Source: Paraspadella gotoi (lineage: Eukaryota; Animalia; Chaetognatha). Taken from it: a DNA stretch of 64,000 nucleotides. Below, one piece after another: positions 1 to 64,000 of the stretch; the first letter of the stretch is position 1, and every line of letters begins with the position of its first letter. The notes beneath the pieces are model-generated. The model saw only the letters and a program-made list of their open reading frames with translations. It ran no database searches and was not told the origin of the DNA. The translations under genes were made by a program, and so were the position numbers. Where the stretch lies: the NCBI GenBank assembly GCA_051294375.1, contig CM119269.1, positions 7,607,446-7,671,445 on the forward strand, written 5' to 3'.

Positions 1-1857
1 TTTAGCCAGGTAAACGAATCTAATGCAGCATCGTATTTCCTACCATTTTTTTCCCCCGCAATTTCGTTTTATGGAAAAAAGCGAACCGGCTGGAGAAAAA
101 AGCGCTGGAAACTGGTTCGTGGTAAAAGACGGAGAAAGAGGCGGCGGCGTTTGCTTCCTGTTGGGAAGGTGACGGGATTGATTATCTGTTTAACCGGTGG
201 AATATTATTATAGGGGCACAGTAAGTCCTAAGTAAGGTAGACAGGATAAAATTTCATACAGCCTCGCTACTCAGATTTAAAGACCACACACTGAATCCAA
301 AGTTACGTGGACAGCATAAAATTTCATACAGCCTCCCTCCCCAGCTTTTTTTTATCGATGTTTTACAGTTATATGTTACAGTATTATTAAAATGTCGAAA
401 AGTGAGTAGATTTCATACTTTACAACTTAAAAAATGTTTTAACATACACTTTAAAATTACATTCGAAATATAAAGGTGCCCCTATAAAACTTTTCCCAGT
501 ATGTATCCCTATCAGAACATACAGTTCTAAAAGGTAGTCTTATCCTTATGATAAAAATAATCATACAATATAACCTTAATCTCCCCCCCAAAAAATTATC
601 CATTCCCCTTTTTGTTCGGCCTTGTAGATATTATGAGTTTCTCATTAATGATTTTCCAACAGGAATGATGTACGATATCTATTAGAAAACTGGAACAGAA
701 AGTAATCTAATCTTGTGTTGTGAAGATTGATGGTGAAACAAATAATTTTGAAACTTTCATAGATTTGTTGGCGGAAGCCATTCCTTTCCCTTTTTTAACA
801 AGTATATAGAGAATTTTGCCGTAACGCCATGAGCTATTAATTTATATAAATGCGTGATAGGTAGAGCAAGCAGAAGGGGGACTATTTCTAAAACATACCA
901 ATAAAATAGAAAACTTATTAAAAATAGTCAACTTAAGTTTAACCATAAACTACAATTTTTTTTTATGCTTATTACTTACCCACTGTTACGAATCATTGGT
1001 AACTTATCACATATCACATCTGATAATATTACAGGAGGATTTAGCTTTTCGTCCCATTCTCCTCTTCCTCTTCCTTTCTCCTCCTACCCCTCGGTATATT
1101 TTGTCTAGCGATACATTCTCTAGTTTCTACTCTTCTCTACTCTACTCTTCCCTCTATTTCCTTACACCTTCAATACCCCTCAAGCTTATCCTCAGTTTTA
1201 GTTAAGCACCCCTCTTTTATAGTTATGCCTTTAGGTTATGACATGCGACTGACCAATCTTAACGGCAAAAAATACGAATTAAATAATAAAAGAGCATCGG
1301 ATAATAGAGACGCTATAACCAAATAAAAATTTTAAAAAGTACGTCTAAAATTGCTAAAAAAAATTATACTATCCCTCAGCCTGATGAATAATGACAGATG
1401 GACTGAAGCTGTGTCTTATGGATGTGGTATGGTAATGGTGAGAAAAGCAGGTATGCAAGCGACAATTATTACGTCATGATTCCGATTTTGCAAAAAAAAA
1501 TTATTTGAAATGGTGTTCAGCGAATAGTACTAATTCGAGTAAAAGCTCAGATAATGAGTTAGTTTCTTTGTGGGCAGTGTAAAATTAATAGATCAAATCC
1601 ATCCTGAAAGTTGTATGTCCCACAAAGAGTCTCACTCTAAATACTAACAAACTTCTTGAGATTTTAAATTTTGGTGACCGGGAGTATTACTTACTTACCT
1701 ACGTGGAAGAATTGAAAATGATAATGAATGTCCGAAGGATTGCGGAGAATATGGAGACGAACAGAGAAAGTGGTGTAAAAGAATGTAAAGAAATGTAAGA
1801 ATGTACTTGTGGAATAAATAACTCGCTCAATGCGAGAGTCTTTGGAGAATCGAGTGT

Positions 1858-2158
1858 TGTGGCGAATCCTAAATTCGCCTCCATATAGCTTGGTGAAACT
1901 CAGCTGGTCCTATTGGCTTTGACAGCTAAGTGCTCATTCACCAACCGTGAGTTCCGGGTTCAATCCCCTCACGGTCACGCTGATGATGTCGATGTGATGG
2001 TGTCGAAATAATCACGCCAGTATGGTGACAACAGTGACATGGGGTGGTCACTGCAGAACCAAAACCTTGAGTCTCACACCCCGGGCATCACACATCTCCC
2101 CCTTGCCATGGTGTAATGTTTTTCCTGTTGGACGCAGATGGCGTTTGGTAAGTCGCCT
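1858..2158 (+). mobile_element. tRNA-derived SINE-like interspersed repeat
   Basis: Shares GTGGCGAATCCTAAATTCGCCTCC...CTTGGTGAAACTCAGCT...ATTGGCTT.GACAGCTAA and ACAGTG.CATGGGGTGGTCACTG with 17843-17950. B-box-like GGTTCAATCCC at ~1957. Boundaries approximate. Confidence 0.55.
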
Positions 2159-2204
2159 AATGATTTAATCTTTTTTTTTTTTTTAATTTTCCCTTCTGGA
2201 GCAG

Positions 2205-2528
2205 GCGCCACTCTTGCGTTCCCTCAATCCCGCGTCGTCCACCGTCGCTTCCGCCTCCAACACCAGCAGCCATAAAACAGACCAAAACAAAAACAATGTC
2301 TCGCTCGGCGAGAAAAAGGACTCGCCCGCTTCCCCCGCTTCCCCCGCTTCCCCCGCTTTTAAACTCCCCCTCACGTCATCTCAACCCCCTTCATCGTCCT
2401 CCTCCTCTTCCTCCTCCCCGCGAAAAACGGGGCAAGGCCCCGTCGCTCAACCGGATGCCGCCGCCGACGCGAAGCTCCCCCCCGCCCCAGCCGTCGACGC
2501 CGCGGCCCCCTCCGACGTTAGAACTTAA
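2205..2528 (+). CDS. Probable terminal coding exon of an upstream unidentified gene (Ser/Pro/Ala-rich)
   Basis: Polypyrimidine tract + GAGCAG acceptor at ~2204, GC-rich open frame (SPASPASPA, poly-S) ending TAA 2526-2528. No recognisable domain. Confidence 0.5.
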   Translation, partial: APLLRSLNPASSTVASASNTSSHKTDQNKNNVSLGEKKDSPASPASPASPAFKLPLTSSQPPSSSSSSSSSPRKTGQGPVAQPDAAADAKLPPAPAVDAAAPSDVRT

Positions 2529-3350
2529 TACAATCTCCCACAGTGAACTAGTTTTCCTTTGTTGGTGCGGATGGGAAGGGGGAGGTGGGAGGTCGAGTGA
2601 CAGGAACCGGACGGAAAAGAGACCATTGTGTGTTCCAGTCGTTCAACTTGATTCTCCCTGCAGGTAGTTTTCGATACTTTTTTCACGATTTACGCCATGT
2701 TCCAAGAGTCATTAATGCGATGATCTCACTTTATCGTATTCTTAAACTAGAATAATTTTGTTAATCCGAAATAAAAATTTGATTTTGGGTTATTTTAACT
2801 TAATTTGCCCAATAAGTCTTTTCGTCAATTCTAAGGTAATATATCTAGTAAAACATATAACTAAAAAGTACATTTCACGTGTCATTGATGAATGGGGAAG
2901 TTAAAAAGTATTATGCCCAGATATTAATTTAGTTCATGAGGAATTCTGAGAATGTGAAGTTGAATTTTGAAGTGAAATTATTTTGCGTTCTGTTTCACAG
3001 TAATCAAAAATACAAAAATGCTTTAATTTATAACTTTAAATATTTCAGATATATGTAGTTTACGTATTAATTTAAATTCAAAATTGATATTATTCATTTA
3101 TGTTTCCAATATTATATATACCTGTCGCTCTAGGAACAAAATTATTTTAAGTTATTTGGTCTGGAAGTGATCGATCAGGGTGTATATCTGTGGTTGCATT
3201 TTTGAAATATATGCTATCTTGAGTTAAATCTTAATGACCCGGTCCTTGATAATTTTTTTAAAAATAAAATAAAATTAACAACTCTGTAGTAGCATTAATT
3301 GTTTTCCGAACCCTTCCTTTCAATGGCTATAATTCAAATGATTTAACATA

Positions 3351-3967
3351 CAGAAGGCTTCATATTATAAAATGATATCATGTTTTTGTCTGACCAAACT
3401 CGGTTCCCACCTAACTACCTGATGGAATGAATGAAATTTTACATATAAAGTTCTAATGACTAAATAAATAAAACTATCGAGGCGAATTTTTATATTCAAC
3501 ACTTGAGAGGAGATACAGGGCCCTGGGGCGGAACCCCCGGGGGTTAAAAAAGGCTAAAAATTTATTTTTTCATCATGTGCTGATTGATGAATTAAATAAT
3601 GAAGATGCATAGTTAATCGTTTTTTCCCAATCTGACATGAACGGATGATAATGAACATAAAAATTCGGGTAACTATTTTTGGTGGTAATGAATGTGATTT
3701 CGTAGAAGAGTGTGAACGTCTATGCAACAGTTCAAAATTAAAAAAATTCTAAAAAAAATTGTTCATTTTTTCCCCCTATGGGTGGATCCCCCGGGGGGCT
3801 TATATCTCAGCTCAGGGGTCAAACATTAAAATTCGCCTCGATAGTTCTCTTTGTATTCCCATAGGGATCGTGCATGCCAAATTTAAACAAATTTGGTCGA
3901 GCATTGTGGTCGGAACCTTGTCTTGTTAGAAAAAACCCGATATCATTTTATAATAAGAAGCCTTCTG
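3351..3967. mobile_element. MITE family 1 (Tc1/mariner-type non-autonomous), diverged copy
   Basis: TIR CAGAAGGCTTCATATTATAAAATG ... CATTTTATAATAAGAAGCCTTCTG flanked by TA on both sides. Internal AACTATCGAGGCGAATTT shared with other copies. Confidence 0.85.
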
Positions 3968-6900
3968 TAGTTTTTGATACATACAGTCATACTATTGGGC
4001 CGAATACAACCCAGGTTTACTTTTTATTTTTCTCATTTTTAAAAACATATCAGGTTTGAAAATTATTTTTTATTAATAAAGCTTTACTCCTAAGAAGAGT
4101 AATTTTCTTTACCTAGTGCGGTTAGTATATATGCAGTTGTAGCAATTATTTACATACCATTCCAGCATTAATGTGCTCTGAAAGGTCATTATTTTTATCA
4201 TCAAAGAAGAAATAAAAACGACGAGTATCTTCAGAGAAATGTAATCTTGGTTTTCAAAGATTGATTCTTTATTTCCGGGAACTAGTATTCCTGATTTAGT
4301 CGCTGTCTGTCATTCAAGTAACATTTCCCTTCTGTCTGATAAACCTTTTGTAATTGTTGAACATATTTAACTTATCATTTGGGTGTTTTAATGACGTCAA
4401 TTCTAACGTTTTAATTTCATACTAAAGCTAGGTACTTGTTAGATAAACTCTAATAATACTTAAGTAACAAAAAAGATAGCTATTTCGATAGTAGAAAACG
4501 GTTAGCCGTCAGTAATTATGTTACGATTTTTTACGAGTCTTTGCTGTTTCTGTTTATCCAATTTCTTCAGAATTAAATCCCAAAGATTGATTTTCAATAA
4601 AAAAAAAAATTCGAAGTGAAATAAATGAGTAGAAGTGAACGCCCAGAATGACGCGCTGTACACTCATTGTACACTGTACAATGAGTGTACAATGTACAGC
4701 CTCATTGGTTGGTGTAATCAACTAATATAATGAAATCAACTAAAATTTGTCAAAATTGGTCAATTATTTTTTTTAAATCCTACTTAATCCTAAACATTTT
4801 CAAACTAATTTAAATTTTTTAAAAAAATTTGCAGACTGTCATTTTTTGGGGATGGTATTTTCTAATTTGGATTTCAATAGAATAAAAAAAAATTATTTAA
4901 CGTTACATTTGAAAATAATTAAGAAGGCAACTAAGAAAGATTGAATTTTTACTATTTTACTAGTATTTTATCTTAATTGTACAATGTATATTCAAAACTT
5001 TTTTCTAGGCAAGTTGCGGTTTTTTTGCCTTTTTTTTTAGGAATGATAGTTTACTCTATTTTTATCTATTGTCGATAAAAATGTCGTATTAGATTTAATA
5101 TTTCCTTATTCTATAGTTTCTATGTTCGCTCGGTGCGAAGGAAGATTTCCCTTTCGTTGAAAAAAAATGGGAAAAGGCTGAGCGACTCCTTTCAACTCCT
5201 CCGAGCCAAGAATGTAGGGTTGGTTCTCTTTTTCTCTCTATCTCTGCTCTCGCTCGCTCTTTCTCTTCCGCATGCGGGGGCGCCAAATTGCCTCCTTCCT
5301 CCGTGCTGCCATCTTGGTTGTGCTACCCATGCTTTATTCACGTGGAGTTTGTTTGTGCTGTCTGGGTCTGAAGAAACTAGGTCAACTTAAAGAATTCCTT
5401 CGGCAAACCTCGGCGTGCTTCTCCCTCGCAATGCAACACTGTGTAACGGGTCTCTGACTTGGATATGCTGTCCAATCACGAAATAGCTTTAACGTAAGCG
5501 ACTAATGAGGCCCTCTGAAATTCCCACGTCGTCAAGCGGCGTAAAGATGATATTTTTTTCTCCAACGATGTGGCATCGTATTCTCTGGCCACGCTAGAGG
5601 TCAACGGCTTCTGTCAATAGCCCCTTATGTATATGCTTATAAACGGCGCCAATGTTCCCTTTTTTTGATGTATTTGAAGGAATTGTATCTTTGGTTATGT
5701 GTAATACTAGAGACAAATAGTAAGTGATTTTTGAGGCCCAAAAATTATTTTTAGGCCGTTCGCACAAATAAACAGCAAACAAACTTCGTCTTGGCTTTTT
5801 TAAATGTTCGTGTATATACCTTGCTTCTTATTTTCTATGCACCAATCATCATTTAACAATTGAGAATTATAGTCGGAAGTAATTCTCAGTAAAGAAATCG
5901 CGAGCACCGAATCGCGTGAAATTTCGCAATAAAATCAACCAATGGGAGCACATCTATTCCATTTCGTGGGCCAAGAATTTGTGCCGAGGTTTGCCGATAG
6001 AAATTCGATTCACCACGTGACAAGTCGAGAAAAGATGGAGGAATATCGAATGTGAAAAGACATGCTTTTTGCTACGGAATTAACAACGTGGTTTTACACT
6101 TAACAAGTATTACTATTTCGTACGTTCATTTGTTTGTTTTTCGTTAGACTCGAAACGAACAAGCCTTTTTACCACAGTTTAATCGACGAAAAATCATAGA
6201 ATCCTTTCGTTAGTCTCGACATGCAGTTTTATTGCGTCTTAAATGTCATTTCTAAATATTCCATCATCGAGTGTCCGATAAGTTTGGGTAACTGTTGCAA
6301 TCTTACTTCATTTAATTTTTTTAAAAAATGCTTTTTACAAACAGTAAACAAAAAGGAGTTTATCTGTCAGACCAGAAATGATAAATTGTTAGGGGTGCCG
6401 TTATTTATCTTCATTCGACTTGCCATTTCTTTTCAAAATCATAAAAAAAAATAGCTATTACTTCTTTATAAAGTTAAAAATACATTTTTTATATTTTCAT
6501 TTGGATGTTAAAAGCTTTTTCGAATATATGTCTTTATAATTTAATATGTATAATTAATATGATTGATGATAGATAAATAATCAGCCTCTAAAATGCATTT
6601 GTTTCCAAAGGGTGTTCGAAAGTTGTTTTTTTTTTTGAATATATGAAATTTGTACAACCAATATAAAATTATTCATTAATTTAATAACTGACTTTGGACA
6701 GGCTATGTCAAGATAATGACATAGCAGGTCTCTGTTCTTTTTGGTTAATAGGTTATACATTGAACGTATTAGGTAAAATCTTTTCTGATTACTCGATATT
6801 TTTTTAAAAAAGATAGGTGCTGATAAAGAGCTGCGTTGGGTGAAGAGGAAAGAAAAATGATTTAGCATCAAACCTAAAACCCTGTGGCCATGAGCTGATT

Positions 6901-8431
6901 AAGTCAATGAGTCACCTAATTTGGGCTAGTGGAGAATTGTGGAAAATGTTCGTGTGACAGCAAATATTTTTTTAAAAAAATCAGTAGTGCTTTTATTTTA
7001 TTCTTTGCTGTTCGGGCACAAAAACAATCTAAACCCTCGAGTCCTCTGGCATTGGCGCCAAATGTTCATTCAGTAGTAGATCGCCAATCTTATTGCGGAA
7101 TATCGTGGTTTTTTTTTTCTTTCGCAAAAAATCGACATCAACCTTTTTAAATGTAGTTTTTCCTCTTTCATCCGTTTTCTGTTTTTCGCGATTTCGAAAA
7201 ACTTTTGTTTCTCAAGTAATCAAACGGGGAAAACTTTTTACCCTCCCTCTCGGTACTGCTGATGATTTTGTAAATAAAATCTCGGTTTCCAATCGTCCCG
7301 TCTCGTATATTCGGGTCAAGATTCTATATTTTTATTTGCCATTCGTCACAACTGATTTGTCAAACGTACCTACCGTTGATTCGCCGAGTTTTTAACTTCG
7401 ATCGAATCCTTGTTTAAATACTTTCTTTTTTTTTTCTTTTAAGAGTGATTGATAGCATAACCTTTCGCACAGTTAAATCGGACGACCTCTCTCTCTCACT
7501 CTCTCTCTTCCTGTTTCCCTCAAACGTAAACAAGATCGCGATTAATATCCGCTTTATCCGACATTCTTCGCTTCGCCGCCGCCGACAACGACGACGACCG
7601 CCACTGAAAAACCACCACCTCCTCCTCCGACATGCTTAGCATTCTTTCGCCATGCGTATCAATAGACGAAATTCTCGATAGCCTCTCCGCGCTATGCAAG
7701 AGACGAAAAGATTTCTTTCTAGAGCGACACCCCTCCCCGCCACGCCCCTTTCTTCCTTACCGACCGGATTAGCGCCAACGGGGTAAACAAAAACAACAAC
7801 AAAAAACTTTCCCGCGAGGCCATTACTACCAAAAAAAAAAAAACTGGGGGAGGGGACCTGACTTCTCTCCCTTTCTCCCACACCTCTTTTAAAACTCTGA
7901 ATCTTGTCCGACTACCTCTCCGTCGGTTATCAGGGCCGAATTCCTTTCTCTCTCTCTCTCTCCCCCCTTATCTCCCTCCCTACTCCCCTCTCCCGTTCCT
8001 CTTGCTTCGTCTCTCTCACTTTTCCCGGGCCGTGTACGAAGGAGCAAAACGTTTTCACCTAAAAACACGATGTGAATCCCTAGCACCCTGTTCCCCCCCT
8101 ACACTCTATCTATCCGCCCCCAATCCTCGTTCCTCTCGAGCTCCGAAGATCCGTCACGGCGGCGCTCGCCCGCGCGCTCGCCCCGCCCTCTCCCTTGTGA
8201 AAAAAAAATAAGGGGAGTATAATGGATGAGAGGAGAAATTCTCGACGCACTCGTCGCGAATCATCGGCCCAGTGTCATCGTTTGGCGAGGGTATCGTCAC
8301 GATTCGACTGAATGGGAGACGAGGAGAGACAACGCGACTCGCGTCTTTTTCAATCTTGGAGAAATACCCAGATTCGGCCTAGGGTCCGACTCTAAGAAAA
8401 AAAGAGAAAAAAAAAAGAACTGCTGAACAAA

Positions 8432-11400
8432 ATGGCAACGAGCGGGTCGACCGGAGGAGGCGCCACGCATTCCTACGACGTCATCAAGTGCGGGTTCTTG
8501 AAAAAACAAAAGGTAATCTCTAAATGGAACTTTTGGTAAATTTTTATTCTTATTACCTCGTCTCTCTCTTTTTTTTTAGACTAACAAAAGTAGGTTCTTC
8601 GTGCTCCGCGGACCGACTCGGCCTTCGACGGCGGAAGGCGCAGCCGTCTTCCAGCAGCAGCGATCGCGTCTCGAGTACTACGAATCGGAACAACAGTATC
8701 GCAAAGGGAAACAGCCGAGAAAGACTTTCGTCCTCTCGTGAGTAATTAAAAAATAAGAATAATAATAATGATTAGTTTATTTCCGTTAGATTCCTCGCGT
8801 TTTTTTTGTTTTTGTTTTTGTTTTGTTTTTGTTTTGATGCCCTTCAGAGATGTAACTTTGGTAGCATAAGATTGTCATCTGACGACGTCATTGATGACGT
8901 CCTTATTTCTCCCTTTTTTTCTTCTGGAATTTTAACTTCTTTTCAACCTTTTCTTATTTATTTCCTCTTTTTCACCCGCTATTCCATTTCTCTCCCCTCT
9001 GCCCTCCCCCCTCCCCGAACAGTCCCTCGCTTCTCATCCAACGATGCGAGGACACTTCCGCCCGCGCGACGACTTCCTTCGGCATCTCTCTGATCATCCC
9101 GCCATCGAACAGCGCCTTCGTGATGCTGGCGGAGACGGAGCAGGAGCAGTCGGACTGGATTGCCGCCCTCAACGACGTCCAGGGCCTAAGCGTCAGCTCC
9201 ACGGAAAGATTCAGTGAGTCGCTTGGGTTTCGACTTATTTCGTTCCATTGTGTCCCGAGTTAACTCATTCGTGGGGCTGCTATTTTACCAAGATTGAAAA
9301 AAGCCTACGTTATCCAGCCGGCTGGATTAACTATACTTGCAGCATTAATTCTCATTATAATATTATTTGGTAAACAAAACCGACTAAAAAGAGCTGACTA
9401 AATCCTGCTGCTCCTTAGTTTTTCTGTATCCTCTCGCTCTTTCAATCTTCACCATTAACCCTAATTAATTAATTAATTAATTAATTAATTAATTAATTAA
9501 TCTTCACCATTCACCAAGCCTTCCCTATCCCCCGTCGCCTTTTCTTTTGCTAATCCAGAGCACGTTTGGGAAGTCAACGTGGTGGAGCGCCACGGTCTCG
9601 GAAGGTTGAATCTCAAAGGTCAATCTATACTCACGCTGACATCAACCCACATTCATCTGCGTCGCGGTAGGAATTCCAAATATTTATTACATTTTTTGGG
9701 CTTGCGAGATTTTTAAGATTTGCCCAAATAGTTGATTTACTTTTAATAATCTCAGTGAATTCTACGGTGGAGGTTTCATTTCCTCTTCGACATATTCGGC
9801 AGTGCGGAAGTCGTTCCGAGTTTTTCGTGGTGAGTAGATTTTTACCATGTCCCTCGCCTTTTTCCTTTGTGCCATTTCCTTACTTTTCCTTCTCTTTTCC
9901 ACTTTATTTTTTCAGTTCGAGTGTGGTCGCTTCTGCGATCACGGCGAGGGAGAGGTTTGGGTGACGGCGGAGGACGCCACCATCGCGCACAGCATCCACG
10001 AGACGACCAGCAGGTGTTGATAACGGGATGACGATTTTATTTATTTCCAAGTCTTTTGTTTTTTGTTCTTTAGCTCTTCCCTTCTTTTTCATCCACAGCG
10101 CCATGCGGTTGGAAAGGTCTCGTCAGGGCGTCGAGGAGCCGACGCAGCCTCGCTCGAGAAGCTCCTCGCAAAACGAACCCGCCTCCACATCCCTGTCCTC
10201 GCTGCTCATGTCTTCCTGGGGTCCCGACGCAGGTTTGACGTGGCGTCGTTGTGGGAATAATTTATTACGGATTAAATGTGTAATTTTTTATAAAACATTC
10301 ACGTATTTCAATCGCTGTTTTTGTTTCCGAAGGTCAACGGTCCGGGACGCTGCCACCGTCGCTGCGTCGTTCGGCTGCGTCGTCGTCAATGACGTCGTCG
10401 TCCTCTTCGTCTCAGGCGAGCCTCGTCGCGCCCAGATCGAGGACAATCTCCGACGGCGTCATCACCAGGTGGGTTTTTTCTTGGGGAAAAGAGGATCGCA
10501 GAAGGAAGGTTTGTAAAATCTATACAGAAAGCTTCATATTATAAAATGTGGTACCCCTTTTTTGTGACCAGAACACGTTCCGAGAAAACTATTGAATAGA
10601 TTTTAATGAAATTTGGTATGAACGATCCCTATGTGAATACAAATAGAAATATCGAGGCGAATTTCAATATTTGACCCCTGAGCCGAGATATGGGGCCCGG
10701 TAGGGGTCACTCATGGGGGCAAAAAATGGTCAAAATTTGTTTTTAATTTTTTTTTGGTTTGTTTTGAACAGTTGCCCAGACGTTTACTCTTCCACAAAAA
10801 TGTATTTATTTCTACAAAAATATTAGTTTACCATAAGTTTCAGGTTCATGAACATCAGCTGTTCAAGTCAGATTTGGAATAATTCTGAATAATTTGGAGA
10901 AAAACGATGAACCATGCATCTTCAAACACCGATTAATTAGCAAAAAATTTATTAATTTTAGTTTTAAAAAATATTTTTATATGTTTAAAACATCGATGAA
11001 CCTGATCCTACTAAAAAATTATAAAAAATGAAAAAAAAAATTTTAGTCCCAGGGTCCTGTATATTAAAATTCGCCTCGATAGTTCCATTTATATTGTCAT
11101 TAGAACTCTAAATGTAAAATGTTATGAAATTCGATCCGGTAGTTTGGTGGGAACAGATTCTGGTCACAAAAAAGGGGTACCACATTTTATAATATGAAGC
11201 CTTCTGTAATTGTTGTTTGTATAGATTTTTTATACTTTTTAAATGAACTTATTTTTATTATTATTTTCTCCAGTCCCTCGTCGCGTCATGAAAATTCTAG
11301 TCCCGGTCGCAGCGCTACCTCCACCGCTCTCTCCAACATTTCCGGTCATTCGGCGCCGCACGGAGTCGGCGTCGTCCCCGGGACCGCCGTCCCCACCGCC

Positions 11401-14400
11401 ACTACCACCGCCGCCTCTTATTCGAGATCAATTTCGGTTCCGGTTCAACAAGGAAACCCCACTGGTTAGATATTATCTCTTTTAATTTGATATAACCAGA
11501 GAGAGTAGTTTGCGTTTTACATAAAGTTTGGCCAAATGTCGGCATAGAAACATAGATTTGATTTCTCTTCCCGATTCACATCTTCCTCATTTCCACCTCT
11601 TTTTCATCCCATTTCCCCTCTTTTTCGAGCGAGGGAGTCATGAAGCAGAGAGAGAGAGAGAATTTGAATTTATTCAATGGGGCTTTAGGCACAAAATAAA
11701 ACAATAGGCCATAAAAAGCTACTTCATTACATTTAAGTCTACGAATTTAGACATTCATCATGAAATCTTTCCAATTTACAATTTATGCATATAGTTTCCC
11801 TTTGTAAGTAATCCCAACCCAACAGAGAGAGAGAGAGACTCGAACTCGACTCATGTCGTTTGGCGATCAGTAGGCCCTTTTTGGCTGAAAATGTACATTT
11901 ATTACATTACTCCCGTTGGATTTTTTCCTAGACTCCGAGAGATCTCATCAAGAGACATATGTTTTAACCATATCTTTAATATTTTTCTCTTCCTTTCACC
12001 TCCAGTTTCAACGAGCATGTCTCTTTCCCCTCCCTACGTTCTCGTGTCTCCGACGAGTGACTTCATCGACGAGAGAATGTCAACTTCAGTGTCCAGCAAT
12101 TTCTCCGCCGATAGCGCCACCACCGGTAAAGCGGCCTTTAAATTTTTTGAAATAGTAGTTAAAAAAATAACTAATTACCAAGTTTTTCACCCCCTCCCCT
12201 TTTAATCTTAGGTTCTTCAGTCGACGACTACGAAACATCCCCTCGCGATCGGCGCTTTCCTTTGGAAGGGGAAGGTGGCGCTGGAGTCGGTTTCCGCTCG
12301 GCGCCGGGGTTTCATCCGGCTTCCGGCGACCTTCGATTTCCGACCGGGGTCGATCCTCGTTCGATGACGCCAGAGTCTCCGCGCGGCCCCGTCGGCGTTG
12401 TTGGCGCCCTCGGACCGCGAGTCGCTCCTCATCCGGGTATCGCCGAGGAGTCTGACAACTACATCGACATGCACTCTTGTGAGTATGAGTTTGACATCTG
12501 AATCGACGATTCGAGATGCACTCTTATTAAGAGTACTTTTTACATTTCTGAGTAACATAGGATTTACCTTTTCAAAATAATTTAGCTTTAAAATATATAC
12601 AGTCCTGTGCAACACTCTTAAATTTACGCGCGTTTTATAAATATATTTGAATAAATTTTAAATAGTAAATATAGATTTCTAAAAGGAGAATCCAGCATTA
12701 AATTTATACATCGTAAAAAAATAGAAATAGAATAGAAATAATAGAATAAGAATAGGAAAAAGGAATCGATGTAAGTTTTAAAAAAAAATTTTTGTCATTC
12801 AAGAGTTATAACACACTAAACACAAAAGGTTAAAAATGCGTCAATTTTCTTCTGTTTTAACGCTGTGTTTAAAAATCATTGTTTACAAACGGATGGTTAG
12901 ATTTTAACCAAATTTATACCAATTTTTTTTCCTCCAATATCTTTCATAATAAAAGAATCCAACAAGACTTATTTGTACAATGTTTTAGGGTTTTTTTTTG
13001 TTTTTTTTTGTTTTTTTTAAAGACTAAAGAAAATATGATATAATGGATGTACGTATTCAGGTCGAGATGACGGCGACTACATACCAATGACGGGTCAAAG
13101 CTCATCCACCTCCACGCCGCTTCTTATCACTGGTGAGATTTCGCTTTTCCATTCCACCATAAAGTTAAAAGCCTGTTATATTTAATAAATTGTTCTCTCT
13201 CTCGATTTTAGGCAAGCCGCCCATCGGCCCCGGATCAGTGGCCTCTCTGGCCGGCGCCGGCCTCCAACCCTCCACCGTTGCCAACCCTCAGCATCCCGGT
13301 CGTCAAGCAAACCCATCCACCACCTCCTCTGCCAACGCCTCCAACGCGGGTCCAATACTCCTACCTCCCAGCAACGCCTCACCCTCGGACAATATCCTCA
13401 TTCCCACTCAAACGGGTCAGAAATACTTGTCTTTAAATTTCTTATCTATTCTTTGACTTGAAAATAAGTTGTTATCGTCGCAATCGCTTTGCGTTTGCGA
13501 CGATTTTGCTGTGGTTTTGTACATAAGTGGTGGCGCCGTCGTTGTCGGCGTTCCAAATTATAGATTGCCTTTTTTATGATTAAATTTGGGTGAATGAAGC
13601 TGAAAATTTATATACAGCTTCTCATCATCGATGTGCTTAAAATTGAGTCTGGACAGTTATTAAATGTTTTGTTTACGTTTTATCAAAACAAACAAATTTT
13701 CTCTCTTTTATTTTAATATTTCTTTCTCTCTCTTTTTTCTTTTTTAATTATATGTCTCTCTCCCTCTCTCTTTTTCCTAGTCACTGATTCATAGGGAAAA
13801 AAACGAGTCTGCAGCTAGCTCTGCAGGGGCTTATTCTTTTTTTCTCTTTTCTCCTGCTGCTTCTGCTGCTTCCTTTTAATTTCTTTTTTTTCTCTTTTTT
13901 TTCTCTTTTTCTCATTTTCTCTCTCTCTCTCTGTGTTTTTATTTTTAAAAAATTGCATTAGGATTGAACTCGTAAAATTAGGCATCGCATTCCTGCATGT
14001 TATCATTTTGTATCGTAACATCGGGTTTTTTTTCTTTTTTTTTTCAGAAACTGTAACTTCCTCGGTACTTTATTATTTTTTTTAATTGACAATCGCAAAA
14101 TATAATTTTTCTTTCTGTTTATAAATTAATTTTCTTTTCTCAAATTTTTTTTTTTTTAGTATCAAAATTTGTCGTCAATCCAGATTTTTCTTATGCGATT
14201 GCGATGATCCTTATGCTTTTAAGATTTTTTTTTTATATTTTCATTTTCTTTTATCACTCATGTAGACTCTACATTGTAGAGTCACATTTATTATAGACTT
14301 GAGATTTATTGATATTTGTTTTAATAGGTTTTTGCCACCGTAACACCTCATACAACAGAAGGCATCTGACTTCTACCTCTTCTAATGAAGACAACGGTAA

Positions 14401-15125
14401 AATATTACAATTAATACCTGCGCAAAGTAAATTAACTAATCTAGTGATGTCACCATTGTCACCTCACTACCAGGCGGATACGTTGAAATGTTTCCACCGT
14501 CTCGTCCAACTAACAATCCCAGTACCAAGCAAGATTACGAAAACGTCGATTCTTCCAAGGGTTGGTATTTTTTTTTCAACCCTTATGTTATTTATAGTGA
14601 GGATAAGGCGCTAAGTGGGCTGAAGACTACTATCCGTAACTTCTATGCCCCCTTCAGCAGCCATGGAACTGGTCTTGGTTTGGAACCAGGCTTGAGGGTT
14701 TTCCACGCCCCCAAGGCGGTTTACTGCCGTCCCCACGCTTCCCGTAGGGTAGGTATCGGGTTGAGACTGAACCCGGTACCGACTACAATAGTTCTGTATT
14801 TTTCGTAATTGATGGGCCAAGTACCAAAAATCTTAATTGTAGTACCGACTCGTCAAGGCGTTTCCTCATCGCCTTTGGCATCGCAACTTGAACACAGTGG
14901 ATATGTACCTATGCATCCTCCGGCCAAACTCAGAGGTTTGTGTCGTTTACAATTTTATTAATTAGCAAGTATAATAATAATATTAGGTATAATAATAATA
15001 TTAGGTATAATAATATTATTAGGTATAATAATAATATTAGGTATAATAATAATATTAGGTATAATAATAATATTAGGTATAATAATAATAGGTATAATAA
15101 TAATAGGTATAATAATAATAATAGG

Positions 15126-15159
<34 letters not shown>

Positions 15160-18100
15160 GGTATAATAATAATAGGTATAATAATGATAAGTAATAGAGA
15201 TGTCGATTTTCTCGCGGATAGAAGCGGACGACGGCGAATATGTTCCGATGTTGCCTCCGACGACTTTGGCCTCCTCAGGAATTCCGGTTCCGCCTCCTCC
15301 CGGCGGCGTCATCCACCGCCGTGCCACTCCCCCATCTTCCGGAAGTTATCAGCCGCGAATGACGCCGCCTCCCTCGAGCGGGAGTTTAATATCAAGGTTC
15401 TGTTCCATCTTTATGCCTATAACCGCGTTTGCTCTTTTCTCTATTTGGCTTTGCTCTTTCTTTTTCGGCTGTGCTCTTCTCTCTATTTGGCTTTGCTCTT
15501 TTCTCTATTTGGCTTTGCTCTTTTCTCTATTTGGCTTTGCTCTTTTCTCTATTTGGCTTTGCTCTTTTCTCTATTTGGCTTTGCTCTTTTCTCTATTTGG
15601 CTTTGCTCTTTTCTCTATTTGGTTTTGCTCTTTATTATTCGGCTGTGCTCTTTACTATATTAAACACTTCTCTTTATCTTATCCGGGTTAACATATTTCT
15701 ACAACCAAGTTTCTTTCTTCCTTCAGTCCCTTCGGCGGCGAGGAAAGCGACTACATGGAGATGAACCTCAGCGGCGGCGCCTCGACGACGCCGCCCTCCG
15801 CCTCTGTCCGCAAAAAGAGCGCCTCCCCCTCTGCCGGCGCCGAAGCCAGAGGTATTAATGCGGCGTAGCCTCCGATTTTCAGTTGAGTCTCATTAACTTT
15901 GACCTTTCTTTCGACTACAGGCGGATCGGGATCGACTCCACCAAAGCCAGGCGGCATTTTCGGTTCCATGCTCCAGGCGAGTGGATAGAGAACGCGTTTG
16001 AGATACGTTCCAACCGGTTTAATCGAATTTTTTTTTTTCTCTGTCCTCATTTTGCAGAACCTTTTCCGGTCTGGAGGTTCTGGATCCTCCGCCTCCTCCT
16101 CCTCTGGATTCCCACGAGGCTCCTCAGAGGAAAGTCCTTATATGGAGATGGATTTTCAGGGTGAGCATTGACCAATGACCGCGGTCGCTTTTAGTTATTT
16201 TTTCATTGCTTATTGCTTTCGCTTGCGCTCAAAGGCGGAAAACGAACTCGGTCGTCCTCCTTCACGAAGCGATTGAGTTTTCAGTTGGGCGGAAATCACG
16301 CATCTTCCTCCGCCGGTAAAAGTAATTACTCAAATGGTTTTTTTGCAAACTTCAATAAAAACGTTGCTAATTTGTGCCGTTCCCCTCCGCCACCTATTTC
16401 AGCTTTGCCTCCATCTAGACCAGGATCTTTGCACCTTCCGCCGTCAAGACAAAGATCAGGTATATCCCTATCGTGTTATTGTTATCGTTAAAACTATTAG
16501 CTAATTCATTATTATTCTTGCAGACACGGAGGGAGACTACATCAACATGATGCCGTCGACGGGCGAAGTGATTCGACTCGAGGCTGAGAAAGAGTTAGAA
16601 AAGATGACGCCCTCGACGGAGACGGCGACGTCCGCTGGCGGAACGCCCTTCGTCTCGGCGGCGACGTCAGGCGTCATGCGGCCCAAGAGCTTTTCGCTTA
16701 GCAAAAAACGGTACGTGTCTCTTTGTCAAATTAGATCTCATTAGCAAATTTGCGACAATAAAGGTTTCAATTTATAAATCACGCAGGAGCACGAGCGCTC
16801 GACAGGTTTCGGGCTTGCCGATGGTAGGCCCGCGGGTGGGCGCCACGCCCTCATCGGACGAGGCCCCGCCTCTCTCCAAACCTCAGACGCTGCCTCCGAG
16901 CAGCAGTATCGGCAGCACCGCCGTCGGCACCCTCCCCAACCTTCTCAGTCTCGGCGCCATCCATCAGCGTCAGAGGTCCAACCCTCAAACCGAGCGAGAG
17001 TACGTCAACGCGGAAACCCGAAAGTTAAAGGAGGAAGGCTTCGCTGCGACAAAGACGAAACCCTTGACAAAGTCGGCCGAGGCTGCGGCAGCGACGGCGG
17101 CGGCGAGTACGGCAGGGAACGCGGCCAAAACTACTACCTCGGGTAAGGTTGGCTTTGTCTAGTAGATAAGAAAACCACATTAGGCCGTGCAAGGGCACAA
17201 ATGAAAAAAAAATTGTACTTGCCTCTTCTTGTTAACATTCATAATCACAGTATCAATTCCAATTCCCCTTCTCCTTTACACCCGCAGTTTCTGCCTGTTT
17301 GACGACGACGACGCCGGCGACGACGACGTTCGTCTCCACTTCCTTTGTTCATCAACCTTCGGGGGGTTTCGTGAAGGCGGCGCGGTTGTCGCCCTCCTGT
17401 TCGACCACGCCCACCCAGGAGTTATCGCCCACATCCTCGCCCCCTTATCGACAGGCGCCCATCGGTGAGCAAGTTGAGCGTTTGACTAAAGAGTGGCGAT
17501 TCTTAAAATCTAATCTTTACTCTTTCCCCTTTTTTTATAATCTCAGGCGCGATCACATCGCTCTCCCCTTCTTCCGCTTCCCAAGCTCCGACCCTCTCCT
17601 TCTTTTCTCCCTCGTCGTCGTCGTCGTCGCCGACGCTGACGCCACTTCCGGCTACGTTGATCGAGTCTCCCACGGCGGCGCCGGCCTTTTTCGGCGACGA
17701 CGAATCTGTTCGTGTTCTCAGCGGGGCCTCGAAAGGTGGGAATCAATCATAGGAACTCAATCTCATTTCAGACAATTCACAAATTAATCTGCTACAGGAA
17801 TTGTTCGATCGAATGTTTTTAAGTTTTATAATTCAGTATTTTGTGGCGAATCCTAAATTCGCCTCCCGTATAACTTGGTGAAACTCAGCTAGTTCCATTG
17901 GCTTGGACAGCTAAATACTAAACACGACAGTGTCATGGGGTGGTCACTGTAGGTGGTCAGTGCAGGTGCAATCCCCCATTGCCATAATTGGTCAATTTTA
18001 TTTGAAATACTTACTCGTCTTTAGTCTCTACTGCGCCCATGGATTCATCGTCTTCGCCCCGTTGCGGCCATTGCGGCGGAGCCTTGGCCTTTCCCTCCGG

Positions 18101-20235
18101 CCCGACTTCGGACCGACTTCCGGAACTTTGCGCTTGCTCGTCGCGACATCCTTCTCAACCGAGTCGCCTGCGCCATCTCTCCGAGGAGGACGAGGATTTG
18201 GACTCTAACGGCGAGGCTCGTTTCTCTGCCGCCAGTCAAGGCTTCGTTGTTTCCGGGAGCGGCGCCGCCGACGACGAGGATCCGCCGCCCGCCTCGCCAC
18301 CTTTCCCCATCCCCTTGACGTCCAGCGACGAAGCGGACGTGAAATCTCGTTACGGGCGATCCGAGTCGGCAAGCGGGATGTCGAGCGGGACGTCCTCGCC
18401 CACGCTCGTCCTGCAGAACATGAGGCTGATGACGCCGCGTGCCTCGCCGCTCCCCGCCGCCTACAGCAGCACCGCCATGATCCTTTCGGGTAAGAACTGA
18501 AAAGGATCCTTTTCTTTAGGTTTAAACTTTCTTTCTCGGCTTATTTTTTCAATTTATTTAGACAAACAGAGCGGAACAGAGTAATTTTGTAATTATTTTT
18601 TATTTTTTATCGTCGCAATCGCTTTGTAACGCTTTTGCGCATAAGTGGCGTAGTCGTTGTCGGCGTCGGCGTTCCAAATTATTGATCGCCTTTTTGATGA
18701 TTAAATTAGCCATTAGCCATTATTGCAATTAGTCTTGCTCAATACTCATTTATTGTTTGAATGTCATATTGTTTCAAATCGTTTAATCTTTTTATCGTCT
18801 TAACTGTCAAATTGTCTCTTTTATTTCAGAAAAAAAAATTAAATTTGGGTGTATGAAGCTGAAAATTTATATACAGGTTCTCATCATCGATGTCCTTAAA
18901 ATTGGGTCAGGACAGTTATTAAATATGTTTTGTTTACGTTTTATCAAAACAAATAAATATCCACTATTTTATTTTTATGTCTCCTCTCTCTCTTTTCTCT
19001 TTTGAATATATGTAGCTATCTCTCCCTCTTTTCCCCAGTGTTGATTCATCGGGGAAAAAACGAGTCTGCAGCTGGCTCTGCAGGGGCTATTTCTTTTTCT
19101 CTCTTTTCTCCTGCTGCTTCTGCTGCTGTCTTTTGATTTCTTTATTTTTTTTCTGGCTGCCTCTGCTGCTGCCGCTGCTGATTTGTCCGAAAACGTTTTG
19201 GCTTCTCTCTCTCTCGCGCTTTCTTTCTCTTTTTTTTTTATATTAATTGACAATCGCAAAATGAATTTTTTTTTGTTTATAAATTAATTTTCTTTTCTAA
19301 ATTTTGTTTTCTCAGGGGCTGCGTCTGCTGATCAGTTTATTTGACAAGGACAGTTGACAATGACAAAAAATAATTTTTTTCAGAAACTGTAACTTTAATT
19401 TTCCTCGCTATTTCTTCTTTTTTTTAATTGACAATCGCAAAATAGAATTTGTTTATAAATTAATTACAAAATTTCTCAAATCTTCTTTTTTTTAGTATCA
19501 AAATTTGTCATCAATCCAGATTTTTCTTATGCGATTGCGACGATCTTTATTCTTTTAAGATTTTTATTTATAGATTTATATCCACCCTCAATCAATACAT
19601 GACAATATGCAAATGAGATTGATAAACTTAATGTAATTTTAAATAATCCACAATCCACATGGCCCCACCTCTTTCCTTTTTTTACCGCTAAATTATTTAT
19701 TTTGTCGCTTCATTCGTTTTCGTAATAATTTCTTTTTTCCTCACTTCAGGCAATATTTCCCCGTCGAGTCCCAACAAAGTCGCTTTTGTCTTCGACGATC
19801 CGACGCCGGCGTTGGAAGATCCGCCGCCGGAGGTCGCGGCGCCGAAGGAAGCGGCGCAGGCGCCAGATTCGAGCGGCGCCGACTGTCGATCGCCCTCGGA
19901 CGAATCCGAAGGTCGAATATTAAATACTATTTTTAATTTTTAATTAGGGGTCGCTGATTCTCATTTAATTTGTTTTTAAAATTCCATTGCTTTTCTTTTC
20001 AGTCGGCGACGACGCATTAGGAGAACCCTCGCCCATCTCCTCTTCCTCTTCAATATCCGAGATCTGCCTTCCGCCCCTCATCGCCGCCTCCGCCGAAAAC
20101 GCCTCCCCTCCGGAGGATCACCCAGCCCAACATGACGTCAACGCGGCCGAGGCCGCCGCCGCCGCCAATCCGGTTGCCGTTGGCGTCATGGCGGCGACAA
20201 CCACCGCCACGACGACTCCCTCTGTCGTTCGTTGA
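8432..20235 (+). CDS. IRS1: Insulin receptor substrate (IRS/chico-like), multi-exon
   Basis: Exons 8432-8512, 8580-8737, 9023-9213 give an IRS PH domain (DVIKCGFLKKQK..RFFVLR..RLEYYESE..EQSDWIAAL). Exons 9559-9666, 9756-9829, 9916-10013 give an IRS-type PTB (HVWEV..LRHIRQCG..FECGR..GEGEVWV..IAHSIHET). Low-complexity tail with YxxM motifs (YIDM, YIPM, YVPM, YMEM x2, YINM) and YxN motifs (YENV, YVNA). Last exon ~20003-20235. Tail exon boundaries only partly resolved. Confidence 0.9.
10525..11206. mobile_element. MITE family 1 copy in IRS intron
   Basis: Long TIR CAGAA(A/G)GCTTCATATTATAAAATGTGGTACCCCTTTTTTGTGACCAGAA at both ends, with TA flanks. Confidence 0.9.
13474..14230 (+). mobile_element. 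Non-autonomous Helentron/DINE-1-like element, family 2
   Basis: Subterminal IR ATCGTCGCAATCGC ... GCGATTGCGATGAT, then CCTTATGCTTTTAAGATTTT. CT-rich interior. Second copy at 18609-19562, related piece at ~52050-53540. Confidence 0.65.
14969..15183 (+). repeat. Tandem repeat (AGGTATAATAATAATATT)n decaying to (AAT)n, intronic
   Basis: Directly visible array. Confidence 0.9.
15428..15652 (+). repeat. 22-bp minisatellite (CTTTGCTCTTTTCTCTATTTGG)n, about 10 units, intronic
   Basis: Directly visible array. Confidence 0.9.
17843..17950 (+). mobile_element. Internally deleted copy of the SINE-like repeat at 1858-2158
   Basis: Near-identical segments to 1858-1932 and 2030-2053. Confidence 0.55.
18609..19562 (+). 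mobile_element. Helentron/DINE-1-like element, family 2, second copy
   Basis: Same ATCGTCGCAATCGC/GCGATTGCGACGAT ends and collinear interior with 13474-14230. Confidence 0.7.
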
Positions 20236-22334
20236 GATGAAAACGAAAAAAAAACTCGATTCATGAAAAATATTTAAAAAAATGACCAAAAAAAAAACAA
20301 CACATATAAAAGGCATGAAGGCAAGACAGAATTGTTGGACACTCTATGACTATGAATCAGAATCTTTAAAAATTGTATTCTGTGTTTTTATTTTTTTAAT
20401 TTTCCGTATTTTATTACTATTGTATTTATATTATTAATATATTTGTATTTTTATTATAATAATTATTTGTCCGAAAAATAGTTAAAGCGTCGCTCACTTG
20501 ACCGTTTTATGATTTTTTTCAAAATTAATGAGGAAGAGGGGGGGGTTAAATTAAGCCTTTATATCTTAATAAGTATATAGAGTTTCAGTGTTCTTTCTTG
20601 GAAGAAAATAAAATTCGTTGTAAATTTCGTCTATTAATGGTAACGTAAAAAATAAATGTTATTTAGTGAAATGTAGGATCGATAAAAAAAACACCCACTT
20701 TACCCAGTTGGATAGTTTATTTAGATTAATCAATACTGCGTCAGGAGAAAGAAGTGTTAATTGAAGCTTCACAATTAGAAGTTTGCAGGGACCTGCTATG
20801 TCATTATCTTGTAAGAGTGATGGAGACCTGAAGTCACCAAAGCCTGTACAAAATCAGGGGCAAGATAACTTATTTTTTGAGTGACTGGATAATTTTTATT
20901 TTGTATTTCAGAAATAAGATTTAATAACAGTTCTGCACGATATGTAAAAATTAACAGACAGTACCATTGGGACACACTGTATTAAGTAATGTAAGACAAT
21001 CATCCAAACTATATAATCTCGTCTTGTATGTTATGTTATGGATCTACAAGTTAGTTCCGGTAACTTTAAAACTTTGAAATGTCTTTCAAGAGTCATAATT
21101 CGATTTTAAAATGTTTTTCCTGTTCTTCCTCATAATTCTATCATACTGACATGAAAATTTATTTTTTAGGTTTAAGATGGTGTTTTATTTAAACGCACCC
21201 TTTTTCCTAACGTGTCCGGAGCTTTTTAACAACGAAGTTAAATATTTTAAACATGGCCTAGTTTTGTTTTTCACCCTACATCTAATCGGCCACCTGGCGA
21301 GTCGAGCGGGAACTCGCAGATCATGCCCGAGTCATTCTTGCCTCATCGAGAGGCAGACCGGAAGTCGGAAGGACATCGGTTTACGCCATTTTAAAGTCTA
21401 TTCATTCCGGTGAAGGATAAAAAAAGGTGGCGGTGGAGAAGATGTGAAACGAGATTGATTCGCGTCCAAAGGGATATTCTATTCTAGTCTGCGGAAGTGA
21501 CAAGGTTAGTTCGGTATGATGCAATGTTATTTATTATTTCGTCATAACTCAACTGTTTTTTCTAATTTTGTAATTTTTGTAAAGTTTTGTAATTTCTGGG
21601 AAGTTGAGGAGGGAACTTTCTTTGGTTTCATTGTGAGGGAAAAAATTCATAGTTTATCGGGTTATGCTTAAGTTAAGTTTGTCTTGGTTTTGTCTTCGGA
21701 GGTCAATGACCTCAAAGAAACTTTGTCAAGAATGATAGCTTTTTTATGAATTATGAATGTACGTTTAATGGTCAATGGGCTCGTTCCCACGATCTTTTAG
21801 CTAGGATTGTTTTCAAGTCACCACTTGAAAATTGTCTTGCATTTTTAAACACTTTTTAGATACTTCTGTAATCAGTTTTTACGATTTAAAATTATTTTTT
21901 TACGTTCTAAAATATTTCTTTACTCTTTAGCACTTTTCTATCCGTTTTTCCCCCCAGTCATTAATCCATCATAACACCCTCCTTCCTCTTCTCTCCTCTC
22001 TCCTCTCTTTTTTCAGTTTTTTAGTTGTTTTAAGTTTTTTGTCTCTTATCCATATCTTTTTAATTTATTTTTCTATCGCATCACCTTCTAATTCTTGTTT
22101 CTCCCTCGCCTATATTTTTTACCCCCATCTCTGCCTTATTTATAGCGTTTTAAAAAGAGTTTAAAAAAATTTAAAAAATGTAACTGATCGATTCGCGCTG
22201 TCTGCTCTTCTTCGCCCTTCATTTGTTCACCCCGATCTTTTACGCTGTTTTCGAAGCCCCATAAAATTGACCCAATTTGAAGAGAATGAATCTTGTTTGA
22301 ACCTAATTTTTTTTTATGATCACAAGGGGACAAC

Positions 22335-23882
22335 ATGTGCAAAAATGACGGTTCTGCGAGAAAGGCGAAATATGAAACGGTAAGTTTGTTGAAGGTCGAC
22401 TTATCTCGCTCTTTGTGAAAATAAATTATTGATTAAATCAATCTTATCAATTGCTTTTTTTAAAAACCACTCCCACATTTTCCTACTTTACCCCGCCGCA
22501 GTTTAAGCGGTCCGCCTTGCCGTCCAATTCGTCGCCGCTCGAGAACGGGAAACGGGCGGTGGAGGGATCCGCCCTTCCCGCCTTTCTCTTTCCGTCGGAC
22601 GGTTCATCGACGCAGGAATCGTTGGAGTAAGACTCTACGAGATTCTCCCTTCTTCCCTCGTTGTCTCGTCGTTTAACCAATTTCCTTTTACTCGCCTTTT
22701 TTTCGTAATTTTGAGTTCATTTCTGTGCAGCGGATCCGATGTTCTCTCGATTCACGCCTGTTGTGGACTGTCTTTGCTTCCTCCGGCGTTTAAAAGCTTC
22801 CAATACACGTACATTTTTTTTTGGTTACTTTTGAAGTAATGTCATGCTTTTCGCTTTTCAGTGGTTTTTTCGCAATGCTTGTTTTATTTCCGAATTGTTC
22901 TTGAAAAATTGTTTTTGGAGTATATACATTTTGAATATTTACATTTATAACGTTTAAAACGATTTATTTTTTAAAAAATGATTAATTTGCCCTAATTTTA
23001 GGAAGGATGCGTCCTACCATCAAAACGGCGAGAGTCAGGTCAACATTAAGAATCTCGATTTGAAAATCGTCAACAAAGCTTTGACTTCCTCGTGGCGGAA
23101 GGACCTTCCCCTGCTCTCTGTCCCGTAAATAAACTTGGGGCTGATATTTCGGGCTTTTTCTTTTTTTTCCTTTTTTAGTGAAAAATGTTCCTAACTTTTT
23201 CAGACGCGATCCAACGGATCGTAGAAAGAGCTGCTTGAGATCTCCCACAGACGAACCAAAGACGCCCAAGGCCGTTCAATTCGTTGACGAGAAAATCGGA
23301 ACTTCGCTGGCGCAGACCATCATTTTTTCCCGCCAATTCGGCGGAGGCGACGACGACGAGCCAGCTCAGCCCTCTCCATCCGCGGTCACGCCCCCTAGTC
23401 TCTCTGAAAGCCAAAAAGGGCGCGCCGCCAACGGGGAATTTCGCCGCGATTGGGCCGAGGTTCGCCGACGTTTGAATCGAGACGCCGTCTGCTTGGAGAG
23501 TCTAACGACGACGGGTAAACGCGCCAAAGGCCGCGTCGTGGTTCACAACGAGCACTACGAAAAGTCGGTTTCGGCGAGGTACACCCTCGACGGGTGGGCC
23601 TCGTATCGCGAAGCCGAAGCCAAGTACGTCTTCAACGGAAAATGGGGCGACTTCTACGACTGCTTCGAATTCGAGATCGAGGCCGGTGCGGAGAGAGGGA
23701 GACCCGAGGTGATCGTCGAGCTGGCCCTCCGCTTCGAGACCGGCGGACGAATCGCTTGGGACAACAACGACGGACGCAACTACGTCGTCGTCGTTGCCGA
23801 GGGCGGAAGGGAGTCGCACAAAGAAGTAGCTCAAGTTCCGACGACCCTCGACGAAGACTTCGGTGGCTTCATTTGGTATTAA
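22335..23882 (+). CDS. PPP1R3: Protein phosphatase 1 glycogen-targeting regulatory subunit (PPP1R3 family, CBM21)
   Basis: Phase-consistent exons 22335-22379, 22502-22626, 22731-22808, 23002-23124, 23204-23882. KSCLR and KAVQF (RVxF-like) PP1-docking motifs. CBM21 signatures VCLES, GRVVVHNEHYEKSVSARYTLDGW, WDNNDGRNY. AATAAA at ~23957. Confidence 0.9.
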
Positions 23883-24894
23883 AGGTTTTCGAGTCTTTTC
23901 TATTTAATATTTGTTTGTTTGGTTGTTAGATTTTTGTTTGGTGTCCTACTTAAAGCAATAAAGCCAGTATTGGAAAAAAAAACCTTTGTCAAGGAATTTT
24001 CGAATGATTTTTTTTTTGTCGCCTCATTGTACAATGCTCAAAAACGATGTCTCAAATAGTACAGTGAAGTTTGGCTAATTTTTTTAGAATAGCATCTATG
24101 TTTCGTGGCTGTACGTAATTTATATTTTTTCTCGTTATTTTATTTTTAGTTGCGCCGCGAGTAGTACTCGCGGAGCAAGTCACTTTTTTTCTGTATATCT
24201 GTATATCTCAAGAACTTTTAGTTGACATGTCCTTGAAACATTCGATGTAATTATTGTGTGTCATTAATAAAATTAAACGATTAAATCAATGAGACTGCCT
24301 TTTAATTTTGTACAGGTTTTTACTTTAAAAATTTTATTTTGATTTAATTTTAGCTATTCTTGCTTTAAATAATAATATTGGCAATGGTCATGCATTTAAA
24401 TAAACTCTAAATAATTCGAATTGCTTCCGCGGCACATAAACTAGTTATAACGTACATTACGATTAAATATCCCAAGTTTGACAACAACCTTTTTTTGATG
24501 CAATGGTTAGTCAGTTTGACCTTTAGCTCTTAAAGTTGACCTCCATTTCCCCGTTGCTCTTTTCTTCTCCCTTCCATTGTCATCTTCTTCGTTTTTCCAC
24601 CAGAGTTCGTCTCTCTTCCTCCGACGAAGAATCCCTCGCTTCTCTTCTTTCTCAACCTCGTGTCAATCTTGCGACGCGAGCCGCGGCGGGTAAGGCTTTC
24701 CACATTCGCTGAAAACATTTCGTCTCTCGCTTCCAGATTTCCATACAACTAGAAAGCCTCTGTCTTTGCGTCAAACCAATTTCAATCGGGAACTCCTACA
24801 ATCGGCAAACGTCCGCAACGTCGCATAATAATAGAATCCGAATTTGACGGTGAGTTACGATTCAATTTTTAATGATATATGATTTAAAGTTAAA

Positions 24895-25025
24895 AGCGTT
24901 CAGTGTAACAGGGCTGGCAGTTTTTTTTTGTGGCCGCTTTGTAAGGAAGAACGCTAAATAATAAAGAAACGTAGACATTAGGGAAAATGCTCTGTGATTT
25001 TCTCTTTAGACTGTTTCTTACAATG
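24895..25025 (+). ncRNA. Box H/ACA snoRNA candidate (intronic)
   Basis: Hairpin 1: AGCGTTC/GAACGCT with upper stem ACAGGGC/GCTTTGT. H box AAATAA 24956-24961. Hairpin 2: AAGAAAC/GTTTCTT with upper stem AGGGAAAAT/ATTTTCTCT. ACA at 25020-25022. Lies in GT-AG intron 24850-25099. Confidence 0.8.
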
Positions 25026-25203
25026 TTTTGTATTATTTTATAAGCCCTTGACTTCAGTCTCGTATGAAAATTTCATTATTTAAATCATGACCCTTACAGG
25101 GACGCATCCTCTTTTGCCAGTGGATCGTGCTAAGGTAAATATTGATTTCTATAAGATTGGTGATTATTATATCTTAAAAATCCTGACACATTTTTTTGTC
25201 TCA

Positions 25204-25258
25204 ATGATGTTACCGCACGTCAGTCTTACTGTCTGATGAAAAAATCCGTTTTTACTGA
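25204..25258 (+). ncRNA. Box C/D snoRNA candidate, snR72-like guide
   Basis: C-like ATGATGT, guide GCACGTCAG (antisense to conserved LSU rRNA CUGACGUGC), D'-like CTTA, C' TGATGA, D CTGA. Target assignment from memory of yeast Am876. Confidence 0.6.
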
Positions 25259-25391
25259 TTCATTATTAATATGTACATCGTAAGGTACAAATTTTGGAAA
25301 AAAAATTTTAAATTTAACTAATTAAATCTCGTTTTGTTCAGGTTTCGATTCTGTTGTTCGGAGGATGCCAAGCTGCGGCGTAAATAAGCTT

Positions 25392-25446
25392 ATGTGAAAA
25401 TCGTGTCAACTTGTGATAATACTAAACCCTGATGTTATTGCTCTGA
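25392..25446 (+). ncRNA. Box C/D snoRNA candidate (U36/snR47-like element plus an 18S-complementary element)
   Basis: Degenerate C box ATGTGA. ATCGTGTCAAC is antisense to LSU GUUGAC(G/A)CGAU. TGTTATTGCT, antisense to SSU AGCAAUAACA, lies directly before the D box CTGA. Confidence 0.45.
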
Positions 25447-25682
25447 AGATATTTTGGTATTTTATTCACGATTCTATCTCTTTTGTTTTGTTAAATCGGT
25501 TTAATAGTGTTTATTTCTTCGTTTAAACCTGTCTCCTGTCAATTATTCACGTCGCCATAACATTGAATTTTAAATTTTGCGAATTTATACGTCTAGTCGT
25601 CTATATCCTTATTGTTTGACTTTCAGTTGAATTATTTCACAGCCACAAAAAGGGGTAAAATACTTTCACAAAAAATTGCACA

Positions 25683-26218
<536 letters not shown>

Positions 26219-26540
26219 AGCGGCGGGGACAATTGGGGGAGGGGATTTGAATAAACCGTGTTAATTATTACTGCCTGGCAAATTGTTATTAATACAATTT
26301 CGTTACGCGTTTTGATTTGAACCCAGTTCGCTTTGGATAGTTTTTTTTTTAATTTTACCAGTTTTAGTTTCGCTTTGTGAGCGGTAGTAGTAGTCCTTTA
26401 AGTTTTTTTTTCTCTGCTCGATACGTTTTATTTCTTTTTATAAAAAAAGAAATTGTTTTTTTTTATATAAAGCGGAGGAATTTCGACGCTTTAGATACTG
26501 AACATTATTCATTCACCCTGATTTAAACTGTGGTGAGAGG

Positions 26541-28536
26541 ATGTCGAACGTCGTCAACTTGCACGTCGATGACGTCGAAATGAACGACGTCTACGAAGAG
26601 GGAGAGCGAGACGAATTTCCACCAGAGGAATTCGAAGCGGAAGAGGCCGAAGAAGAGAGGCCGAGGTGAGAATACCGCCGCTCCGAGAAAAGCCAAGTCA
26701 AGGAGTCTTGAAAATGTTTTTGAGTACCCTCATTCTATTGCAAAATCAAGGTTTTTTTCCCCCCCAAGTCGCAAGACAAAGTTCAGATCGCTTTTACAAG
26801 GTTTCTGATTTTCAAATTCAGGTTCTGGTTTTCTACTATTCAAAGCAGGTCTTGTCAGTTGTAATTTTTTTATGAACCGACAAAGTTAAGGGCATCCTTT
26901 TTTGTAGCAGTTTGGCCATTAGTGACATAAAAGTATCCATTTTTTTTATGTCGGTACCAGTGGATCTCCGTGTAGATACTATTTTGCTAAATCGCACGGA
27001 ATCGCAGACGTTTTGGTTATTAGTCAGTTTGGATACTTCGAAAAAGCGTTAAAATCTAGACAGCAAGCGCCGCGAATTATGTATTTGTTGCTCAGAACGT
27101 CACCCCCTAATTCAGAGGCGGCGGCTCGGACGACGATGAAGAAGGCGGTGCTGAGCGAAAAGTCAAACGCACCGGCGCCGCGAAAAAGATCGTGAAAAAT
27201 CCTCAGGCAAAACTCGACGATATGCGGCTCTGCGGACAAAGGGGAATCCCTCTGCTGCCAAAAACCTTTAAGAACGTTAAGTTCCGGGGAAAAGGTCCGT
27301 TTCGTATTCTGTTGCGGGGTTTTAAGGACTTGTCACTTTCGGATGTCTTTTGTTAGGCTCCTAAATAATAGACCCTTTCGTTGCATTGGATCATGATATA
27401 GATTGTTTTCCTGAGGACGAATCAATTTAATAATACTCGCCCTTGTGGATTTAGGACATGAAGTGAGAGACCTCGACCTTTTCCTCTCGAAGATGGAACA
27501 CTGGGGTCACCGAATGTTTCCCAAGATGGTCTTCGACGAGGTCATCGATCGCTGCGACCGACTTTACAAAACCAAGAAGTTGGTCAAGGTACATAAATTT
27601 GGAATGCGATCTCTTGTAGTGACGAATCGAAGGCATGGAATAGGAATTATTTCTGACCATACCAATCGGTTATAACGTAGTTTCGAACGTAGACTTCCAA
27701 ATCTCATGTCCGTGGAAATTTTTACCCATTTTCCCTTCCGAGTACTACCCTTAAGCCATTCTTAACCCTAACCCCGGTCGGCGAAAGTATACTTAATAAT
27801 CATGACTTTACCGTCTTCTTCAGACGACCCTAATACGCATGCGCAACGGCGACAATCTCCTCGACGACGACGACGTCGCCCGCGAAGGCGACGACGACTT
27901 CGACGATGCTGCCGACGTTCGCGACGAGGACGACGACTTCGACGACGTCGCCCCCATTCTCTCCTCGACGATGGCGCCATTCGATCTTCCGTCGCAAGCT
28001 GAGTCTCAAACACCGGCACCGGATGCGCCCCCTGTCGTTCTCAGCGACGATATCAGGGAGAGGATCGAAAGAAACAAGAGACTAGCGATGGAACGACGGA
28101 GAGCGCGGGAAGAGGTGCGGGGGGAAGATGGCCCTTGAAGCATGTCGTAAATAATTGACAGATTTTTATTTCGGTTTTTGTTTCCTTTCCACAGGCTTTG
28201 CAAGCGCAACCCGAATCAACTGTTTCAGCAAGCGAACCTCAATGTTTGCCGCCAGCTTCTAACAATAGACTAGGCTCATCTCTGGATCTAAACGATCCCG
28301 CTTTCGTGAAGGAGGCTTCTACAGAAGGTCACGAAACTATCGCCAAGAGCGACTCCATCTTAGATGCGGTTCCGGACAAAGTTGCCAACGATCACATTAT
28401 TAACCCCATCCCCGTTGGCGACATCCCCGATGCAGCCTTCGACGCCTCCGATAACATCGCAGCGAAGGACGCTTCGTCAACGGAGAACGATAACGATCTG
28501 GAGGAGGACGAACTACTCGAGCTGATCAACTCTTGA
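26541..28536 (+). CDS. TIPIN: TIMELESS-interacting protein (Swi3/Csm3 family)
   Basis: Exons 26541-26665, 27116-27294, 27455-27588, 27824-28114, 28195-28536. Swi3 domain PQAKLDDMRLCGQRGIPLLPKTFKNVKFRGKGHEVRDLDLFLSKMEHWGHRMFPKMVFDEVIDRC, plus RERIERNKRLAMERRRAR motif. Confidence 0.93.
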
Positions 28537-28635
28537 AAATTGTCATTGCCTTTACAATGTTGATTTGTTATTGATTTTTACTACGTATTTTGTTAGAAAA
28601 CTGTTACACCATTCTTTTTTATCAAGTTCGTTAAT

Positions 28636-29842
28636 ATGGCTAACGCCGAAGTGATCATTTTATCCGGACCGGAGGAGGTGGGGCAGAGAGTCTGCTCTTA
28701 TCTGGAACAGGCCTCGGAAATGACGATCTCGGATAAAGGAAAATTCGTGATAGGCGTGTCCGGAGGAAGCGTGGCGACCTTACTCAACGAACACTTGCCG
28801 GAAATCCAGACCGATTGGTCCAAATGGTATTGGTGGGGGAGGGACCCTGAGGGAGAGACAGCGTGCCGTTTCCTTAAAATGTGGATGTAGGGATGGGAGG
28901 TTCTTCTTTTTGGATCTTTTTTTTTTTTTTTCGTCCGGTCACCTCGTATCGGTTTTCCTTTTTCTTCATTTCTTTCTTCCTGTCTTCTCTGCCTCTCTTT
29001 ACTGCTTCCAACTCTTTAATTTCTCTTTTTCACTCTCCCTCTTTCGCTTTTTCTTTTTCCCTCTCTTCCTATTTTTCTCTCCTCCCAGGTTCATCTTCCT
29101 CTGCGACGAGCGCGTCGTGCCTCACGACGATCAGGACTGCACTTACTCACTTTACAAGTCTGGCCTCATGAATCAGGTCCCGATTCCGGAGGAGAACTTC
29201 TTCAAGATCGAGGATCCGGACGCCCCACTCGAGGACATCGTCCAGTCCTACTCGGACGCCCTCCTCGGCGTCCTCGATGGCGCCGGTTCGTTTATTAAAT
29301 ATATTTTTAAGAACAAATGTTTAAACCCTATTGCTTTTTGCGATCGTTGCTAACTATCTGGATCCGGGCTTTCTCCAGGCCTCGACGCGGTCGTGCTCGG
29401 TCTCGGGCCCGACGGCCACACAGCCAGCCTTTTCCCGGGTCACGATTCTCTTTCCTCTTCGGACGTCATCGTCGGGGAAACGGATTCGCCCAAAGATCCT
29501 CCGGTTCGAATCTCGATGACGCTCAAGACGCTAAACTCGACCTCAAGCGCCATCTTTATCGCCTGCGGACAAGGTTTGTTTGGATGTGTTAATGATTGAA
29601 TTAATGGATTAGTCTTTAAAATGAAGCGACGGATTTGGCTTTCAGCAAAGGCGGAGATGCTCTCACAAATTCTCAACGAAGAACCTGATTTATCTCTGCC
29701 CGCCGCTCAAATCAATCCTCAGAACGGGCCTTTGTCCTGGTATTTGGATGTGGCCGCTGCCAAGAAGCTGACCCCTCCCGTCATATCCGATCATCAAAAA
29801 AGGATGGTAGAAGCAGCGTTTGCCTTCGAGGAGATGCTGTAG
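28636..29842 (+). CDS. PGLS: 6-phosphogluconolactonase
   Basis: Exons ~28636-28826, 29089-29286, 29379-29574, 29646-29842. Motifs FVIGVSGGS, TDWSKW, FLCDERVVP, LGLGPDGHTASLFPGH, DSPKDPPVRISMT, LPAA, WYLD. Confidence 0.95.
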
Positions 29843-30997
29843 CACCTATGCAGTTGCTAACAAATCTAGAGTCAAAATCTAGTCATCCAGGAGCAATTTT
29901 TTTTAAAAAATACATCCTAGTATTTTGTTTTTACGTTTTGATCGTGTTAGATGTTTGACTTGTTCCCGTTTCTTAGTACTTAGTACATTCCCAATTTCGT
30001 CAATTGTTGTGTGATGATTTCTCAGAAATTTCACCAATCATTTCCCGTACATGAGTATAAGATCACTTTTCATAATTTAAGTAATTACTCCCCAAATTCA
30101 CTTTATAATCGAGGTGAAAATGTTCTTCCTTACCTATTTCTTATTTTCAAAGACCCATGGCCCATTTTGTAGTTTTTTACATTGTTTATTCGTATGAAAT
30201 TAAATCTAAATGTCACAACGTTGTAAAAGCCGACATATTTTAACATGAAAAAAAGTTTAGGAAAGACTTTGATCTGAGGAGGTTGTTTTATGTTAGGGCG
30301 TTTTTTATTAGCAGTTATTTTAGCTCTGGCATAAGTTTCTTGTCTTTGAATTTAATTTTGAATCTCTAATATTTCTAGAATCTATAATTTAGAATCTTGT
30401 CACGTCTGACTTAAAAACGCTTCTTGGGTGCTTCAAATAACTAAAAAAACGGAAACTCTTTAGGAACATCTTGGCAAATAGAGCGGATCGCCATTCGCGG
30501 AGCCCAACCTCTCACGCAAAAGAAGCATTTTGATTGGTTGTCGAGAACGAGGCCTCGGCCTGTTCAGGAACTTCATTATCCTCCGCAGCCCAACTTACCA
30601 GTTTGATGTACACGTATACATATGTTGTCCAAACGTATGCGTCTTTCTACCTTATATTGGCTTTAGTTATGAATACGTACATTTTCTCATGATATCTTTA
30701 TGTACGTTTACATTTCAATATATTTATTGTCCAAGTTAAATAAATACGCATTTGAATAAATCTTCGTAAAGGTCTTTTAGATTTAAGCCGTGCGGAGATT
30801 TTTGTTGGCAATGAACTCCGACATACATTTCTGATTATTGAAGAACTGAATCCGGATGTAAAACGATTCGATTCGTCACGCGACGTGTCGTAAATAAAAT
30901 TTAATCCAATTCCAAATTAGAACAATAAAACTCAAATGAGCTTCTAATTAATAACATCGCCGGCGCATATCGTTGAAGAAGAATATCATAGACGAAG

Positions 30998-33900
30998 ATG
31001 CTAAACGAAATTCTGCACCTCAGACCGATCACCATGCCCTTTGGGCTTGGGATCGTCGAACCGGCTGTCCAGGTTAAATGGGGCAGAATTTGTAATTTTT
31101 TTAAATTTTTAACCTATCCATGTTTTTCCTCTGGGGTGTAATTAATTTTTCACACTTTATTTTCGACATGGACTTAGTTTACATTGTATGTTACTTTTTA
31201 TATTTTGATTTTATAATAAAAGTTAAATAAGATTTTGTCCCCCCCTTCCATCACAGGAGGTGGCGTTGATCTGCCTCGCGGTTTTCCTCTTCTCGACTCT
31301 AATGATCTACGTAGTGTCGATCCTTGGAACGACGCCGAGCACCTTCGAGGACGCGTTGAAGTGGTCCAAGGAAGCGGGCATCGACCTGGCACCGGGCGGG
31401 AAGGCCGCCAAGGCCGACAAGAAGAAAGAAGATAAAAGAAAAAGGGAGAAGAAAAAGGAAGAAAAGAAAAAGCCAGAGGGAACGCCCAAAGCCACGAATC
31501 CTAAAAAGGAAAAGAAAAAGGATAAGGCGGTGCCTGCCGCCTCGTCGGGGACCGATGACGATTTCGGTGATTAATCTATTTTTGTCAATTGTTTATCTCA
31601 TCTTTTTTTGTTCAATTTTTTGCTCAAGTGATATGTGATTCTTTTCTCTTCAGATGGCGATGAAGCCGAGGGTATGTCTCCCTCCCCGGAAGTCGAGTCG
31701 GTTCATAAGGCGGAAGAGGTCGTCGAGTCTCAAGGGGGCGTGGAGGAAGTCGCTTTTGACGACCTGGAGGTTCAAAAAGGCGGATTAAAATTTAATTGAT
31801 TATTGACGATGTTTTTAGTCGTTCCTTTTCCCTTTCATCAGGACATTCCACCCGAACAGGCGGAGGAATCGTCCGTCAAAGAACTTCCGGTCAAGAAAAA
31901 GGAACGTCATGTCAAGGGAAAAGAGCCACCGGTCAAGGAGCCTCCCGCCAAGGAGCCGTCACCCCCCCCAAAGATCGAAGCCGAACATGAACTGATCGTC
32001 GAGAGCGAACCCTTAGTTTTTCAAGCGAAAGCGTCCGTTGCAGAGGCGTCTCCACCAAACGAGTAAGTTGTGAGGAAGCTTATGATAGTGGAAAAGAATT
32101 AAAATAGATAGATTAATAAAAACAAGCTTCGCATCGTCCAGTAGCGCCATTGACGCCGCCACCGCTTCTTATCTGGACGAAAGGAAAAGGAACAAAAAGA
32201 AGAAACGCCCTCGAAAGGACGGCGCTGAAGCTGTCGCCGCTGCGGCTGCGATCTCCGAAGACGCCGTCTATATCCCGGAAGAGCACGCCGAGCCAGCGAT
32301 CGAGTCAGCGGCGATGCCGGCCACGGCTCCTATCCCGCAGCCGATCGTTGAGCCCGTTGTGGCGCCTGTGGTGACGACTTGGGTTCCCCATAAGATTCCC
32401 CAGCCGGAAACTGGTGAGTGAGGTGGGGAAAAGGTAAGTTGATCAGGAATGAACTCGCGTTATTTACGAACTTCTCTCTAGAAATTGCCACCCACGCCAA
32501 GACTGAGGACGTCCGTGCTTCGCGGATCGAACAAATGAAGAAGGCCGAAGACCCGGCCCCGACCACGACGGCGACCACCACGTCGACGAGCACCATGACC
32601 AACGTTAAGAAAAACTTTTCCAAGAAAAATCAGACTGAGGTCAGTCTTACGACGATGTTCTTTTGTAGTTGGCCGTTGAGTCTTCACGACTTGCTTTACA
32701 GGAATCGAAGCCGGTGGGTCCTTTGGACGCCGCAGGGCTCGTGGCCGCCATTAAGACGACCAAGCTGAAGGATCAAGACTTCAAAAACTTGTTGGACGTT
32801 CTCATATCGAGACAGAGTGAGTCGGGTTTTATTATCTTCTTTACGGATGGAATCAATACTTTGGAATCCTAGACATTACTTTCTTGCACGCAGCGTCGGA
32901 AACTTCCGAATGGAAACCCGCTAACGGAGGAATGGACGCTGCCGCGATTTTAAAACGTCAGCTGGAGGAAAAGGAGACCGAAAACAAGGAGCTCTTGGTA
33001 GAGTTTCGACATCACGATATTCGCCCCCATTTATTTGTTTATCGTTTATTTTCATTTTCTCAGAACCTGAACAGAAGCCTAAAAGAAAAGCTGGAAGCGA
33101 CAAGAAAGTCACACGTTCAAGAAAAAAATCGCTTCGCTCACATGGAATCGCAGGTTAAATTTTAGTAAGAATTTTTCTTCGCGAATCTGTTTTTTGTTTC
33201 TAGTCTCGTTTCCGGTTTTTAGCTACAAGGATATTCGAAAGTGCAACAGCAGTGCGATCGCCAGGCACAAGATTTGAGGAATCTCCGACTACAGGTTAAC
33301 CGTCGCAATGATAAAGGCACGGACAAGGGCATAGTCATGGACTGATTGACACGGCTTTCTTTTTACAAAGGTACAACAAGAGCAAGAGAATCACATGTCC
33401 GAAAAAGCGGCTCTGCATCAAAAGGTGGCGGCGTTGGAAGCGACGTCGCAAAACGTTGCCGAACAATCCTCCGTTCTCAAGCAAACCCAGGAAAAAGCGA
33501 CGCAGATGCAAGCCACCGCACAAAAGCTGCAGCAGGAATTACAGGTGCATATGCCTTTAAGTATCGCTCTATGTTGGGACTCACAAGTAGATGAGACGAT
33601 TGTACGGTAGTTGCTATTTTAATGTAGCAGATTAATTTGTGAATTATCTCAAATGACATCGAGTTCCTCAATCTCATTCTAATTTTTAAAATTTTCATTC
33701 TTATACAGATTTATACCCCTGTTATATTAACGATTGATTATTCTTTGTTTAAGAATGTTCATAGTTTAGATATACTTAATTTCGTAGAAGGAAAGAGAGA
33801 AGTTGGTTAAATTTTAAAATTATTTATTGTCAATACAGTTGGTTCAAGGCGAGTTGGCGAAGAGCGTTCAGAAAGTGAACGCCGCCGAACGGTTTCGTCA

Positions 33901-36900
33901 AGAGTCGGAGTCGGCGGCGGCGGCAACCGAGAAGAAGCGTCGAGATCTAGAGCGCGTACTCAAGGAGAAGGAGTCGCGCGCAGCCGCCGATGCCGCCGAT
34001 CTGCGGGCCAAATTGGATGAACTCGCCAGAGCTGTCGATGCCAAAGACCAAAACATTCAGGTTTGAAAGATTTAAAAAAGGGGGGAAAAAACGTCTGGGC
34101 AAACGAGTTTTCTCACCTCATTTAGGAGCTCAATATAAAACTGGAAGCGGTCGAACAGACACGTTGCTTGCTGGAAAAGAAATTGGAGGAAGCCTTGTCG
34201 TGCATGCCGCCGACTTCGGGTACGATATAAAATTGCGCGGATATGCATTTTTACATTCCATTGCCATTTTTGATGGCAAGTTCGTTTTTCAGAACGACCG
34301 GCCGGAGACGGGCAGGAAAATCCTTCTCCCGCCGTAACTGTGGAAGACCTTCAAAAGGCCGCGGACGACGAAGACGAGTTCGATCCTTTGGACCTTTTCG
34401 AGGCTGTCCCAATTGGGTCGGCGGCCGTAGAAGCGGAGAAGGCTGCTGCAGCGGCCGCGGCCAGAACGTCAGAAGTAAGGCCAAGATTAAGTCAGTATTT
34501 TGCGTCGCAAGGGTAAAGTTTTAATTTAACTCGATTCAAATTTGTTTTCCAGTCGGGCGGCGAAACGGAAGTCTCTCGAGTCGTCGCCGACCTGGAGGAG
34601 ATCGTTAAGTGAGTTTGAGTTTGGATCTCGTCTCTTACAGCAAAGGTTTCGGTTTAATGTTAATTAATAAATATCCTTTTTCTTTAGGTCAAAGGACGCG
34701 GAAATTTCCTCTCTGCAGAACGAGCTCACCGTTCTCAAGTTGGAAGTCGTGTCTATGCGCGAAGAACTTCTCCAAATGACGTCCCTTCCTCAAAGTACTT
34801 ACGTCGCTTTATCGAGAATTAATTTTTTTTTTCTCGAGAAATTCTTAAGAAAAAAATTCCGATCATTTTTCATTTTAGCTTCTTCGGACGCTCGCGCCGA
34901 CACAAAACCCTCTCCAGCTCGATCCCCCGTTTCCAGCGACAAGAAGGTGAGTAACAGCTATCTTGTTCAATTCAATTCATTTATCCCTCCGTATGTCAAT
35001 CCTCCGTCCCCGGATTTAACTCGAAAAGATATTGTCCTCTCTCCTCCGTCAGTCTAACTCTGATTCTGATGAAGATTACATTCTCATCGATAAGGACGAA
35101 GGCGTGGCCGCCGAGGCCGCCGCCGTCGCTGAAGCTGGCAGAGAATCTTCCCCCGTTTCCCTCTCACGGAGTCGAGCTTCTCCGAGGGAGGAGGTAAAGG
35201 GATCGTAATAGTTTTATAATCTGCTCCTTTTTTAAGAGTTGTCCATTCATTTTCTGTTCTCCCCGTTCCCTCAGGCCAGTTCGGAGGATGCCCGGCTTGT
35301 TCCATCCTTGCAAAATTCCCTTGCGGAGAAGGAGACGGAGATTAAGAAGTTAAAGGTAGAATTGAAGGACGTGATGATGGAATTGGTGGAAGCGCGCGAG
35401 ACGCTCGAGCAGCGGCAGCGCGACCTCGAGTCTCTGCAACGTCTCAGCCAAACGCAGCAGCAGGATCTGGACGCGCTGCGTAATATCACGCAGCGACATC
35501 AGCAGCAACAGCAGAAGGGAGAACCTCGACTCGTTCGCGAGGTCGTGGAAGTCGTCAAAGAGGTGCACTCTCATTTGTTTGCTTTCGCATGCAGTTTAGA
35601 GTGCGATCATTGTCGTTTAGTTCCTTGCATAGTAACGGTGGGCCAAGAATTTAACAACTGTTTGAACACTTTGTAAAAAAAAAAAATTATTTATAAATTA
35701 TTTTTCCGTTATGTCAGTCTGTAGTTGTTAAATTCCGGCATTAAGATAAACTAATTACCTACTTATTAGTTGGTTTACTGTTTGCACCATGAATTAGAAA
35801 TGGAATTTATTTGCTAGGTGGAAATTTTAAAAGAAGTGCCTGTTGCTGTTCCGGACCCGGCTCGTGCCGAGCTGGAAACGGAAATAAGTCACTATAAAGG
35901 TCTCCTCAAAGAAACCGAATCCATGCTTGAAAGACTTCAGGTAAGAGCCATATTATTTTTTTTCTTGTGCACGGTTTTTTTGTTATTTATTCAATTTCGT
36001 GTTTTTCGCACAGTTGATTTTCTGTGGAGTAGATTACTTTCCGTCGCGAAATTTTAATGTCTTTTTGTACGAAGAACCTGTCCTGATTCTGTTTTTCACA
36101 AATAATGACCCAGGACGTAATTCCGAAACGAGAGACAGACTTTCGAGTTTTTACCGAAAAAGTAGATAAGGTAGCGGTGGAGTGTACCAGGCCAGAGGCC
36201 AAGCTGAGACACCGCAGAGGCTCGTCGAACGACGAAGCCGTCGGGCTCGTCAATTCCGTCATCTCTGAAGTCATCGGAGACGCAGAGTTTCAGGCAGATA
36301 TGATTAGCGGCGTCGATATCGACGACGACGACGCCTTAGATTCGCGCCCCTCGTCCGCGGCCAGCGTTCTGTCCCGTTCCGATCCGGGTTCCTTGAATTC
36401 TCGAATCCAGAGTCCGGTTCCAAGTCTGACCAACGGCGCCGCCGGTGCTGCGGCCGCCGTTCCCGACGCAGCGGCGGCGGCCCCGGCGCCGAGCTCCCGC
36501 TCATTTGACGACCTCTACGCGTTGGAGTCTCTCGGCAAAAAAGCCTGGAGAGACGTGGTCGAGGAGGAAGAGGAGGAGTTGGCGGTGGTGGAGATGGCCG
36601 GCAGGTTGAAACGTGTCGAATTCGGGTTTATTCTCGATCCAGATCAAACTGAAGTAACTTGTTCGGTGAGTAGATTTTTTGGAAAGGAAATCGTCTCTCC
36701 TCGTCGCCGCCTCCCAACCTTCCTGCCTCTCGTTTTTCGTTTGTTGATTTTCAAGAAATACAAGAAATATACAAGTGACGACTTTAAAATTCGACTGACA
36801 GGTGACAAAGATCTTTAAATACAACTGACACGTTAAAAATTTAGTCTTGGTGATTTTTATTGTCATTATCTAACGTTTCCCTTAATCCACACATTCGTGG

Positions 36901-38826
36901 ACGTAAATCATAAGATATTTTAATTTTATGCATGGTTGGCGATTCTTGGCGATTCTTACCAATTTATTCAGAGTTAGCCGCTTTTTTAAGACAGCGTCCA
37001 GCCTATGTTCTATAGTGACCGACGAATATCTCGCGCGTTCGATTCCACTTTTTTTTTTCAACAAATTGATTTAAAAGATTTCTGATATTTCTTCCCTCCC
37101 CCCTTTCCCCACCCCTCCTCTCCCCCCTTTCCCCACCCCTCCTCTCCCCCCTTTCCCCACCCCTCCTCTCCCCCCTTCCCGCGTTTTCAGGCCGGAGTCG
37201 AGGAGGAAGAGAAGAGGTGGCGACACAAACTCATCGAAAAAGACGAGGAAGTCTCGACGCTGAGATCGAAACTCTCCCGGGCGCAAGTGGAGCGTCAAGC
37301 GGACATCGTCAAGTAAATGAGGGAAGGCGGGTGCAATGGTTCGAGGTCGAAATAAAATTATATTGTGTCTGTCGACCGAAACTGGGTTTTCTTGGCTAAG
37401 ATATTGTTTTTTGTTTATTTTTGTAAAAAGGTACCATTTTTTTTAAAAAAATTTATTTTAAATCTTTTTTAAATTATTTTTAAAAATATTTTTTAACAAG
37501 TATTTTTTTCTTATTTTTTTTTATTTTATTCTATTTTTTATTCTATATCTTCATCAATCCGATATTTGATTCAATTACCTCACATGTGTTTTTATAATAT
37601 TACTAAAATACTAAATGCTACAAGTTTTAAAAAATTATGCAAGCAAAAATAATATTGTTTTGATTTATATAATATTTTTTTAAGTACCGAAATGTTATTA
37701 GTACCGCAGTAACTGTTCAGTTTAAGCCCTTGAAAGCGATTTACATGTATTGGCGCAGCCACTGGTTTGTTTTGCGTTTACTTTTTTTTAAACATTCTAA
37801 CCCATTCATCAGGCTTAACACTCGCCTGGAAGAATTACAAGCTGAAAGAGCCTTACCTTTGGAGGTAAGTTATAAGCTGACCCGCGAATCAAAAGACCTC
37901 GAAGATTGAAAATGAATCGCGAAACCGTTTTTTAGCAGAATGTTCCGTCGCCTCCCTCACCCTCCCCGTCGTCCCCTCCGCCCGAACTCATAGAATACGA
38001 TCAAACGGGCGAAGGTAAGCGCATAGTGTTCCACTTATCTACTCCGTTTATCAATAACACTATATAGTACAGAAGGCTTCATATTATAAAATGAGGTTCC
38101 TCTTTTTTGTGATCAGAACTCGTTCCGAGAAAACTACTGGACCAAATTTATTGAAATTTGGAATGAACGATCCCTATGTGAATACTAATAAAACTATCGA
38201 GGCGAATTTCCATATTTGACCGCTGAGCCGAGATATGGGCCCCCCGTGGTGTCACCCATGGGGGCAAAAAATGGTCAAAAATTTTTTTCAATTTTTTTTA
38301 ATTATTTTTGTTTTGAACGATTGCACACAAAAACATAAAAACGTATTTAATAAATAATAAATACTATTTATTACCTCAAAAATATTAATTTACCTTAATT
38401 TTTAGCTTTATGAACATCAGCAGTTAAAGTCTGATTTGGAATAATTTGGGAAAATAGGAAGTAAAACGATGAACCATGCATCTTCAACCATGCTTAATTA
38501 TTGCAAATTTATCAATTTTAGTTCTAAAATGTTTTTTTCTTATGTTTAAAACGTCAATGCAACTGTATCTCTTGTCAGGGGTTGAATATCAAAATTCGCC
38601 TCGATAGTTCCATTTATATAGTCATTAGCACTCTAAATGTAAAATTTCATTAAATTAGATCGGGTAGTTTGGTGGGAACAGATTCTGGTCACAAAAAGGG
38701 GTACCACATTTTATAATATGAAGCCTTCTGTATATACTTTGTTAGAAATTGATATTAGACGAAGATCTGTTTATTGTATTTTCAGAACTTTCTATTCAAG
38801 AAGGCGAGCTTGGTACATCGGTTTGA
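30998..38826 (+). CDS. RRBP1: Ribosome-binding protein 1 (p180)/kinectin-like ER membrane coiled-coil protein, about 24 exons
   Basis: N-terminal hydrophobic TM (ALICLAVFLFSTLMIYVVSIL) + STFEDAL + Lys-rich tract. Long coiled coil. HYKGLLKETESMLERLQ|AGVEEEEKRWR motif. C-terminus GTSV*. Start could be 30998 or the in-frame ATG at 31034. Confidence 0.8.
36114..36665 (+). CDS. Candidate alternative 552-nt cassette exon of the RRBP1-like gene
   Basis: GC-rich open frame between CAG acceptor (36113) and GTGAGT donor (36666), phase 0/0, inside intron 35941-37190. Confidence 0.55.
37095..37175 (+). repeat. 24-bp C-rich tandem repeat (CCCCTTTCCCCACCCCTCCTCTCC)x3 before a splice acceptor
   Basis: Directly visible. 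G-quadruplex-forming potential on the - strand. Confidence 0.8.
38070..38730. mobile_element. MITE family 1 copy in last RRBP1 intron
   Basis: CAGAAGGCTTCATATTATAAAATG ... CATTTTATAATATGAAGCCTTCTG with TA flanks. Confidence 0.9.
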
Positions 38827-41261
38827 TTTTTTGTGATATTCTCTCTTGACCCGTTGATGATGTTCTAAACACGAGGAAGCAGAATACGACAATGATTCAA
38901 ACTTGAATTAAACACGGCGAAAATGTTGAATGTTTTTAAAATGGAAACGCTTTTAGTTTTTTTATAGATTTGGTTCCTATTTCGATTTTTAAAAAAAATT
39001 TAGTTTGAGTGCGATATGTTTACAGCAAGGTTTTACTATTTTTTAGACCCAACTGTGATATTCGTGGTGGAGTTAAGCATTTTGTGAATGAGAGTTACAA
39101 TTTTTTTACAGAAAATATGAAAAGAAATGACGACGAAATAAAAATCATAAAAACTGCAGCCCACCTTCCCTTTTTATGTTTTTTTTTGGGGGGGGTGGGG
39201 GGAAATTCGCATCACCTTTTTTTGGCTCCCGTATATTGGTCTTCCACAATTGTCGCACGAGCTCGTGTCCATATTCCTTTGAGATTAATCAGTCGATGTC
39301 GGGATGCCTCACGTTGCCACCATTTTTAGCTATTAAAATTTTAACAATTTATATTATTTGTCCCTCCGAGGTGCGAATTTTTCTACCGTTGGTTTAAATC
39401 ATTCTTTTGAAAGTCGTCTCTTCATCGACTTCAAACATCGACGTTTGGCTGCTGAAATTTCACCGTCACATTCGATGTTTACAGATTTTTTTTCGGACCG
39501 TGTCATCAAAATTGTTGATATTCTTGTCTGTTTGAGATAAGGCCAATTGGCGTGATTTAAATAGCCACCAAATTTTTAATGTATTATTTTAAATAGACTA
39601 TATAGTTTCTATCAATCTAGTCTGTATTTAACACGAACGTGTTCGAAAGCTACGATACGCGTTAATCGCACCAATAAAAAAGGAAAAAAAAGTTTGGAAA
39701 AGGAACAATGTAATTGTGTACTGTTATGTGAAAGAACTTTGACGAGTTTACAATGAATCGTGGTTCATGACAACATTTTGGCCCTTTCGCATTATACATA
39801 TGAGTTAAAACAAACCTAGTTTTAAACAAATTTCAACTTAATTCTGGTTATTATTTCGAAAAACATAATTAGAAAGACGTAGCACTTGTAATTGGTCCTT
39901 AGATATGTTAAATTTCAGTATGTTGATATTGATTACCATGAGCTAAAATAGTTGGTTATAGTTTTTGTCAAAAATACTAGAAAATTTTATTAATTCTTTA
40001 AAAAACCTCATGGATCTTTTAGATTGAATTTGTTTCAATGAAAATATTTGCAAAAAATTGTATTTGTCTTATTGAAATCTAATTTCTTAGAGCAATTTAC
40101 TCTTTTTGTTGAAGTAGGCAATATATAGTATTTTTTTAAATCCATTTATGTAGAAAGGTTTAGAACTTCACTTTGATATTTAACTAAATATTCTTCTGCT
40201 ATACCTCCTATACCTTTCGATAACATAGTTGCAAAGTTCACCTTTTAAAGAATAATTTTGTATTTTTTCAAGAGTAAGGTTTGTGTTGGAGACCTTACGT
40301 AGAATGAAGAACAGGAAACGAGTAAACGAGTTTTAAGGATTGCCACATTTTAAGATTCATCAGCTTACTGAAAACGTAAATCTTAAATTTGTTAAATTTA
40401 AAAAATATATGAGCATCCATGCTTGATTTTTTCTCTGCATTATGCAAACTAAACTAAAAAACCGACTTCTAACTAATTTGTAACTAGTTTGAACTGACAG
40501 AAAGACTAAATACAAGAAAGTTATTCTTTTGTTGAGGATGAGTTGTCAATTGCATTTATGATTCAAAGATGACGCTCCAATTTAGTTACAATTGACTATC
40601 GTGTCTAGTTTTTTTTTTTTTTTTTTTTTTGGTTTTTTGAGTAACTTAATGACCCCAAAAACTCATAACGTTAGATTAAAATATGAAGCTAAAGGCTCAG
40701 CGTCTTTGAGTCTAACATGTACGCGACGTTGTCCACACGAAAAATTCCTCTTTAAAAAAAATAAACTTTCAAGTCGAAGTCAAAGATGGATTCATATTCG
40801 GTGGTGAGAGAATGTGTTGGCCTCTTCGTTCAAGGCGGGAATCCCACTCCGACTTCACCTCGATCACAACTCGAAATCTTGGCTCACTGCTCGGACAGTA
40901 ATCGTTCTCTGCTCGGACTTCACTGGTGAAAAGTTCACGCGGCTGCTCCGACCGAGAGGCTGCAAAGTTTTGGTGACCTCGAGCATTCGGGCCTTCTCTC
41001 GATTCGAGATCAATTTCGCCTGTTTTTATATTTCCTGCCCGTTTTTGTTTTCCGATTTTTTGTTATATTACTAATTCTTACGTAAACCACTTTACACCAC
41101 GATAAATTCTTTTTTTTTTTTTTGGCAGAAATTTTTTCCTACGAGCTACGAGCAAAGAAGTTTTAACTGTGAATTAACTCTGAACGAGAAATTCAAGCAG
41201 TTGAATTTTTTGCTACGTGGCAAATCGTCTACTATAAACTTGTTAAAAATAATTAAAAATA

Positions 41262-43889
41262 ATGGCGGATGATTGGGTGGACGAAGCTCCCGTCGCCAGC
41301 GCCTGGGACGGCAGCAGTGCCAGCGGTGTATTCGGCGGAGCGAAGGGAGGATTTGGTGGAGGATTTGGCGACGGCGGCTCCCGCGGAGGATTCGGTGGCA
41401 GCGGCAGCAGCAGAGGTGGATTTGGATCGTCCCATCAAAACGGAGGCTTTGGCGGAGGCGGTGGCGGAAACGCATGCCACCGATGCGGCGAAACTGGTCA
41501 CTTTGCAAGAGAATGCCCTCAAGGCGGTGGCAGCGGCGGCGCTAAGCCAGGTGGTGGATCAAATGTGTGTTACAAATGTCAAGAAGTCGGTCACTTTGCC
41601 CGAGAATGTCCACAGGGCGGCGGCGGCGGCGGAGGCGGCGATTGCTTTAAATGTCATCAACCGGGTCATTTCGCTCGTGAATGCCCCAACGACACTGGAA
41701 CTTCAAGCAGGTCCTATAATACCGGCGGCCGTGGTGGCACGGCCAAGTCCTGGAACAACAACAACAACAACACTTGGAATGGAGGAGACTCGAAAACCGG
41801 AAGCTTTAATTCCGTTGGCAGCAGCGTCGGCGGAGGTTGGGGCAACGACGCCTCAACTGACTCCTCGGCGTCCTTTTCCTCCACCGCGCCTCGTTATGGA
41901 TTCCCTTCTTCCGTGGGCGTCGATGGAACCGACTTTTCGGTGCCGCCTCCACCGAAAATCGGCCGCGGACGCGGCGTCCTCAAAAAGCAGTACGCGCCGT
42001 CGACAGTCGGATCTGGTGCCTCCTTTCAATCGAGCATGAGCGGCGCCGATCCCGGATTCGGTGGATTTTCCGGTAACGCCCCGGGATCCGGCAGCGGCGT
42101 TTCTTCAAGCGGATTTGGGACTAACTCTTTTGCCAGTTTTGGCAGCGGTGGTAATGTGGCCGCCAAAGACCAAGGTTCCGACGGTGGATTCGGCGATAGC
42201 TCCTTTAACGCCTCCCGCGCGAAGAATCCTAGCGGTGGATTCGGTGGCGGCGGCGGGGACAATACTTGCCGCAGCTGCCATGAGCCCGGACACATTGCCC
42301 GCGATTGTCCAAGCAAAGTGTGCCACAAATGCAAGCAGTCTGGTCACTTTGCCCGCGAATGTCAAGAAGAGGCCGTCCTTGACCCTTCCCGGCCGAAACC
42401 CGTCACCTACGTCCCGGAAGACGATGAGGGCACGCTGCAGAGCGTCTCTCAGGGCATTAACTTCGATAAATATCAAAACATCGCCGTGAAGGTGACCGGT
42501 ACCGATGCCCAATCCTTCGACCGGGGCGTCGACTCTTTCGAGGAGATGGACCTCTTCCCCGAGACTCTAAAAAACGTTAGGCGCCTCTACGCGAAGCCGA
42601 CGCCGATTCAACGACACGCCGTGCCCATCATCAACGCTGGGCGCGACCTCATGGCCTGCGCTCAGACTGGATCTGGCAAAACGTTGGCATTCATTCTGCC
42701 CGTCATCGGCGGGATCGTTCGCGAGAACCCGGCCGGCGGGTCCGCGGGCGTCGCCACTCCGATCGCCCTCGTCCTCAGCCCGACGAGAGAGTTAGCACGC
42801 CAAATTTACAACCACGCCAGAGAGTTTTGCCGGGGAACCGTCGTCCGGGCGGAGATGTGCTACGGAGGGACGGCGATCTCGGAGAACGTGCGCCGCCTAC
42901 CTGGCTGTCACATCCTGATCGCCACGCCCGGCCGCTTGAAAGATTTGGTTAACAACCGCCGCGTGGTCGACCTCTCCTCCATCAAGTACTTCATCCTCGA
43001 TGAGGCCGACCGGATGCTGGACATGGGCTTCGAGGATGAAATTCGAGCCATTGAGACAAGCGGGATGACGCCCAAGCAGAACCGCCAGACCCTTCTTTTC
43101 TCTGCCACATTTCCGGCCAGGATTCAAGAATTAGGCATGGACTTTATGAAGGATCATCTCTTCATCGCCGTTGGCATCGTCGGCGGCGCCAACACTGACA
43201 TCGAGCAGTCTATAATGCAAGTCTCTCAGCACGACAAGCGGGAAAAGCTGGTGGAGCTGCTGACGGCCTTACCGGACAAGCTGGTGCTCGTCTTCGTGGA
43301 GGCCAAGCGGCAGGCCGACTTCTTGGCCTCTTACCTGTCTCAATCCGAATTTTGTGCCACCTCCATCCATGGCGATCGCGAGCAACGCCAGCGCGAGGAG
43401 GCGTTGCGTGATTTCCGTTCCAAGCGGGCACCTATTCTCATCGCCACCAACGTCGCAGCCAGGGGGCTCGACATTCCCGAAGTGGAAATGGTCGTCAACT
43501 TCGATTTGCCGTCGTCGGCCGACGAATACGTGCACCGAATCGGGAGGACGGGACGCTGTGGTAACGTCGGCCGCGCCGTCACCTTCTTCGACGAGTTTCG
43601 AGATAACGACCTCTCGCTCTCTCGCGACATCGTGTCCACGATGCGACAGGCCGAACAGAATGTGCCTGAATGGCTCGAAACAATCGCCACCCAGCGCGGA
43701 GGCGGAGGCGGCTTCGGAGGCGGTAACCACGCCTCCGACGTCAGGCGACGCCGTGGAAGGGGTGGAAACGACGCTGGCGGCGCCGATGCGGGAAGCAACG
43801 CCACCGGAGAAGACAATTGGGACCAGGATGTTGGAGATTCGGTTGGATTTGGAGGAGGCGCAACAGAGGAGGAAGAATTATGGGATTGA
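41262..43889 (+). CDS. vasa: Vasa/DDX4 germline DEAD-box RNA helicase, single-exon ORF (875 aa)
   Basis: MADDW start, GGF/RGG repeats, five CCHC zinc knuckles, GINFDKY, AQTGSGKT, PTRELA, TPGRL, DEAD, SAT, ARGLD, HRIGRTGR, acidic C-terminus EEEELWD. Confidence 0.96.
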   Translation: MADDWVDEAPVASAWDGSSASGVFGGAKGGFGGGFGDGGSRGGFGGSGSSRGGFGSSHQNGGFGGGGGGNACHRCGETGHFARECPQGGGSGGAKPGGGSNVCYKCQEVGHFARECPQGGGGGGGGDCFKCHQPGHFARECPNDTGTSSRSYNTGGRGGTAKSWNNNNNNTWNGGDSKTGSFNSVGSSVGGGWGNDASTDSSASFSSTAPRYGFPSSVGVDGTDFSVPPPPKIGRGRGVLKKQYAPSTVGSGASFQSSMSGADPGFGGFSGNAPGSGSGVSSSGFGTNSFASFGSGGNVAAKDQGSDGGFGDSSFNASRAKNPSGGFGGGGGDNTCRSCHEPGHIARDCPSKVCHKCKQSGHFARECQEEAVLDPSRPKPVTYVPEDDEGTLQSVSQGINFDKYQNIAVKVTGTDAQSFDRGVDSFEEMDLFPETLKNVRRLYAKPTPIQRHAVPIINAGRDLMACAQTGSGKTLAFILPVIGGIVRENPAGGSAGVATPIALVLSPTRELARQIYNHAREFCRGTVVRAEMCYGGTAISENVRRLPGCHILIATPGRLKDLVNNRRVVDLSSIKYFILDEADRMLDMGFEDEIRAIETSGMTPKQNRQTLLFSATFPARIQELGMDFMKDHLFIAVGIVGGANTDIEQSIMQVSQHDKREKLVELLTALPDKLVLVFVEAKRQADFLASYLSQSEFCATSIHGDREQRQREEALRDFRSKRAPILIATNVAARGLDIPEVEMVVNFDLPSSADEYVHRIGRTGRCGNVGRAVTFFDEFRDNDLSLSRDIVSTMRQAEQNVPEWLETIATQRGGGGGFGGGNHASDVRRRRGRGGNDAGGADAGSNATGEDNWDQDVGDSVGFGGGATEEEELWD

Positions 43890-44548
43890 GATTCCTCCAA
43901 ATTTTTTATTATTTTTTAAAGGGGTGGCCTGGCAGCTTACCATTGTTATTTAGTCATTTCTTTTCTGTAATAATAATTTTTTTATTGCATGAAATAATGG
44001 TAATGATTTTTAGAATTTTTTTTCGCTGATCCTGCTGAATACATTTGAAATCGAATAGTTAATATCATTTTCTGATTTTATAAGTTACAATGCTTTTTTA
44101 AATCGTTTGAATCGCCGTATGGAAAATCATGTTAATTAATAACTATTAAATTCAGGTTATATATTTGTCATCGCTTTTATTTTGCTTTTTAAACTTTTTT
44201 TTTAGTTAAATGTACAATGAAAAAACCATCAGCTATAGAGGGAAAAGATAAGTTTTTTTTTAAATCTTTTGTTAACTATTTTTGTAGTGTTAATCTAAAG
44301 AAAAAATCGTCGCTCTATAATTCGTTTAGTTCTTATACATTAAATGGGCTGTCAATGGCGAAAAATTATTAATGGGTTAGTAGTATGGGTTAGCTGGGTT
44401 AGTAGTAATAGATGAGACAGGTAGCTACATTTTGGGGCGTACTTTTAAAATTTGTAATAGAATCCAAGTTCAAAAGATGTCGTGAAAGTTGTGTGTAAAT
44501 CCCTTCTTTTTTGTTGTGTTTGTGGTTTAAAGAGACGAATAGTTTATT

Positions 44549-44558
44549 NNNNNNNNNN
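44549..44558. other. Assembly gap (10 N) flanked by a ~325-bp direct duplication (44225-44548 and 44559-44888)
   Basis: N run. The sequences either side are near-identical. Confidence 0.95.
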
Positions 44559-44921
44559 ACCATCAGCTATAGAGTATAGAGGGAAAAGATAAGTTTTTTT
44601 TTAATCTTTTGTTAACTATTTTTGTAGTGTTAATCTAAAGAAAAAATCGTCGCTCTATAATTCGTTTAGTTCTTATACATTAAATGGGCTGTCAATGGCG
44701 AAAAATTATTAATGGGTTAGTAGTATGGGTTAGCTGGGTTAGTAGTAATAGATGAGACAGGTAGCTACATTTTGGGGCGTACTTTTAAAATTTGTAATAG
44801 AATCCAAGTTCAAAAGATGTCGTGAAAGTTGTGTGTAAATCCCTTCTTTTTTGTTGTGTTTGTGGTTTAAAGAGACGAATAGTTTATTGGCAACAACAAT
44901 TTTTATTATATAGACGAACAT

Positions 44922-44967
44922 GTTTCGCTGATGAAGGCTTACATTGAAGCTTAAACGTGTCCGAAAT
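44922..44967 (+). ncRNA. Degenerate minimal type I hammerhead ribozyme (Penelope-like), probably inactive
   Basis: Stem I TTTCG/CGAAA, core CTGATGA, stem II AGGCTT/AAGCTT, then AAAC-GT-GTC. The G of the GAAA core is missing. Confidence 0.5.
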
Positions 44968-45772
44968 TTGTTTCTTTATAAAACTTGTACGTAAACAAAC
45001 AATTCATTTTCTATCTCAAACATAAAAATAGCAATTAAAATAAATTTAAAACAATTATTATTTATTATAAAATTTGAATTACTGAATAAAAAATTGTATA
45101 TTATTGCGCAAAGTGAGACTCGACGCTAGAGGGAAAACAAAATTAAATGGATTAACAAAGCACCGACCGGTGGTACCTCAGGTTGGATACGTAAGTTGAA
45201 TAGTAAAGTTACCCTTAATTATTTTAAACAAAATTTACCTCTATGCTTAAAATTATTCTTAACTCAGAACTTCGTACTTTTATTTGATGAGCGGGGTTTT
45301 CCGTCTCTTGCTCACCCTTCTGAGAGTATCTATAACTGATTATTATTATAATTATTATTATTACTGATAACTATTCCTTATATTAAATATCATTATTAAA
45401 TTATGATATCTGAATTTTCTGCTTTTTTTGTTATGAAAACGTATCTTCTTTCCTACGTTAATTTATGTAGAAAAAGTTTGACCAACTTGTATAATTTTTT
45501 TCAAATTGTATTATTTTTTTAACTTGTACAATTTTTTTGACTTTCATAATTTTTTTTAATTGAATAATTTTTTAATTTGTATGTTTTTTTTAAAAAGTCA
45601 TTAGTAGAGAGAGAAAAAAATAAATCCTAATAATAAAAAGGAAGAAGTTAAAAAGCTGAAAAAAAGGTTCTTTAAACTTATGAGGTCGTACATCAAATGT
45701 TTTATTTTTACATTTTATATACAAAGATTTTTTACTGAAATAAGCAAATTAGCATATACTTTAGAAATGAAA

Positions 45773-45860
45773 TTTTAGTTGCGCCGAGAGTACTCGGGGA
45801 GCAACTCTATAAGTCACTTTTCGGTTGGTCGGTCGGTATGTCGGTCTGTCGTTCTTTTCC
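45773..45860 (+). mobile_element. DINE-1/Helentron-like 5' end fragment
   Basis: TTTTAGTTGCGCCGAGAGTACTCGGGGAGCAACTCTATAAGTCACTTTTCGG hairpin followed by GGTC/GTC repeats. Related to 24145-24185 and to the - strand end at ~54600-54659. Confidence 0.55.
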
Positions 45861-48800
45861 ACTTACATTACATTATAGATACTAGATAGATTTTAAAACT
45901 GATGGGTATCTATTTAAACTATTGAATAAGACACAATATCTAAACAAAATAAACGGTAACGGTATAACTTTGGTTTTATTTCAATGGTTGATTTGAAATG
46001 GTGGGACCAAATCTAACAGAGGGATTGTACTTAAGTGCGTTATACAATAAGTTCACATAAAATCTATGTAAAAGCATGTGTAACTAACGCATCTGTTGAC
46101 CAGTGCAAAGAAAGTAAATTTGATTAGCAGATTTATGTATGTTCTTTCTACCATTCTTCAATAATATGTCATGTTAGTGTAACAAGTCAAAAATAGCATG
46201 AATTAAGAATTCAACAAAATGAGTTGATGACACTCACTGAGAATTGATGGCCCCAAAAAGCGAATTCAACTGTTCAATAATTTAGAGAATTTAAGTATTT
46301 TTAGTAGAAATTTTAATTGTCATAGCAAATATTATTTAAAATTAAGATAGGGATTGAAAATACATATTCTATTAGAATAGCACAAAAAACATTTAATGAT
46401 TAAATTATCTTAATTTTAAATTTTTATTATATAAAATTGTTTACGATCATAATAAATATTTGAAGTGTTAACAAGCAAAATTAAAATTTTTTTAATTCTG
46501 TTAACGATATTTCATCACATTATGTAGGCTGGCATTGAAAATTCTGTGAAATTTTAAAATTAATTATTGTATGTATTGCAAATATTTTATGCGTGATTTT
46601 TCTAAGAATGAGAAAACAGTTTTACAAAGGATGAGACATATCTGAAAAGATTATATAACTGAAGGTAATATGAGGGAACCGGTTGCTTTGATCATAGTAT
46701 ATTTTAATATATAATCTATTTGTTAACCAAATTTTCGGAATTTAGGTGTAGGAATGAGTTTTTATTGAGATTTATTATGTAAAATCATTTAATAGTAATC
46801 AGGGTAAGGAAAAAGCAATGAAAATTCTTGACTAAAAAGCAATGACAACAATTTCTTTGTGAAACAATTATTTACAAGTGGTAAAATGATTGTAACTATT
46901 ACAATTGATAAACCCTGTAGACTTGAAATTGCATCTAATGATACAAATGTATTATTCCATATCATAGGCAAGTCTATTAGGCTGAAGTAAGTGTGAATTA
47001 GGGATAGGGAAAGGTACGAGGCTTTTATATCACTAGCCAACATTAAAATCCTTTAATATTTAAAATAAAATAAGAAAGGTTTCCGTATACAGTTGATCAA
47101 AATCTCTATAATAGTAAAATATAAAATTTTGTCCACCGTTATTTTATTTTTTTAAACTAATTGACGCCCCTTCTACAGGCGACCATGAGTCACAAAAGAA
47201 ATTACCTTTAGCAGAACTCGCTGGAGACTACAGAATGAAAAGCACACATAACCTCGTAGAATATAATGCGCTCTCTCGGAAAATACACTTTTGTTATTAT
47301 AAACAAATTTTGTAATTAAAAATTTATACTCAGAATCGACATTTTTGATAAGCTTGTCCAATTTAAATATTTTGTAAAGAAATATGAATTCCATTGCCAA
47401 TGAAAGTTTTTTATCAAATAAATTTGTAAAAAAATAAATACTTTATAATTCTGGAATGTTTCATTTGTTACATATAAGAATTACATTCCATTTTTTCATT
47501 ACTCGGAAATTACAATATTAATTTAATTAGGTCATCTCGTTCATTAACATTTTTTAAAATATTTTTCAAGCAAGATTTTATTTATTGCCTCATTTTGATA
47601 CAAAAACCGGTGACATGAACTAATTAAAATATTTGTATTCAAAGAATTCATTTTTCCTTATACAATTTTAAATATTTTACTTTTTTGGAATTTGTTTACT
47701 TTGCGAATGCATAATAATTTTCTTTAATTAATTGTAAAACATAGATTAAGATTAAACTTTAAGATAATCATTAAAATTCGTCTTTTGGTGGACATTAAAT
47801 TAAAATAAATTGGTGTTTCCAGAATTTTAACACTGAATGCAATTTTAACTGACTACTAAAATTTTATGAGTTAATTTGAGTTTAAATCGGCGTATGTTTG
47901 TCACCATGGGATCGGGGACTTCTTTAAATATTTGCGTAAAATTTTCTCTCAGTTTCTTTTTCTTGCAGTCTGGCTAGTGTGTTGAAGTAATTGCATATAG
48001 AAGGTTTTTTGTTCGGTCTCTGGACGGGGATAAGAACAATGTAAAAATTAAATCTGCTGCCGTTTTCGATCCGTGCGGATAATTTAATGAAAAACTTTTT
48101 TCGGAAAGGGGTAATACTTAGGTGGAAGGAATTTACTACCTATTATAGAAAAAAAAGGAACTTGTGTTCAAAGGTTTGATTTCGTAAAAAATTGAGATGA
48201 ATACTTTCAAAATTTTACGACGATAGTACTTTAATAGATGCAGATGTTAATTACTACTGTTGTATGTTTAGCTTATTTTTTCAAAAAATTTTTTAACAAT
48301 TACGATGAAATAAGCGAAGAACGCTTTTTGTATTATTAGGCAAAACCCTGTTGTCATAATTCTCTCACTGATTAATAGTAGCAATCAAGAATCTACAACA
48401 TAGCGTGTTTTTGGCACTTATTTTAAAAAGCTTTCCCCAACACATGGTTCCTCAGACTACTTCAATTCATTTAGACCTCTTTGTAGGTTTGAAGTTGAGC
48501 TTTTCAAAACACTATGGGTTACCTTTGTTTTTTTTATAAGCAGTTAGTAGTAGTACACTTGGGCAAATTTCAGCTTCGTTCGTCACATGTTCATCAGGGT
48601 ATAATATTTGATGGAACCGTTGAAATAATTTTTTTTTTAAAGTGGGTTTTACTTTATTTACCTAAAATTGGTTGAATGAGCTTGTACGTATCAACTAAAG
48701 ATTTTCCCCCAAAATAATTTGTATTATTGAGTAAAGTACTTTAAAAAATTAACTACCTGTAAATTTTGCACTTAACAGAAAATCGGTTTAATTGGTGGAG

Positions 48801-49618
48801 AAAACTATTGGATTTTTAAATCTGCTTTTTCCGACGTCGCAAAGAAATGCTTGACATTACTGAAACTTTTTTCACAATGATGTTATTGCGAGTTACTTTT
48901 TTATAGATTTAAAATTAGATTAAAATAAACGGTTTAGAAATATACAGCGAGGTAAACTTTGAAGAATTGTTTGCACAGCCATTTAATGAAATTCTGAAAT
49001 GTTAATAACGAATTAATATTGTGAAATACATAATCTACTTTTAACTTGACAGAACCCTTCATCGTTAACAATTTTAAAATTAGGAAAGGCAAATAGTAAA
49101 AAATAATGAAGAAATGGCGCCCACGACAAAATCTTGCCTATGAGTTTAATATTTATAATATAGCGATGTTGCAGACAGATTATTCTCTGGTAACACATGA
49201 ACTTATTGCAGCTTTAGCTGGAGCAGTAATAGTTCTTTTTTTCATTGTATTTTATCTTTACAATTCAGCAAATATTTTATAATATAATATTCTTTGAATT
49301 ATTTTTTTGCACTCTACGAAAACATAAATCCGTCCCTGTTATTGGATCTGGTTACACTTGCGATTGAAAAGAAGCCAAATCTGTTTTAAAATATTGAGCT
49401 AGAAAAGATAACATTTGATAAGTTCATTCTATGTATGATTAAATTTTCACGAAACTCCGGAAAACAAAACGGTTAGTTAAAATGACAAATTTTTCGCGGT
49501 TCTCGAGGAGGGAGCGGGCGGAGAATATCAACATTAAATGTTCCTTTATTCCCCATGAAGGCAAAAATTTAAAAAAAAAGACATGATTAAAAAAAATATT
49601 ACTGTGCAATATGTTTCA

Positions 49619-52600
49619 TCATTTCGATCCCTTGTCGTCGTCCTTTCGACTTGAATCGTCTTTAGCAGATTTTGACCTGTTCAAAACTAATTTCGGGTAC
49701 TGCTGCTGCTGCTGACTTTGATTCTGTCGCTGCTGCTGTTGATTTGTCTGCTGCTGTTGTAGCTGATTCGTCTTGTTCGCTTGAAGTTTCATCCCGTCGA
49801 TGGATTCCCGGGCCGACGCATCCGTTGGCGAGAGAAAATTGGACGGCGCCGCGGCGGCGCTTTGGCGCCGTCCCGAGTTTCGACCGGCGGCCGACGACGA
49901 CGCCGTCGTGGCTTCCGGATATGTGGTCGTCGAAGGCAGAATAGAGGGGACGAGGGCGACGGCGGTGACGGGCGGCGCGGATGAGGGCGCCGCTCTGGCC
50001 TCCATCTCCAAGGGTGGCATGTCGATGAGGGTTGAGGAGGTGCCCGTCGTCAATGGCGTCGTCGTCGGCGCCGACGATCGATGGACGAGAAAATTGAATC
50101 CGTTAAGTTTGCTGTTGTTGTTGGACGAGGGTAAGGGCGGAGCGGAAGGAGTGAGTTTCGTCGATGAGAAGGCTGTGTTTGAGGAGGAAGAGGAAAAGAG
50201 GGCCGGGGCGTAGGCCGACGCGGTCGGTGGTTGTCTGCTGGCCAGGGATATGTTTCCTGACACATTGGTCAATGCGGGGGCGGCGCCGCGCGCTGCTGGC
50301 GCCGCCCCTCGCCCTGGTCCTGCTAGCGCCGGCGCCCGACTCGGGTGAAAAGGCTGAGTCGGCGCCGCGGCCGCCGGCGGCGCCGGGAGACGGCAGACGC
50401 TCAAGTGACTCGAGGCCGCCGCGTCCCGGCGAGGCTCGGCGTCGGAGGAAGAGGCCAGGCTGGGTGTTATTTTACTTATTGGACTAACCTGGAAAGAATC
50501 AGGAAAGGACTAGCGATGAAAATTGTCAGAATATTGAACCGGAAAAAGATTATATTGCGACGGTATATTCACACTGCCTCACATCCATCATCGTTCAGCC
50601 AATCCTTTTGGCTCAGAGGGGGAACGCAGTGCGTTGCGTTTCATCCACAGTCCTAACGACTTCCCTCTGCGTAACCATACCAGTGACAGCAGGCGTCACT
50701 GAGGGTCGGAAGCCCCCAAAGCCAACAGTGAGATGTCCCATCCCAATGGGCATCACAGGCAACCCGGCTGTTGCCAAATTAACAATGGTTATACTTTGAT
50801 TGATTTAATTATTTATTCTTGAAAACTACGAAGCATATACAGAAAGCTTCATATTATAAAATGTGGTACTGTGGTTTGACCGAGGTTGCGTGTTTCAACC
50901 CGGCTGTTGCCATAGTACCCCTTTTTTGTGACCAGAATCTGTTCCCACCAAACTACCGCATCGAATTTCATGAAATTTTACATTTAGAGTGCTAATGACT
51001 ATATAAATGGAACTATCGAGGCGAATTTTAATATTCAACCCTTGACAAGAGATACAGGGCCCTGGGGCTGGACCCCTTGGCCCAAGGCTTGGGGGCCAAA
51101 AATGGCTTAAATTTTTTTTTCCATTTTTTTCATTTTTTAGTAGAATCAGTTGATGTTTTAAACATATAAAATATTTTTAAAACTAAAATTAATAAATGTT
51201 TTGCTCATTAATCGGTGTTTGAAGATGCATGGTTCATCGTTTTTCTCCAAATTTTCCAGAATTATTCCAAATCTGATTTGAACAGCTGATGTTCATGAAG
51301 CTGAAACTTATGGTAAACTAATATTTTTGTGGAAATAAATACATTTTTGTGGAAGAGTAAACGTCTGGGCAACTGTTCAAAACAAAAATTAAAAATTAAA
51401 AGCAAATTTTGACCATTTTTTGCCCCCTACCGGGCCCCATATCTCGGCTCAGGGGTCAAATATTGAAATTAGCCTGGATATTTCTATTTGTATTCACATA
51501 GGGATCGTTCATAGCAAATTTCATTAAAATCTATTCAATAGTTTTCTCGGAACGTGTTCTGGTCACAAAAAAGGGGTACCACATTTTATAATATGAAGCC
51601 TTCTGTAATTGCTTCAAATATAAAAATGATTTTTCAAGGATAGTGCAGGGTAATTCGGAACACTTTTGGAAGTAATCAAATTTTTTCGCATAGTAAATTT
51701 ATTTAAAAAAAAATTTTTCTGGTGATATATCTAGGAAAGTGTCCCCGCTACACGATGATGTATTCATTTTTATCCTGCGGCCCCGAGGGGTCGCATTTTT
51801 AAAAAAAATAGTAAAGTGTTCCGTTTTACACCACCCTTGGGTAAAACGGAACACTTAATAAATTATGTATAATTTTTTTTATAATATTACAAAAAAAATA
51901 ACTAAAACACTATTATTAAGAGGATAGAGCCTTTCATTAATGTTTTATGTATAAACAAGTTTGAGCAAACAATGTCGGATCTGCCTACGATAATTAATTA
52001 ATTAATAGATTAATTAATTAATTAATTATTAATAATTAATTATAATTTATATCAGCTTGTCATCATCGATGTCCTTAAAATTGAGTCAGGACAGTTATTA
52101 AATGTTTGTTTACATTTTATCAAAACAACAAATATCCTCTATTTTCGAGCCAGGCGGGCAAAGCCCGTCCTGGCTAGATTTTGATTCGGTTTAGCTTTCG
52201 GTCACGCTTTTTTGCAATCATGGCTTCTGAAAGTGTGATATCATAGGGAGTTGAAATTTCATATATGGCTTCTAATCATCAAGATCTTTAAAATTCTCAT
52301 GTTTCATATCAATATTCGTATTTGTTTGTTTTATTTACAAAACAAAAACGTTTTATTATATGTCGCTCTCTCTCTCTCTTTCTTTTAAATATATGTCGTC
52401 TCTCTCTCTCTTTTTCTCCGTCACTGCTTCTTCTGATTTGTCTAAAAACGAGTTCCGGCTCTGCAGCGTCTGTCCAGCTTGTTTCTCTCTCTCTCTCTCT
52501 TTTTTTTTTTTTTTTTACAAAAAAATTTTAGATATAATGTGGGCTCATTAATGTAAAAAACGATGCCGCGAACAGGGTGCGAACCCGGGTCCTTTGGGTA

Positions 52601-52756
52601 GAGAAGAGCTCACGCTACGTCCGGCGCCATAGGAACTGCTGATTCTTAACGAGTAAAGGGGCTGTAGAGCTTCTCTCTCTCTCTTCTTTTAATTATTATA
52701 TATCGCTCTTTCTCTCTCTCTTTTTCTCTGCAGCGGCTGTCTCTCTGTCTCTCTTT

Positions 52757-52791
<35 letters not shown>

Positions 52792-52986
52792 GTCTCTCTG
52801 TTGTGTGTCTGTCCCTCTCTGTCCGATCTCTTGCGTAATTGTTTGTTTTTTGAAAAATTCTGATTATTTTTTTCCTTCTAAAAACTTTTTATTATTACCA
52901 TTTATTCCGCATTTTTTTCAATATAAAATCCCATATTTTCATCCGAGATTTTCGTGGATTAATTCTCTTTCTTTCTCTCTCTCTCA

Positions 52987-53065
<79 letters not shown>

Positions 53066-56000
53066 TCACTTCTCTCTCTCTCTCTTTCACTCATACACGC
53101 ATTTGTTTGTTTTATTGACTATCATCGCATCAATGAATGACAATCATCGCATCAGTGAATGACTATCATCACAGCAGTGAATGACTATCATCGCATCAAT
53201 AATTGATTATCATCGAATCAATAATCAATTCCTATTACATCAATAAATTACTATTACATCAATCAATTAGTATTACCTCAATCAATTACTAGTACATCAA
53301 CAATTCGTTATCGCATGATTCATTCGTTTTTTTCCCGGGTTTTTTCATTAATTTTCTTTGATAGTGGGCTCTGGCTCGATCTTGAGTCTTTTAAGATTTT
53401 TTTATTTTATGTCTCCTTCTCTCTCTCTCACTCTCTCTCTCTCACTCTCTCTCTTTCTCTCTCACTCTCCTCCCTCTTTCTCTCTCTCTCTCTCTCTTTT
53501 TATGCAATAGCGACGATCCTTATGCTTTTAAGATTTTTTTAACTTGCATCATTTTTTCAACTTGCATCATTTTTTCAACTTGCATTCCGTCAAAACTTTA
53601 TATCTAACTTCTTCACTCACTTTCCTACTGGCTCACAAAATTTCATCTCTAATCTATCATGGGTTAAAATAAATAAAAAGATTCAAGTAAATGTGACTCA
53701 TATTTTTTTCATTTAAACTCATTTCCACTGGTACGTTTCCACTGAAGCTTTATATCAAGCTTCGTCACACATTTTCCTACCCACACACAAAATTTCAACT
53801 CAATCTATCCATCCAATTATGATTAATTAGAGTATTTATTGGTTAAAATAAGTAAAAAGATTTTAGTAAATTCGACTTATGTTTTTTCCATTTAAACTAA
53901 TTTCCACTCACACGATTCCATCGAAACTTTATATCCAGCTTTATCACACACTTTCCTACTCACACACAAAATTTAATTCCAATCCAACCAGCCAATCACG
54001 AGTTATTGGAGCTTTTTGCTAAGATGGGACGGATGGACGGATTGATTGACTAATTAATTAATTATTGATTAATTTATTTACTAATTGATTAATTAACTGA
54101 TTAATTATTTGATTTATTAATACATCCTGCATATACATTTAATATAAAAGGAAAAAGAAGCATAATCAATTAGTAAAACAGGTTTTTTGTTTTTTTCCAT
54201 TTAAACTCATTTCCACTCAAACTATTCCATCGAAACTTGATTTCCTGTTCAATCACACACTTTCCTACCCACATACAAAATTCCAGGTCAATCAGCCCAT
54301 CCACTCATGAGCAATTGGTGTTCAAATAGTGAATATATTTTTTTTGTTTTTTCCATTTAAACTCATTTCCACTCGGACGATTCCATCGAAACTTCATATC
54401 CAGCTCAATCACACACTTACCTATCCTCACACAAAATTTCATTTAAATCCATCCATCCAATCACGAGTAATTGGTGTTTTTTGCTAAGGTGGGACGGACG
54501 GACGGACGGACGGACATCATTTTTTTTGCATAATTTATCATAATTCGATGTTCTGACATGATATAAGTGTGTGCCCGACAATATTGAGGGGGCGGACCGA
54601 CGGACCGAAAAAGTGAGTTATAGAGTCGGGATCTGCTGATAAGCAGATCCGACTAAAAATTGAAAATCTTATATTTTTAAGTGCTTAAAATGATTTTTAA
54701 TACCATGTTCTCAGTTTTGCAAAATTATTGAATGACAATAGATACCAAATTTATATATATTTTTTTATTTATATTATTTTTGACTAAGTTTTTTATTTCC
54801 TTCCATTCCTGCATTTTTTCCCCCATCTTCCTTTTCTATTAATATTAGTTTTTGCCCATTTTTTTATTTCCAATGTTATTTTTTCTTATTCTTTTTATTT
54901 ATCATTTATATTTATCTTTAGAAATTTAGCTTATTTTTTATTTTCTTTTCAGAATATTTTTATTCATATTATTTTTATATTAATTTCATCTTAATTTTTT
55001 TTTTAATAATTTTTTAACCATATTTAGGCGTTAAATTCCTTTCCAAACTTTTGTAACTTTTTTATTTCTAAAAATAGATTTTTTTACTGTATTATTAATA
55101 ATATAATAATTTTTTCACCTAATTATATAACAAATGTTGTAAACTCTTATTATTACTGAGTAAATTATCACTAAAACTTTATAAAAAGCATATTAGGTAA
55201 CACAGAATACTTACTTTAGAGGTGTTCCGTTTTACCTCAATTTAATTGTAGCTATGTAAAAAATAATTGAGTTATTTTTTTCGAAATAATGTATACAATA
55301 ACTAAAAATTAGTAGTCTCGTCTATCAGATATTAATATTCCATAGTCATATTACGTCAAATATGACTGACAGAGGCTTGAAAACGACTACTCAAAGACGA
55401 AATTTGACTAGCAGCTTTGAAATAACTGCTGCAGCTGCTGCAGCAGCAGCCGAATGCTGTAACTGCTGTAATGGAATGTCAAGTTGGTGAAATGTTAAAT
55501 GAACCCAAAAAAAATATAAAATATCTATACACAATTTTTTTATTTCATTTTATATGTCAGTGTTCCGAATTACCCGTTCCGAATTACCCCGCACTACCCT
55601 ATATTTTAATAGCTTTTGTGAATATTAAATACCACAATCTCTCACCCGTGAATTGTTCGTCACCGCGGAGGTAACGACAGGACCTTTAGTAGGCGAGGTA
55701 TACAGTCGATGAACGTCGTCACTGTTAGGTTGTTTCGTTCCTGGTTGTAGAGCATCACAGCTGTTGCCATCCGAAGAGTGGTTCGTGCCCGCCGCAGTCG
55801 GCGGGATTTTCATCATCTGCGGCGAAACGACGCCCTCTCGATCGCAGTTCAAAGAGGAGGGGCCCGACGAGACGGCGGCGCCGATGGAAGGCGTTGGAGC
55901 CGCCGGCGCCGTCGAGCCGTCGAGTAGGGCGCCGCCTTCGCGAGTCGTTCCACTACTAGCACCGTGACTCCGCAAAGGGATGGGGTACGGCGGCGGCGGG

Positions 56001-59000
56001 TCGTCGTCGCTGCAACCCGAGCCCGTCGCGACCGCCAAGGGTCGAGCGTCCGACTGTCTGACGTCGCGTATCACAGAAGCTGCGCTGAGCGAGGAAGGGG
56101 GAAGAAGGGAGGGGACGACGGCGCCACCGACGCCGCTGGGTTTCGGCGGCAATTGAGAGTGAGGAGCACCTTCGGTTCTCGTGCCTCCGGTTTTCCCGGC
56201 GACGGTGGGGTCGGCGGCGCCCACGGCGTTCTTGCCGGCGCCCGCCTTGGAAGGAGACGATCTATCCACGGCGCTCGTTTTTCGAACGTCGCCGTCCTTG
56301 GACGATGCCGGCGACGGACCGACGCCGGTGCCGAGGTGCGCGGCGCTGGTGATTGAGGAACGACGCGAAGGCGGGTCGTCCCCGTCCCCCGACAGGCAGT
56401 GCCCGCTGAGTTTGCGGCCGACGTGGCTCGAATCCGACTTGGGCCGGAGGCTTGACAGCGGCCCGATCGAAAAGATGGACATTCGGGATTTTGAGTTTTT
56501 TACTTTCGTCGATTTGCTGTCTTCGCTCAACAAGGATTCGTCTGTTGGGTCGAGGAGGGAGGTTATGGGATGGGGAGAGCAGGTTTAAAAGAGGGATTAA
56601 GATGGCGAGGCAGGGGGCGGGGGTAAAAAAAGTGTTTAAGAAAAGGCGAAAAAAATATGGGTGTTTGAAAAAGTTTGTTTTGCGGTACAACTAATTATTT
56701 CTTAATGAAAACTCGGTTTCGCAAAGTGCTTGAACCGATTTCGCGCCCGAAAATGCGAGAAAATTGTTTTGAGTGAAAGAAATTTTACGATAGCAACTAT
56801 GAAGAAATGTAAGGGAAAAAAGCCTGTTATTTGTCAGATTTTCAAAAGTTGACGCAATAGCTGAAAGTGTCAATAAATCGTTTATTAATAAAAGCGGCAA
56901 TCGATTTCAATCGTACAGGCGTTACTTGACGTAACAGGACAAAGCAAAAACACTGACAAAGAATAAAGATGAAAAAGAAAAATTTAAAAAAATCAAAGTG
57001 GTACAAAATCATGAAAAAAAATAATTACTGGATTTATCGACGGCATTTCGCCAAGGTTCAGTTTTTTTCACGAACTCGGGTTTGAATAGTAAACGAAGAA
57101 AAACATAAAAATTAGTAGCATTTAGTTTTAGCTTGGGGATAACGGCTTCAAACAATCCGAGTCCGAAGAATCCCCAGCTTTGACCCTTTACGTCTTAAAT
57201 TTGAAGAAGGGGGAGTACTTTAATTTCAAATTTTTGTACTTCACATGAAAGATGATAACGTTACGTCCAGTCGCCATGTCTCAAAGGCTGAACAACGGAA
57301 AACCGCTGCCTCTTCCCCTAACCACACAATCAGTCACTCACATCCTGGGTCCAAAGGACATTCCGCTTTCGACTTCCTCAACCTTTCTCGACTCTCTCGC
57401 GTGCAAAGACCGCGGTGCAAAGAACCACCGCGCGACCTTGCGTCGCAGTTTTCTCGCTTTGAAGGCAAGCAATCGGCGGAGACCGCCTCCGGCGCCGTTC
57501 TCACCGTCGGTGTCCGAATCGGACTGAAGCGGCGTCGCCGACACGATCTGGTTGATGGCACTCTGGTCGTCTTCCAGGTCTGCGCGCGTCGACACCATAG
57601 ATGGATTCTTGCCAATCTTGTTGAGGCGTTCCGCCGCCACGCTCTCCATCGTGCGCTTCATTATCGGATATTGGTCCAATATCTGAGCCACGTGGTAGTG
57701 ATGGGAAGGGTTAGAGATAGGTATGTGAGGATGGCATAGAGAGATAAAAGGGCGTGGAAAAGGGAAGAAAACATTGTTGGTGTTGTCTAAAAGAAGCTCT
57801 TGTCGAGTTAAATTTTGTGATTAAATGCCTTAATTGATATTAAGTAGTACTTTGTCGTTAAAAATCGAAATATCACCTGCTTGAAATGTTCCACCGACAA
57901 AGAGAACAAGTTACAATATGTTTCTGCTCGGACGCTGGCTACGCGTTTGGCATTCGTCAATAGACAAATTTCTGGAAAAGTCGAATTGCAGTGGAAGCAC
58001 GTGAATATAAAAAGCCGGGGTTATTATGAAATTGGTACAACCAATATAAAATTTATCCATTCATTTAATAAATTACTAGCCTTCCTGAATATTAAGTAAA
58101 TCACGATAAATTACCAAGGTTTCTTGTCAAGTATTGTGGTCGAAATGAAATAATAAAGTGATTTTGTGACTTAAAAACAAAAACACGTGATCAAAGCTCA
58201 TGCAATTTGATGTATAATGGCGATACTTTCCCTTCCCCTTTTTCGCGACCAAATTTACTTTCCATTCAAACTTTAACGGTTTTCTCTCACCTCCAAAGTA
58301 GGAGCCATCAGAAAGACTCGTTAAAACTTCATTCTCTTTGCTGATTACATCCACAACTCCTTCCTGTATAAAGTACATCTTCGTTCCCATCGTTCCCTCC
58401 TTTATGATGTAATCACCAGGCTGGAACACCTAGAGTAAAAAATAATAATGATAATTTAATTTTTTTCGTTTAGGCTTTTTAAAGTTTTTTTATTTTTTAA
58501 GGCTTACTTCAAACTTTAGTTTGGAAATGACATCCGTTACAAAGTTTGGGTCCGCATGAGTGAAAAATGGCACGGACTGGACGAGAGAGCGGCAGTTGAA
58601 GTTGATTACATCCTGCATAAATAAATGAGTCAGAAAAAACTCTGTTTATTCAATGTGCTATTCAAAGTGATAAAACATGGCTTCCAACCAACCTCTCTTA
58701 GGCAGGTTGACAATTCGTTCAGTATTGTTTCTTCGTCAAACATTTTTCCGCGAAAACGATGTTCGTAGTAGTCATTTATCTTTACTCGAAGTTCTCTAGG
58801 TAATTTTCTGAAAGACATGTATTCTTCGACTTGTTTTGTCTAAATATTTGGTTACCGATAACGATTAGCGGAGCGTGTTAGATAATGGATAATATCCGTA
58901 ATGGCAGCAATTAAAAAGAGAGTAGGAAGCCTTTTATTAATTAAGAAGCTTACGAAATTCTTGGTTAAGAAATTATACAATTAAGGTTTCGCCCTAAGTT

Positions 59001-62000
59001 TGAATCAACCTACAATATGACTCAAATGCTTTGTTTTAAAATGTCCTAAATTAAGGTTTATTTAAAGAAAAATAAAGGTCTATCTTATACGTAGCTCTCG
59101 GAAATTTTATATAATCGTATAACTTAAGCATTTTAGCCTATTTTGGTAGGTCATCAATTCAAGCGCAAGTTTAATAACGTTTTGGAAAACCCGTACTCTT
59201 TAGTTATTTCAATAATTGTTCGAGTTTTCCAATTTACTATTTAGAGATAAACATGACACCAACAGACAACAGCCAAAGAGGATGTAACATCAATCTGTTT
59301 TCTTTTTTGAAATCTTATTTTTTGGATCTGAATTAATATTAATAAAAGCAATTAGTTTGAAACATTTATTTTTCTAATTTTATAATTGCAAATTCAATAT
59401 AGATTAATTTGGGGTTTTAAGAACAAGATCTAGTTAGCATGCTATATAAAATTTTAAAATTTTCTGAATTATTTCTAATGACGTAAATCAACCCTATGCA
59501 TAAAATTTTGTTTCTGAATATTTCTAAATTTCATTTTTCTTGTAAAATTGGGAGGTTTTTTGGTTTGATTTAAAGTGCAAATGTCACTGGTTAAAATAAT
59601 TACTACAAGCGATAAAATATTGTAAAAGACGATGGAATCACAAAACAGAACGCCAAAGCATTCTCAACGTCAGTACCTGAATTAGTTTGAAAATGACGCA
59701 CTAGTGCAGGTGAGACTTTATAGACTACATTTAAAGGTTCAAGAAAAAATATTTATGTATTTCTTTAAATCTACCGTTTTCCTTATATAAAATAATATTT
59801 TTTACTTGAACCAAGGGATGTTACGCCTAATGGTTGGGTGATACTCCTGTAGGCTAAATGACATAACCTTTACCTTCTCATGGTAAAAACGACTTGAAGT
59901 GTCAAAAGATTGAATCATGGCTGAAGCGTGTGCCAGAAACAAGGCATAGCACGTAGCACCAACCATCATGGAAATGATTGTCAACCATACCTCTGATAGA
60001 AAGAGGAAATGTTTGCCGATTTATCATTTATTTATTAGCCGAAGTTATCTATTTCGGAGAGAACCCTTTTTTACCTGTGACATTTTGTGGGGGGTTCTTG
60101 CCATACCCAATACAAAGCATATGTGACAGGGCTTTGAAGAAAGCCCAGCTGTATTGCTCTAACCAGTAACTTTTCTATAATGATGAACGTCCATTTTGAT
60201 GATTGTTGCACATATTTTTAGTGTGGTGAATTTTTTCAAGCAATATATATTGTCAGAGGCGTTATTTTTATATTATTAACATCATTCAAAGCGGTCCGTG
60301 GGTAGTGTTCGGTGAGTTCAATTTGAAGTGATGAAAGGAATATAAAAAACAAGAAATAAAAAGCGAACAAAATTATATAGTGACAAGCGAAAGATGCGAC
60401 TAAAAATATTATTAAAAGATAATATTGTTCAATCCATCATTATAGTTATGCTTCCAATAAGAATTGGACAAAAATTTTTTTACAGGCCCGAGTTGTTTAC
60501 TTGTCAGACTTGAATTTTTTTTTTTTAAAGTAAAATTTTGAACAGATATGCCGTTTTCTAACGCCATCTATTTGAATTTTGAATTTGGAAAAGTATTTTT
60601 CAGGAATTTTGAACAAACAACCTAAATTTGTTGTTGGACATTAAAATGAATGGAAAACATTCAGTGTATAAAAAAAAGAAAGGTTATTAGCAGAAATATA
60701 TAGGGGCTATAATATTTAGTTTGTCGCATGCAGCAAAAGCTTTTTTTCTATTTAGAAGCTATAAAAGCATATCCATGTTACTTTTTATCGCCTATTTTAT
60801 GGTCTTATGATATATACTTAATTTATTTATTGCTCAATATTTTGCGCTTTTGTACTGTCTTGATGCCACTTAAAACCTAGCTTGTCTGCGCACAACACAA
60901 TAACACAAGGGACATGATGCACGGTAATGTGATAAATTTTGTGACGATATGCCAGAATGGGAATGGGGTCAGGGGTTTCGGACACAATGTCGGACATTCT
61001 GCTCAGCCGTTTTAGTAAATATTTTAAAAATTATCGGGCAAGGGTAAAATAAAATGAGAAATCATGCAGCTAGTCTTTCAAAATTCGTTGTAGCTAGTTC
61101 CATCTCTTTTATACGAGTGAATGTTTGCGCAACGGCGTTTTTAAACCTGCTTATAAAATTATTACTAGTAAAAATAGTTAAAGGTTTTATAATTAGTTAA
61201 TAATTCTTAAGGACGTGTTTAAAAACTCCGCGCTCCTGGTCATTGCTCTGTACGAGGTAAAAAGGGACCTACCTTCCCCCTGAACTGCCTCTTTGAGGTA
61301 TCAAACGACTGAATGAGGGCCGTGGCGTGACCCAAAAACAGCGCGTAACAAGAGGCGCCCACCATCATTGAAATGATGGTTAACCAAATTTCGGTTAGAT
61401 TTTGTGGTGGAAATTTCCCATAACCGATGCATAACATGTGCGATAAAGATTTGAAAAATGCCCAAGTATACTGCACGGCCCAATGTTCTTCCTGGGGGAA
61501 AGGGGTTGGGCATTGGAATTTAGGTTGGGGGAGTTGCGAACATTCCATGGATCGGGGTCGTTATTATGGTTTTTATGAGGGAATTTTCAGAAGAAAAATA
61601 ATATTTAAAAAAATGGGGGATGGGTGAACCACAACAGACGGGGTCACAATAGAGGCACAATGGTTGGACGGATGAAGACAATTACGAGCGTGCGATGGAA
61701 AAAAGGGTAAAAAATAGGGAGTTTTATTAAAGACAACCTATAATTAGTTTTCCACAAGCGACAATACTAATTTATTTTCTGCCAAAAAAGTTATGATGCT
61801 TGTCGCTTTGAAAAATAAGTAATTATGTATGGGTGAAGGTTATCAAATAATTTTCTAAATTTTATCTTCAATCAAAATTTTTAAATTTGAGTATTATATT
61901 GTGGTATTTTTAAAATGATTACTTTCCATCAAATATTGTATTAATTTTTATAAAAAATTATATTTTTTTTATAATTCGTGAACTTTAATAAGTTATTTTT

Positions 62001-63145
62001 AATTTTTCGTCAAAAGTTGAACTTTTTTTTTATTATACCGCTTCTTTTGCCATCATTCCTTCTATATTATTTTACAGAGATTTTGTAATGAAAATCGCGT
62101 GTTGTGAATTACTATAATAGTGGCTTTATTTTTTTTGTTGAAAATTCTTGTTTATATATAATATTTATTATTGTATCAGTTCTATTTACGAGTAAAAGTT
62201 TCGTTGAGAAAATTCTTTGGGGAAATATGTGATTTTTGACAAATGCAAAATTGGAAAAATTTTTCCTTATTTTTTGGGACTGATAATATTTTCTCCAATT
62301 TTGATTTAAATTTTTTGAAAGGTATGTACGTGACAAAATTTGAAGGACGAATCCAATCTGAAAGTTTTCTCTATGAGTTCATGATCTGAATAGGACCTAC
62401 GTATATTTTACAGGGGTTGTGTAAAGTGTGTCAAAGAATTTGGCGAATCTATTCGCCAAAATACCTACTAAGTTCATCTACACGATATAGCTACTTATTC
62501 ACGCCGCAGACATTTCTACATTTTCAGAAATAGGTGCTCGATTCGAAATACAAAAATTGTCATCTTTTATAAGCTTTAAATTAAATTAATGTTTAATTAC
62601 CTAGACCGATAAGTCTGCTCCTACTACCAGTGTCAAATCTTCGTAACTATTCCTTGCTCCGATTGCCAAAAGCGGAAGCACGAACTCTCGCAAAGTAACT
62701 CGAGGAACGGTGCTATATGAAAAAGCCCGTGAGAGATGGACGCCTCGCTTCCTTTTATTACCGCCGCCGTAATTAGTGAGAGTGCGAATGACGATTAAAG
62801 GAAATGGGGGGAGCAAGGGGATGGGGCAGAGGCGTCTTTCGACGGCGAGATAATTGAGTGCGTGACGCCGTGACGTGGTGCCAGGGAGGAAGAAGAGTAA
62901 TAGGGGGACGGTGGAAAGAAAACTACCTTTTCTTGAAACTGTCGCCTCGAAGTATCGAAGGATTGAATGAGAGCCGTGGCGTGGCCCAAGAAGATGGCGT
63001 AGCAAGAAGCTCCAACCATCATCGAGATAATCGTCAACCAGATCTCCGTCGTGTTCTGCGGAGCGCTCTTCCCGTAACCGATGCAAAGCATGTGCGACAA
63101 GGCCTTGAAAAAGGCCCAAGAGTATTGCTCTAACCAGTAAGCCGT
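49619..63145 (-). CDS. HCN: HCN (Ih) hyperpolarisation-activated cyclic-nucleotide-gated channel, 3' part (5' exons lie beyond the window)
   Basis: Pore cassettes at 63145-62927, 61491-61273 and 60174-60075+59992-59874. C-linker exon 58839-58693 ([27 protein letters not shown]). CNBD exons 58612-58508, 58429-58291, 57971-57877 ([22 protein letters not shown]), 57682-57505. Low-complexity tail exons 56541-55646 and 50488-49619. Splice phases are consistent. Confidence 0.95.
50840..51605. mobile_element. MITE family 1 copy (interior inverted relative to the 10525 copy)
   Basis: Same TIRs and TA flanks. Small insertion in the left TIR. Confidence 0.9.
52143..53400 (+). mobile_element. Nested Helentron-like element with tRNA-like segment, (CT)n and 22-bp tandem repeats
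   Basis: Ends TCGAGCCAG ... CTGGCTCGA TCTTGAGTCTTTTAAGATTTT. - strand A/B-box-like tRNA head at ~52565-52632. (GACTATCATCGCATCAATGAAT)n at ~53116-53300. Confidence 0.5.
53560..54659 (-). mobile_element. DINE-1-like element with (GTCC)n microsatellite and internal tandem repeats
   Basis: - strand TTTTAGTCGGATCTGCTTATCAGCAGATCCCGACTCTATAACTCAC hairpin end. (GGAC)n at 54492-54515. Four copies of (C/T)CATTTAAACT(C/A)ATTTCCACT units. Confidence 0.6.
59874..60174 (-). CDS. HCN: HCN pore cassette C (two exons 60174-60075 and 59992-59874; 100+119=219 nt)
   Basis: [33 protein letters not shown]^[40 protein letters not shown], all splice sites AG/GT. Confidence 0.9.
61273..61491 (-). CDS. HCN: HCN pore cassette B (219 nt)
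   Basis: [79 protein letters not shown] acceptor, GTAGGT donor. Confidence 0.92.
62927..63145 (-). CDS. HCN: HCN pore cassette A (219 nt)
   Basis: [79 protein letters not shown] acceptor, GTAGTT donor. Confidence 0.92.
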
Positions 63146-64000
63146 CTGGGGTTCGAACGAGTAAGAGGAAATGGGTGGGGAAGCGGTTGAGCAAATGCGG
63201 TCGCCGAGGGGAGAGGTTGAGAATCGGTTCCGGGAATTAAAATTGTTGAGATTAGATGAAAATTTGGCTTAACAACTAGGAAATGAGAAGACTCTAATAA
63301 GTGATCACTGATCAGTCATTTTTTAATGCGTTTTTTTTTTTGATTTGTCAAAATGACTGACTTGAAATTCACGCCCGTAAAACGGCGTTTTTGCCGAAAA
63401 TTATTAAAGTTGATTTATTTTGTGAAATTTTAATTTCATTCCATTTCTCTGTAGTCTGTATTTTTTCTCTTTTCGACCTTTTCCAGAACTTCCTGCGCTT
63501 GCTTTTCTTTTTATATTCCCTTCGCCTTCGGAGTCTCTCGTGAGACTTCTCTTTTGACACCTCGACCTATTTCTTGCAACTTGTAATTTTTATTGTCGTC
63601 GTCGACCCCACTCACCAAACGATACTCTTCCTTCCGTAGGGAAGGGAGAGAACCCGGTTACCATGGCACGAAAGTAAGAATTGCGGTTCCTTTGTCCGTC
63701 GTTCAGCCGACGCTGTTCCTTTAGTTTTAACCTTGAACTGCTCTTCGGCGACTACTGACATCTACCGCGAATCCATGCGGAGAGATGGTGGGGCGAAGAA
63801 AAAGTGAACAAAAGATTGATGCTACGATGCCGTTGCTGCGGCAACGGGAATTTAATACTATCGTAAAAATATTATTGTAGTAAAAAGGCCTGTGTTTGGG
63901 GAAAAATAACGGTTAATATCTAACAGAGGGATATCTTTACAAATATTTTAGCGAATTTCTTTTTCTTTAAAATTTCATGTTTTATTTCAGTTCGTGTGGA

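Follow-up and report, generated by a model that had tools for sequence, protein, structure and literature searches.

Vertebrates diversify their HCN pacemaker currents with four genes, and many invertebrates diversify HCN by splicing. The PIIH variants of lobster, which Ouyang et al. are said to have cloned in 2007, reportedly arise by splicing of the P-loop/S6 region and have changed gating, and alternative splicing of the pore-forming region of lobster Shaker was reportedly described by Kim et al. in 1997. The Shaker case resembles that of the window (the whole 64-kb stretch of DNA analyzed here) in that the pore region is spliced, but it concerns another channel family. Tandem exon duplication with exclusive splicing is recurrent in channel genes, as stated in a source whose available part names flies and mammals and does not mention HCN. 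As far as that part of the source goes, the fly and mammal duplications are recurrent and exclusive, whereas in the window a whole pore module is triplicated. No paper in the collection searched describes HCN pore exon swapping in its title or at the start of its abstract, an absence that reflects only that collection.

The closest parallel to the locus in the window is provided by decapods, in which the HCN (Ih) pore variants I and II differ by a swap of the 73-residue exon that is triplicated in the window, and of nothing else. The members of all four RefSeq isoform pairs that were compared are equal in length, and the 10 residues at which they differ from each other all fall within the 73-residue block. 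The XP_ records are predicted models, and the genus names were completed from partial names:

Decapod pair, Panulirus: XP_071548477/XP_071548479
Decapod pair, Cherax: XP_053632939.2/XP_069941625
Decapod pair, Palaemon: XP_068215101/102
Decapod pair, Macrobrachium: XP_066956710/700

The second pore type is carried by 3 of the 14 pore-bearing members of the Panulirus cluster (among the 15 of its 31 members listed) and by 3 of 13 in a second cluster. Two genomic read-throughs (P0003 and P0281) contain the two decapod pore copies side by side, and the UniRef names among the homologues include 'splice variant A-I'. The view, expressed in an earlier sequence-only reading of this DNA, that whole-pore exclusive exons are not known from HCN is not supported, since this exon, with identical borders, is what the decapod isoforms exchange. 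The two systems are nevertheless not identical: decapods have two copies with 10 differences, whereas the copies in the window number three, have 14-19 differences and include one that an intron interrupts, and a lineage signature (QSFDTS versus QSLDSS) separates the decapod and window cassettes.

Other exons of HCN genes are duplicated as well. The decapod isoforms P0030/P0142 and P0143/P0145 also swap an exon at the start of the domain that binds cyclic nucleotides (CNBD), of which two versions were seen. The annelid-like locus L003 has one pore exon and tandem duplicates of the S5 and/or C-linker exon (3299-3490, 4485-4637, 8121-8270 and 8339-8485), and one pore exon with a duplicated S5 and/or C-linker exon was also observed in the annelid-like L002 (2-142 and 1228-1380) and L001 (1496-1645 and 1702-1848). 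Such S5 and C-linker exon duplicates in other invertebrate HCN loci indicate that the HCN gene duplicates exons readily.

In the window, the 73-codon HCN pore/S6 exon is present in three tandem copies, A, B and C, all on the minus strand, and each of them encodes the HCN pore helix and CIGYG filter as well as S6 and the beginning of the C-linker. The exons of the locus are as follows:

62927-63145, minus strand: pore cassette A, 219 nt, phase 0/0, Ion_trans_2
61273-61491, minus strand: pore cassette B, 219 nt, phase 0/0; in run X9, the upstream S5-side exon is spliced to its acceptor
60075-60174, minus strand: first of the two exons of pore cassette C, 100 nt, encoding the pore helix and filter; C-type relative P0464
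59993-60074, minus strand: internal intron of cassette C, 82 nt, GT-AG, phase 1, after ...QNVT
59874-59992, minus strand: second of the two exons of pore cassette C, 119 nt, encoding S6 and the C-linker start
58693-58839, minus strand: shared C-linker exon, 147 nt; in X9, its donor is spliced to 58612
58508-58612, minus strand: shared C-linker/CNBD exon, 105 nt; tblastn match and X9 splice
58291-58429, minus strand: shared CNBD exon, 139 nt; cNMP_binding; spliced to 57971 in X9
57877-57971, minus strand: shared CNBD exon, 95 nt; tblastn match and X9
57338-57682, minus strand: CNBD C-helix and C-terminal exon; stop at 57338, or a possible internal donor near 57504

Cassettes A and B have no internal break and no stops, and are preceded by AG and followed by GT. 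Cassette C spans 301 nt (60174-59874) and gives 73 codons only when the 82-nt GTAAAA...TATCAG intron is taken out (100 + 119 nt). Introns of 1435 and 1098 nt separate the cassettes, and all three, when spliced, are 219 nt long, a multiple of three. Three 73-codon phase-0/0 cassettes with intact splice sites and without stops had been described previously, and this is correct for A, for B and for the end points, while C conforms only after the removal of an intron that had gone unstated.

That the locus encodes an HCN channel is indicated by the CIGYG filter followed by S6, and by a downstream C-linker and cyclic nucleotide-binding domain with 80% identity to the nearest HCN over 200 columns. 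The best PDB matches are HCN4, HCN3 and HCN1 (E 7e-28 to 1e-23). When nine full-length HCNs were compared with the window by tblastn, three pore copies and one C-linker/CNBD exon set were found, with E values per pore copy of about 1e-22 to 1e-36, far past chance. The same search revealed no C-linker/CNBD pieces between the cassettes and no S1-S5 exon anywhere in the 64-kb window, in agreement with the earlier claim of a single C-linker/CNBD set and of nothing from S1-S5 or CNBD between the cassettes. Any of the cassettes, joined in silico with the downstream exons, yields a stop-free frame of 295 residues. The upstream S5-side exon is known from its end, which is a loose end of an X9 contig. 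At the other end of the gene, the C-terminal exon had no match above 0.9 in an Atlas search, and alternative HCN C-termini are likely. A further low-complexity C-terminal exon extends from 56541 to about 55646 on the minus strand; one X9 contig starts at its AG acceptor (56541) with 30 letters from elsewhere, and a second leaves this exon at 55644. The donor near 57504 would join it in frame.

We consider it highly probable that the window contains one HCN gene with three tandem pore/S6 exons, of which likely one is spliced into each message, giving three subunits of equal length with a common voltage sensor and a common cAMP-binding domain. The upstream S5-side exon would be joined to one pore cassette, with the others skipped, and then the shared C-linker/CNBD exons would follow. 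Cassette C would act as a two-exon cassette, A and C may be used in other cells or stages, and the choice of a cassette would be strictly exclusive. As all copies are 219 nt and the intervening introns are 1435 and 1098 nt long, exclusivity can be imposed neither by frame-shift decay nor by steric clash, and would have to come from regulated splicing factors or RNA pairing. A crude search of the cassette flanks for docking/selector pairing gave no clear signal: words shared between flanks were at their longest 7-9 nt, and 2 of the 11 best duplexes outscored every one of the shuffles, of which there were only 8, in both cases by a margin of 1.4 kcal/mol, which was not taken as a signal.

Transcript evidence comes from run X9, in which spliced forms are present and whose status as RNA is the guess of a tool; our reading of its splicing is based on the 8 of 18 contig pieces listed. 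The canonical minus-strand intron 58692-58613 is spliced out in X9, and the loose end at 58291 is the next exon (57971). One X9 contig has a loose end of 195 letters behind 61493, of which 30 letters read, by hand translation, as SSWVSLNELK into EEHW of cassette B. As the SSWVSLNELK stretch resembles the end of the preceding exon of HCN homologues (VAINELQ), and the sequence encoding it is absent from the window, the upstream exon can join B directly, with A skipped, a junction seen in one contig of one run. Cassette A occurs in X9 in the unspliced form only, and cassette C is hardly covered (depth 0-1.4), an absence of cover that we did not count as evidence. The X9 contig over 58692-59343 is unspliced through the 58839 acceptor. 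At the low depth of X9, the upstream junction was thus seen for one of the three cassettes (B) and the downstream junction for none of them; among the junctions that the sequence-only reading would expect in RNA, the one from the upstream exon to 61491 was found, and those to the acceptors of A and C, or from any cassette to 58839, were not.

The same data bear on the possibility of alternative cassettes without strict exclusivity, so that some messages would include two of them with the frame kept and would give misfolded or dominant-negative subunits tuning the number of channels. Cassettes that are multiples of three and introns of more than 1 kb pose no obvious bar to co-inclusion, and the donor junction of B is not among the X9 pieces listed. 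However, the single junction seen in X9 skips A, each of the decapod RefSeq isoforms listed carries one cassette, and purifying selection on each full cassette (see below) fits a working pore. Moreover, with two pore-S6 units in a subunit, the CNBD should end up on the wrong side of the membrane. We therefore regard the inclusion of two cassettes as improbable, and favor the splicing of one cassette per message.

In pairs, the cassettes are identical at 54-59 of 73 residues and at 144-156 of 219 nt, and only 27-30 of 73 third codon positions match. Synonymous sites are saturated (pS 0.91-1.01) while pN is only 0.12-0.17, and the pN/pS ratios of the three pairs are 0.124, 0.139 and 0.168, with bootstrap upper bounds of 0.20-0.25, indicating purifying selection on all three pairs. 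The claim that the cassettes vary at synonymous sites and keep the protein, for which pairwise ratios had been proposed as a check, is thereby confirmed. Judged by their sequences, the three pore-exon copies are old and intact and probably functional, rather than dead duplicates.

Relatives of each cassette were found in environmental contigs. P0449, of A-type, is identical to A at 53 of 55 residues. The B-type relatives P0435, P0428 and P0466 are identical to B at 73/73, 72/73 and 32/32 residues, respectively, and the C-type relatives P0464 and P0465 are identical to C at 53/55 and 40/42 residues, and both match the 40 residues of the second exon of C. P0464 retains an interruption, an intron read-through, at the same place as the 82-nt intron of C. 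The relatives' cassettes are each on separate short contigs (565-2578 nt), and the intron flanks or read-throughs of the A-, B- and C-type cassettes are unlike those of the window, as if these contigs derived from related species, with the residues typical of each cassette conserved there. A metagenome scan gave five HCN loci, all of them from other lineages than the window's and without a duplicate of the pore exon.

If B alone were used, and A and C were dead or dying duplicates, one would understand why B has the sole junction in X9, and why C has the longest branch and several rare residues. Such a decay is, however, hard to reconcile with the A-C pair (pS 0.91, pN 0.13), with the lack of stops and the intact splice sites, and with the near invariance of A- and C-type sequences in contigs with differing introns; we consider it very unlikely.

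The locus is also intact as assembled. The comparison with sequencing runs covered four of 11, namely X1, X5, X6 and X9. One Logan contig of run X1, which may be the source sample itself, corresponds to 58044-64000 with no differences and flat depth, and spans all three cassettes; runs X5, X6 and X9, from two other studies, contain cassette-plus-intron pieces with 0-2 differences. These results uphold the earlier view that the array is not an assembly artefact. An origin of the cassettes from separate HCN paralogues, mis-joined in the assembly or used via distant exons, has in its favor that the window lacks the upstream exons and that the sole spanning contig may come from the source sample, but it is about as improbable as the decay of A and C, given the lack of S1-S5 or CNBD exons between the cassettes, the separately assembled contig with no differences, and the matching pieces from two other studies.

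In summary of the splicing evidence, adjacent homologous copies of equal length and phase, with splice sites (in C once the internal intron is removed) and with purifying selection on each copy, are as expected of mutually exclusive exons in structure and selection. The proposal of interchangeable exons, advanced from the sequence, is supported by this selection, by the B junction skipping A, by the A-, B- and C-type cassettes found elsewhere and by the contiguous assembly; as to junctions, the support extends to B only. The three-way HCN pore-exon switch is probably real and functional, and its principle is not new.

The filter CIGYGK is identical in A, B and C, and thus ion selectivity should be alike. 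The cassettes differ at 21 of 73 positions, which cluster at 1-9, 27-35 (the outer vestibule) and 67-72 (the C-linker start). Cassette C alone has G54A and T57S, at S6 pore-lining positions equivalent to HCN1 G391 and T394 (offset 337), both of which are among the nine pore-lining residues named in the available part of PMC6345760. From these substitutions, we predict that what distinguishes the isoforms is mainly their gating, their coupling to cAMP and their sensitivity to blockers, and not selectivity. The phrase 'different pores and gates', applied to them before, is probably apt for the vestibule, the gate and the C-linker coupling, and not for selectivity; the isoforms might also mix in heterotetramers, as suggested in the same earlier reading.

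In a tree of 27 rows and 73 columns, A, B and C group with a B-type relative in a single clade (92/88), which lies on the spiralian side, apart from arthropods; the tree labels scorpionlike, echinoderm, vert_b, Ciona and Crassostrea were assigned from partial names. A quick tree of 80 rows agrees (SH-aLRT of the window clade, 92). In AU tests, made on only 73 columns and with groups named after the tree was seen, two groupings were rejected, namely A with type I of decapods (p 0.016) and B with arthropod type II (p 0.021), and the grouping of A+C with type I was not (p 0.061). In the C-linker/CNBD tree, the window sequence lies outside the arthropod clade (95/90), among other invertebrates without a firm place. 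Descent of the window cassettes from the decapod I/II duplication was not recovered in the orthology test. Since the cassettes of the window group with each other and not with the decapod pair, their triplication is probably a convergent event, independent of the decapod duplication.

A broader proposal is that a non-arthropod invertebrate lineage independently built a three-way whole-pore HCN switch and kept it across species, with a two-exon cassette of changed inner gate and C-linker start as the third option, conferring clearly different gating or cAMP coupling. We put this forward tentatively, as somewhat less likely to hold in full than to fail in some part. If it is true, the HCN pore exon, with decapods included, is a repeatedly evolved splice switch that offers a natural pore-swap series on one voltage sensor. 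Three pore/gate modules on one sensor and one cAMP domain are natural chimeras that bear on the role of S6 and the C-linker start in inverted voltage gating and in cAMP action, and the decapod parallel is a further instance of exons in ion channel genes being duplicated convergently. The enforcement of exclusivity could also be usefully studied in a two-exon exclusive unit with long introns and no frame penalty.

Several other features of the window were observed. An X9 contig of 3503 nt with a depth of 284 (3-12 in its neighbours) starts at 63343, where the genome has an A-run, at a distance of about 200 nt upstream of cassette A. The region 63343-64000 is at single-copy depth in X1 and has no ORF longer than 65 codons, and a search of 55000-64000 against Rfam gave no matches; the contig is probably an abundant transcript inside an HCN intron. 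On the plus strand, an X9 contig skips the 67 nt of 58435-58501, with GTAAAA...TTTTTAAG ends, inside the minus-strand HCN intron 58507-58430, which may reflect an antisense transcript that is spliced and was merged into the contig during graph assembly. Short ends of very high-copy repeats lie at 58025-58073 and 55400-55610, with hundreds of contigs in each of X1, X5, X6 and X9. Farther away, 41253-43889 on the plus strand encodes, in a single frame of 878 codons, a Vasa-like DEAD-box helicase with five CCHC zinc knuckles and Gly-rich repeats, whose best identity to named sequences is about 55-58%, and 23145-23882, also on the plus strand, is a CBM_21 domain gene similar to a glycogen-targeting phosphatase subunit.
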